Source of the DNA: Catajapyx aquilonaris
Taxonomy: Eukaryota
NCBI GenBank assembly: GCA_000934665.2
Contig: KZ538868.1
Location: 62,001 to 126,000, forward strand
Length of the DNA: 64,000 bases
Reading direction: 5' to 3'
Below, piece after piece: positions 1 to 64,000 of this stretch. The translations under genes were made by a program, and so were the position numbers. The first letter of the stretch is position 1; every line of letters begins with the position of its first letter. The notes under the pieces are model-generated. The model saw only the letters and a program-made list of their open reading frames with translations. It made no database searches and was not told where the DNA came from.

Positions 1-1374
1 CTTGGAACAGTATAGGACACGGATTTGCAGATAGTAGTGAATAGGGGAGTGATGAAGCTCAGAAGGGGTGATTGCTTATGGGGGGGCCTGACTCCCAGTA
101 TATGTCCATGGCAGGGGGGAATAACTATCTATTAGTACAGTATTATATCTGGCGAGGGTCGCATGACTTAAATTTTCACCTCGACGTGAATCCACGCCCC
201 CCTTGACATCAGACCGATTGGAGTCTCTCCCTCCCTCGTTCGTATCTGATAATGCATCTGTATACATATGCATTTGTAAGCGGAGAAGTCAGAGGGTGGA
301 GGGGGGAGCAATCGATGGCCACGTGACAGGCCTGCAAATTGCATTCGGCTAGGGCAATAATCCTCGGAAGGAAAGTTGTCATAAATGGAGAGGGGCAGGG
401 CGACAATGGTGCGGTTGTGCAGAGGTGTAACCTGAGATTGGCGAAATAAAATGGCGGGGTTTGGTGTCTGCAGCTGTATGTGTATATAGGCGGCGCTTCC
501 CTGGCGCCAGGGGCCAACTTAAGCCACTCCATCTCCATCTCCTCACTTACTTATTGATTCGCTGTTTTCAGCGCAGATTACAAGCAGCATGGGATGGGGG
601 GATTGTTGCTTGCGCCTCCCGAGGTGCTCACCCTCCCACCGTAATTCACGGTCTCTGTACTTATTTTACTGGTATTAGACTTACTGCCGTAGTGGCAGTG
701 CATTGCTTTCATATTCAGAATTACCAAAAACTAAGCTCGAGTATTACGGTACGATGGTTGATCATTGTACAATCACGGTTATGAGGGATGTGAAAGTGGC
801 TTTGGAGTAAGAAACGTGGTATCTGCTCTCGGTTTTCCCCTTGCATGTATGCAATGTGTAAGTCAGAGGAGGCTTGTAACTTGAGTAGGAGCCAGGATAA
901 AAGGAGAGGTGTTTTCTTGATTGTGTGATGTAAAAGTTAGAGAGGTCCGTTGTATTGCTACGAGAGAGCGCAATTATCAGAAAAGTAGTGACTGTGCCTC
1001 CATTTTTATATTTAAACCACGTTATTTATCACTATTCTGGCAATAATGCAATTAGAGCGAATTAACATGGGATCGTTTAGGACCAGTGACAAAAATAGCT
1101 GTTTATCGACAATATTGAACTATTGATGCCTTAACAGTAGAGTTTTCCCATAATACACGCAGTTGTAGGCTAAATACTGTATTGTGATAAGAAGAAAATT
1201 GAAGTAAAGTTATAAACTTTTTTGAATATAATATTTTTAAATACCAGTATACGTAAATCATATTGGGAAATAAGTTTGACGAAAATTGTGACTATGACAT
1301 TTAAAATCCATATAATGGATAAAATTAATGTTAATATGTTTGCGTGTGTATATTTCGCAATTGGTTACCACATT

Positions 1375-1828
1375 TATTATTTATTTATTTGCTAACTCAT
1401 GCTGGAGTCATTGGCTCCCTTATAGGGGGGGTGGAATACCACAATTTTTCATACGCATTTTCTGTCGCATTTTTCTCTCCTGTGCAGGGATCAGGATGGG
1501 GATTTGTGAGGAGGGGACACTGTGCACTGGTGCAAGTGCGTTGTCTTTATGTTGGGGGTCGTGTGCAGTCCCCCAGGGGGTCAGGTTGCAAGACAATCCC
1601 CTAGGTGTGGGTCAGAAATCCCCACAGACACCGCACCTCCCCATGGATGGGTCAAGGATAGGAAAGGAAGGGGACGGCTTGTTACCTATTATTTACGGAA
1701 GCGATCCCGGAATTTTCCTGGGAGGACCGTGGGAAACCACAGTCCACAGATAACCACGGTCAGGACTCGAACCCAGGACCTCCTGATTAGCAGTCGGACG
1801 CCTTATCCACTCCACCAACCTGCTCCGG
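1375..1828 (-). mobile_element. tRNA-derived SINE, full length, with 14-nt target-site duplication
   Basis: The minus-strand head GGAGCAGGTTGGTGGAGTGGATAAGGCGTCCGACTGCTAATCAGGAGGTCCTGGGTTCGAGTCC contains an A box (TGGTGGAGTGG), a B box (GGTTCGAGTCC) and a tRNA-Ser(GCT)-like arm GACTGCTAATC. An (AAAT)n-type tail lies at 1375-1390. The identical TSD TTGGTTACCACATT occurs at 1361-1374 and 1829-1842. Confidence 0.9.
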
Positions 1829-2784
1829 TTGGTTACCACATTAAACGCATATTGTTTATTTTAAGGAAATAAGGTTTCATCAATAAGCGTCATGCGTATT
1901 TTACTATTCTCTTCCTATTACGCACAGGGTACATTTGAAATTATCCAGGTTTTAGATGGACAGAGTTTTCAGTTCAAGTTTATATGGGTTTCTTTGTTGT
2001 ATAATATGTGGAATAATGCCTCGCGACGAATGAAACGCGTGGGAATGGAGTAAGAATAAGGTGAATCACATCCGATCACATTTCATTTTTTGAAGATGAC
2101 AATATTATTTTCTTTCTTTTTAGCACATTATTTGAAAATATTGCCCATTGCCTTTTAAACTGCGAATAATAACGCACATCGCAAATTATTATTAGAATTA
2201 TGCTTAAATTGTGTTCGTACCGTTAATATCAGGCATTCCATTTAGAATGCAAATCTCTGAATATTTAAATTCTGTGAATGCCTGACACTATACAATATTG
2301 TCAAATGAGATTGTATAGGCTAAGTGGGAAAAATGGTATTATTACATGTTTGAAAAATAACTATAGGTACTTATTTGAAGTTCTTGAATATCACTGGATA
2401 TGTACAATTTAAACGCTTGTATCCAAAAAATATAGTGAGACACTTGAAAGAGTCATAAACTCGGTTATCTGCATATCCTGAATCATTAGAAATTCACAAA
2501 TCAACATGTTGTTGGTTGCAAGTTTAAAGAGGTGGTTCAGCATTTGAATGAGTGTCTAATCAGTGGAAACAACTGCTTTATAAAAATTCTCGGAAGCTCG
2601 TTAGCTTGTGAGAATAATTATACTTTCCGATGGCGAAATTGAATGATTGCACGCACTTGAATCCAGGGGAAAGGGAGGGCTCCCCATCAAAATGGCCCGG
2701 TGGTGAAGCCGAGAGGGGAAATAGTCGATTGGAGCGCCATCCGGCGAGAGAAAGAAGAAGCGGACGAAGTGGGGGATGGGGGGA

Positions 2785-2804
2785 GGAAGGAAGGAAGGAA
2801 GGAA
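2785..2804 (+). repeat. (GGAA)5 microsatellite
   Basis: Five perfect GGAA units, read directly from the sequence. Confidence 0.9.
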
Positions 2805-5800
2805 GGGGCCCGGCAGCCCGCTCGCGCCATCTCTTCCTCATCGCCCAAACCCACGCGAACCCACCACTGCGCCCTTAGTAGTAGCACGGACGCAGAGAGG
2901 GAAAAGTCGATCGACACCATTACCCAATTCACGCCTGGGCTGCACACCGTCGGTCGTGCAGCCTGGGCCAAAACACAATTTTCAGCATTTTAATGTGCAT
3001 TTTCAATTCAGAAGCTGTTAGACCCATTGTCAAAAAATAACTCTGCTGACCCTTTATTGTACATTGACATGGCTATAATTCGAATATATTTTTTGATCAA
3101 ATGTTTTTGGACACCATATGTATACTATCCAGCCTCTATCTCGACATGGGCAGGCATTGATTCAGGTGCGTGGACCGGGAATGTCAACTCCCCTGAATCG
3201 AGCAAATATAACTTTGTCTGAGGGATGAGTTTGTCTAATGGAGCTTCTTCTGTGTTGGATTTGGAGCAAGGGTGGTGATGATGGTGAAGAGAGTGAGGGA
3301 CCCTGTGGGAGGGTGTAGGACCCGCCCACTGTGCAGGGGCCTGAAATGCGCGCGCAATCTTTGTCACCGGAAGCCACCGCCCCCCACCCACCCACCGGTT
3401 CCCTCCTTCCTGCTAAAATCTCCTCTTCCACCCACAAGAACTCCGCCATATTTTACCCGAGATTCGCTTGCGTGAGGCAGAAAAGGGAGGGAAAAATAGA
3501 GGATATCAGGGAAAATGGGGTAGAAGGGAGGAAAAGGGGGGGACTATGAACATCAGAGTCATGCGCGGCCAAATTTCAATCGTTAATTTTAAATTTAATG
3601 TTAGTACAACCCAGTTCTGAAATTTCCATTCTAAACATTAAATCTAAACAATTTATCATGTAAATAACATTATTAAGAATTACTATTTTTTGTCTTATTG
3701 TTTATTATTCCACCCCAAGCGCCTCCAAGTGGCAAAATGATTAGCGTTATCACTCCATAAAACATGCTTTGTAAATAATCTCCCCTCATCACAACCAATT
3801 GCGGAAATAGTAATGCTGGATGCAAAATGGAGGGCAAAAAGCAAGGAAGAGGCGGTCTGATGACGCTGTGACGTCACTATCTGGAGGGGAGCATTGGCAT
3901 TTATTTATAGGCTGCTTATTCTGCTTTCCTCCCTCTTTCTCCTCCATCCCCCTCTTTTCCCCCCCAGAACCCAGAGGGAATCATATATAAATCAGGGCGA
4001 AGCTGCGAGAGAGGAAGCTGGAACTCTCCCACTGCCTCCATATTGAGTCAAGAAGGAATATTCACTGCATTATTCCAACCGGATGACTCTCAACTCCCCA
4101 GCCCTTTTTTTGTGTTCTCTGGCTGCATTTTAGCTTACAGGTGGGGGGGATGGAGAACTATTTGTCTTTGGGATAACAATCTTAGTGGATTTTTCCTACA
4201 AAAAAATGCACTCTAGAAATTCGCCACAAAAGACTAGTGCTGGGATTGAAAAAAAACCTTTCCTGACTATTGTTTCGTGGCCTATGGAACTGTTTGGAAG
4301 GGGGAAAAAATGGATAGTGGTCGGCAAAAGAATTATTGTTCTCTGATGCGCTTGTTTTCTGACTGGGCTGATGGTTTCACTTTGGGGATGATTCTCATCC
4401 GATCTGGAATGCGTTTGTTTGCCTTATCCTAACTTTTCTGACAAAGGAGTCTGTAAAGAATCCAGGAGCATTTATAGCTGCACTTAAGCGCATCTAAGAT
4501 AAATGCCACAAAACTCTTCCACTTTCGGTCCAGGAAATCCTTGCCCGAATTTGATGAAAATTGCACTTCTTTGAGAATAACGCTTTGTATTTGAGAAGGA
4601 TCGACGCGAAAACAAGCTAAGTTACTTTCCTTTCCTCTTCACTGAAATAGGGACCTGTTTTTAGATGGGAATTGAATAATCACTCGCATTACCGAAATGA
4701 TGCCGGATCTTGTGTAACTTGTGTCATTTTATGTAGCTAGCGGCCTCTGCTAACGTTGCATTTTTGTGTACAACTAAAAGCATACTCCAATCCACCTGAT
4801 AGTGCAGACTACAAATATCTCAAAGTGCATGCAACTTTCCAAATTCCGAACCTAGTTATAAAAAATGTTCATGAACATTGGACATGCTACCGATAATCAA
4901 AATCCTCGTGCAAAGTATATTTTCCCTCCCAGCACTTCTGGAGAGGGTGGGCCTCCCACATAAAAAACGAGTGCGTGTCATAAAAACATTACACACATTC
5001 GGCCGGAAAATGAGGGGTAGCTGGCTTCCCCATTTTGGTCCACTTGAGACAGTTTTTGAAAAAAAAAAAAAAAAAAAAAACTGTGAACAAGAATGGAGAG
5101 TCCCCTTGTATAAGCTGGCACCTGAGGCTGATTTGCGAGCGAATTTAGTTTCCATTTCATTAGCGTTTGGGAGAGGAAGGCGAGGCCGCCGCCTTCCTTT
5201 GTTGCACATTCAGCAGCGGAACAATAAGAGAGTGTGTGCGATAATAAATGGAATGGGTTGGTGGGCTGTGTGTTTGCAGGCAGGCAGCCAGCCTTATACT
5301 TGCTATAGGAAGAGAGGAGGCGGCGGGAAAGAATGGCTGCCGGCGTGCTTGCAGAATGGCCCCCACAAAAAGCCTTTTCTGCCGGAGCCCTTTTGGCCCC
5401 TTTAGAAATTCGGTCTAATTAAGTATTCCATCAGATATTGGTTGCAACCTGCAGCAGGATGTTGGGAGGGAGGGGAAGAGGGGAGAGGAGGAGGAGGAGG
5501 AGGAAAATGAGGCTTGCGCTGTTTGCTTGCCCCATTTGAGTTCTCTTATTCTTTACACCGTTGTCTTTTGTTTTCGCTTCCATTTCCTCCCTTTGTGTGC
5601 TCTCTCTCTCCTCCACACCCCACTATCTAGGCCTCACCTCACCCCACGCAAGAAACACTCCTTGAGTTGGGACTGTTACTAAGGACGCCTCCAGAGTTAC
5701 TTGTTGCCACCTCAACTTTTATCCAAAATCGCGGCCATTTTCGTGATAATTCTAGTTCCAGATGGGAAACCACTAGAGCTAGAAGACACCAAAAATTGCA

Positions 5801-6904
5801 GACTATCACAAGCAATGACGAGCTATGAATAACCTTCGTAAGATGGCGTCCCTTTAAGAGAGACTCTATAAATGGCTTCTGCTATAAAAGTTTCTCGGCC
5901 AAGAATGGCTGAGCAGATGCAATTGTAAGCTGCAGGGAGAGATAAAGAAAACGAGGTGATTGCGCGGGTGGAGTGGGTGGTAAAGGGGGGTGCACTTTCT
6001 TGCTAACGACTCAAGCAACTGCGCTAATCGGCTGGGAGTTACGACATAATCGCAGCCTTGGATTTCCCGCCTCCTGCAGTCGATATTCTCCTGCCTGGAA
6101 ATGAATCGCAGTCTCAAACCCGTCTCACTAATGATGTTTATTACCTGCGCCGCCATAAACATGCATTCTGAGGTCCGCTTATCGAGGCCTCAATGATGAT
6201 GATGATGATGGGGGTAGTGGTGGTGGGGAGATGATAATGTGGACTCTACCAGATGGAAACTTGATTTGTACTGTACAGTGTATACCCTATACACTATAAC
6301 CGCACGTTCAGAAAAAATATTGAGAGAAACTTTTCCTATGTCGTTAACAGAATTCTTGAAAAGGGAAGAGTAATAGCGTATCTAATCTCTATTGAAGCAG
6401 ACACATGTAGTACCGGTATACAGTATATGTAGGCCTATAACACACATTGGGGGCATTAGTCTCATGCCTTCCAAATGCTTTTCTTGCACTGTGTAGCATG
6501 AAACGGAGGGTTTAAACGTGTCGTAAGGTGAGTTTCGCCGGAGCATATCTTCCAGAATATGAAAGCAGAAAATGAGTAACCGATTTATCATGTGTCTTAC
6601 CTGACTTGGAGAGTCGAAGGGACTGTGAATCGCCCGAACTGGCAGACTGGTAGCTTTTGGTGGATAATCCTGGAGAAGAGAGAGAAAATGGTCAGAAAAA
6701 ATATGAAAACAAAAAGCTGTATTTTCACAGGCATCGCATCTGTGAATAGCCAGAAAAATGTAGAAATATACAACTGGAATATATATTTCGGTTTTCACCA
6801 AAGTAGGTTATGTCTATTAGTTCATTATGATGCAAGTGTAGCATTGTCTTTACTTTGGATTTTACACTATTTATGGGCAAGTTACTGATCAATTCTCAAG
6901 TATA

Positions 6905-7257
6905 CTGTTGGATCTCCGTATATACTCGTACCAACGAGAAAATCAATCCAGGGCCTTCCGCGGGATACCAAAATACTGGTACGTATATATGCTCAACTAT
7001 ATGGCGTAGTAAATGAATATAATCTATACGAACATCCTCCGTATACTTTTAAATTATCTCTATAGATCACTTATAATACATAATACATTGTAAATTATTG
7101 GTAAACAGTTGTTATTCTGTATCATATAGTGATGCTCTGCGCGCTGCAAATTCCAGTAGTGCTTTTCATATTATTATTTTTCAAAATATTTTCGATCCGC
7201 GTTTGGTTGAATCCGCGGATATAGGCCTACAAAATCCGCGGATAACGAGGCCGACAG
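6905..7257 (+). mobile_element. Tigger/pogo-type (TcMar) MITE resembling MER2
   Basis: TA-flanked, with imperfect terminal inverted repeats (ta-CTGTTGG...CCGACAG-ta). Internal blocks GGATACCAAAAT, ATGGCGTAGTA, ACATCCTCCGTATACTTTTAAAT, ACTTATAATAC.TAATACA.TGTAAAT and AATATTTTCGATCCGCG.TTGGTTGAATCC match the MER2 consensus as recalled, in the same order. Confidence 0.8.
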
Positions 7258-9049
7258 TAAAGGCCTCCATATCAGGAACTGTATCTTCTCTGATGATAAA
7301 GTAGGGCTATAGTTGAATGTGAACCTGTGAAGTGTGACCAAAGATATAATAAAAGACGAGTTAACCTTTTGGAATTGATTGTACGTAACGTGATGTACAG
7401 CTTTAATAATTAACTGCACATTTCTTGCAGACTTTTCAAGTCTGACTTGCAAGACATTTATCAAAACAGAAAGTGCAAGCAAGGGCTTTTATTTCCTTCT
7501 TCTCTATATACTATAGGCCCTACCTATTTTCACATGTTTCTGCCCTTGAAATGGTGTGCTATATAGCCTTCAAAATTTAGTGGACACATACTATTTACCT
7601 TTAATTGAAGATGGAATCAAGGGAATATTTTCCTTTAAACCAGCGTACTTTAAAAAAAAGTAATTGTTATTGTATTCCATATTTTCTGGACCATCCGTTC
7701 GCATATATACACGACTCTTCACCAAACCGTATAAAGACATCCCAGCTCATACACCAATTTTCCAATTGTCTCAGGAAGAGTTCGAGTCAGTTTCCCTCTG
7801 TCCTCACGTCTCCTCCTCCCATAATGACATCCCCCATTTGTGTGACTCCAAAAGTCGCCAAGAGAATCGATGTGAACTTGCACCAGCTCCGGGCACGCCC
7901 TACATAAAGGGGCAATGTCTCGCATTACACTAATAAATGAAGGTTTTGCTTCTCATCGTCGAGTTAATGACAAGACGGGGAGGGAAGGAGAGGCAATGAC
8001 ACTCTGGCAAAACCTCTTCTCTGCAATGAATCGTTTTCTCTCGGCAACTCTTCTTCCTCTAGCCCCACTCTCTCTCTCTATGGGTGCGTTTCAGGGGGGG
8101 CTGGTGTCGTTAAGTCTTATCACGTGGGTGGAGGGGAAGAGGAGGGATTCAATTTTCGAGAGCCGCAGGGCGAGAGATAGAGGCTGTCGGGTATCGGATG
8201 CCGGGAGTTGGGGGGCGAATGGTGCAATGGGGGATGGTGGGGGTGTATCGAAGAAGAAAATGGCGGAAGCAGGAAGGGAGGCAAACAGCTCGCAGCCTAA
8301 TCTGAGTCGGGCGACTTGGTCAAATTGGCGGAGATAAGTGCGGATGGAAGCTGCGTGGAAGCCCATCACGTCCCCCAGGCCCTACAAGGCCCTTTTTAGG
8401 ATGGGGGTGGGGGAGGACCTCCCCCTCCCTCCCCTGATTGAAGCCTGGCTCTCACTCAGCTGCCAAATGGCCGCCGGCGAAAGGGATGGATTCAGATATA
8501 ATAATAATATGCAGCGCTGGGCTGGATACGACGTGACGAGCGGCTAATCTGCAGTCTGGAGCCTCTCGCACAGCTTTATGGAGCCGCCCTTTTGCATGTT
8601 GAGCACCTCTTTATGGCTGCCCTACCCCAGGCAGCCAGGCTTGCTGTTTACTGGGCCAAATCACTTCTCCCCCCTTTGCTATACTAACCTCCGTGCTATG
8701 CTCAATCCCCGGACTTCATGCCTGCTGCTAAATGTTAGCTGCCGAATATATCTCAAATCTCTAGACCTACCATAAAGGCAGTGCAAGTATCGCTTGCTCA
8801 GGCGGAGCAGTCCTTGTCCGGATAAGACCTGCTAATCTTTGCAAGATTGTACATTCGAAGTTTAAGTGCTGTGGCCAACCGTTACTACAGCACTACCAGT
8901 GTTTGTTCTATTTATCTATTATTGAATTATTAATAAGCTTCAGGATCACATTTTCTCACATAGTTGCAGGAGTGTATACCAACGTGCAGGGCACAGTGGT
9001 AACTGGAGGCGACTATATAAAATTAATGGGCATATGCAACAATGTATCG

Positions 9050-9500
9050 CCATGTTATTATTGCTAATGTTGTAAAAAGCCATTCCTCTCGCCAGGGAAA
9101 TGGTACCCCATTCTTATAGTTCAGATTTTCTCTAAGACTTGTATCCTGTCTTGAAGTGTACTTTGAAGTTAGATGAGAAGGCATTAAGAGATAAGCCTTG
9201 CTTTTACCCAATAATCAGGATGGAGCAGAGTAGTAATCTTGGCTCCCTCGTCGCCATCTTCTCCACCAACTTTATGGAGGAAGTATCGACTTTCAATTAA
9301 AATTCCCTACCAGTGGCGCGAGTCCATGAAGCCGTGAAAAGAAGTTGGGAAGTTGCTTAGACGGCGCTTCATGGGGGTGAGGATAATATATCCAGGTAAC
9401 TGAATGCTCATATCGATTAAATATTAAAGTTCCTTTATCCAAGCTGGTGTGTAATCATAAAAAAATGCTGGAGAGAGTGATGATAAACGGCATCCGATTG
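9050..9500 (+). mobile_element. Possible highly degraded reverse-transcriptase relic (Penelope-like)
   Basis: Fragmentary translations (SCLEVYF; DGA..GSLVAIFSTNFMEE; VPLSKL) loosely echo the PLE RT motifs CL..YF, G.AMGSPLSP..ANFFME and LPFLD. There are many stops and frameshifts, and boundaries are approximate. Confidence 0.3.
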
Positions 9501-12500
9501 TTTAAAAGAGAGGGTCCAGGTTCCTGCTAGGGTTTGCAGTGATTATCTGCTTATCTCTTGCCACCTGTCCATTACCGTTGAAAAGGATGGATGTCATTAA
9601 AATTTATTGTCTGCATCTGCCACACACACCTCATGAACTCTACAGCCGATTCACAAAAGGCCACGTTTGCCTCATAATAATTATTGGAACGAAAATATTA
9701 CGGCATAAATTGCGATTTTCTAAACCGGCAATTATTAGCTGCATTACCCGGTGTGGAAAAATGGCTTCGTACAATAATTACTGTGGGACAGTTTTATGAG
9801 TCCCGATAAATTTCCTACCTTCACAAAAATGCAATATATTGTAGTATTTTATTGCAATAATAACACTATTTTATAGCCTCACGATATACCTGCACTGATG
9901 CAAATCTACAGTACGTTGGCTCACACTTTTTTGTTCATTCGTGAGGTTTCACGACCCCGCCATGCAGTACTTATTGCTTATGAAAGAATGTCCGGTGTTC
10001 GTGCATAACTAATTGGGCTCGGTAATAGTCCGAATGAGTCACAGGTGAGAGGTTAAAATGGGAGGCTTCTGGCAGCTGGCACATCAAGCTGGATGACGGA
10101 TCTTGTGCCTACGGGCCCAAAGAGACTTTGATTGACCAAAGTGCTGACACTTTGTCTACTCATCAGTTGGGCCACACCGAACATCTGCTCATCATTACCA
10201 GTTGATTCCTCCCTCACGATTATTCGCTAGATAATAGTGATTGGAGGTCGGACGAATCGGGGATTTGCTATTAATAATGTGTGGAGGAAAGGTCCAATAT
10301 GATGCGCACTATTGCACGTTGAACAAATAATATTGTTCTTTGTATGTGATCACTGAAATTGATATTTTCTGGTCTTGTTTGCCATTATCGATGCTTGAAA
10401 ATGTCCTTCAAATCTAGATATCAAAGTATGATATGCTAGTTCTCTTATACTAATGACACCACATTTTCATTCAGTATTGATGGTAGTGTCTATTTTTCCG
10501 GAAACTTCATTTTACTTACTGCATCCGGACTCTTCAGAGCACAATGCTATCTTCTTAAATCCTAATTAATACATAATGCAATCAATAAATCATAGCCCTT
10601 ATATCGCCCAAAAACTGTTGACATTTGTGCCTCATCCAGATCAATGGCATCTAAACCGGAAACCGAAATAATAGAAACCCCCCCCCCCCTGCCCCCANAT
10701 AGATGAAATTAGTAATTGCTGGCGAGTAAGGAGTGAGCAAACGAGACCCGTGACCTTTGCCCCCCGTGATCGTCCAGGTGGAAGCAATCGAACGATAGGT
10801 CGATGAAAAATACATTTGGCCGCACAAAGGCAAGCACTCTAGTGTCAGCGAGGACAAGCCCATTGGACCTTCGTGCAGATAGATCGCAATCTGATTTATG
10901 TCGTGACCCGCTTATGCCTTCTTCTCAAACCCAGATCATTTTTTGACCCAACCCTTGTTCTTCTCATCCGTCCCATGCATTATGCGCCAGTGACGCATCA
11001 GCTTCAAAAATACATGAATTGCCAGACAATTGACCCGTTACAATCAAGCGCATGCGTGTCCAAAAATTGAAAAAAAAAAAACGTATTTTTTTTGAGTATT
11101 TTTAGCAAGAAGGGTGGAATTGAGGGGGAGCTTTAGGGGAGATTGCAAAATGTGCAATTGCGCCACGTCGCACTAAATATTTCCCAGACAAGTTTAGACT
11201 GTTTCATGCAATATTGCGGCACGAAAGCGACGGCTGACGCGATGCCAAGTTTATCTGGCCAGTGATTGGTCTGTCATGCGAAGGAAACACAGGGAGGAGG
11301 AGAATTATGGGGGACCCTCAAGTATAAAGTGGGGGAGACTTTCCATGACTCTGAGAGGTATTTAGGCGGATATTACGGATTATTTTGGTTATGGCTAGTG
11401 TTATGTAAGAATCTGACTCACCGCTTTGGGATCCACCAGGTTGATGGCTGGTCCCTGAGTTTTTGTCGCGGCCTCCAGATGATTCGGCACCTGGTCAGGA
11501 GAGAAGAGAGAGATGGTCAGGGGGTCAGATGGTTGTAGAATATCACACCATTCGCAAACTTGGAATTTATTTTCCAGGAGACTAACAATGCAAAAAAAAA
11601 TCATTCCATTTTTTCTAGACATTCACATATTTGTAAGAATTATAAGGTGAACCTACTCTTATTGAGAGAAGGGATGGGGTTGCCGTTCCGACCATTTGTA
11701 TTTTTGTCGACCACACAGGGTGAATCAATACTCAACCCCCGCAATCACTACTACTTAGCATTCATCTGGCACTTCCACTGATCACTTATCACGCTCCGGG
11801 AATCACGGGTTAACTCGGCTGCTTGTCATAAACCATGTGTTTCATTGCTGCATTCGTCACTCCTCTCCCTCCAGTACATGCGCAGAGGTCAAATTTATCC
11901 GCATTATTATGAGTTATTACCGAGGATAATGGCGTAATCTTCATTATCAGCACTGCAGGTCACTGCTTCAAATGAGGTGGTAATGCGTTTCTGTAGTTGT
12001 TACTGTACCTTGCAATATATTGTCCTTATAAAACAACATGCTGTATTTACAATTCCCAAGCTCGTAACAATAACACCTCATGGCACATTATTGACGTCAA
12101 GGCCTGTATTTGATCTCAGGTTAAACGAGGTGACCATCCTTTTTATGTGCCCACGCGTGGAAGTAATTGGATACAAGTGCGACCCTCCCCAGGTAACAAA
12201 AGAGTTCCCTGAATGAGATGATGATGGAGGTGAAGGCCGTAGAAGGCGTGGGCGTTGTGCCCAAAAAAGAGGAGACAAAAGAGTGGCGCGTGCCCAATTG
12301 ATTTGACCTGCACACCTTTTTGGCACACACCATTTCCTCTTTTTATTGGACGACGGCCTGTCCCTTAGATGCTCGTGTCTAGAAAAGTGTGAGCAAGCAA
12401 GACTTGATGTTTCTGGTGCTACTAGTTGCGTTGGTACTTGTCCCTATATATATACACACGTGTGTCCCTGGGTAAAGGTTGAGTAGTGCGCCTGCTGGGG

Positions 12501-13810
12501 GACCCCTTTTGTGTTTTGGCGATCGATCACATAGCTGCATTGTCATCCCCCCGGACCCACTTCCTCACGCCTGGAAATAATAATACTGTGTGTCGTTGTG
12601 TGTGTGCACACGCAGGTTGCTTGCCTGCACTCTGGCTTTAAAATGTAGAGTGCATTTGGCTCATTACATGTGTGCGTGGCACTTTGCACTTATTTCAATA
12701 GCGTGTTATAATTATGCAATATAGTCGCTGCTTGCGTTTCATTTTATGGGAACAGTGGCATAAATTTGGATATGCGAATAATGTGACAGTGAGTTGTGAT
12801 TTATTGTGCATTTGAATAGCTTACGTGGCCAAACATATGTTTTGCAGCCATACCTGTCACAGCCACGATTTATGTTTTGGCATTTAAATTGTTCCCATGA
12901 AACATGCAGTTAGGTACTGACCAGTATGACAATATAATCAACGCGTTAATTACGAGCAATAAGTAGTGAGCTGTAAATATGCTGCAGTTATTCAATATAC
13001 GAGTATGCGTCGAAATGACTATGCATATCAGTAGTAAATTCAGCTATTTGGCCACATGAATGGTATCAGTTTTTAAACTATATTCAAATGCCAGTTGTAT
13101 TGCAGTTGCGTAGGGGGACAACATGGATCATTATTTCGATATGGCACCGTGAGACCTGTATCCATGTACATTCCCGTTGCATGTTCAATGGAAAGAAGCG
13201 ACACAAAACCATGCATCAGAAGTGAGTCAGGGATCCAGAAAAGACGGATGACAATGTTATGCATATGCGCTCATTGGCCGGGTGGAGGGTTGGTGTGCGG
13301 GCAGTTCATCATCATAGGAAGGTGGTATATGGGACCCGTGGGCGTGGGAACTGCAGGTCGGGGAGAGAGCGTCTTTTGTGGGGCCCAGAAAAGGAGGAAG
13401 CGGCAAATGAGCAGGGCGGCAGGCCAATTGCCAAGGTCCATCAGACCGTGACCTGCTACTGCTGCCCATGGTTGCTGCACCGACTCGTCCCCATCCATGA
13501 ACCCCCATCATCCCTCCATACATACACGAGTATTCTATGCACGCCAGTCACTCTTCCCCTTCCAACTTTTTCCCCTTCCCCTATAGTGATGGGGCCCACC
13601 ACCACCGCCTTACTTGTTTGCCTGGAATCAAGGGCCCAATTAAGTCCTTTGTAGGACACGATGCGTGTCAAAAGAGCAGCCTTAGCGTTTCAACATATTT
13701 TTCCACTCCCCTCCTGACTACATGGACATTTAATACCCCCGCTTTCAAATCAACCAGTCACGCTGTTTGGACGAAGCAACCACTCATTGCACTCCACCAC
13801 AGTACGAACC

Positions 13811-13811
<1 letters not shown>

Positions 13812-13871
<60 letters not shown>

Positions 13872-13890
13872 GTGGTGGTGGTGGTGGTGG
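13812..13890 (+). repeat. Compound microsatellite (ATA)n followed by (GGT)n
   Basis: About 19 ATA units then about 6 GGT units, read directly. This explains the poly-Y/I/L ORFs in the track. Confidence 0.95.
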
Positions 13891-15732
13891 CGACTTGTAC
13901 TGTGCATGTCCCCTTCTGTAAGGAGATAAAAAAAGAAGGAAAGTAGTCCGATAGAGAGCGAGGGACGAGGTAAATGAAATGAGAGGAGATCCCCGCTCCA
14001 TTTATCTCCATTTGGGCGTAAAATGGCGGCGATGTCCTGGGAGCTGACGAGCATGAAACTTGGCCTGAATGGAGGCGCGCAGCATCTTCATAGGGAAACA
14101 ATTTGTCTCCCAAAAGTCCCTTCGACAGCATCCCCTCCCATCCCTGTCTAATAAGGAACCCATCTTCGTGCTACCCTAAAGGACTCCAGAGTATCCATCA
14201 CCCATCCCTTGACACAAGGGTCTAAAACCCTCAGCTTTTTATCAGGGGTTGTTGATAAAAAGCCTTTTTTTTCAACCCTAATTTTGCAAGTACCTCAATT
14301 ATTGCGTGGTTAACTTTCGTGGTCAGTGCAGCAGACTTCCTCTGCAAACATGCAGGCCATTTGTTGCATGTTAGTGCGATTGTATTATTTAATCCGGAAT
14401 AGAGTTACGCAACTGAAAAGCCTCGTTCTCCTTGCAAGGCAGTCCGAATAATAGGGGCAGAGCAAGGTGTTTTTTCCTCGTTAGGTGCGTGATGATTGCG
14501 TGAAGAGGGAACGATACTTGGTGAAAAGGAAGGAACGGAGGAAGGAAGGAAGCATAAAATGTGGTCTTTCGTGCCGGGAAAGAAGGCAAGGGTTAAATGT
14601 CCACAAAAGAGGCGGTATAAAAACGAAGCCCTTATTTGTAGAGGGACTCATGCTTCAATGTGCTGTACTCCATCGTAGTTATATGCTCTAGTTGCATGCG
14701 TCTCATGTTCATCTAATTCGGAAGCCGTGATTTGTACTTTCCTCTTACATTTTGCCTTAACGACATTTCTCTCCCAGTAGATTACACTCTTATCTGCCAT
14801 ATATTCTATAACCACGCCCATCTCCACCTTCAACTCCACTGAAGGGCTCCTAGTTACATCTGCATTATTTCGCATGCACCTGCCCTGGGTTAATCAATGA
14901 ACGGTCATGCACTTGTTCGTTTTATTCACTGCAATTCAAATAGTTATCACACATACAAAATGTGATAACAGTCTCAGTTATTGCTGCACGGGCTGTTCAG
15001 TGCCACTCAGGGGAAAGTGATGTTACATAAGCGTATTATTTGTATTATTATTGGCATTTATTATTATTACGTATTATTAAGCATTTTTCCAGATCGACTC
15101 ACTTTATACCTGATGAATGTTTGTGCTGAGAAAGTATAGACTACTTGTGCTGTCATCGTATGGTATTAATAATGCAGCTGGCTACAATAAGGCTCACCCG
15201 TTTCTGTTAGAACATTTTTGCCGTATTAATCAGACACTTTGGAACAGTTGCTTGTAGCAATTACAAAAATTAACTCCTAATATTATACATGTGGAACAAA
15301 CGGTTTAGCCTTCAAGGGGGGTTCAAACAATGGCCTCAGGTGACGTGGGTCAGAATGGATAATTTGCAATGACTGCCGATGCTCGAAAGTTCAGTGAAAT
15401 TCGTGGCCTGCGTGATTGATTATCTCCAATATGAAATTAGAAAGTAATGGATTGACTACCCATAAAGTCACTGGAAACTATAGCGGCTCTCTTCAGCAGA
15501 AGAGTACCGATATATTGCCATTTATCGCTTGTACAGTACCTATTTAAAACTTATGCAGTTGAAAATATTATCTCCAGAATTCAGCAATATGGTGACTTAA
15601 ATAGGCTATGTGTTGTAAATCACTAGGCATATTCGAAAATGCCTCATCATTTGTTAGAATCTTATACAATAAAAGCTATGTTGACTGAAATAGTCATTTG
15701 AGCACATAACACCAGACGTTGAGGTGAAATCC

Positions 15733-15853
15733 GGCAACTGCCAGCGACATTTTCCGAAGCGGCAGAAGAAGGAATCGGAGATAAGCATACTTCAAGCATG
15801 GGCGAGCAAGATTCCTTCTTCTTGCGCTTCGGAAAATGTCGCTGGCAGTTGCC
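15733..15853. mobile_element. Palindromic MITE core, same family as 60056-60221
   Basis: Arms GGCAACTGCCAGCGACATTTTCCGAAGCG... and ...CGCTTCGGAAAATGTCGCTGGCAGTTGCC form an inverted repeat. Both arm and spacer sequence are shared with the 60056-60221 element. Confidence 0.75.
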
Positions 15854-17784
15854 TCGATATATGACCAGAACTGTACCTGTTGTAGCCGTTTCATTGGTGG
15901 GGCTAATGAAGAGTCGGATTGAATGAGGCGTAAAAATGAATGATGAATGATAATAACCACTGAGTGTGAAATGATTTGCTGTTCCACATGTGCCTTGGAG
16001 AGCAATTTATGTGCATGTCAGTACACCGCAGTAACCTTTCAACTTTCCTGACGAGGTCGACGGGAAGGAGGCGGTAATTGACAATGACTTATGATGACTG
16101 GGAGGAGCCACTTGTCATGACGTACAAGAGTGGTGGCCCCTGCGTGGCCTCAGAAAGAGCCTTAGAGTGTGGGTGTGTGTGTGTGCTCCTCATGTGGTGT
16201 GTCGGTGTGTAAGTATACTGAGGGGTGGGGGGTTGAATGAGGGATGGAGGCCTTGGGCAAGCGACGCAGGCACTTTGACCTGCCTCCTCCGTGCAATCTG
16301 GCTTGTCCGTGCTGCCTGATTAATTGCTACTTGCACGCATTTCAAACTCCACATTTCGGTCTTTGTGGCCCCCTCGCGTGACCCTTGACCACAACCCACC
16401 CCTCTGCTACAAATCGCGCCCTCTCATGTCACCCCCCACTTCACCGGAATGACACCCAGCCCAGAAAACTCTTCGAAAACACTGAAATGGCGGATAGTTG
16501 ATTCACCTTTTTTTTACATGGTGGACCGGACCATTAACTACAGATTCCCCTCCGATTGTCAATTAGCATCTTTCCCCTCCCTCAGATTATGCATGCAGAA
16601 TCATGTCAGTTCCCAACCATCATTATTCAACCCCTACTCTCCTACCCTATCCCAGCTGCATAAACTTGGTCTCATTGATTAGCGCCACGTGGGAGCAGCT
16701 TGTAATAAGCCAGATTCAATTTGAGTTGACCTCTTGGAGATGCAAGGTGCAAAGAGTGTGAGGGGGGGGGTACCCCATTGGCCGTACCGGAAATTCACGT
16801 CTGGTTCGCTTTGGAGATAGATTATTATTCGCGCAGTGATGTTGGGCAGAATGGTGTGCGCCAACTCCTCCTCCTGACGCTGCGTGGTCTGCGCCTGCCT
16901 GGATGACTCATGATGCCAGGTATATTTCAGGACAATCGGATGTGTCCCGTGGTAATGATATCAACCAGAGAATAATGACCTGCACCATGCGGCGCAGTTT
17001 TCAATGCTCTCTGCCTAGAAGCGATCTAATATTTGTCTTATGTAGAAGCCACCATATGCTACTTGCCTGGAGTTGGATTAAAATACTGTACTTTTTTTTA
17101 AATCGCATATTGACTTGGAAACGTCAGAAATCAGTAGACCTTTACAAAAAGGCAAAACTTACTGTTAATCCAACCTTATCCTCGAGTAATTTCCAGATTA
17201 ATTTGCTGATTCTTTTTGTCTATAGGAAAGTATATTGCGCCGTTTCAAATATTTGTTTACGCCGTTTACGTCGTTCTAGGAAAATTGAATGGTGTTGCAT
17301 GCAAATCTGTCATTTGTTTTCCTGGACTTTTAATATTGCAGAGCGTATCACGCAGGCTGCCTTCTCTCACAAGTCAGATCTTTACCGCCTATTAAGTGGT
17401 CACTTTAGTCGGAACCAAGTGTCGCTCTTTGCTCTGTAGTTTCCACTTTAAACGAGAAGTTTTTCCTTAATAATGAGTGAAAAATGAGTTTTTACCACTG
17501 TAAACCTAAAATAAGTATAAATCGGATTTTTCACTTTTCACGTGAAAGTTAATGGTAGTTTTAGTGGGGAAAGCTTAATATATGAGGAAACCTAACGAGA
17601 GTGTCCAGTAAAGGAATAGTTTTTATTGCACAGTACGCCAGTAATGTTCAACTGAGACTTTCAGAAACCCTGCGGATGACCTGAAATCCATTGACAGATT
17701 CATAATAATCAGTTCATCGAAGATATGTGAGAAAAATCTATAGGGTAATTCAACTAAAGCCAAAATCAAGTGGATATTGTAGTT

Positions 17785-18987
17785 CAGTGCTTTTCCTAAA
17801 CTTTTTTTGTTGCGTACCCCTTTTCGAATATGTTAAGACAGTTTGCACCCGGGCACTAACCGTGTGATTGGCAAGTTTTCTTTCTTTCACACAATATTTG
17901 GGACAGGTGGCGTCAATTTAAGCCTGAGATCTTTATCAAGACCTAGTCGATGATCTAATTTTGTTTTCATGGACGTTAATGCCGAAAAACGTGCTTCACA
18001 TAAATAGATGACAATACACATGGTATTAATAATACTTCAGAGCACAGGTTGCTAGGCTGGTTAGTTTTCAATTTTTCCTGTCCAAAAAATCACAAGTGTT
18101 TTTGGCACAAATTCAGACAAACTTCCATTCGTGGAAATTTCGATGATCATTTCCGATCCTGCACTGACATGACTGTGCAAAAGTGGTAAATAAATCTCAA
18201 ATGGATTTCTGATCCAATTGACTGACGTGTCCAATTGTCCATCTCGGGAAAATTATACCTAAACTGTTGCGCCAATTTATTCGTGTGCTCCAATACCAGT
18301 ATGCTGACATTGAACACTGCGGTTCTCCACTGGCCCATCTGCAGTTGCTTCGAAAGTTGAAATTTTTGAGTTAACACTGTCATGTTCAGTGCTTCTCGAG
18401 TTTCAACGCGCTGAATGAAAACAGCATCAGTCAAATTACTCTGCTGCGTATGATAAATCTTCATTAATATAATAATAGGAAAAAAGAATGGGACTAAGTA
18501 GGGCAATTATTTGTGTTTTTTCTCAGAAATGGGTCGAAATTGGTTCATAGCACTTACAAGTAGGCCCTTTTCGTAACAACCGATTCAATTATTTTCCTAG
18601 CAGCCACATAGCCCATGAATCCAGAAACATGCACCACTGCAGCTACTGCGAACAACATTCAGGCCACAACTGAGCAAGGTTCCATATATTGATGACTGAT
18701 ACGCAAGAATGGGAATATGTTCTGCACCTGCTGGGAGACGTATCTACTTTGAATTTCCCTTGTGCTGGATATTGACCCTATATGGAGCTCTAGAAGTAAT
18801 TTCTTGCTTTCTAGTCAGACTTCCGATATTTTCACTTGAGTATGTGCCATTAAACCTTATCGTCCTGGTCCCAGATATTCTATCGCAAATCCGGATATTC
18901 TCACAAAATATATAGAGAGCGGACGCCATTGCCCAAGATCTTTCGCGTACCCCCAGGGGTACGCGCACCCCAGTTTGAAAACCACTC
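17785..18987 (-). mobile_element. Degenerate, internally deleted hAT (Charlie/Buster-type) DNA transposon
   Basis: Termini CAGTGCTTTTCCTAAAC and GTTTGAAAACCACTC, with subterminal GCGTACCCC at both ends. The 8-bp TSD is TTGTAGTT (17777-17784) / TTGTAGTG (18988-18995). The minus strand near 17860-18010 encodes hAT dimerisation-domain remnants YLCEARFSALTSMKTK and RLGLDKDLRLKL. Confidence 0.85.
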
Positions 18988-19871
18988 TTGTAGTGCATCT
19001 TCATTATGAAAAGAGTAACACGCTCTATATTAATATATGCAAATATATACAATTTCATTCCTTCATTAATAGTTCCAAATGATCAAAAAAGAAGGCGTTT
19101 GGTAAACCAACTGGGAAATTGCCACCACCCGAGGGCACATGTTATAATGAGGCCTTCTGGGAGAAAAATAGCAATCATCAGTTAGCGATGAAAAAGAAGG
19201 AAGTGAAGAATTCATATACAGTAGTGTACGTACCTCTTGGAAAATATGCGCATTTGTTCTTTCCAGAGTGTGAAATGTCTTTTAGGAGCAATATTTGGAA
19301 ATGCCCAAATCATTACAGGAAACGCAATATCCTCACTCGACCCCGTTATATTTTGCTTTGTAAGCCTACGTGAGAATGGAAATTCACTTTTCTATAGTAT
19401 ACCGTTAGTCACAACCTTAATTATAGCTTTTTTAACCACAATGCAGGCGGCTGTTAAATTGTTGCGACACGTGATATTACATTTGAAATATTCTAAGAAA
19501 ATCTGTGTGCGTGATACACTTAAATTTTAACAGCACTGGGCATCGATCAGGGTTATATCATTTTATTATTATTTGTAAAAATCTGTACTGACTACAGTGG
19601 TTTGTATGTTTTCATCTTGCGTTTGTTGTGAGACAGCCCCCTGTATGGGTTACTGGCCTTAGAAGCAAACTAACATTTACGTCATTTCCTTATAAAAAAG
19701 GGATGTTGTCAGTGCTGGAGGAGAGCCAAGTCGAATAATAAAAATAGGTTGAAAGCATATCACACATTCGTTGAAAAAATTAAATGCGATAAAAATACGA
19801 CAGTATACACTTACACGCGTTTTTTTGTAAGCGGGTGATGAGGAAGAGTGAGTATAGGAGAAAGAACTGAC

Positions 19872-21664
19872 CATTAGCAGAGGTGTGTCTCTTGTCGTTG
19901 GACGATGAGTTGGGAGATGCAGAGGAGTTGTTGTTGTTGGTGTTGCTGGTGTTGCTTCCGCTGGTGTTGTTGTTGTTGGCGTTGTTGGAGGCGTGGTGGT
20001 CGTCGTGTGTGGCGGGGGGCGCCGGGGAGGGCCGAAGGGGGAAGCCGTTGAGCGCGGTGGGGGTTGCGAAGGAAGAGGCGGCCGATGCGGAGGAGGAAGA
20101 GGCCGAAGAGGAGAGGGCCAGCTTGGCCTTCTCCACGCTCTGCTTGAGTTGCTCGAAGGTGGAGACCCCGCAGGAGACGGGGGCCAGGCCGGAGAAGCGG
20201 TAGGCGCACCCGGCCCAGTCCCCCGGGGTCGACCCGGGGCCTCCCGCGCCCCCTCCTCCAGCCCCGTCGGCCCCAACCATCGCCCCTGGGCCGCCCACCA
20301 TGCCTTCCTCCGTCTTGATGTTGACCCCCATGCAGCCCATCCCCATCCCGACCCCGACTCCCATCCCCATCCTCTTCAGCTCCAGAGCGCTTTGGTACGA
20401 GCAGGACGAGTCGTACCCAAGGGGGCTCTGTGGAGGGGCCTGCCCGGGGCCCGCCCCTGCTTCCATCAGCCCACGGCGCTTTCCTCCCACGCCTCCGCAA
20501 CCCACCTCCTGCAATGGGGGACAAATCAAAACAGAACATTACCAAGTAGGCCTATATACAGGAGCCGAAGAGAGATTGTTATTGACGCAATTGGCCAGAC
20601 CAAGTAAATCCTACTTCTACTTGCCGTATATGACTGGTTTAGGTCAAGTATGTGTATGATTACTATGATAGGAAACTACATCCGAAAATTTGCAATGTTT
20701 CAAATTACAATGGGCTAATGGCATGCCAAACGTGCGTATATGGTCGTTGACAAGTGCGAATTTTGCACATTACATACACACCTGTTCTTCACACTGGAAT
20801 TGATGGTTGTCTTTTCTATTAAACCTGGCATGTAATACAGCTGGTCAGTCAATATCAAGCAACTACATCAAATTCTAAATGATTCATTCAAGTCATTCAT
20901 CAAATCCCGTGCGAATAACCGGTTGAATTCCTGTTAGTAAGATAATATTTGAAAGCTTCAGATCGCAAGCACTGAGTGCGTCCCGTGCGAAAGGGCGTGA
21001 AGATTACCACCTGCACATAATTGAAATGAATGTGACGAGGCGCTTGCTCTCCCATCACACTCATCACCTCCCCTCACGGGGCTTTTGGGCTTTGCTTTCA
21101 CACGCCAAACCAGGAGAAGGGGTGCTGGAAAAGGCAGGTGAGCATCCAGGTGAGAGAGCACACTTATTAAACAAACACGGGGAGCACGTATCCTGCATAT
21201 GCATATTCTGTTTGGCAGCAGCCCAGCCTCAAAATGTCTCTCATTTACTCTAAATTCAATATGCCCCCTCCGATTGTAGTTTGTTAATGGGTTTGATTAG
21301 TTCCTGGCGTGCAGGTCTGTGCGGAAATCCTGTCCAAACTCAGATTTCAATTTTACCGGCACGAATTGTGAGACTGCGGGACATGATGAGATCTGATATA
21401 GTGATAAGGATTTGAATGTTCAGGGTACTAGACTCTGGGAGGGTTACCATGGCAGCTCGGCCACTAGATGTCGCCAATGCTTGATTCGCACTGTCGACAT
21501 CTAAAGACCTGGGAATTGTTGCGATACGCACCATTCCGTCGAGTAGGGCAGCCAGAGCTTCCCTGCGGGCCTGCAGCTGAGAGGCTGCCCGGCCCGCCTC
21601 CAGAGTTGCCCGATCCAGTGCTGACTCCACCTGACCCACCACCCTCAGCCCTTCTTCCCACAAC
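19872..21664 (-). CDS. Ets65A: ETS-family transcription factor (D-ETS-3/Ets65A, ERG/FLI1-like), N-terminal exons only; gene continues beyond the left edge
   Basis: Exons 21664-21532 (LWEEGLRVVGQVESALDRATLEAG...DGM) and 20508-19872 are joined in phase 0 with canonical AG/GT sites. The motif YDSSCSYQSALELKR...IKTEE resembles the recalled Drosophila Ets65A N-terminus (YENSCSYQTALDLKR...VKTEE), and TFEQLKQSVEKAK follows. The exon ends at a phase-1 donor (G|GTCAGT). No PNT or ETS domain exon was seen in 1-19870. Confidence 0.75.
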
Positions 21665-21703
21665 CTGAAACACACAGGGGTCATTTACACACCACCGAAT
21701 TCA

Positions 21704-21817
21704 AACTGGACCAGGTCCAGAACCAGCTATAGCTGTGTAGCCAACCCAGAGAAGCAAACTGACCAACACTCTGGGTGGGCAATACTAAAGGATGGTTCCA
21801 GTAGACCTGGTCCAGTT
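21704..21817. repeat. 14-bp perfect inverted repeat (small MITE-like remnant)
   Basis: AACTGGACCAGGTC at 21704-21717 and GACCTGGTCCAGTT at 21804-21817. Confidence 0.7.
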
Positions 21818-24800
21818 CAGGCTACTTGGTGCTGTCTAAATGCAATGACATACACAACCCAGATGCCTGTCGCGGAAATGAGAGATGGAAATACTGCCTC
21901 CCTGCATGCAGGTGCATGTTCAGTATTGTTGAGAGCGTAATAATTGCCCCCTCGGAACATCACGGAACATGTGTCGACAGGCCATATTTGACATGCATGG
22001 ATTTGACACCCCTCCCTGCTGCGACATATTGGAGATCGTTGCGCACACGTTAAATGGAAACGATCCGTCGCACAAGTCGGTTGGTGGCTTAAGACCTTAT
22101 CGTGTTTGGAGAAGGGCTCAGAAGAGCGAAAAGGAAAAGGGGGGAGAAAAAAAAGTGGCTCAAGGAGATTGGGGGCCCAAGTTGTTTACTTTCTGCGAGT
22201 TCGTGATCTGGGAGAAGCACACGCAGGTGCGCCTTGAGGTAATCGCACACGGAATAGCAACAAATTACTGTCGGAAGTCATGCGAGGCGGACATCCAGAG
22301 AAGTATGTGAAGCATATACGTGGTGCACCGCAGCCTATAGAACGAAGGGAGGACGTTTTCTGGGTGTTTATGGCCAGGTTTAATGCACATCTGTCCATCC
22401 AGGCAGTCCAGTCATCCATCTTGGACTACGCCCCGTCCGCAGGCGAGAAAAAAAGCGCACCTCGCCAGCCAGCGGGCTCTTAAAGCTTAACGACCGCGAT
22501 CTGATACTGGAACAACTTCCGCCGAATTTCTAAACGATCGGCCCCGAGTTACAACCTTTTGGCACGCACTTCTAGTTTATACCACAGCAGCCTTTCATTA
22601 TGTTATCCCCTTTTTTTTCTTAATAAAAAAGGAAGCGGGACAGGACCCCCTAAGAGACATCTGAATGCTGGGGTGCAACAGATGCCTGACATTTTTTTGG
22701 CGGAAAAAGCCCGATTTTGTGGCGCCAAAAAATAGGATAAAAGGTGGCGCATATATCTCGCGTCCATTATCAGTGACGCAAATGAGATGCCACTTCCCTG
22801 TTGGTCTAACAGTCGGTGACAGGCCCAGATAAACACTGCCCTGGGACGATCTTTCTCTTTTTGGGGAGTCCGCCCCTCCAAGCCCTTCTTTACTATCCAA
22901 GTCTTTTCTGGAGCGGGCTTCAGACCAGCAAAACGATGGCGATAAAAGGCGACGGAGGGATTTATTCAAGTCCTTAGCTTCATTCGGCGGCGCCAAATGT
23001 GCGCCCCCTCCGACTCTTTGTAACGGTGAGGAAATTGCGAGCAAGTCCGCCCCACCCACCCACCCTCTTCATCAGAGGTCGCTCCACTTATTCACTCTCT
23101 AAGCAAATCTCTTCCCGACTCATTATCTTCTCGCATGTTAAAAACTGCTGCTTTTCACGGCTAGAATTTACATCGTGAGGTCCTTTTGTGGGGCTATGTA
23201 GACGCGTATCAGCACATCTCTAGTTACGTTTTTTTTTTGAGAGAGAGGGGGGGGGGGGATTGCATTCAAAATACACGGTCTTGACGAATGGTGGGTTTTC
23301 AATGGGTGGGTGAAATTATCAGGATATCCGGATCTTCCTCCGGAACTCGCCGCCTCGAAACCGCCGCCATTTTATCAGAATGGTTTGTTTTGTATTTTCA
23401 GATCAAAATTCGTATAAACACAAGTTTAACGCCTATTGAGCAGATTGAATATTCAGACTGTATATAAAAATATATTGATACAGTAGGAAAATACACACTT
23501 CAATGAACAATGCTCACTATATTTGAAATATTTCGGGTAAATTGCACATTGCTGCCAGTATAACACGTAAGTGGGATGGATGTTCAACAAGTTTGTGCTG
23601 TACACTAAATCGTCACAATTTAACCTCAGCGACACTTCAGTACGTACAATTAAGATTTCGCGAAACACGTTCGGTAGGCACATTTTCATTCGGCTGAACA
23701 ACACGTCAGCTATCGCGACACTGTTTCGACTAGAAACCCAGAAAATATCCAACTGTTAGCACAGGGTGAGGCGGCGGGCGGTGAGTGGGTGATAAGATGC
23801 AATCGTTTAATTGGCCGCGACTTTTTTCAACCCCGAGACCACGTGACGCACTTCTGAGCCAAATATTGCATTTTTTTTTTTCTCTCCATTGCTAACCCCG
23901 ACCCTTGCTGACAATAAACTCATGGAAGTGTGCGTTTCGATAACGCGAGCAAGAAATTGTCCAGATTTGAGGGTAGGTCACGTGGCCATCCTCACGTGAA
24001 GTCAAAAGTGCGTGTCAAACGTGACACACCACCTGACCCCTCCAAACCTATGCACGCATGCACCCAATAAAAAAATATAAACATCCCACACACATGGTTC
24101 GACACTAGAAAAAGATGTATTTTACCTGTGGTTCGGAAACACCTTGAAGAATATGCACCCCCTGTCGGGAGGTGTGGAGGGTGGGTGGGGTGGGTTGGTT
24201 GGGTGCGGGGGCCGCCCCTGTTGCCGGAAAAGGAAGAAGAGGGGCTTTTGCAGAACTCTTCTGGGCGCCGCCTTCCTTCCCAAACTTCCTGTGTTCACAC
24301 AACCCGCTGCCAGACTCACACACAGAAACCCCGGAGGAACGCCCCCTTCCCCCCCTCCCCTCTCCTCCCTTCTCCTCCTCCTCCCACCCCCGCCCCCTGG
24401 TCCCCAACCAGGACCCCTCCCCAGTTTGGCTATACCCCCACTGATTAATTGCACCCCTACCTCTGTCAGCAACACAGTCGGAAGCAACCCTTTTTTTGGG
24501 AACCACCGATGAATTTTTTTCAGGATGTTACCTTTACGTGAATGTGTGGTGCCATATGTGGCGGTAAATAATAAAAAAAAATGAGGGTGGAATTGGGGGA
24601 TTTGGATGGTTGGGGGATGTTGGACCAATAGTGGCCTAATGATGATTTAATTAGATTTAAGTGTGGGGTTGCTGGAGTTGGAGTCCCTGCGCAGGAGGTG
24701 GGGTTATGTGGATGATGGTCCTTCTTTCCCGCCCCAGTCGATACTCGGGGCAGACCCCGGGATTGGCCCGCCCCCTCTTACATTCCCCCTCACCGCCATC

Positions 24801-25236
24801 ACCGACCACCCCTTTTTTGAGTATAACAGCACCTGCGCACGACACACCATCATTTCCCCCCCAACTCGACCCATCCAACCCACCCCCAGAGCCAACCAGC
24901 CATCACCATCTCTCTGCTTCTACCATGCACCTATACACTTGCTGTGCAGTATCGATCCGGGTTCGCTCGCCCATTACATGTCAACCCGAGCCAATCCGGA
25001 AGACTGTCACCTGGAGCATCTGACCCAACTTATAGGCGACCAGTGCAAACTTTTACTGGAGCCATGGGCGAGCATGAAAAAATTCCAACCATAGTTTGCC
25101 CCTGAGAATGCCCCTGAGAATGCGGGAACCGGTGAGCCAAGAGAGGCGCAATGGTTAGCGGACTTCCAGGAGCAAACTCCCAGATCCCAAAAGTGGTCAG
25201 AAAAATATTATGGAAAAATATACTCAGATGATAACC

Positions 25237-25321
25237 GGTGGAATTTTCATCCCACTGCTAACTTAGCAGTACCAATGTTCGAAATTGTACTGCTAACTAG
25301 CAGTGGGATGAAAATTTCACC
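25237..25321. repeat. 85-bp near-perfect palindrome (hairpin)
   Basis: GGTGGAATTTTCATCCCACTGCTA...TAGCAGTGGGATGAAAATTTCACC. Each arm also contains the internal palindrome ACTGCTAAC(T)TAGCAGT. Confidence 0.85.
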
Positions 25322-28300
25322 CAATGCAATGACTCCAGTAACGACTGACAGTTACTAAAAATGTAACATGGTGCTTTTAGTAACATGGCTGCTAAGTAGT
25401 AGGGTCTCACGCAGCTGTCAGTGTCGGTGACCTCTCCTGCAAGTCGTGCGCATTAGCATCAGATACAAATTGTTCTTCTAAATGCAACACTGCAATCCAT
25501 TTATTGAATCCCTCTTTTTATCCTGGTGTCAGCAGCCTGCTGCGAAATAGATCTGCACGAGACGTTGCAGGTTGCACCCACCTTGCATTTTGAAGGTACA
25601 TCACACCGCACGTCATCGTCCCCTGGAAGTAGGAATGTACGGTGTGTGTATAGGGGCCAGAGAGAGCTGTGGAGCGTGAATTAAAAAGTGGGGACGTTAT
25701 CTGGCAGTGGGCTGTGGGTTTTATAGGTGGGATGCATGTCTGCCGTCAGCAGCGATGGCGTATCGGGGCCCGCAGTCCATTCCGCAAAGCAAATTGGCCC
25801 AATGTCCTGGAAGGAGGTACACGCTTAAACGTTTCCTTTGCTTCCGATCCGGCAGCCGCCCTGAGTTACTGCTTCCAACGCCGCCATTCCAGGCTATTAT
25901 CGCCCTCCCCAGCTCCTTATCTCCATTACTACTATTTTTATTACGCAGCTGGCTCCTTGTGCTAGGGACACATGTATCGTACCCCTCTCATCCCAAAGGC
26001 CGGTCTCAGGGCGAGTCTACACAATGACTCCGGACTTCATACGGCACGCAATTTTCTCTATTTCTCAAATAAAATTGTGTGCAATTTTTTTTACTGATAT
26101 TAAGCTGAAACTATACTCATATTATTATTGTAAAGTACTATGAGCCTAGCTTATCACCAGATCAAATGGGGGAAAAATCCCCCCTGTGTCCTAACTTGTG
26201 GATGATTAAGAGGTGAACGTGATTGATAATTGATTGGGCGTGTGAGAAGTCAGGCGTGGAGAAAATAATTGACCGGAGGGGGGATTGTGAAAGAGGATCC
26301 CGCCAGTGAGGGAGGTTGAAAGAGGAGGAGAAGAAGAAAGCAGGAAGATAGGGATGGTGGGCGGATGAGTCTAAGAGTCGGGTGGGCGAGAGAGCGAGAC
26401 GGCTTCGGGTCCGGGAGGTCACCCGAGGGCAACCAGGGGGCATGGTCTCTCTGGTCCTCTCTCCCCCACCCTTTTTCCCATAGCTCTATATATATTATAA
26501 ATGGATGTGTGTGCTGCAGTCGCCATAGTATCTGCTGGCCAATGACGCGCGCTTCCTCTGGGCCGGGATTCACAGCAGCCTTCCGCCGCTTCCGGACATG
26601 ACGTATGCCGGCGCCATTGAAAAACTGCCTGCTTCCGTCTCTGCCGCTGCCCGACCCGACTCTCCGATGCCACCATCACACGTAATGTATACGTGTGAGC
26701 CGGTTTTCCAATTACAAAAGGCCTGCTTCTAAGCCCTGTCAAGGAGTCTAATGGCCAGTTTTAGGCTGGGTGGCGTCCTCTGGGTGATGGATGGCGAAAT
26801 TTGGGCGTGAGGACCATGGACCTCCTGCAGCTTCCTTAACGACGCCTCCCATGGATACCAATCTCGCCTTCAGGAGATAATCTTCGTGGCTTGAGGCTGC
26901 TGGAAGATACAAACAACCGATAGATAAGAAGCCAGTTTCTGGTGTGTTTCCCCCTGTGGTGCTGGGTAAACAGTCCTCTTTCTGCTGTCAACTCCTTCCT
27001 CGGGGGGATCCCGGAGGAATCGTTTTTACGGCGCCAGACTTTTCCAGCAGGATTGCGCCCCAATATTTACGTTTCCCCGGCTATGTAAAAGGCGGCCGCC
27101 GCCGTCTTCTCGATAGGAAGCGCCCTCTTTATAGAGGAATTATGCCAATATGCAGCCATTCAGGATTTCCTAGATTGGATTCAGGAGAAGAAAGGAAGGA
27201 AGGAAAGGAAAGGGAGACTTCCTCAGCTCCTTATTTTCGCCTTCTCAGCTCGGATCGCAGACTTTGCCCTATATCAACTGCAGGGTGGTATACTGACCCA
27301 GTACAAAACAGCCGCACTTTGGAGCAGTGAACCACCCTGTGTGTATGGCCATGCATGGAAAACAGGTTTATTGTTGCTGAATATCGAGTGCGGTGCTTTA
27401 CTACCCCCAGAATGTACGATATGGTTTACGACCAGGTTGGGGAGGATGGAGAACTGGGGGTTAAAACGTGAGTTGGCCATTTTTGCAGGGAGTAGAGTCG
27501 CATAAATCGTTGTGAGTAGTGCTGGCAAGCTCCTTTTCCGGGCCGAGTGGGGTTCCGGTCCCAGTAAGGGCAGTAAATCGGAGGTAGGGAGCGTGGGTTT
27601 AGTTGGTGGGGCGCGGAGCAGAATGGGATGACACGCGACCCGAGCCGCCTTGTGACCTTGCGGACACGGTCAGTTAGTCATCCAGGAACTGATGGAGCCA
27701 ATGTTGCAGAGGGGCACCCGACCGAAACAGGTCCCAACTATCCCCCTCACATCATAATACTCGTAGAGCCATTACTTTCCCCCATTCTCATGCACCAAAA
27801 AAAAAGTAGTGGTGCAAGGATAGTTATGCAATAGTGCAATGTGTGCATGAGAGGCCAAAGACCCATCTAGGGAATTGGAGCTGGTGTGGTCTCTGCTGCT
27901 TCATCCTTGCTGGGGAGAGATGGGTGGGGGGTTGGGAGGGAGGGAGAAGGAGAGAGATGGCGGGACATAATGGATTTGTCGATATCTATGGCTGGGAAGG
28001 AGCCAAGAAGGGAAAAGGGGAAGGAAGAAGAGGCGCGACGCTTCGGAAAGAGGATATTGTAGCTTACAGTCTCATGAATTTGTAGCAAAGTCACGGAGTT
28101 TCCTTATGGACAAGGCGCTTCTCGCTCACCGCATTTACCTTTCTTTCTGGTTCAGAATGCCAATAGGGTCCTCCACCACAGAATATACCAGCATAATTGC
28201 TCTAGTAGGGTGGAAGCAGAAACAAGAGGGGAGCTCTCATTGGAAGAGTGCACCGGCGCGTGTATTAATTGGCAGAGGCCATCTTTGTCCTCCATACTGG

Positions 28301-30771
28301 CTGGACTAATTGGGCCTGGTAATTGCGATGGGTCTTTATAGACTGCGGCACAGACCTTTTGCAGGCGGTTCCTTTTGAAGCGCACCCCATCCTGTCTGGC
28401 CCGATCCAGGTCTATCTGTCTATCCATCTGGGTACTTTGGCCCATCTCTTCTGCTTGGAAGGATTACAATGGGGGCTAATGACGACAATGCGGTTCCCCC
28501 ACAAAAAAATGTGACATCTGCTGGTAGGTGGCAGAAGTCACGATAGTAGTGCGAGTATAGAGTAGGCAGTAATGGTGATGAGCTTATGCAGCAGCCAGCA
28601 GAGACTATTATACTGTAGGCAAGTATAGTGAATGGGGGTGGAGAGGAAGTATGGAGAGAGAGAAGGGGGGTCGAAAATAATAGTAATGGTGGGCGGCAAT
28701 AATCCGGCGGATTTCTGGTGGAAATGTGGAGTGGCGGCCCCTTCCTCGCAAATTTCCCTTGGGCTTGGCAGGAAGGAGGCAGCCCGCCACTTGATTGCCC
28801 CAGCCCCCCAGCGCCAACCACGCAGCAGCCATAGCTATAGACTCCGCTTTATAGTCGGCACCCAGCAGACCCCACTAGACTCATCGTGGTGCTACCCATT
28901 ATGAATTCTGCTCCAATTCGTCATACCAGATGTACGATACACCGGAATAAATCGAGTCGAGTGTACGGATTAGCGATGGTGTATTGTCCCTTGTAGCACC
29001 TAGGGTCTGGATGACCCTAACGTTACGCAGGTCACGCGGCCACTTTTCGTTCCGGTACAGGCCGAAAAGAGGGTCACCCAACCACCCAGCCGTACTTTGT
29101 CAAAAGTGCCGGCGCTTAGCCTGGCAAGAGCATAATCGGGAATTAATTCTGGGGGCAGACGTGGCCAACACGCGAACTGTGCATTATCCTCTGGGGTGAC
29201 ATGATGCAGGGGGATTGTGGTGGGTATATAGGGTGGGTTCGATCCAGGAGAGGGTGGGGGGCAGGCTCTCAACCCCTCGCAGGGTGAAACACATTTTGCC
29301 AAATTGAGTATGAATTTCTAATAGATGTCGGGACTCCGATACTGATTAGTCTAACTTGTGGGTTGAGGTCAGGTTAATCCCATCAGCTGGTGACATAAGT
29401 GAAATCTGTTCATAGCCAGGGGGCCAGGCCCTGAAACAGCGGTCATTGCAGTACAATGCAAGAAATAGTTGTTACAGCACCTGGTCAATATGCATCATTT
29501 CCGATTGATTTATTTGGATTGCTGCTCCAAATTTTAATGGAATAATGACTTGGATTGGTTTGGACCACTTGCAGATTGAGGTTAGGGTCGGAGTTTATAA
29601 AAATAGGATTGCTGAGTATGTGGAGTGCCCAAGTTTGGCTGTGGGCTATAATTCGTTGGGAGAGGGAAATGAAACTGCAAGTTTGAAGTAAGTCCAGAGC
29701 CGGTCTGGAGAAGGGTAGAGAAAGAGAGCGAAGGGAAATGGCGCTGTTAATTCAGGCAAAGAGAAGTGGGCGGAGTCTCCTTACCAACTCTGACAGTTCG
29801 CCAACTACTTGAGTCCATTCCCCCAACTCTAGCCCCCCCACATCCCATCCAACTACCTCTCCCGGCCCACAAACTGATAAACGCAGCTCTTCAACTCCGC
29901 AACTCTCCCAAGTTGAGATAAGGCCAGTAGCGCAATGCTGTCACCACAACCCATTATTCTGTTCAATTCACTGCCTTAAAAACCAACTGTCACCCAACCT
30001 GACATTCCCCCTCCGCAGTAAACATTTTTTGTCCAGCCGCCCTGACGATTACCAGTCCTTTCTCCAAGGTTAGAAATGATCGGCCTCATTTTTTCCCCCC
30101 TTCTTTCAATCTGCATGCAGTTTATGGCACTTTGGGATAGGGGAGGAGCTCAGGAAGTGCAGCATCAATATACTCCCCTCCTCCCCTGCTAGACATTCAG
30201 AGAGAGGTGGTGAGTAAGCAGCCCATAGTGAGCTCGATCCTTTTGGCCCCCAAAAAGAGACACCATCCCCTCCCCCTCAAAAATGCCCAACCCCTCCCCA
30301 GGCAACCCCTCACTGGGCTGGGGACAAAGCCAGTTCCGCCGGAAGGAGAGAGAGAAATGGCGCTGTGACAGCCCACCCGCTACTACCTCCCCCTCCTCTC
30401 TCCCCGCCACCCGCACCACCAGCGACGAACCCACCTCATCCATCAGGAACCACAAGCATCACCCCAAAAAAGAGAGGGATACCATTTAGTAACGTTTATT
30501 TAGGAAAAAACAGCATAAATTAACAGGTAGCAAAAAACTAGGAATGGAATGGCAACATACAATGACGGGGAACAAGACAAAAATATTTTCTCACTTTTTT
30601 GTCACTCACAAGATTCAGGTTAACACGAAAAAGCATGGATGCGAAAATAACTAGCAATTTTTTTACAGTGTCAAATTTGAGTCGGTTAGGGAGATGAGCA
30701 GGCCATGTAACACGTCTTGATATGTTGCACAATGTGAGTTATGTACAATTTTGTGATGCCGTTGAATCCCA

Positions 30772-33700
30772 TCAGGAAATATTGGTGTCAAAGTAGTGTA
30801 GAAGTGAATACGGTGACTTGTGGTCTTCAGACACTAGCATCTCCACCGCTTCTTTCCAGAAGCCAAAACTGATGCGGCAACTCTAAAGAGAGAGAGAAAT
30901 AGAGATTTCAATTCACTTTGCAATCAATAAGTCTAGTCTAAGTCAATAACCATTGCTATGTTTATGAGCACATTTGAATGAGCATTGCAATCTTATTTTT
31001 GGGATGGGGAATTGGTTTTAGTGTACTATCGGACGCAAAAAGAATGTCCGGAGAGAGTCTTCGTTCAGCCTGGTGGAGGCAAATCATTGCACAGATGTGT
31101 ACACACACACACTTGTGTGTACGTCCGTGCTCATCTGCTGAGCTTTTTCCCCTCCTCCCTTAGCTACCCAGGTGCAATGGTTTGCCTCCACCAGGCTGAA
31201 CGAAGACTCTCCCCGGACATTCTTTTTGCGTGCCTATGTACTTCATATACCGTACAAGTTTAGTCTCACTGAGGCTAATTTGCATATGCAGTAATACAAC
31301 ACACAATGACCTGCAGAGTAACTTCAGCTCACCTTCTCAAGGCTGGAGCAATCCTTATCCTTGTGTAGGTAGTGCTCCTGCCAGAACAGCAGCAGGTCCC
31401 TAAAGTTCTTCAGCAGCATAGGCCCTGACTGATCCACCGCCATGAGAGGTGGATCACTTCCCTCCCCATCAGGCAAACCCCGATGAGGGTCCTTCAGAAG
31501 GCTCTGCAGTGCTGAGAGGTAATCACCTAGTTGCCCTTTCTGCTGGGACAGCATCAACATCACCAGGGATGTGTTCAGGCATGATATGTTCTCTTGAGTG
31601 AGAGTATCCACAGTGATTATGCTGACCAACCGCACCAAATAACGTAACAGTTGGTTTCGCCCTAAAAAGTGACGCAGGAGGCAGCAGTTCTCACAAAGTT
31701 GAATCCCTTCTGCACCACGTTGCTCCTGTAAGCCACAATTTCGACATAAGTGAATGCATCAAAAGGTGGTTGGTTTTATCCAAAAATTGCAACAGATCAC
31801 ATTTAAAAATAGAACTTATTATTCCACCCCTTACCTGGAAGTAGTGAACTGAAAGAACTACGCTGCGAATAAACATGTTGGAGTCAACCAGGTTAGAATT
31901 GACCACACTAATAAGCTTGCGGGCCTTGTCCCCAACGGAGAGCATGGTGGACATGCGTTGGAAGGCATCCATGTTGAATTTGACCAACTCCCCAAGCAGG
32001 TCAAAGCTGGACTGGAGGATCTCTTTGTGCTGCCACTCCACCCGCAGGAGACTGCCCAAGACATGCTGCAGCAGACCTCTGCGCAAGAGAAAAGCTTGCT
32101 CTGCAGGGCTGCAACTCCCGCGCAGGAATGACTCAACTGCACGGCACAACCAGAACCGGAATGTGGAAGCCGATGTCTCATGTTTCAGGACCTCCAGAAC
32201 CTGGATATACAGAAGTTTCAACATTTTATTCACACATACAGGAACTCAAATGACCAGGGCATTAATAGTTATTTATCACTGACTTCATTTGACACTGACA
32301 TCATTTGACACTGACATGTGCAACAGTCACTATTTCTTCAGCGTTTTCAAGATGAAATCATGGGAGTTAAACTGGGCAAGATCAGGAAGCATAACCGGAA
32401 GAAAATTTTAACGTGAAGGAGAACTGAGGATACACTTTCACCAGAGCTCCCATGAATTACAGCTGAACCTAACATGACCTGTCACGAGTCTAAACCTATT
32501 GGAAAATCCTTATCATGAGGAAAAACTGGAAGATGGTTTCAAGAAAATAAGCACATTGTAAGCCTCCTTACTTTTGACAAAAGTCCCTCTGTTCCCCGGC
32601 ACATGAGCTGGCCAGGAGGTGCTGTGGGAAGTGTTGCTCCATCACCATATTGGCTCAACTCAGACCACTCTGGTGGTGACAAAAGGAGGTGTTTGTGCTC
32701 CCCACTGTCACAAAAGCTGTGCACTAGGCGCAGGAACTGAATCTTAAGTGCCACCTCAGGACTGCACTCGCATCCACTGTGGTGACCTGGGAGGCGGCTA
32801 CGCTGCTTCCCGCGCCATATAAACTGGTCAAAGAGCTGGTTCATCCTCTGCACAAATCCCATCTGGGCTAGCTGGGCCTGAACTTGGCGTCTCTGACGAC
32901 CAACCAGTAACAGGCCTAAGACATACACAACCTCAACCCGCAGGACCAAATCGCTGCTCATGCGACTGCGAGCGAGGGCAGCTGTTCCAAGTGAAGGCGT
33001 AGTCAAGCATCCACCAGTCACAGTCCAATCCATGGCATCTGCAGCGGCACTGCTGCTGGGTGAAGCTGACCTAAGGTCATCTGCAATACGGTCGTCAATC
33101 CATCGCATCCAGTGATCTATTTCACTTGATAAGAGCGGATATCGAGGGCTGTATGGGAGGCGGCAGGCGTACTCTGCCAGTTTTGATACTAGGCCTGGGA
33201 CGCTGAGAAGGAACTCCTGGTTGAGGTCACGTGTTGATTGGTATCCCTCACTCTGTTTCATCTTGTTCTGGGCATACACTGCAAATGATGATAAAATAAC
33301 TCCATTATTGAAGTTTTAATCAGGAACACTTTGCAAGTGTTGTGTATCATTAAGATCTATTGAATTTCTCACCTCACTATGCAATTGCCAGTAAATGAAT
33401 CAAACGTTTTCATGTAAAATCAATCATGCACTTAGCCTGAATGTCTTTGTTGATGTCCTCATTTCATACATTGAGGCATTTTTACCATAAAAAAACAACT
33501 GGCAAAAGTTGTGAATCATTTTAGGATTACTTGCATGATTGTTAAAAAAAAAAAACTTTTCACTACCTGCCACACAACCTGGCCAAAATAGTCCAATGCT
33601 AAATACGGTCCTACACCCAGTTATATTCAATGACTCACAATGAAAAGACAATAGAGTTTTACCCTAAGGACCAGATGCACTTGACATTATTTTGGTCCTA

Positions 33701-36700
33701 GTGGGATAAAAGCCTATTCCTTAATTACCTGAGTGGTATGGTGGAAAAACTTCATAACCCTCAAAAGTGTAACTTTCAGGAGAGCGAATTTAAATTTGTA
33801 TTCTCTTCACAAATCATAGGGCATTTGTGTTATGATCTAGTCCATGTTGCCATCTTGTGCACGATAACACTAACTCGGAGTATACCAAACTGTTTGTCAT
33901 GTTTTTTGCATAGTTGCTACATGTTCAAGTAAAAATTGACAAAAATTAGGGTTATGAAGTTTCTCCATCACACCCCTCACCTCTTCTCACGCACATCTGC
34001 CCCCTCTAGCATCATGCATTTGCAAGTGGGTTGTCATTGAAATGCATTAACTTTAACTACTTCCTGCGGCCGACCTATTCAGGTAGTGATCCATTTCAAG
34101 CTTCATTTCTCGCATTGTAAATTCTTAACCAGCACTTTCTTCACACTCTAATGTGCTGATAGTTACATTTCATTCCAACTCCAATCTGAAGTACTTCATG
34201 GAATAATCACATAGAGGAAAAAAAAGCCAACCTCTGAAGATTTTGTGACTATTTCAACCTGTTTGAAAACTTTTTTTATGACAATATCAAAAATTTACCA
34301 TCACATGCTCTTAAATTCACACACTTTTACATATACTCCAGGACATGAACAAATGCTCCCTTCACCGTAGGTTGAACTGAAATGACATTGTCTTCATCAA
34401 AGTTCAGTGACAATCAGGGTAGCAGTTAATGCCTTCAGGAATTTTTTTCATCTCTTCAGTAACAATGAATCTTGCATTGCTATATTGAACAAAATACACT
34501 CCTTTGTAATATCAGGAGAGATAAGGAAAGGATAGTGTATCTGCACATGCAAGGTTTTTTCAAACTGTTTTAAAGCTGCAGCAGTTGCTTTGGGCTTCTA
34601 CACATTACTATTTGCAATAATAATATTACTATGAAGGCTTCACCTAAGATAAACTATGGGATCTCCCCAGTAATAAGTGCCTGGATTATGCAACAAGCTC
34701 AATCTACCTGTATGTGACCCCTGCTTCATCGTCACACTCCAGGTATTACAAAATTGAGTTCCATTTTGAGGGCATACCAACAGTCTAGCAATGGAAGGGG
34801 TTTCTCGTAGATGTAACAGGAAACCTAGAGTTTCGTCTAATTATGACTTCATTACAGAATGATACAAGTACATACTACTTCTAAATATAACTCAGAAGGT
34901 ACATGCACACACGTTGGTATGAAATAATTTAAAGGCGAGCTTTCTAAAGATATCTCGAGGCAAACTGAAGGATTTAGATTGACTCCTCCGTCAGACGGAG
35001 CCAAAGAAAGGTCCGAGAACATTGAAATAAGACCCATACAGTTTAGAATCCTACTATGTAACAAGGTTATCAGTTATCACATTACATACATGAGGAGCGG
35101 TTTTCAAACATATCCAGATCCGAGATGGTGACAGCCAGCACTGGACAGAACTGTGCTACTTGATTGACATCTAGATTGGCCAACAGTTGCCTTAGGTGGG
35201 CTGAAAGGGAAAAATGCTCACATTATATTCTCAAACGACATGGAGATGAAAAATAACAATTGGTACTTACGGACAGTGCTGAGCTGCAGCACATCCTTGC
35301 GAAGTAGGACCAGCTGTTCTATGAATTCGGAAGCAGTCTGTGCCAACATTGAATGTGACAGGAGTTGGAAGCAGTAATGCAGAACATCATCCGTCTGAAT
35401 CAAATACTGCGCCACTTGTACCTCCTGCAAATGCAAGTCATGATTACAATTACCTTATCGGTGTGGATGGTACTATTTGCAAACAATATAAAAATGGTTG
35501 CAATATGTAGCTCGAGTAAAAACCAACTTTCACAAATCTTTGGTGGCAGCCTATTTAAAAATATTACTAGCAAAGGATATATGGGAGGAATAGGAACCAC
35601 ACTGATGAAGCATGGGACCAGGACTGGTAAGTAAACAGACCTGTCGGACTCATGATCATCCACCATCTCAACCAGGCAGAGTTACAATACAGGGTTGCGT
35701 AACAGAGAGGGGTATGCCCACTGTATGCTTACCACAATGCAAAGTCGTCTGAGCACCTCCAGGCAGAGGCATTTGATCTTCAGCAACTCTTCTTGATTCC
35801 TCACTGCCCCACCAGTGGGTGCTCTTGGGAGCAAATCCTCTGCAGTTAAGACACCCAGAAATATGGGGACCATCTTGCAAGCATATAGGTCCTGGGCCAG
35901 CCTTGGATATACCTCTGGTGGCCCTGGAGCTGATGATGCATTGGAGCCCCCGGAAGAAGGTGGATTGCGGTCTTCACGCTCCAACCAGGAAGAGGAAGCA
36001 TCCCGCTCTAAGAATTGCAACTGGTCTAAAACCAGACGTAGGTGTGACTGGATTGTCTCTGCATCGGGCCCTTGCTGTGTGGCTGCTTTTGCTAGGCCTA
36101 CTAGAGCTGGAAGTAGAACTGGTGGGAACTCAGGAGACTTGCTTCCTTCCAGGCAGGTTCCTGGAACCTACATAAAAGAGAAAAGTTACTGTCTGACATG
36201 TGCAACATATTCTGCACTACTGGTATAATTATATTCCTAGTTTGTCTCACCTTAATTGCAAAAAGTCCATCATGTATCTTATTTTCTCAAATTACCTGGT
36301 GGTAATATCCCAACACCCCAATTGGGACAGACTGGAGTTGTGGTATGCATGGATTTTACCTTTGGATTTTGTCCAGAATACCTTGGCGTGATATTCTAGG
36401 AATGCATGACTAGAAACGGTTCTCTCCTGACTCAAGGAATGCACATTCACTTGAAGAATTTGGCAGGCCAAGGATGAGAATTTCTGGTCAAAATGCAGCA
36501 AAACCTGTCTGTAGCCACTCCATTCCACGCAATTTTTTTTTTTGCATTGGGCATGGTTTAAGCCACATGTGACAGAACTACATTGTGAATCTTGCACCAA
36601 GACCCAACACAAGTTCTGTAATGGACATGCTTCTGCTGCATCCACAGCCTGTTCAGGGCAGGTTTACTGCGTTTTATGTTTCGGATATGGTCTTGGTTTA

Positions 36701-37117
36701 TTATTGGCGCAATATGGTAATAACTATAAAACTGGTACCGTACCTCATGTATTGTGCTATCTAATGAAACAAGACGAGCTCCCTCCCACCATGATTGGCA
36801 TATAACGGACTTGTTATCTATTATTTACCTACTGGGTAGGCCAAACAGCCCACCGAGGGAGGCATTAACAGTGATCACACGGCACAAAAGATAGGATATC
36901 TCGGCCTGCACTTCTAGTCTGCAGCTTCCGCAAATGGGAAAATTACTTTTTGCACAACAACTGGTGCATGATGTGGTTCAAACATGATTTGCAGCCAGTT
37001 GATCCTCACCTGTATGATTGAATCCATTCCCCTTCCCGTGATGGCCCCTGCGAGGACCCTGTTGGTGACATTGCCCTGCCCTCCGAATGCCCGTCTGTAG
37101 ATGCACCTCGTAGCCAT
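30772..37117 (-). CDS. TRPC4AP: Short transient receptor potential channel 4-associated protein (TRUSS; DDB1-CUL4 substrate receptor)
   Basis: Eight phase-consistent GT-AG exons: 37117-37010, 36167-35733, 35424-35271, 35200-35090, 33278-32572, 32200-31835, 31725-31333, 30882-30772, giving 794 aa. Diagnostic motifs: CECSPEVALKIQFLRLVHSFCD, FRFWLCRAVESFLRG, LQSSFDLLGELVKFN, LVDSNMFIR, LTQENISCLNTSLV, NFRDLLLFWQEHYLHKDKDCSSLE. Confidence 0.93.
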
Positions 37118-37496
37118 TCCGTCCGACCAAAATTCGGGACTCGGCTTGTCCTCCTGCTTGGGTGGATGGGGATGCAGCCGATGTGTCCGCCCGAGAAGGG
37201 GATGCTGCGGAGGCTGGGGAGGAAGGTGAGGCCCGCAAGGACAGAAAGCTCCTTCAACAACAATAATAGGGGGCGGCCATCATGCGTCTGACTGGGGAGG
37301 AGGGAATGGAAGGAGAGGGAGGAGAGGGAACAGGAGGAGAAGGGGTAGGCAGGAACGGGAGAGAGAAAAAAAAGCGGAAAAAAGGCATTGGGATTTGTAG
37401 AGCAATTAAAAACTCAGATATTAAATAATGCGGTTAATTTGAACGTCAAATCTTCGCATAAATGCTGTGCTGCCATCTGGACTTCATTTAGCACCA

Positions 37497-37504
37497 TGAC
37501 GTCA
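37497..37504. promoter_or_regulatory. CRE/ATF palindrome upstream of TRPC4AP
   Basis: TGACGTCA about 380 nt upstream of the TRPC4AP ATG. Function is not demonstrated. Confidence 0.35.
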
Positions 37505-38254
37505 CTCACAAAAATAGATAGTGTTGTACAGTTGTACACTTGGTTGTAATACCGTGGTTGTATATCGTAGTGGAAGAGCATGGGTCATAAACTAATTACA
37601 CTAAAATTCCTAGTAAATTTTAGGTTGCCGAAAATTTGGGAGCTGTGTAGTTACGTCCATTTTTGCGTGGGGAAACAACTGCATGTTCGAGAGATGCCCA
37701 TGCTGTGATATTTTTTGAAATGCCATATAATAATGTGCGTACATCAATTACATGGGTGTAGACCTGCCCCCCCNNNNNNCCCCCCAAAAAAAAAAGCCTC
37801 TGCATAACATACATTTAAGGAGGACCTCGTAAATGAGGTATTGCAAAGATGTTTAACATGGTTCTCCTCAGGTGCAGGAAGAGTCCGTCACCAATTGTAC
37901 TGCTTGCCCAATGAAGTTGGAACTTGGAAGATTCATTAAATTGGTCCCCATATGCACTTCATCGAGGGCAAATCTTCTGGTCCATAATTTGCTTTGAAAT
38001 GCGAATTGAAATGCTTATCTGAGACATACATTTTAAGATCTGCTTGAAAACACCACAATCTCAGAAACCATTGGCCACCTGAAATGGATGAAAGAAAAAC
38101 CGAATGCATACAATTCCTTTGTCCTTGTATATCCATGTATAATTTTCACATAAGAGAGTTCGTTTACATGATTTTTCTATTCAAGTACACAAAGTCAGAC
38201 ATAATACAAAGGTGGGTGATCCTCAGTCACCCCTGTGAAGAAGTCGGGGTCAAC

Positions 38255-41557
<3,303 letters not shown>

Positions 41558-41998
41558 TGCTCCCTCCTCCCTGACTGCCTCGACCCTGATGGTGCTGACG
41601 GCCGTCCACAACCCAGCCAGCAGTCCCTACGAAACGGAGGAGGGCTCCAGAGAGATGGACCGACGCAGGCGACGCTTCTTCTCCGGCGCCTCCAGAGTCC
41701 AGACACCCAAAAGCAGGCCGGCGTCCCCTCTCAACTGCAAAACAACTAAACAAGTAAAAGAAAGACGAGTTGACCACAGGAGGGCCACAGGGGTCGTCAT
41801 AAAGAGTATCGGATCTCAATATCGATTAACCTGCACTTCCGATACATAACGTCAGATCATATAACATAAGTACTTTTAAGCGAACGAAATGGCTCGGTTG
41901 CATCAGTGAAGAGAAAAAAGTGAAATAACCTCGCTATTTGTTGCGTTGTTTAAAGTACATTTTGCATATGTTGATATATTAATGTCGAGTAATCCTCG

Positions 41999-42022
41999 CA
42001 TCGATATATTTACATATCGATA
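41999..42022. promoter_or_regulatory. DRE (DREF-binding) motifs in the NUDT21/MCPH1 divergent promoter region
   Basis: Perfect TATCGATA at 42015-42022, near-match CATCGATA at 41999-42006, and another TATCGATT near 41820. DRE motifs are typical of insect housekeeping promoters. Confidence 0.6.
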
Positions 42023-42527
42023 TCTCTGAAGATGCGGAGATGCGGAGAAAGGTGCTTTATATACATACACTCGCCGAGTGATGGCGCGTAGGTTTTTTTT
42101 TTTTCATTTTGTCGATTATTTATTTATTTATTTATTTGGAGGAGGAACTTGCACCGGTGTAAATTTTACGGTTCATGTTTATTACAAAACGCAAAAGAAC
42201 AGATTTCAGTTGGACGCAAAATGGCTGCCACTTCTGGCGCTCTTATTCAAATGTAGGTTGTGTTCTTCAAACCGTTTGATGTAAAATGAACCATTTTTTT
42301 TTTCTCACTCTCAGTAACATATTTTGTCTTAAAATAGGAAGTGTAGGTAATGTAGGCTTGCACTTGCATGTCGGACAGCACAAATAGTCTAATTCTTGTT
42401 CATGTCTGTATGCACTTGAGATGTGTACGTTTACGCATGCACGTACACATCTGATGATCTGAAATGACTGTCAGCCTGCAGCTATATGGTTCGTGCCTCA
42501 TATTTAGTAAATTAATATCATCTAGTT

Positions 42528-42815
42528 CAGTGCTTCCTTTTTTTCTTCTTCTTCTTTGGCGACCCCAAAATAATCGATTCGTAAAAATAATGTGCATATT
42601 TTCTTGATACCTCAACAGGAAAAGACAGGTAGGTAAACCTGCCCAGCACCGAAATGAAAATCATTGACAACTACTATTATCGAGTATCTGAATTGCTCTG
42701 TACGAGCTGGTACTTAACTTACCTTATGGGCATAATTTTCGTGAATCATTTGTGAAAATAATTTGTTACCCTTTCTCGAGACTGGGGGTCGCGACCAACA
42801 GTTTGGGAAGCCCTG
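42528..42815. mobile_element. hAT/Charlie-like MITE
   Basis: Ends CAGTGCTTCC...GGCGACCCC and GGGGTCGCGACC...GGAAGCCCTG. The 8-bp flanks ATCTAGTT / CTCTAGAT approximate the Charlie NTCTAGAN target preference. Confidence 0.7.
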
Positions 42816-43355
42816 CTCTAGATTTATGATCCTCGTTAACATTTTTTGGGTGGGCAATACAAACATTTTATACCGTTAGAACTAAAATCTATAGCAGAAA
42901 GGTTGTTTTTCATTTTTATATTCTTATATAGCAATCATGCAAGGGTCGTCCATTACTAGTATGTTATTGTTATTCACCACTGTGCCTATCCCTCAGAACA
43001 TATCTATAGACATATACCAATAACATAAGTGGCCTATCTGACGTCAGAATATGACTGACCATGATTTCATAACTGCGGTATTATTTCACTCCGTATTATT
43101 CACGATTTCACTCATTATTATATTCCCGCCTGTTGTATTACTCATTGTGCTAGTAATTTGGGGGACCCCTCCTCTCCACCCGGGTTGCAACCCGGGGCTA
43201 AGCAACAAAGTCAAAACACCACTGTGAAGCAATGCTCATAAATATATCATTTTTCGTATGGTCATACAGCCTTTTGCAGGTTGTGCACGGTGTTGACTCA
43301 AAATGTCTGCGCAACGTTGCCATGTCAAGTGATTTTTCCCTAGTGCGCCTGCGCG

Positions 43356-43363
43356 TGACGTCA
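43356..43363. promoter_or_regulatory. CRE/ATF palindrome at the MCPH1 promoter (second copy at 43039-43046)
   Basis: TGACGTCA in CpG-rich sequence just upstream of the putative non-coding first exon, which ends at the donor 43554|GTAAGG. Confidence 0.45.
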
Positions 43364-43996
43364 GAAATGGAATGACTGGTTGGGCGCAATTTTGTCCGTT
43401 ACATGACGTCTCGCTGGCTGAGGTTTCGAGATGTCTTCCTCCTCCTGCTTGGCCTTTTACAGCTGAGGAGAGAGGACCCCGCACTGGACCTCATCGCTGA
43501 AGGAACGGCCCTCGCTTAGCGGAGGAAGGCGCCCGTCGTTCGGCCTCCCTCTCGGTAAGGCCCGGCCGGGGTGCATGGAATGGAGGCAAAAGGGAAATCA
43601 GGATAGGAAAGTGCGGTGATGGGAAAGAAGGTCATTGCCAGATAATGATTTGTGTCAGTGAAACATTGTTGCGCCATGGGAATTGCGTCTGGCCAGATAC
43701 AGTGCCGAGGGCAGGCTGCCTTTCAGTTGGATCTTCACACTGCATTGTGTTGATTCACTGTTGCGGAATTTGAATGGGTCAGAGTCTAGTTTGTGTCCAG
43801 CTGTAATGTAAGTTCGGTTCGAGTACAGTTCGTGTATTTCGCACAGTCTGATGAGAGGGCCCAAGGATGCCAGTAATGCTCCTTTTTTGTTGTAAAATGT
43901 TAAAGGGAAATCCCACACTTTTACACACCTGCACTAGCGAATGAGTGTCCATATTATAAATTAAGAAATCCTCCTCATTCGCAGTGGAAGGGAACC

Positions 43997-46900
43997 ATGG
44001 TCACTTCGCCAGCTCCCGAAAATGCAGGCAGAACACCGAAACACAGGGCAGGAGCTGCTGCTTGTGTGGCAGCCTCATTTTTACAGAGTCCTGTATCAAG
44101 AACTTCCAATACAATTGTGTCCACTCCACATACATCACATCTTCTCTCACATGGATCGCCATTCTTGGATTCAACCTTGATTTCGGAAGCTGATTTTGCA
44201 GCGACTCTTCATTCAGCAAAAGAAAAACGCAGCTCCAGAAGATTGACAGCACTTGGTGTTTCCATGCAGCAGTCAGTGGTGAAGGCAGCAGTGGAGAAAG
44301 TCAGTGACACTGCAGGTGCAGGACTGAGTAAATCTCCCAATGCTGCAAAAGGCAAACCTCCAGCTGCTCTGGGAAATCTTTTGAGAGGTAAGTGTAGGCT
44401 GCATGGAAGGTTTTGGGTCTTGACAACCAGTTTTATCAAAGTTCATTGCATAGGCCTACACAGTCATGCCACAATTTTACAGAACTGTGAGGAACAGTGA
44501 AACCTGACCCTATCAACAGAGGTCAACAGTTCTTTGATCTCTGCTTGCCTGTTGCCAGATTGGAAACTTCCCCCTTCTTTTTGTACAGTACTTGTTTCAG
44601 CTACTGTCTTTATGCACATTTTCAGAGTCAATAGTTCAAGTGCTGTTGTTATCCATAGCATCAGCTCAGGGTGTGATAGAAAATTATGATGATTTTGTTT
44701 CATTTAGAATATTTGCTATGCACATGCAGGGGAAAAATTCAGGAGCTATCTCTATATCTATAAATAAGGAAGTTTGGATGTTTGTCCCTTATAGAAATCC
44801 ATGGGAAGGCCCTTACACCGCCTTAAATTAGCATATCGGGGGTTACTTTTTCCAAGGAATCTAACGCTGCATGTTTCAGCTTCCGAAAATGTACCTAACT
44901 CCCACAACACGCATATTCCTGCCTCAAGCTTACATCAATCACAATAAATCAATTTGCATTCCCATGGAAATGCCTCTCTTTTTTTAAACTATTTACCTCC
45001 CTGCATCGTACCGCAGGGAGGGAACCTTTATTTCGTCTTGATGGAACCTTTTTGACGTAGCGCCCGGGCCCATGGGCAGGGTGACTGGGAGGGGATGTGC
45101 AAGGTGCAAGTGCAATTCTCAAACGGTATATTTTGTGAACTCCCCGGGTGGATTAGTCTGATGAGATTCCACCCGAAACGAAGCCAGAGACGACCCAACT
45201 CTGCACGGGATGAAGGGGGGAACCCCGGGCTGATGGGATCGAACCCGACGTTTCCGCAGCGCCACTTTATATTACTCCGTGTTGAAAACAAAATTTCCCA
45301 TCATACATCTGTACGTACATTTCTAAAGTTATCCAGAGCAAACATATGGAACGAGGTGGGGGTGTGAAGTGGGGTTGGGGGGGAGGGGAGGTCAAGGGGT
45401 CAAAAATGCAGGGAAAAAAACACATGGCTGTGCAGTCTTTTCCTGGGCCAACTCCATCCACATTCCTCCTTTTACACATCCAATCAGAATATCCGTGTCG
45501 ACAGTACGCTATAAGACAAGCAGGTAATCTATCACAGATATGTACCCCTATCTTTACCAGCACCCCAACATACCCGGGCAACGCCGGGTAACCTGCTAGT
45601 CTAGTATATTTGCAATGTAAAAAAATAATTTAACTTCCATTATTATTTAACCTTTTCAGTTCTGTAAAATCCCAAATACTGCCAAATAAATTAAGACAGC
45701 TTTAGCAGTTGAGATCATTTTTATGGCACAATCGGAGAGGATTTTTCTATTCTGTGTGGAATTTTTTTGGTGTAGTATTGCCCATGCTGATTTTGTGCCA
45801 TAAAACCTCCATATCAATCAATCAGAAATTTATTCGGTGTGGTGTCCTAAACCTGTGGTATTGCAATGGCATTATATTTTAGCATTTGTATAGATATTGC
45901 AGTCAAACGACAAACTGCATAAGAAGGTATTATGCAACAGTAGGCATTAATGGTTCTGAAGAATATTTTACTAAAGTACTGTACCTTATGTGTCTCACTT
46001 TATCTCTGACTTGAATTTTAATTTCCAGGAGTTGTAGCACATGTTGATGTGCGAACAGAGAATCACAATAAGTCTGCGGCAGTGGAGAAGATGCTACTTG
46101 AGCTTGGTGCCAAAGTAGAAAGGAGGCTTAATTCTAAAGTGACACATGTTGTGTTCAAGGATGGCTCAAAGAAGCTCTATGACAATGCTAAGAGACAAAA
46201 CCTCCGTTTGGTGGCTGTCCGATGGATTGAAGCATGCAAAGAGAAGAGAAAAATGGTTAAAGAATCAGAATACCCACCAGTGTGTGCCCAGGAGTATGAT
46301 TCCCCACTCTTTCCTGATAAGCCTAAGGTGAGTTTCATATTCAATTTGCAGTGAAATTAGGCGGTAGTAGAGTAACTCTAGTCTGAGAAAATTTTGTAGT
46401 GATTAGGTTTCTGCTGCATGCATGTGGCATAAATGCCTTGAAAATCATCCAGAAAACTGGGACCTGGCAAATATCCTGAAACCAACCTTTCCACTGAATT
46501 CTGCTATTGTTATTGATATGTTTCATTGGATAGCACATTTTAAAGTGGTGGTCAATGCCAGGAATTGACTATTAAAAAATTGTTTCCCGTTTAAAACTTA
46601 GGGTTTCTGCCTTGTGATGTAATCTTTCTCTCCTTACAGAGAGTTAGGATTTTGAATGCAAGGGACTATGAAGATGAAATGCTTCACTTGAATCATCTAG
46701 TGGCCCTGCGACGTAAGCGAATGATGAAGGAAGAAGCACGAAAGAACAGGCACCAGCCAGTTGGCATCTCCTCCTTGGCAAATTGGAAAAATGGCCAGCT
46801 GGTAAGATCATGTTAGCCTCACGAAGCAAAAGGTTGTCATGCAGACACTTTTTATATCTACCTGGGGTCATATTGTCATTGTGATGTGCATTTTATAAGA

Positions 46901-49900
46901 TGAGTATGATTTATATCATTTGTAAGAAATGTATCAGTTCGGTTAATCCCAAACAAAACCTCTATGGACAAGGAGAAAAACTATTTCTACATGAGTAAAT
47001 AATATGACTTATCCAAGGATTGAACCTGGGACCTCAGTAGCCAGCCATGGTGAGAACTGCAAAGTTTTTCTGATTAGGAATGGTCCACTTGAACAATGAC
47101 ATCTCAGTCAATGACATCGTACTTTGTGCACACCAAGTCTCCTTGAAGGCTTTATAAAGGATGGGTACAAGCAACAACATATTATCAGTAATACTTGTGA
47201 TGACCAGTAAAAGAAACTGCTACAAAATAAGCAGCTTAGTTCCAGCAATAGCCATGTTAGTCAGACAAGTATTTTGGATCACTCTGTATGATGCATATAA
47301 ATAATCATTTGTATGTAGTTATAGATTTCAAACCTTCCATTTAAAATTTGGTGCTACCACATGATTGCTCAGTGAAGGAAGCCCAGTGGAGATTGTCATA
47401 ATCACAAGTTGACATCTTGTGTTGACATCTCCTGTCTAGATAAGGTGCAGAAATTATACTATTGGGCAGAGTTGATTTGGGAAATACTATAGTTATCTAC
47501 TGGTAAAGGTGGTTACATGAGTAATATTGTTATCTGCAGCCCACAGTGCAAGAGATCCTGAACATCTTCCCCCCAACAACACCTGAAGAATCAGTCAGGA
47601 GATTGCCAGGGTGGAAGCCCAATGACCCCTTTGATACACCATTTGCCAAGCGACTCCTGGCAATGTAAGTCATAATACGAATAATTTAGAGTAATAAGGA
47701 ATGTAATTCTAGAGCCTACTGAAATAATTGTTTTTTGTGCTTTATGTGGGTTTCCAACAACATGCAGTTCAAATATAACTGCATTACTCATACCAGTTTC
47801 GTCATAGGCTGTCATGAGTTCTTCATTGTGAATGCAAAATGTTTCCTTGAACTTAGAATTATGCCAGCTGGAATTGCTGCTGTACTTCCATTGCACTAGT
47901 ACTACTATACTAGTATAAGTATATAAGTAAAATCCCAGCTTAAGAAAATTTATTTTCCAGGAGGCCACGAACTCCTTCAGTAATTGCTGAAGTGACAGAG
48001 GATGACAGTGACATTGAGATCATTGAGGATGAGGGCAGCAAGCTTGAGCTATCAGGGATAGCCCCAGTGCCTGAGGACAAGGCAGATGGTGAGGTCAAAT
48101 CAAAGCAAGATAATGTTTCTGAAGCTATTGAAACTGTTGCTAGTGGAGGAGGTACAATTCCTGATTGTGGCAGCAATCAAAGAAAGCGGAAGCGAGTGGA
48201 TGATGGTGCTACTGCTCAGAAGAAGGTCAAGCTAGGAAGGAGGAAGCTTGTGTCCCTGTTCCAGTCAAAGCTGCTGGAATTTACACCTCCTGAGGAGACT
48301 TTTGACGTACCTGCTCCTGAGAATGGAGGTACAAAAGAGAATAAAGCAAAGGGAAAGAAGGAAGAGAAGCAAGTTCAAAAAGCAGAGGAAGTGCAGGTTG
48401 AGAAGAAAAAAGTTGTTCTTCAGGAGGTTAACCCGAAGCAGAGACGGAGCTCAGAAGACTTTATTCAGCCAAAGAGAAAGAATTACAATAGACGCAAGAC
48501 TGATGATCCAAGTGCACTGCGGTCTCTCTTTAAGTCCACAAAGTCATCCGTGGTCTGCACTAGTGTGACTAATAAGTAAGTTGTGCTTCACTGTGAGTAG
48601 AATGTCAGGGTGGGAATTGTGTGCGAGACAGAATAGGGTTTCTCTTATCTGCTCACTTCCTAGACCCAAGCTGCTCCAAACCCATGTGCTTATGCCACAT
48701 TCAGCTCAGGTCCTTTTTCTGATGTTCATCACAATGTGACCTGTACTGAATGAAGCTTTTGATACTGAGGTAGAGCTGACATTACTGAAATAACTACTTC
48801 ACAGTCAGAATGAGGCTGTTCGGGCTGTGATCAAGGCTCTTGGAGGATTCATGCTGAGAAACACATGTGACATAACTACAACTCACATAGTCACTGGGGT
48901 GGCCACACGACGCACACTTAACATGCTGCGAGGACTGGCACGAGGATGCTGGATAGTGAGCTTAGAATGGGTGAGTCTGGTTATTTTCTCTCTTGCTATT
49001 TAAACTTGATTGAAGGGGGGGTTGTGCGAGCATAGGTAAGCAAATTAAGGGAAGTTACTGTTTACATTACTCAGTGATGATTTTTAAGAACTCGGGTGCA
49101 GTAGTTGGTAAGAGGAGCAAGGATAAAAGGCTCAGGATGACATGGATAGGCCAGGTAGGTGAGCGTCTTAAGCATAAGGGTATGATTAGGCTAAATCGTT
49201 GGTATGCATGTGCCAAGAGGACCATGGACAAGGGTGAGGCTAAGGTTTTTTTCTAAGATTGGTGTACATGTCGGAGTTATTTAAGGAGTGATTAATGTAC
49301 TGAAATTGTGTTTAGTGTTTGTATCATATTAAGTGCAATACTGTGGATGAGCAACAGTCGAGAGCAGAAAGCTCCCTATGCATGATTGTGCAGGGAATTT
49401 TTTATATTGTGGTAAATATGGTATTGGTTAATGTTGGAGTGCTTAATGTGACAGAATGTTGACCACATTTTATCCCCATACCAAGAGTAATGCATATCAC
49501 ATATGTAACTGATGGTATAAAACTTTTAAAAGTGTAACTACGAGGGCTGTAAATAAAATAGTGGCAACTATTTAATTACTTGGGACTGGAACTACATGGC
49601 AGCTTCAAACTTTCAGAGTGCGTCACCAGCATTGTGTCACACCCATCATTAGAGATGTGGAAGTCGAAGGTGCCATTGGCAGCCCTGATTTGGTTGTTGT
49701 TTCGTATAGAGCGGTCTAAAGTGTGAAGGATAGTCATACCCAGATGTTTCTTGAGAATGTTCAGGATAGTCATATCAACAAGCCTGCCTCACTGGCTAAC
49801 TCATTAACTGTCGACCTCCGATCATTCTCCATCAATGCGGAAGCAGCAGCCATTTGTTCCTCACTTGCATTTGGATGGGGCTCATATGTCATGTTTTGCC

Positions 49901-51289
49901 TTCCCTGACGGCCCACCTTGCAACTGTTCTATACGACAATGTTCCCCACAAGCCTGTAAAGGCCCTTTATGACAAATTTTCAATTTTTAAACAGCACCTC
50001 TGCTCAAATTTGGAAAGCATCATCTTTAGACTGGTTGATGGCAACAGCTCACGTTATACTTTTTACTGCGCATGCGCATATTGAGATGGGACGATCTCAT
50101 TATGCCCTGAGGTTAGATCAAGACCCAACCTATCTGTGACATAAGCGGTGAAAACTTGCTACATTTCACTGATTTTCTAGAGATGTGTTAACACTATTTT
50201 ATTTACAGCCCTCGTATAAACCTTCATAGTGAATGAAAATTCAATAGACCATGAGATTCATTAGGTGCACTGAATGTATCGGTATTCACAATGCACATAA
50301 GCCTACATGGAAAGACATGTTCTCCTTAATTTGAATAGATGCAACCAGCCCTAGGCACATATGTGGGTGTTATAGTTCAGCTCTAAATGTTCTGATTTAA
50401 ATAATCTAGAGAGGTCCTAATTTTCAGGTGTACAAGTCTATGGAAGCAAGGAAGTGGTTGGATGAGGAACCATTTGAAGCACTTGAGTTCTCTCCAGCTG
50501 TGAGGGTGAGAGAAAATATACTTGAACTTTTAAAAATCATTACGAATGTCAAGGAGAGGAAATTGACGTGTGATCGTAGATATTCATTCTAAAATTGAAG
50601 TGTTAACCCATTCACTTCAAGGGTTTTACTAATCTTTTACCAAGTTTTTGATTGCATGCCACATACTGCACACACTGATTGCATGTGCGACTGTGAGTCC
50701 CTCTCACGGCATAGGATATTTTCTTTGGCCTTCAGAACAATTGACCCTGAGGTCAAGGTCTATCAACTGACCAACTTTCAGCCAAATCCATGTGGCTCAA
50801 CTTTTTCCATAAGTAGTCCCCATGTCCTTCTTTGTGTGTAAATAATAATTTGACCTAAATGTGTAAAGGTATTCTTATTAAATATATTATTCTTGCACAC
50901 TTTGTGACATTTCTTCTTCATAATAAATTTTTCTCTGATTTTCTCAGGTGTGTAGACAAGCAAGGCAACAGCCCAACTTCAAGCCCAGCCTTTTTTCGAA
51001 TGTGGGTGCATTGCATGTGAGTAGAGGTAGCAGCCCACCTTCACGTGACTTGGAAGAGTTGGTTGAGTGGTGTGGAGGAAGTGTTAAGAGTGTACCTCGG
51101 GGTGTGGAGCTGGTGGTTGGAGGGCCTGCCTCACCTGTTTCTTCAGGCACAGAGGGAGTTCAGGGAAGTGCTAGGAGAAGAAATTTGCTTTGTGTCTCAG
51201 AGAAATGGGTTTTAGATTCAATCCATGAAAACACATTGCAACCATTGGAACAGTATTCTCTCAAAGTTGCATCACAAGGAGGGCCATGA
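43997..51289 (+). CDS. MCPH1: Microcephalin (BRIT1), three BRCT domains
   Basis: Exons 43997-44387, 46029-46327 (N-BRCT: GVVAHVDVRTENHNKS...KVTHVVFKDG...LVAVRWIEAC), 46640-(46712 or 46801), 47540-47664, 47961-48575, 48805-48970 (TTHIV...RRTLNMLRGLARGCWIVSLEW), 50428-50505 and 50948-51289 (LEELVEWCGGSV...VSEKWVLDSI). One internal junction is ambiguous. AATAAA at 51575-51580. Confidence 0.9.
44749..45599 (+). mobile_element. Non-autonomous Helitron in an MCPH1 intron
   Basis: Starts a|TCTCTATATCTATAAATAA. Ends with the hairpin CCCGG-GCAACG-CCGGG (45573-45588) followed 7 nt later by CTAG|t. Inserted between A and T with no TSD. Confidence 0.75.
49060..49290 (+). mobile_element. 3' fragment of an RTE-clade LINE
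   Basis: The translation VVGKRSKDKRLRMTWIGQVGERLK...NRWYACAKRTMDKGEAK resembles the recalled insect RTE ORF C-terminus (G.R.RGRPRRT..DQI...LK...RNRRACMKRLMDVSEA). Boundaries are approximate. Confidence 0.55.
49541..50214 (-). mobile_element. Internally deleted mariner transposon
   Basis: TA TSD and a perfect 23-bp TIR CGAGGGCTGTAAATAAAATAGTG. The minus strand from 50023 gives a frameshifted transposase N-terminus (MMLSKFEQRCCLKIE..LSYRTVARWA..MENDRRSTVNELASE..TILNILKKHLGM) fused directly to C-terminal remnants (DRSIR..HNAGD). The catalytic core is absent. Confidence 0.92.
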
Positions 51290-51835
51290 TTTATTTGGTT
51301 TTTTCTCATCTATAATGCCGCTCTGCTCAATGTTATTACATGCCACTATTCACCTATCTTATGTGATTAGAATTTGTCAGATCATTCTAAGACGTGTTAA
51401 TTTACACGTAAACACTGACCATCTAGCCGGTAATTGTCTAGCAGTGAATTGCTGTACATAAGTCACTTATCCACTGAACACTTTGAGACTGTTGTCGTAC
51501 CAATGTTATAAATGCGGATGCAAGCAAGCAAGTTATTGCTCGGATGGGGTTGATGAATGTGTGTTTTGTAATGAAATAAATGATATTTTTGTATGCCAAT
51601 ATGTCATCAAATAATCACTCTAGCATGAATGTGTAATTTGATTAATTGTAGTTTTCCAGTACAACCAGCTGGAAATGTTTTGCTCGACAATAAATTCATT
51701 TTCGTAAGTACACCTTGCTTTTTAATGATTCCCTTAAAACTGAAAAAGAAAGGTACAGCAACTGCCACTTCGGGCTGAAAGGGTGGACTTGTTATCCTGC
51801 TATCTAACAACTGTGTACAGGCAGCCCCCAACCTA

Positions 51836-51977
51836 CAGTGCGGAAAACAAAAGAGCGATCTGACGTCATCAAGGTTTCCATGGAAATACCTTCACACAAC
51901 AGTATGAGTACACAATGTCAACAAATAAGAACACTGTAAGAACCAATGACATAGATCGTGTTTCGTTTTCCGCACTG
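51836..51977. mobile_element. Tc1/mariner-type MITE between the MCPH1 and paramyosin 3' ends
   Basis: TA TSD, with TIR CAGTGCGGAAAAC.AAA...GATCT..GTCAT and its reverse complement ATGACATAGATC...TTTCGTTTTCCGCACTG. Confidence 0.85.
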
Positions 51978-53313
51978 TACATAAGTCAATGCTGCTTAAA
52001 TCATTATGCTACTTTAAGACTTTGGTAAGTTATGTTGATGGAGCCATCTTGATCATGTCCCTCTGCATTAAGGAGAAAAACCTGAGACATTGAGCACCAT
52101 AATGCAACCATATAGAGCCATTTTCATGTCTATGTATCAGTTTTGTCAAGAGTGCTTTTAGGCAATTTTAAAGCTTCATTTTGAAGCTCACAGCCTCACG
52201 CTTTTTTTTCTTTCTTTTCATATGAAGCTTAACCTTGACCTTTCTGCAGATAGGTGTAGCTGTACATCCTACAACATAACTATGAGTTGAGCATATTCAA
52301 TTGGGTGCAGTGAAATTAAGATCAATGAGACTTTACTGTACCATTTGTGTGTAACACTCAGTTTTTATTTATACAACGGTCTCCTGAAGTTACAAGCTGA
52401 TACACAGTGACGCTGTTCACTGATCAATGCAGATTGTCAGCAAGGAAAGCACAAAGAAAAAGGGACACATTTGTCACTCTTCTTTGTTCGTGTGGTACTT
52501 ATTGGTAGCGAGTTTGTTTTCTGGTGCATTGTTAACAAAGAAAAAAAAAATGCTTCGAATAGTTTGTTTATGGTACTAAAGCGCAAGAGGAGGGAACAAG
52601 GATGGGTAGTCTTTTTGCAAAAATTGTGATTTTCAAGAGGAGCAAACAGCAATGAACCAACTGCCCAGCCTTTTTCTCAGTTGGGTCTCTACTTTTTGCC
52701 CGGCCCATTGTTTTTCAGTAAGTAGGGAAAGCGTACCAATAATTACTAATTGCCTGTTAACTGAGGTTCATATTTTTCACAGTTACTGGAAAGCTGTGCC
52801 AGACCTTTGCAGCTTGGTGAGCAAATGGACCATTGTCCCATCTCTTGCACAGATTGTTTGTTTTGTCGTTGTCGACCTCTTCAGACTTAACTAGGTACAG
52901 TACATCTCCCTTTATTATTGTTTTTTGGTTCTTTTTTATTATTTTTATTGTCTTTTAGGAGTGGGGAAGCAGGTTTCTTTTCCTTCCTATATTTTGTAGC
53001 TACAAAGAGTCAGTATTAAGTAATGTAAACTCGGGGTGTAGTTTTATTGGTTTTCTTGTGTGACTACCTAACCAGGTTGGTACACAAAAAAAGCTTTGTT
53101 AAGGTTCAAGTACATAGCAGGCTGATAGACACGTGGAATGAAAAAGTGTCGCTGCATAAGCAAAGGCAAACCAAAGCTCACAAAGATTCAGCGGGTACAA
53201 AAAAAACTGACTCTTATTCACTCCTCCATATTATCCCCCCATCCCCTTCCCCCCACCCCCCCTCCCCACCCCATTATTTTCTTTAGCCAGACAAAACCCA
53301 AAATGGGACATGT

Positions 53314-56300
53314 CTAGTAACTTTCGGTGGTCCTGGTCTCCTGCACCACCATCACGGATCCAGCCGGGGCAACAGTGCTGGTGACAAAAGAGCGGTGCTT
53401 GGCCCGGATGAGGGACAGGTTGCTCTCTGCACTTTCGGCCCTTTCTTCTGCCGCATCCAGTTCACGTTGGAAGCGTCGCACACGGGTCAGGCTCTGCTGA
53501 GACATGCCCTCCTGCAAGGACAGAAAGATAAATGAGTACGCTGGCAAGGACGGCCAACTCAATTTTACACCAGGTATTTAGCACTAGTTTTTTGTTAATT
53601 GCAAGTTCTGAAAAATTTGAGTCTCCCGCAGGGTATTGGTATCGGTATTATGGTTCATGATCCTACTTGTCAGCTCACTGCACTGACCTGCTCTTGCAGT
53701 TGGCGCTTATAGATGGACACCTTCTGCCCAGTCTTGTCCAATGCCTCTTGCAGCATGACAACATTTTTGTGATCGTCCTCAAACTGAATCTGCAGTTCCT
53801 TCACCACGCGCTCCTTCTTTCGCAGGATCTTGGTGGTCTCTGAGTGACGGCGCTTCTCCTCATCAAGCTCCATCTCCATGTCACGTACCTGGATAAGAGT
53901 AATTATGATACACATACAGTGTTGATGACAAGGGAGTGGGGAGAGTTTGGCAATAAATTAAGAATTTTGAAAGCTCAAGATCAGCTTCTTTTTACGAGAT
54001 TACTTTTGTAATGACATGAAGAATAACAGAACAAAATGATGTGTTTGTGTGAAAAGTTTGTGCGCATATTAGTAGCCTATAATTTTAAATGTGCATGATA
54101 GAAAGTGCAGTAATAATTGAAATGTTGCAGAATATAAGTTTTACTGTATAATCTGATTAGATATGATTTTCATAATGATCAGGTTGTATAGGTAAGGCTA
54201 CTACAGCTCAAGTGTCACCAAATGTACTGCAACAATCGATTTCATTTGTTAGCAACCTACCCTGGCTTCAAGCTTGCTGATGATGCGTCGTCCTCCGGCC
54301 AGTGCGTTAGCTTCGACTTCCTCAAGACGGATGGTGAGGTTCTTGACCTCAATTTCAAGGGACTTCTTGATGGACTCGATCTTCACAATGCGTTCCTGTT
54401 CCTCATGCAGAATCTCAACACTGCGCTTGAACTCGATGGACACCTTCTGGTAGCGCTCATCAACCAGCTTGAGCTCCTTGGACACTTCCTCGTAGTCAGA
54501 AGAGATGGTACCCAGCTCCTGCTCCAGCCTGCTCTTGGTTGAGGTCAGGTTCACATTCATGGTGGTCAGCTCATTGATGCGGGTGCTAGCCTCCTCCAGT
54601 GACAGTTCTGCCGCTCTCCTGCCTCGCAGGGCCTGCCACAATAAAGGGTAAGTTTCCAAATGCTATGCTTCAAGTTCATGCCAAAAACCTTATCAACATG
54701 TTATGAGAATTTGTGTGCAGGGAGAACAAAACTGGCTCAAGCAGTATGTTACATCACCTGACTCAGGCAATTGTATACTCCATTGTTGATTATTATCTCA
54801 GGCAGGGGAAAATTGCTACTCCTGGTCACAGCACGTAATGTCCTCAAGTGTATGAAAGTGCACTAATAAATTTTGACAAGTCGTAGAGGCTGGAAAGTCA
54901 GAGATGGGCCACTTGAAGAATGAGTTGTTGTCAGATATGTCAGGTCAGATACTGAAGGTACACTTGCATGATTTAAGTCTTCAAGTGGCACATCTGGCGG
55001 AGGAGGATATGTGTGCGGCTCTGACTCACCGCATCCATGTTCCCGCGGACTTCCTCCATTTCGGCAGTAAGAGACTGGAGACGCCTCTGGGCCGCACCAT
55101 ACTGGTCCAGTGTCACCTGGAGCTGGCGTTGGATTTCATCATAATGACCCTGCAACTCCTGAAAAATGCAGAATGGTATGCCATTGAGTCACTTGGTCTT
55201 GACTTGGTCATAATGACTGTGTCCTAAAATATCCAAGGTGAGACTGAAATGGGGATGCGGTATTGTGGAAGTGTGTGTGTGTCATCTTTGCAAACTTCCA
55301 AGAATTGAAAACAAAGTACCGTAAGTTGGAGCGACTGCCTCTTGACGGTCTTCTGGAGTTCAATGTTGTTCTTGTTGGCCACATCCAGTGACATTTCAAG
55401 CTCAGTGATGGTGATGGTCATCTTCTTCTTGATGCGAGTCACCTCAGTCTTCAGGCGGGTCTCAGCCTCAACCAGGCGGCTATTCAGCTGCTCGATCTCG
55501 ATGCTCATCTGCTTGCTGTCAGAGAAACGTGAAAGAGACAGTCAAGTACAGTTCGAATCAAAAGTTTCACAGAGAGGCACCATTGCTCCTCCCACGGGTT
55601 GAATGGTGGAGGTGTGATGATAGTGACATGTGGTTCAGTATCCTCTTCCACATAGCGTTCGGCCATTAACTTCTTGTGTTCCTTAGAGTTGTGCACTGTC
55701 ACTGTCTTAGAGCGTCGGTATGCACCAATATCTATGCCAGTGTTGGGTGATGCATTTGTCAACATCTGTGCCATCAAGTCAGCACCAACATCACCTGCAT
55801 TGGTGATGGCCAATGACTTGATCAACGTATGTGACATCTTGACACACTTGAAACCTTGGGTGAGGAGTCTTCTGCTAACTGAACCTTACTGCTCCCGCGT
55901 TGCGAGCGACTGACTCTTGCAGCCTTGAAGGGCATAAATCCGCCCTCTGTCTGGCAAGGGACTTAATATAGGCCAGGAGGAACATCATCTGGCAAGGGAG
56001 CTATTTTTGAATGCCAGCGCACACTTCCTCTGGCAGGTTCTTGTGGGGGTGGAATTAAGAGCCCTAAAGACTCGCTTCTTCATCCCAAAACTCAGTGACC
56101 CACACCATTCCTTGCAATGGAGCCAAAACCTCTCTTATGTCACAATGTGTGCATTTTTCTATATACCAGTCTTTTTAAACTATTGTTCTTACCTGCTTCT
56201 CAGATGTGAGTTTAATTATTTTACTGGAGTGAAACGTGACTGTAAAGGTCTACATTCTTCAAAATGTATTACTGTATCCAGGGTCAACATAGACAGTATT

Positions 56301-59300
56301 TTTGTACAGGAAGGTGCACTGCCCAAGTGCCTAGTTTAAAAGGGGGATATGAGAAGAAATTATGGACTGTTTACCACAACAGCCATTTTAAATAGATGCA
56401 ACAAGGGAATATGGCCCTGGGTTTTTTCTTCCAAGAGGTTGCATCTTTTTTAACAGTTTGCTGCTGTAAACAATTCATATCTATTTTCCTTACTTGATTT
56501 TGAACTGTGGGACTGAGGCATTGCATCAGTGTAACTTTGTTGCAATATATGTAGTTAATAATAAATATTGGACTGTAAATGAGGTACTTACCGAAGAGCC
56601 TCAACCTCTTCCTCCTTTTCTGTAAGGCGGCGTTCCATGTCATGGCGGTACTGAGCCATCTCAGCAGACATGCGTTGGGCGCGTTGCTCCTCTGCCTTGC
56701 GTCCCTGTTTTTGCAGAAAGGCATAGGTAACTTAATAAATATTCTAACTAGCAGAGTTGTCTTTCTTAAGTAGAAGGAAAGCTACTGGAAATTTTATAAT
56801 AACAGAACATAATTATAATTATTTTTGTACCACAATTTTGCTGATTTCCCCTTTCATAGGGAAATGTCATAATGTGCAAGATATTCCCCTGACATCTGAC
56901 ATGATTTTAAAGGCTCCAGAATTACAAATGATGTAGGTATATGTTTGGCAACTTAATAGTAGTAGTAGTAGTTTGGCCTGTAGGACCTTCAAAAAGGTTG
57001 GGTCAGCCCTCTAAACTAACTTGAATTAATTACTATTTACGATGTTTTTTGTTAGAATGCACTTACAGCTTCAGCCTCACGGTAGGCAGCAGAGAGCTCG
57101 TCACGCTCATTTTCCAGGCGGCGGCACTCAATCTCCAGCTCATGGTACTTGCGGGTGTAGTCTGTCAGCTGGTTCTTGGTGTCGTGCAGGTCGTCTGTGA
57201 GCTTCTTGTTCTCCCTGGCCAGGGCATCCTTGTGCTCACGGGTCTTGTCCAGTTCGTGGGTAATCTGAGTGAGCATCTGGGTTTTGACGCGCAGTTCCTT
57301 TGTTGATGTTTCATAGAGAACAGTCAGCTCTTCCAGCTTGCTGCGCAGGTCGATAGTCAGCCTTTCCAGCTGCTCAGATCGCTTCTGCAGTTCCCTGGCC
57401 GTGTTGTTAGCCTTCTCCAGGTCGATGATGAGGACCTCCACCTCGCTCTGGAGGCGAGACTTCTGCTTTTCGAGGCCACCCACTTTGGCCATCAGGGCTG
57501 AGATGTGCTCTTCCTGTTCAGTGAGGCGGGCTTGGAACTTGCGGCGCATCTCCTCCAGCTCTTCATGGCGGGCATGGGCCTCAGCCTCATACTTGGTCCT
57601 CCAGGCCTGCACATCCCCAGTTGCCTTCATCAGCTGACGCTCCATGTCCAGGCGAGCCTCAGCCTCCTCCTCCAGCTGGACACGGACGGACTCCAGCTCC
57701 AGCTCCACCGTGTGCAGCTGACTCTCCAGGGTGCTGCGGCGCTGGAATATGACAACAGAAAATGAAATTGACATTGTCAAGCTTTTGCTGCAGCTAGTTT
57801 TCAAGTCATAAGGAGGGACTCCATGCCGCATGCTTAAAAAAAAGGGAAACTTGGTGTTGAGCTGGCAGAAGTAAGGAGTGTTTATCCAATTAGTCTATTG
57901 ATTCATTAGGTTACTGCAGAAATGAAATACTGATACGGTGCACTACCATTTTATGTTGGAACCACATGACAGACCATTTGTTGTCCCTTACATTTTTACT
58001 TGCTAGTTCATTAATTACTTGTGCCATTGTTGAATTTTTTGTGAATTTTTTTTTTTGCTAATTGAACACTACATTGGAGTTGTTTAAGACACTTGGAATG
58101 TAGTGTCCTGTAACATTTGTGTTGAGACCAGTAAGAAAATTGTTAACTTTTGCAGTAGTAATCGTCATAGTAGTAGTAATGCATAAGTGCAGGGCTCTAC
58201 TTACACGATCCTCATCCTCCAGGCGGCGCCTAGCTTCCTCCAACTGTGACACCACTTGAGACCTCTGGTAAGTAATGTGCTCAATGGATACCTTCAAATC
58301 CTGAACTTCCTTAACCAGCTCGATGTTTTCCTGTGGAAATCATGCCATGTTAGCAGACTGAGCAAGATTGGATACAGGCTTACTGGTAACTCACTTGGGA
58401 GATGCGGGCCTTGATATTGGTGATGTCAACAATGGTGCGGTTATACTCCTCAATCTTGATGTTCAGCTCATGAACATGGATCTCCAGTTTCTCAACCTGT
58501 TTCACTGCAACCACCTGAAAACATGTTGGAAATCAGTAAGATCAGCAGGAATCAAGCAGCTAGGTCAGGCTTACCTTCTCCTTGTTGATAATCTCAACCT
58601 GTGAGAGAAGCTCAAAGACTTCCTGCTGGAACTTGGTCTTTTCCTTCTCTGCCCTAAAATGAAAAGATTTTTAGCAAATTTTCCTTGTTTTCATTTACTT
58701 TAAAGAGCACTGATCCAGAACAAAGCTTTTGGGATTTTCAGTGTCTAATAAAGAGGGTTTGGCTTCTGATAAGCTTGACTTTGCTATGCTACGGTATTTT
58801 TTAAATTTATATATATATATATATATTGGTTAGACCTAGGGCATTCTCAGCCTTCATTTCCACTTGTTGAATGTATCAAGTGTTCACATTAGTGCATGTC
58901 AAGGAATTGGCCATACACTTTGTTATGAATCACACATGACCATTAAAAGGATCTAATACCGGTATCTCTATGAAAATGATTATGCATAATCGTGACTAAT
59001 CACTATCAGGGACACAATTCATAGGCATATGCAGTAGACGTAGATAAATACTTTTGGTAGTGTTCAGTTCACACATAATTACTGAATATAATCATATACT
59101 TGGATGGCCAAAAAAGATGTCTGATGTATGCATTCAATTGTGGAGCCTGGTTTCTTGAAAAATATTTAATTTTGTGAAGTGGTTTTTAAAGTTATGCTTC
59201 TTAATCACCATGCCAATATCTGTGCTGCTGCTTGTGTTAAATTGCTACCTAAATGAAGAGCTGTTTCTTTGATTCTTGTTCGTCTCATTATTTTGAACAG

Positions 59301-62300
59301 TCTGCTGACAGATAAATTTAATCTGAGCCTGTTAATGACAATTTTGAGTGCAATTGAATACATGTTGGTATGCAACATTGTAACACTGATATCTGTAAGA
59401 TAGACCCACCTGAAATGATAAGAAATTATTTGATCCCTTCAATGTTCTGTTGTTATTATTATATATCTAGAATTTGGAGGATGTACACAAGATTTAACAT
59501 AATGTAGCATAGGATTATGATTTTGACACCGGTAAGAATCCATTGGTTGGTTCAAATAAAAATGCAGTAAAATTCAGTCAGGTTTCACTATGCTAGTATT
59601 CATTTTCAGGGATGTGTTTAGAATTTATATTTAGAAAGAATATCTGATGGTTGTCGAGTTTCAATTTAATAAAGAAGAAATTAGCAAAATAAACAGCAAG
59701 CCATTTTCAAAATGTGCAACCAGAAGGAGCCGTATCTGACATGTGTGAACACCATGGGAACAGTGATTCAGAATAGAAACTATCAACATTTTAAGCAGAA
59801 TTTTAAGTAGTAATTTGCGACTGATTATATTTTGTCATTATATTCTGCACATAGGATCTGAGACTCCTTGCAAGTAAAATGTACCTGGTAAATGTGAAAA
59901 TCCTTTACTTATAATTTGTGCAACAGTAATTTCCTCTAAGAACGGAGCAGTTAAATTTTGTAATGACTGCTAACAATGGTGCATGAGTAGTGTGAAGTTG
60001 TATGTGCAGGAGTGTGAAACACTGACTTCATGCACTTACAACTCCATTCCATGTACAGTGTTGGACATTAATTATTGCATCATACTGCAAGCAACATTTT
60101 TCCGAAGCGGCAGAAGAACGAATTGAAGGAATGGATAGTGCAAGCCATGCGAGCATGATTCATTCTTCTGCCACTTCGGAAAATGTCGCTAGCAGTATGA
60201 TGCGATTAATGTCCAACACTGTACCATGCATTAGTGCTTGTGAATTACCCACAGTTGACACAGAATTTTGTCAACATATGTGATGAAAGTGCAGCAGTTG
60301 AAGTGTAGACATTTTTAGATCAAGAATAGCTTGGTCTATACAAACATTATGCAATGATTGCATAGCATGCCCATTGACTGAATTTTAATACATAATTTCA
60401 GAAATATAATAATCCACTTTGCAATATATTGCAATCTGAGAAGTGAGTAAGGTTTTCAACGTCAATTTTGTCCATGCACTTGTATGGATGGAAAGGTTGG
60501 GACATTGGAGTGGAGAGAAGGAAAGGAGAGAAGCAGAGTAAACCAGTGCTGCTAAGGTAGTAGACATCCAACAGAAGTCTAAAAATACATGGAGGTTCCA
60601 TAGCAAAAAGGGCAGTTGGCCAGGAGGATGGGAGCCCCGCTAAGCGAATACAGTATCTTGTGTCATTACCACCACATAGCTGCCAGGAGCAAGTCGCAAG
60701 GAAAGACATGAGCATTTACCCCTTTATTTTGAAAGAAACTGCAAAAGTGACTAGTCCAGATGCTGCAGGGAAAATAGATGCAGCAATAAACTTCTCCTCT
60801 ATTGACCTGCTACAACTGGCCAACTGCTACTGCAATAAACATTCTCTGCTCTGTGTTTTGCTATGTTGCAATGTCTTCTTGTTGAATGAATGCTTACCTA
60901 GATTTTACGCTCTACTTGGGCTGTATCCAAGCCGTACTTGGACTGTTACGTACTTGCTGAGTAATTTTCATAGTGTCATAGAAGTGTATACCCAAAGAAA
61001 AGAGTTAGGGACATGGAAAACTCACTTGGACTTGATCTTTGCCAGCTGATCAATCTGTTCCTGGAAGTCTGCGACAGCCTCCTGGTGCTTCCTGCGCAGG
61101 ATGTGCACAGTTTCTTCTGACTCCATGTGGACATCTTCAAGCAACTTGCGCAGCTTGGCCAGCTCAGCATCACGCTTCCTGTTGATCTCCAGCTGCAACA
61201 AGGTAAGATAATTATTTTTATTTTTTGCAACAAGGAGAATTTAGAATTTCTACTACATTATGGACTATACAAGCAGTCAAAATTGCAAATGCTAATTGGT
61301 AAAGTAGAGTTGAATGAAAGCCACTGACCTGGCCTTCAACACCACCTTCAGCTTCTTCCAATCTCTCAGATAACTGGAGTACCTGAACACTGTAGTCAGC
61401 CTTTTCTCGTTCAATCTAAGGGGAGAAAGATATCATCTGTTGAGATACAGTTTAAAATGGACCATTAAATCATGCAATGTGCTGGAGGAAGTGGTAGGGA
61501 TTAAGAAAACAAATGTTGCCAGAACAACTTCCTCAAAATTTTGGCTTGTCAGTGCCTGAGCTGTGCTACCTCACTATCTTTTGGGCTGCGGTTCTCCTGG
61601 AACTTGCCAACTTCTATCTCACTCCATGTGCGTGAAGCAGACCATGACAGTTAGGGGGTGATATCTTTATAAATTCAGCACGTTCCCTGGTGTGTATGCT
61701 TTATGATCATGGTTTATCCATGACAGTTGAATAGCTTTTTTTTTTGAAATTCCTCATTGTCCATATGTAAATTATTGTGGTTGTTGACTCAGAGTGGACC
61801 ATAACAATCTTCAGAAGTTAAACTTTTTATGGTGGGAATGATAATGTGCAGTCAAGGAGGTGTGAAAAGCAGATGGTATTTTTATGACGTGGAAAGAAAA
61901 GAAGTTGGGAAGGCTAGGTTTTCTTTGGGAGGCCATTCTGCGGCTAGGAGAAGAATCTGGGTTTGAGAAACTGAACTTCTGGCTCGGAGGCTGCCTCAAA
62001 GCTTTAACCTCTTTTATGTACGTGTGTTCCTTGGTGTGGTGTGCGGAGTGGGTACAGAGTGTGTGGGAGGTGGGTGGTGTGGGTGGAGGCTCGCATTTCT
62101 GTGTGGATGCTCCTGCTTAGGGATGCCAGAAATAGGGAGCAGCCATGTAGCCAAAAGACAGCAGTACTGTCATCTCTTGCACTACTTCTTCTTTCCTTCC
62201 AAGCTGAGTTGAGTGCCAAAAGCAGGTCAACTTCTGCCATTTTACATGACCAGTTCTGCAATACTGTCATTGCATTTACCAGTTTTCTTGCATATTGATC

Positions 62301-62777
62301 ATGTTTAGGAAGACCAGGTTGACACGAATTATTGTCAGTGACAAAACAAAGGCAGATATTATTTTCCTATGACTTCTAACGATGCATTGCCTCTCTTGCA
62401 ATATTTTAGAGATCTGTTCCGGCTGCTGTTGCACACGGTTGCATTAAGAATTAACCATCTGCAATTATGGTTATAAATGATTCTTATATGAAAAGGCTAT
62501 GTGAGTACATTTGTTTTCATGATAAGAGTGAAACTATGATCTTAAAATTTTTATGCTTGGTATTGGGAATAACTGCACAAGAAATTGTCAAGTTGAAAAA
62601 GTCAGAATGTATAGCACAGTGCTTTCTCTGTGTGGCCTAAGAATGCAGAATATGTTGAGGATTTATAATTTATTATGTGAGGACAGGGTTAGATGTGGGT
62701 TGAATGAAGTGGGGCCTTACCCTCTGCCTCAGCTCTCTCTCGGCTTCAAGATCCTCCTGGAGCAGGCGGATCTTGTC
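53314..62777 (-). CDS. Prm: Paramyosin, long form (5' exon(s) not found within the window)
   Basis: Thirteen phase-consistent exons: 62777-62721 ([19 protein letters not shown]), 61415-61329, 61192-61026, 58653-58575, 58514-58395, 58330-58205, 57741-57067, 56704-56592, 55515-55320, 55158-55030, 54632-54261, 53888-53688, 53511-53314. Myosin-tail coiled coil ending [35 protein letters not shown]...TESY. Confidence 0.96.
55581..55837 (-). CDS. Putative alternative first coding exon of miniparamyosin (short paramyosin isoform)
   Basis: ATG in CAAG-ATG context at 55837, then 85 codons plus TG, ending at a phase-2 donor TG|GTGCCT (55580). A 65-nt intron leads to the phase-2 acceptor of the [11 protein letters not shown] exon at 55515. 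Confidence 0.65.
55950..56010 (-). promoter_or_regulatory. Putative intronic muscle promoter for miniparamyosin
   Basis: TATA-like TATATTAAG (55970-55962), E-box CATCTG (55986-55991), MEF2-like CTATTTTTGA (56001-56010), and a duplicated 12-mer TCTGGCAAGGGA (55950-55961, 55988-55999). Confidence 0.5.
60056..60221. mobile_element. Palindromic Tc1/mariner-type MITE in a paramyosin intron
   Basis: TA TSD, with termini CAGTGTTGGACATTAAT / ATTAATGTCCAACACTG. The arms pair over roughly 60 bp. Confidence 0.9.
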
Positions 62778-64000
62778 CTGGTGGGAACAAAACATGAGAA
62801 TTTATGCAATTAATTCAACTGCTTCATTGGTAAGCTGTTTTAGTCTAAATCATTCCTTTATCAGTGTAATATCTTTAAACATTGGCAGTGTACCTGTGCA
62901 AGTACAATAATGCTATCATGCCTTGTAATAGGACTCGAGCCCGCTATGGCAAGATCGGCATTATATTTTTCTTTTCAAGTTGACAGCATTTCCATAATTC
63001 ATTAAAGATTTCTGTCTCAGCAAATGTTAGAAGATGGGAAATGTATTGAAATGCGGATGTGCAGGTCTTGATTTCAATTTCATATGATTTCTTCAGTTCA
63101 TGTCATTGAGTTATGTGACAAGTGCAAGCTGTCCCTTTTTGATACGACAATGCTTAATTACAATGAGTTTGACAATAATTTTTAAACTTTATTTGTTGCA
63201 ATATTTATACCCTGCTGAAATAGCCTTACAGGCCATATTTTTTGCACACTTTAACTAACAATGTGAAAGTCTGACCAATCGGAACTGTCACTGATGACAT
63301 ACCTGAATTTTATTATCGCATTTTCTCACCTACAGTAGTTACGAATTCAGCTCCACTTTGCAGCAAATTTCGTACTAAATTGGCAATTAAACATTACCTT
63401 ACGATATACCTTCTGAATAAGGACACTAGTTTATTCATGGTTCAGGTTTATAAGGGCAACACACCTGGGTGCAGAGGCCGCATTTGGAGGCACTGTTAGT
63501 AGGGCAGTAAGAAAGCGCGATGATGTAACGAAGGCAGAACAGGCGTAAAAGTGAGCCTCGTATTTATAGTTTTGTGCCCGCCGTATATACGGCACCAGTG
63601 TCGTGGCAAATCGGCATTGGCTGCTTTTCTCAGAGCGAAGGACAAGTCCTCCCATTGCTCTCCAGTTCTCCAGGCTAAGGAACGCACCCCAATGTCGACA
63701 TGCGCAACCCAATTCCAATCCTACATTATCCAATTAAAAATGAACAATACAGCTTGCACATCCATTGTTTTTGAAGTAATCACGCCTGCATCTATTCTTC
63801 CTTCCTTCCGTCCTGGCAGATATTCAGGGAAATGCTCGCTGAAGACTAAATTTAAAAACCCACTTCATACGCCAGGAATTTGTCCACCGTCAGCACTTCG
63901 AAGTGTGGTGGCTGTGGAGGCGCCTCGTGAGCCTTTTACTGCACACATTGGGCTCACTTCCAAAAAATTTCCGAGGCTCTGAACTTTGTTTCCCTATACA

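What the first reader, a model, noticed from the sequence alone, without database searches (positions are those of the whole stretch)
6905..7257. Arthropod MITE closely resembling mammalian MER2 (Tigger): candidate horizontal transposon transfer
Seen: a 353-bp TA-flanked element with TIRs. Recalled: its internal, non-coding blocks follow the human MER2 consensus nearly collinearly, from CCAGG..CGGATACCAAAAT through ATGGCGTAGTA, ACATCCTCC.GTATACTTTAAAT, TACTTATAATAC.TAATACA.TGTAAAT and AGTTGTTAT.CTGTAT to ATATTTTCGATCCGCG.TTGGTTGAATCC. The length is also similar. Inference: nucleotide-level similarity of non-coding DNA cannot survive vertical descent since the protostome-deuterostome split, so a shared horizontally moving Tigger lineage is implied. 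The flanks are continuous with arthropod intron sequence, which argues against contamination.
Basis: partly seen in the sequence, partly recalled or inferred. Interest (0 to 1): 0.7.

Follow-up and report, generated by a model that had tools for sequence, protein, structure and literature searches.

The report
Old Tigger-type mini-transposon, arthropod intron
A dead 353-base jumping-gene remnant in an intron of an arthropod gene is one of about sixty old copies of a family tied to a transposon lineage that this genome shares with mammals and lizards, which points to ancient transfer between distant animals, although the direct match to the human MER2 repeat could not be computed here.

Summary
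The element is real: 353 bp, TA on both sides, worn terminal repeats, inside a ~28-kb intron of an arthropod D-ETS-3 (ERG/Fli1-type) gene. It belongs to an old non-coding family matched on 63 contigs. The consensus is 336 bp and median divergence 26%, with nested longer forms. Contamination is very unlikely.

No mammalian MER2 sequence was available from any tool, so the MER2/MER2B match remains recalled, not tested. Indirect support was computed. The family's ends resemble those of Tigger7-like transposase elements (5 of 80 metagenome loci, 61-66% identity). The same genome holds a Tigger7-like ORF whose best named relatives are elephant (68%), dugong, opossum and lizards, against 48% for the best near-full-length named arthropod, in a tree that conflicts with host phylogeny. 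That ORF lacks the family's ends, so it is not shown to be the parent. No read test of the junctions was obtained.

Tigger transfer between arthropods and mammals is already in print (PMC9219625). This scan noted MER2-like copies four times before in this genome. Verdict: new member of a known kind; transfer likely, unproven.

The parts
6905..7257 (-). Non-autonomous Tigger-type MITE copy, short subtype. Strand is given relative to the inferred transposase direction: the right end is the 5' end.
   Evidence: Orientation: the family's left end matches the 3' ends, and its right end the 5' ends, of transposase-bearing relatives.
6903..6904 (.). Left TA target-site duplication
   Evidence: In other copies TA lies at 21 of 29 left ends and 16 of 22 right ends, against a TA frequency of 6.7%.
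7258..7259 (.). Right TA target-site duplication
6905..6923 (+). Left terminal inverted repeat, decayed. It begins CTGT, as do both ends of copies L129 and L130; most copies begin CAGT.
   Evidence: 14 of 19 columns match the right end, 3 gaps
7242..7257 (-). Right terminal inverted repeat
7210..7244 (+). Subterminal 12-nt direct repeat (7210-7221, 7233-7244), a likely transposase-binding repeat (inferred)
   Evidence: family D1; a related pair of motifs is in the family consensus
19871..20507 (-). Upstream coding exon of the host D-ETS-3 (ERG/Fli1-type) gene, ending in a GT donor. The element lies in the following intron; the next matched exon is at L145:1410-1466 and the ETS domain at L147:1718-2420.
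   Evidence: tblastn E 2e-10 to Periplaneta D-ETS-3, 3e-12 to Nilaparvata
57052..57894 (-). Paramyosin exon on the same contig (context: fixes the host as an arthropod)
   Evidence: all 5 species-named hits among the 120 listed are arthropods, best the wasp Copidosoma at 68%

Best explanation
It is a dead miniature inverted-repeat element. An autonomous Tigger7-related transposon lost its coding interior by deletion. The remnants, about 336 bp plus longer nested forms, were cut and pasted into TA sites by the parent's transposase acting in trans, giving at least about 60 insertions, and have decayed neutrally since. This copy sits in an intron of a developmental transcription factor gene and kept its CpGs, while copies in housekeeping genes lost theirs, most simply through methylation-driven deamination in this host. 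The parent lineage most likely reached this arthropod and placental mammals, where it left MER2 and MER2B, by horizontal transfer, probably through other hosts. Direction and date are unknown.

Shown: family, TA duplication, decay, native location, weak end link to the Tigger7-like clade, and an amniote-like Tigger7 ORF in the genome. Inferred: trans-mobilisation, methylation as the cause of CpG loss, and transfer. Recalled only: the near-match to MER2/MER2B.
For: - Family on 63 contigs. Of 72 loci hit by the profile, 52 were distinct sites.
- Consensus 336 bp. PMC1914374 supplement rows give 345 for MER2 and 336 in one row, 345 in another, for MER2B.
- Median K2P 0.26, range 0.14-0.34, 24 copies, 13 CpG-like sites left out. 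Human MER2 and MER2B medians are 18.5% and 19.2%, mouse 28.1%.
- CpG: 20 in 315 bases here (O/E about 1.65) against 0-8 in each of 24 copies.
- Family profiles hit the ends of 5 of 80 metagenome loci at E<0.01: 5 of 17 loci with at least 48% protein identity to L077, 0 of 63 below, and 0 in the reversed control.
- L077 ORF: 373/547 identical to an elephant KRAB-Tigger protein. It falls in a 20-row clade (100/99) that mixes afrotherians, opossum, lizards, a fish, a shrimp and a whipworm. AU p=0.03 against vertebrate monophyly and p=0.018 against the two arthropods together.
- Human TIGGER7 blocks printed in PMC9219625 Data S1 agree with it by eye.
Against: - No MER2 sequence was aligned.
- No parent was found: 60 HTH/DDE loci and 26 further loci show no family ends except one neighbouring fragment.
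- L077 itself has no family ends, so it documents a second, related lineage only.
- The end link is weak (61-66%). L162 and L165 share identical ends, leaving 4 independent loci, and the 48% cut was chosen after seeing the data.
- AU groups were named after seeing the first tree. The clade's inner forks are unresolved, no starred set places L077, and three rows have long branches.
- 68% protein identity alone does not exclude vertical descent: the host ETS domain is 95-97% identical to vertebrate ERG.
- The host mutation rate is unknown, so ages cannot be compared.
- No read test of the junctions.
Confidence: 0.75

Rival explanations
1. A native Tigger7-clade MITE whose likeness to MER2 comes only from constrained ends in an old, widespread lineage that persisted vertically or through much older transfers. 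No special link to mammals.
For: Related elements from other hosts share 61-66% identity at the ends with this family. Tigger is reported from 325 animal species (PMC9219625). PMC9004415 passages argue that patchy TE distributions can reflect loss.
Against: The tree of the related transposase conflicts with host phylogeny. MER2 was active near the divergence of mammalian orders (PMC1914374 passages).
Confidence: 0.13
2. The recalled MER2 match is wrong or belongs to another mammalian family; this is an ordinary host MITE.
For: No tool returned MER2. Motif searches found no MER2-like sequence in full texts or in four papers' supplements (one search gave only unrelated rows). Rfam gave nothing for the element and only hairpin chance hits for other copies.
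Confidence: 0.08
3. Mammalian contamination or a chimeric join.
For: No read test of the junctions was obtained. The four runs that hold the stretch may be the assembly's own source.
Against: Exons of one arthropod gene flank the copy. Copies lie on 63 contigs, pairwise only 64% identical (12 copies). 20 of 56 loci share another repeat directly with the window's contig and 37 of 56 are linked to it through non-family repeats. Host repeats are nested inside several copies. One copy was duplicated with its flanks into four contigs. All four runs hold share 1.00 of 136 sampled words of 6400-7800.
Confidence: 0.02
4. The copy has been exapted as a regulatory element of the ETS gene, which is why it kept its CpGs.
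For: CpG O/E about 1.65 in an intron of a developmental transcription factor gene
Against: It differs from the consensus at 17-18% of paired sites and has many indels. Its flanks also have a relatively high CpG O/E (0.69, near the top of the range 0.19-0.73), which suggests an unmethylated region rather than selection.
Confidence: 0.04

Closest known systems
MER2 and MER2B, mammalian non-autonomous Mariner/Tc1-class (Tigger-type) elements (listed in PMC5753468; counts in PMC1914374 supplements)
   Same: Length (336 vs 336-345 bp), old and non-coding. TA duplication, terminal repeats and interior sequence agree by recall only.
   Different: About 60 detected sites against 8,377 and 2,224 in human. 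The arthropod also has longer nested forms. Sequence identity was not computed.
Tigger7 / MER44 lineage of pogo-superfamily transposons
   Same: Family ends are homologous to the ends of Tigger7-like elements. A Tigger7-like ORF is in the same genome.
   Different: End identity is only 61-66%, so the parent is a sister lineage and not those elements. The MITE has no coding remnant.
Reported Tigger transfers between Eutheria and arthropods (PMC9219625)
   Same: Same family and same pair of host groups
   Different: Based on coding sequences of other Tigger lineages. My 6 end motifs and 2 peptide motifs had no match in its supplement; its protein file is trimmed to blocks.
Mariner-1_Tbel and Mariner1_BT, mammal-insect transfers (PMC3517439, abstract seen)
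   Same: Cross-phylum sharing of a Tc1/mariner-type element, dated by the authors to about 100-69 Mya
   Different: Those are mariner elements with consensus identity above 95% computed; here it is a non-coding Tigger-type MITE without a computed mammalian alignment.

Membership tests
MITE of the Tc1/mariner-pogo type | TA target-site duplication | tested here: met
   Both sides here; 21 of 29 left and 16 of 22 right ends of other copies, background 6.7%
MITE of the Tc1/mariner-pogo type | Terminal inverted repeats | tested here: met
   Consensus 20 of 24, first 12 perfect; this copy 14 of 19 with gaps
MITE of the Tc1/mariner-pogo type | Short, non-coding, dispersed copies of uniform length | tested here: met
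   336-bp consensus, 63 contigs; no ORF of 110 aa or more over the element
Tigger (Tigger7-like clade) | Ends homologous to a Tigger transposase element | tested here: met
   Weakly: 5 of 80 loci at E<0.01, 61-66% identity, correct ends, reversed control empty
Tigger (Tigger7-like clade) | Autonomous parent with the same ends in the host genome | tested here: not met
   None among 60 plus 26 transposase loci or by walking inward. Searches score only the best candidates, so absence is not shown.
MER2 / MER2B | Full-length sequence match to the Dfam/Repbase consensus | not testable with these tools
   No consensus held; motif searches of papers empty
MER2 / MER2B | Consensus length 336-345 bp | tested here: met
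   336 bp (uncertain by a few bases at a T-tract) against rows in PMC1914374 supplements
Horizontally transferred TE | Element tree conflicts with host tree | tested here: inconclusive
   Met for the L077 clade (AU p 0.03 and 0.018, groups named after the first tree); not testable for the MITE itself
Horizontally transferred TE | Element divergence below neutral host divergence (dS) | not testable with these tools
   No mammalian DNA for either element
Horizontally transferred TE | Patchy distribution among host relatives | not testable with these tools
   No related genomes are held
Horizontally transferred TE | Native, not contaminant | tested here: met
   read-level junction test not obtained

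The most novel reading that the evidence does not exclude
The miniature elements themselves are shared. The arthropod's short form equals MER2B and its long forms include MER2, with the same deletion points, so both MITEs travelled with their parent in one wave that reached an arthropod and several placental lineages at about the time of the mammalian radiation. The arthropod's richer deletion series would then help reconstruct the ends of a parent that, by my recall, is not known from mammals. The amniote-like Tigger7 ORF would show that this lineage exchanged Tigger elements with amniotes at least twice.
Probability: 0.3. Interest if true: 0.65.

Novelty: new member of a known kind. Interest (0 to 1): 0.45.

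Why it matters
MER2 and MER2B left about 10,000 copies in the human genome (8,377 and 2,224 in PMC1914374). A near-identical family in an arthropod would show that they entered mammals from, or alongside, invertebrate lineages, and would give a second dated record of the invasion. The test is one Dfam alignment with a consensus that can be rebuilt from the loci listed here. The kind of event is known (PMC9219625, PMC3517439), so the gain is a specific origin story for a common human repeat, not a new mechanism.

Tried and rejected
- Read support for the junctions: no result obtained, so this stays open. The four holder runs come from one study, may be the assembly's source, and are not independent support.
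- Rfam: 0 hits for 6800-7400. 21 hits on 20 family loci and 17 on L026 are all below gathering score. The alignments shown are hairpin-driven, so they were rejected; the mir-4703 alignment was not displayed.
- BLASTn of copy L009 against plasmids and phages: no match. Viral contigs with alignment A1: 0 of 29 candidates.
- Search for a printed MER2 sequence: full-text motifs 0; supplements of PMC9219625, PMC3378579, PMC7386202 and PMC10162687 gave no MER2-like sequence. Cells over 400 characters are cut in PMC7386202's table, figures are not held and bioRxiv supplements are closed, so a sequence may have been missed. PMC1832089 is not held.
- Search for a report of MER2 outside mammals: searches showed none in their listings. 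Subscription journals, Repbase and Dfam are not covered.
- Parent search: PF03221 (39 matches), PF03184 (60 matches), P0122 (27 matches) and inward walks found none. The family fragment next to the L038/L071 transposase points away from the ORF and was rejected as its end.
- Atlas look-up of the upstream exon was uninformative (best 0.82); tblastn settled it.
- PDB search of the paramyosin exon gave only myosins.

Full report
Observation. Window 6905-7257 is 353 bp with TA on both sides. Its terminal repeats are worn: 14 of 19 columns with 3 gaps, and they are not among the 7 inverted pairs. The claim that they follow human MER2 is recalled. No tool here holds that consensus, and motif searches of full texts and four supplements found none.

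Family. The element as query found 6 other copies. Copy L005 gave 29 matches and copy L009 gave 41 matches from 40 scored of 79 candidates. Together, matches fall on 63 contigs, a lower bound; four of these are one insertion duplicated with its flanks. Twenty-four short copies give a 336-bp consensus with a TIR matching at 20 of 24 positions. TA lies at 21 of 29 left and 16 of 22 right ends. Divergence from consensus is old: median K2P 0.26, range 0.14-0.34, without 13 CpG-like sites, and 12 near-complete copies are 64% identical pairwise. The left and right parts of the window copy (315 of 353 bases) match this consensus at 82% and 83% of paired sites, far above 300 shuffles each. Longer forms (L005, L011-L015, L023, L035, L109, L135, L140, L142) keep extra interior of at least two kinds, which I read as a nested deletion series from one parent (inferred).

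Location. The copy lies in an intron of the minus-strand D-ETS-3 (ERG/Fli1-type) gene. The exon at 19871-20507 ends in a GT donor and matches the N-terminus of insect D-ETS-3. Further exons lie about 28 kb and 40-48 kb downstream. A paramyosin exon on the same contig has only arthropod species among its named hits (5 of 120 listed). None of 107 ORFs of 62 aa or more in 1-19,700 had a Pfam hit. Of 56 family loci, 20 share another repeat with this contig and 37 are linked to it through non-family repeats. Contamination is therefore very unlikely, although no read test of the junctions was obtained.

CpG. This copy keeps 20 CpGs in 315 bases; 24 other copies keep 0-8. Of 50 flank ORFs scanned (of 262 found), 9 from 8 loci hit families such as UBA1, ZNF598, Nramp, Piwi and ZER1. 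The simplest reading is deamination in methylated gene bodies and escape in a developmental gene (inferred; no methylation data).

Parent. Sixty loci around HTH_Tnp_Tc5 and DDE_1 matches (the best 30 of 39 and 30 of 60) and 26 loci show no family ends, apart from one neighbouring fragment. One ORF, L077:829-2481 on contig C1465, stands out. Its best hit among 147 is an elephant KRAB-Tigger protein (373/547 identical), with dugong 66%, opossum 63% and lizards 61-63%. The best near-full-length named arthropod is Palaemon at 48%; a bee protein reaches 53% over a third of the length. Human TIGGER7 blocks printed in PMC9219625 Data S1 agree with it by eye. The contig is native: it carries a MATH-BTB-like gene cluster (named from the translations by my own knowledge) and shares a repeat with the window's contig. 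In trees of 88 rows (83 of the 120 listed hits plus 5 host ORFs) and 33 rows, L077 lies in a 20-row clade (100/99) mixing mammals, lizards, a fish, a shrimp and a whipworm. AU tests reject vertebrate monophyly (p=0.03) and the arthropod pair (p=0.018). The groups were named after the first tree and the inner forks are open. L077 carries no family ends.

Link between MITE and clade. Of 80 metagenome loci encoding relatives of alignment A1, 5 have ends that match the family profiles at E<0.01, at 61-66% identity over 87-152 nt. All 5 are among the 17 loci with at least 48% protein identity, none among the other 63, and the reversed control is empty (Fisher p=2.6e-4, but two loci share identical ends and the cut was chosen afterwards). 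The window's left end corresponds to the 3' end of those elements. The MITE thus belongs with a sister lineage of Tigger7.

Mechanism. An autonomous Tigger7-related element gave rise to internally deleted forms. These were moved in trans by cut-and-paste into TA sites (established for the pogo superfamily; inferred here) and then decayed. Transfer between this arthropod's lineage and amniotes is the best reading (0.75), resting on the computed L077 result, the end link, the length agreement and a recalled near-match. Direction, route and date are open.

Known work. Repbase lists MER2 and MER2B under Mariner/Tc1 (PMC5753468, passages). PMC1914374 places MER2 near the divergence of mammalian orders (passages). 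Its supplement rows give 8,377 and 2,224 human copies at 18.5% and 19.2% median divergence, with rows for chimp, rhesus, cow, rat and mouse and none for the two sheets I infer to be dog. PMC9219625 (text parts 2-4 of 7, supplement part 1 and searches) already reports Tigger transfer between Eutheria and 31 arthropod species. PMC3517439 (abstract) reports mammal-insect mariner transfer. I saw passages only of PMC7325037, PMC9004415, PMC8277862, PMC3378579 and PMC2836564, and supplement searches only of PMC7386202 and PMC10162687. No listing or 81 described a MER2-like family outside mammals; Repbase, Dfam and subscription journals are not covered. Four earlier notes of this scan describe MER2-like copies elsewhere in this genome; they are not independent evidence.

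Verdict. A real, native, old Tigger-type MITE family. Horizontal transfer of its lineage is likely, but the MER2 alignment remains to be computed. New member of a known kind; interest 0.45.

Noticed in passing
L077:829-2481 (+), G000:C1465: Single Tigger7-like transposase ORF, open for 666 codons, 68% identical to an elephant protein, without visible ends and with changes at conserved sites. It sits among intronless MATH-BTB-like genes. Possible domestication, and the best computed transfer candidate in this genome.
   Followed up: partly
P0121: An elephant protein annotated as a zinc finger isoform joins a KRAB domain to a nearly whole Tigger7-like transposase; lacertid lizards show similar KRAB-Tigger fusions (P0148, P0149).
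   Followed up: no
L026:1175-1447 (G000:C757): A family copy carries an internal inverted duplication of about 130 bases, forming a long hairpin that draws chance miRNA hits.
   Followed up: partly
L035, L103, L106, L108: One long-form copy duplicated with kilobases of flank into four contigs, 81-96% identical.
   Followed up: partly
window 6905 and 7257; L129, L130: Both ends start CTGT instead of CAGT in these three copies, suggesting a subfamily with a changed terminus at both ends.
   Followed up: partly
L255-L256 (G000:C1465): Cluster of at least six intronless SPOP-like MATH-BTB reading frames (named from my own knowledge, not scanned).
   Followed up: no
PMC1914374 supplement file 10: MER2 and MER2B rows exist for primates, cow and rodents but not for the two sheets inferred to be dog, and cow has more MER2B (5,535) than MER2 (1,919). 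This is either patchiness within mammals or a library effect.
   Followed up: no
window 31324-57894: Dense gene block: DUF3689 (TRPC4AP-like by recall), NUDIX_2, BRCT and paramyosin exons.
   Followed up: no
L072, L073 (G000:C290, C709): Two similar pogo-type transposase ORFs (508 and 418 aa) and several other long open pogo ORFs in this genome.
   Followed up: no

Follow-up and report, generated by a model that had tools for sequence, protein, structure and literature searches.

Miniparamyosin, the short form of paramyosin, has been known since 1992 and is annotated across insects. To our knowledge, it has been studied almost exclusively in Drosophila, and we know of no established role for its head; a study by Maroto et al. 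from 1995 reportedly states in its title that the protein has a wide distribution in invertebrates. The original description reports that a single Drosophila paramyosin gene joins two 5' coding sequences to common 3' exons, giving a miniparamyosin in which 363 residues are shared and 114 are unique (Becker et al. 1992, PMC2289305). In Drosophila flight muscle, a second paper assigns miniparamyosin to the M line and to the ends of the filaments (PMC2120917). The UniProt form of the fly protein (MYSP2_DROME, P0170) has a head of 277 residues and a tail of 363 residues, and the last 114 of these head residues start at Met164. No sequence-level report of a crustacean miniparamyosin was found in the literature searched, a scope from which subscription journals were mostly absent.

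The locus described here lies in the window, by which we mean the whole 64-kb stretch of DNA that was analysed. A paramyosin gene on its minus strand reaches past 62721 on the upstream side and ends with a stop codon at 53316-53314, and an intron of 1076 nt extends from the exon that closes with ...EEVEALR (end 56592) to the exon that opens with KQMSIEIEQ (first base 55515). We estimate a probability of roughly 85% that the feature inside this intron represents miniparamyosin (paramyosin short form) in a non-pterygote pancrustacean, with a transcript that begins within the intron. The exon anatomy, an RNA splice junction, the homology of the head and a conserved gene layout carry this reading. 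As in Drosophila miniparamyosin, the junction falls immediately before KQ(T/M)SIEIEQ, the same point that had been proposed in an earlier note made on this DNA, and the shared part counts 364 aa in the window versus 363 in the fly. The head has 86 residues in the window, whereas that of Drosophila has 277 aa in the UniProt form or 114 aa in the 1992 cDNA; the N-terminal YEDNYG/PHLPW domain of the fly head and its last block before the junction are both absent in the window. The junction codon is Ser in Drosophila and Cys in the window, and Cys is also found in Gryllus. The start Met of the window aligns with Met164 of the fly head, just before the central block. The YEDNYG/PHLPW domain may not be defining for miniparamyosin, as it lies outside the 114-residue head reported for the first fly cDNA, and the window isoform, judged by this alignment, is the counterpart of the fly protein in its short-headed version.

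Anatomy of the short isoform

The elements of the two transcripts are given below in the direction of transcription.

56592..56704, minus strand: paramyosin-only upstream exon, ending ...EEVEALR; joint 55515->56592, its donor competing for the acceptor at 55515
55963..55970, minus strand: TATA-like TATATTAA, a putative and weak promoter element, from sequence reading
55908..55913, minus strand: initiator-like TCAGTC, possible start at ~55911, from the sequence and an RNA contig that reaches 55910; a hint only
55838..55910, minus strand: 5' leader of the miniparamyosin transcript, ~74 nt, under unbroken RNA contig cover
55581..55837, minus strand: miniparamyosin-specific coding exon (head), from the ORF, RNA cover at depth 22.6 and homology to insect heads
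55516..55580, minus strand: 65-nt intron GTGCCT...GACAG, spliced out in the miniparamyosin transcript alone, from joint 55515->55581 and the splice sites
55320..55515, minus strand: first shared exon, beginning KQMSIEIEQ, in both isoforms; both joints land there
55030..55158, minus strand: shared exon, from RNA joints with stated cut offsets and GT-AG sites
54261..54632, minus strand: shared exon with a Myosin_tail_1 match, from Pfam, RNA joints and the gene model
53688..53888, minus strand: shared exon, from RNA joints and the gene model
53314..53511, minus strand: last coding exon with the stop, ending ...QETRTTESY, from ORF reading and the gene model

The head ORF (P0001) reads on the minus strand from the ATG at 55837-55835 through 85 sense codons (MSHTLIK...NPWEEQ) plus TG and ends at 55581; the earlier note had described an ATG-initiated ORF of 86 codons in the intron, and the ORF is indeed present, with the count amended to 85 full codons and one split codon. 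A donor GT at 55580-55579 and an acceptor AG at 55517-55516 bound the intervening 65-nt intron, and the TG of the head combines with the C at 55515 to give TGC (Cys) directly before KQMSIEIEQ. The long-form exon ends CG|GTAAGT at 56592, where CG and the same C make Arg, so that the phase is 2, as at the head-exon donor. The proposed phase-2 donor with its fitting acceptor and 65-nt intron was thus borne out by the sequence, the gene model and the RNA joint, the donor GTGCCT being the weakest in the gene. The gene model of the short isoform, built from joints with stated cut offsets, sums exons of 257+196+129+372+201+195 nt to 450 codons with a GT-AG pair at every site and predicts a protein of 450 aa, ~51.7 kDa and pI 6.0, comprising 85 head residues, the split Cys and 364 residues in common with paramyosin; the isoform of about 450 aa with 364 shared residues that had been anticipated agrees with this model (450 aa, 364 shared, 51.7 kDa). 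The short isoform and the long-form paramyosin encoded by this gene have an identical stretch of 364 C-terminal residues, five exons in common and a shared Myosin_tail_1 match, whereas the N-terminal rod (456 residues as reconstructed, 820 minus 364) is missing from the short isoform and a non-coiled-coil head stands in its place.

Translation would begin at the ATG at 55837, which is the first ATG of the leader and has A at -3. The leader (55910-55838) contains no other ATG, and an in-frame TAA at 55888-55886 lies 16 codons above the start; the stop-to-stop frame that contains the head ORF spans 55505..55885. The G+C fraction over 55550-56150 is 0.46-0.51, which is exon-like, compared with 0.33-0.41 in the adjoining intron. 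When the 1076-nt intron was shuffled with dinucleotides preserved, 185 of 2000 shuffles contained an ATG ORF of at least 85 codons, and the length of the head ORF alone does not exceed chance. The feature stands above chance because of the RNA junction and the homology of the head, and not because of ORF length or promoter motifs.

RNA evidence for the head exon

Spliced RNA over the locus was found in a public run (X1), in which 80% of sampled words of 55300-56200 were present. The X1 contigs over 52000-63000 contain 12 joints that trace the paramyosin exons, and every one reads CT..AC on the plus strand, equivalent to GT..AG on the minus strand; X1 therefore holds spliced RNA, its library kind not being on record. 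Two of the joints end at 55515. The first, 55515->55581, skips 65 nt in a contig of depth 22.6 and is the junction that the earlier note had singled out for checking; the second, 55515->56592, skips 1076 nt at a contig depth of 331.7. The depth of the short junction is ~15-fold lower than that of the long junction (22.6 vs 331.7), a figure from one run that is a poor measure of expression. A 359-nt contig bears the head-exon joint; it follows the genome without a break from 55581 to 55910 and extends a further 29 nt into the shared exon. Both joints at 55515 have a short side of 29 nt, as is expected where paths of an assembly graph merge. Two further X1 contigs lie in the same intron, one of depth 3.7 (55899-56159) and one of depth 8.9 (56348-56583). 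None of the 12 joints of the X1 contigs (52000-63000) leads from any upstream exon into the head exon. The RNA support thus consists of one run from one study, kept as contigs, a form that cannot show start, strand or level. On this evidence an extra first exon within the paramyosin intron is confirmed as real and transcribed, and its splicing in RNA to the shared exon supports an isoform of the miniparamyosin type, as had been proposed.

Homology of the head to insect short-form heads

Relatives of the gene were reached through a search with a paramyosin rod exon, in which 282 of the 8000 proteins scored passed E<=1e-20 (the best 120 of the 282 listed), with a top identity of 73%. This search returned over-long insect models, several of which carry an extra segment between ...EEI.AIR and KQTSIEIEQ; such models are fusions that run on through the miniparamyosin exon. 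The window head matched a Gryllus bimaculatus model named 'Paramyosin, short form' by BLASTP with E=8e-10 (22/57 identical, 39%), in a segment that sits exactly between ...EEIDAIR and KQTSIEIEQ, and it matched the head exon of a termite-like metagenome contig (L001) with E=2e-12 (26/69 identical, 38%). With phmmer, the head scored 28.0-30.7 bits against five of 55 insect heads (Gryllus, two Timema, Dryococelus and Periplaneta), whereas the best of 300 shuffled heads gave 14.6 bits and 0/300 reached the real score. The head had been thought unfamiliar and perhaps lineage-specific, a view that these matches to insect short-form heads (E=8e-10 and E=2e-12, with 0/300 shuffles) overturn.

A profile (A1) built from the window head and five insect segments was searched among 7999 scored proteins of 507-2000 aa, a range that leaves out short-headed forms of ~450 aa, and found 74 proteins, of which all named ones are from insects and most are called 'paramyosin, short form'. 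Drosophila MYSP2_DROME was found by this profile at E=2.7e-36. A profile of insect heads dominated by Diptera and Lepidoptera ranked the head ORF best of the 3131 ORFs of the window, weakly (8.3 bits, E=0.25). Direct pairwise comparison of the window head with the Drosophila protein gave no similarity (E=7.4), which explains why the head could not be recognized at first reading. The link from the window head to the fly runs through cricket, stick-insect, cockroach and termite-like heads. By these comparisons, the window head is homologous to the C-terminal half of its insect 'paramyosin, short form' counterpart, though short and divergent.

Searches with the head as sole query returned little. 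A Pfam scan of the head gave 0 families, a word-index search of proteins of 150-2000 aa gave 49 candidates of which none scored, the ESM Atlas gave no usable match to the head, and a metagenome scan with the head alone gave 135 pattern matches with 0 confirmed. An exhaustive phmmer search of 1.84 billion representatives yielded no true relative and 2 matches only, to a bacterial secretin-like repeat protein and a low-complexity repeat protein, both of which were judged spurious, their scores being summed over many repeats. The true insect relatives are missed in this search because ~29 bits cannot reach significance in a library of that size; short forms might, in addition, have been absorbed into paramyosin clusters of the representative library.

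Gene layout in relatives and placement of the gene

A metagenome pattern scan with an alignment of four insect head segments returned 9 loci, all of them insect-like. In L001, the head is a single exon (757-1499) with an ATG at 757 and 247 codons, ending AG|GT at 1499/1500 (phase 2); a 603-nt intron follows, with acceptor CAG and then C+AAG CAG ACC, which reads Ser and then KQTSIEIEQ. By position, the head exons of L001 and of the window lie in the same intron and agree in phase and acceptor, so that the window has the polyneopteran-type layout of a head exon with a phase-2 donor; the intron after the head exon measures 603 nt in L001 and 65 nt in the window. A second locus (L008) appears from sequence reading to be arranged likewise, a single frame with the central and last blocks preceding the KQTSIEIEQ exon; this comparison concerns order only. 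From the KQ.SIEIEQ point on, the tail measures 363-370 aa in 66 of the 71 anchor-bearing long forms found by the rod-exon search. The ORF and its donor, for which conservation in the orthologous intron had been put forward as a check, are conserved, though this is shown against distant relatives only.

These comparisons bear on a reading of the locus as splicing noise, in which a cryptic donor at 55581 would be used on pre-mRNA or retained-intron transcripts and the ORF would be fortuitous, with neither promoter nor protein behind it. An ORF of this length in 185/2000 shuffles, a donor as weak as GTGCCT, low-depth contigs elsewhere in the same intron and the dependence on a single run are all compatible with noise. 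A fortuitous ORF would not, however, be expected to be homologous to annotated insect short-form heads at the same gene place and with the same splice phase, with 0/300 shuffles near the real homology score, and the depth of the head-exon contig (22.6) is above that of the flanking intron contigs (3.7 and 8.9), so that we give splicing noise a very low probability.

The long form as reconstructed has 820 aa, is incomplete at the N-terminus and shares 66-74% identity with the 36 paramyosins of the comparison. A quick maximum-likelihood tree places it beside four other sequences and outside a starred (95) clade of 29 rows to which all the named winged insects of the tree belong; an ostracod and a centipede lie further out. 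No paramyosin of a close relative was found in the rod-exon search (8000 scored). The gene is accordingly treated here as probably that of a non-pterygote pancrustacean.

Head architecture and fold

Alignments divide the insect heads into three conserved parts: an N-terminal domain (YEDNYG..FYQPMIDY..PHLPW.ERGL), a central block (GKSAKAIE..LLA.SL.N.SS.T..DI..FQRR....HDS.EH..FME) and a last block before the junction (PL..LK.EL.GF..K...Y). The window head retains the central block only, at residues ~9-68, within a stretch homologous to insect heads at 9-77; the GKSAK motif of this block reads ITNAG, and the Pro-rich last 19 residues stand in place of the last block. The central block is homologous to that of the polyneopteran heads (Gryllus bimaculatus P0048, Timema P0125 and P0127, Periplaneta P0139, Dryococelus P0136 and L001) at 33-40% identity. 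These polyneopteran heads measure ~240 aa or more in one exon and include the N-terminal domain and the PL..LK.EL.GF..K...Y block, whereas the window head is without both. A GKSAK string in a 19-codon frame at 56797-56853 was judged to be a chance occurrence.

The small size of the head raises the question of whether a longer isoform exists, in which an upstream exon with the insect-type N-terminal domain would be spliced into the leader, downstream of the TAA at 55886 and ahead of the ATG, which would make the 450-aa form minor or truncated. The 86 residues of the window head compare with 217-329 aa in the 47 insect short-form heads measured, the N-terminal domain is present in whole or in part in 5/5 aligned heads with N-terminal sequence, and the fly has both the 277-aa head and, in the first cDNA report, the 114-aa version. 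AG dinucleotides that could serve such a joint are present in 55885-55838, and the contig assembly of X1 drops rare variants. Against a longer isoform, the head-exon contig is colinear from 55581 to 55910 across the leader and its in-frame stop, with no joint into the exon; tblastn, a profile of the N-terminal half and a motif search, covering all frames of the 64-kb window, returned no trace of the N-terminal domain; and the whole head of L001 is one exon, so that a split head is not the rule. Weighing these points, we consider a longer isoform unlikely, and the head of 85 codons and a split Cys remains our preferred reading.

An AlphaFold2 model of this head, computed from 12 aligned rows, has low confidence (mean pLDDT 61.3, pTM 0.25) and would place short helices at 14-29, 37-45 and 51-66. 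The underlying alignment (A2) scatters the first 6 and the last 17 head residues and is meaningful for residues 7-68 only. The lack of a confident predicted fold, together with evidence for the isoform that consists of RNA and sequence, would also suit a transcript that is real and yields no stable protein, one that arises from an intronic enhancer or promoter as a non-coding or regulatory by-product. A by-product of that kind is hard to reconcile with the conservation of the reading frame, the phase and a ~60-residue block with insects, or with an ATG that is first in the leader and has A at -3. In the fly, moreover, the original description mentions a band of ~55 kD, cross-reactive with an antibody to paramyosin, that 'may be miniparamyosin' (Becker et al. 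1992, PMC2289305). We hold the absence of a protein to be extremely improbable and favor a translated miniparamyosin.

Putative promoter region

The earlier note had listed TATA-like, E-box and MEF2-like motifs upstream of the head exon. The first two were recovered, as the TATA-like TATATTAA at 55970-55963 and an E-box CAGATG at 55991-55986 on the minus strand. The third did not hold up as a consensus site, the MEF2-like TCAAAAATAG at 56010-56001 having one mismatch to YTAWWWWTAR; the exact consensus has zero matches in 55838-56200, and its nearest exact match is at 56555-56564. Near the end of the contig cover lies TCAGTC (55913-55908), which is initiator-like by comparison with the Inr consensus. 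The TATA-like element is 52-59 nt upstream of this site, and a TATA box normally lies nearer to the start. The role of TATATTAA is uncertain because of this atypical distance. Taken together, the promoter motifs upstream of the head exon are weak and not beyond chance, and independent transcription from an intronic promoter is a putative feature of the locus. The observations that bear on it are the lack of joints from upstream exons into the head exon, the in-frame stop in the leader and a contig that extends to the Inr-like TCAGTC.

Proposed mechanism and implications

We propose that a putative promoter within the intron drives a transcript with a unique first exon, composed of the ~74-nt leader and the 85-codon non-coiled-coil head. 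The weak donor GTGCCT would then be spliced across 65 nt, in the same phase, to the acceptor that full-length paramyosin also uses, and this splicing would append the final 364 residues of paramyosin, made up of rod and a non-helical C-terminal end. By analogy with the fly, the rod common to both forms may let the short isoform co-assemble into thick filaments with paramyosin and myosin, and the head may govern the position or the partners of the short isoform in the thick filament.

What is new here is the sequence-level occurrence of miniparamyosin outside winged insects and a head cut down to one conserved block. For annotation, the locus adds a predicted 450-aa isoform whose first exon lies 65 nt from the shared exon and which had no counterpart in the exhaustive search of protein representatives. 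As a tentative and rather doubtful extension, the 86-residue head could be a minimal, possibly ancestral miniparamyosin head, its ~60-residue block kept since before winged insects and the insect N-terminal domain being either a later addition or optional (the fly can omit it, starting at Met164). If that were true, the ~60-residue block would act as the functional core of the head and direct miniparamyosin to its place within thick filaments, and the isoform would be older and wider in Pancrustacea than its insect-only annotation suggests. A short-headed form outside winged insects narrows the conserved head to ~60 residues, which would be a target for mutagenesis and binding studies, and suggests that the two-promoter design of the paramyosin gene, the promoter here being a putative one, predates the pterygote radiation down to its splice phase.

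Transcript structure of the paramyosin gene

Joints in the RNA contigs assembled from one public run and aligned to window positions 52000-63000 place two very short introns in the paramyosin gene:

58331-58394, minus strand: very short intron of 64 nt, with RNA joint
58515-58574, minus strand: very short intron of 60 nt, with RNA joint

Together with the 65-nt miniparamyosin intron, these make three very short introns in the gene, each backed by RNA joints, and introns of this size are thus normal for it. At the other end of the size range, the 2372-nt intron 58654-61025 contains one short stretch under RNA contigs:

60190-60224, within intron 58654-61025: RNA-covered short stretch, bin depth 15.3

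The contigs covering this stretch carry a 1-nt deletion at 60208, and on either side their ends hang loose over 27 to 255 nt; the cover may reflect a repeat also present in other transcripts, or else an alternative exon that has escaped recognition.

The paramyosin 5' exon begins at or above 62721 (62721-62779 and beyond), and a contig has a loose end of 134 nt at 62779. This end points to another upstream exon outside the aligned stretch, so that the reconstructed long form lacks its N-terminus. Downstream of the stop codon, at least 1.3 kb (52000-53313, minus strand) lies under RNA contigs at a depth of 1049-1823, above that of the paramyosin coding exons (73-530), with a loose contig end at 53240. 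Either a separate transcript or an extended 3' UTR combined with 3' bias could account for this cover.

Neighbouring genes and related insect models

Two further features were identified in the window:

40941-41339, minus strand: exon with putative NUDT21/CPSF5-like sequence
46022-51289, plus strand: multi-exon BRCT-domain gene, reading frame containing TTHIVTGVATRRTLNMLRGLARGCWIVSLEWV

The product of the first is presumably NUDT21/CPSF5-like (cleavage factor Im 25 kDa), judging by its sequence. The BRCT-domain gene and paramyosin (minus strand) are arranged tail to tail. A similar BRCT stretch is joined to paramyosin and miniparamyosin pieces in P0192, a chimeric insect-like database model (1327 aa, Pfam BRCT and Myosin_tail), and this fusion hints at a gene neighbourhood that the Catajapyx genome has in common with an insect through conservation.

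Several public insect gene models named 'paramyosin' and 916-1167 aa long (P0048, P0072, P0091, P0113 and P0014) have the miniparamyosin head exon read into the long form, the head segment being placed between ...EEI.AIR and KQTSIEIEQ. These fusions are annotation errors, and such models are open to systematic correction.
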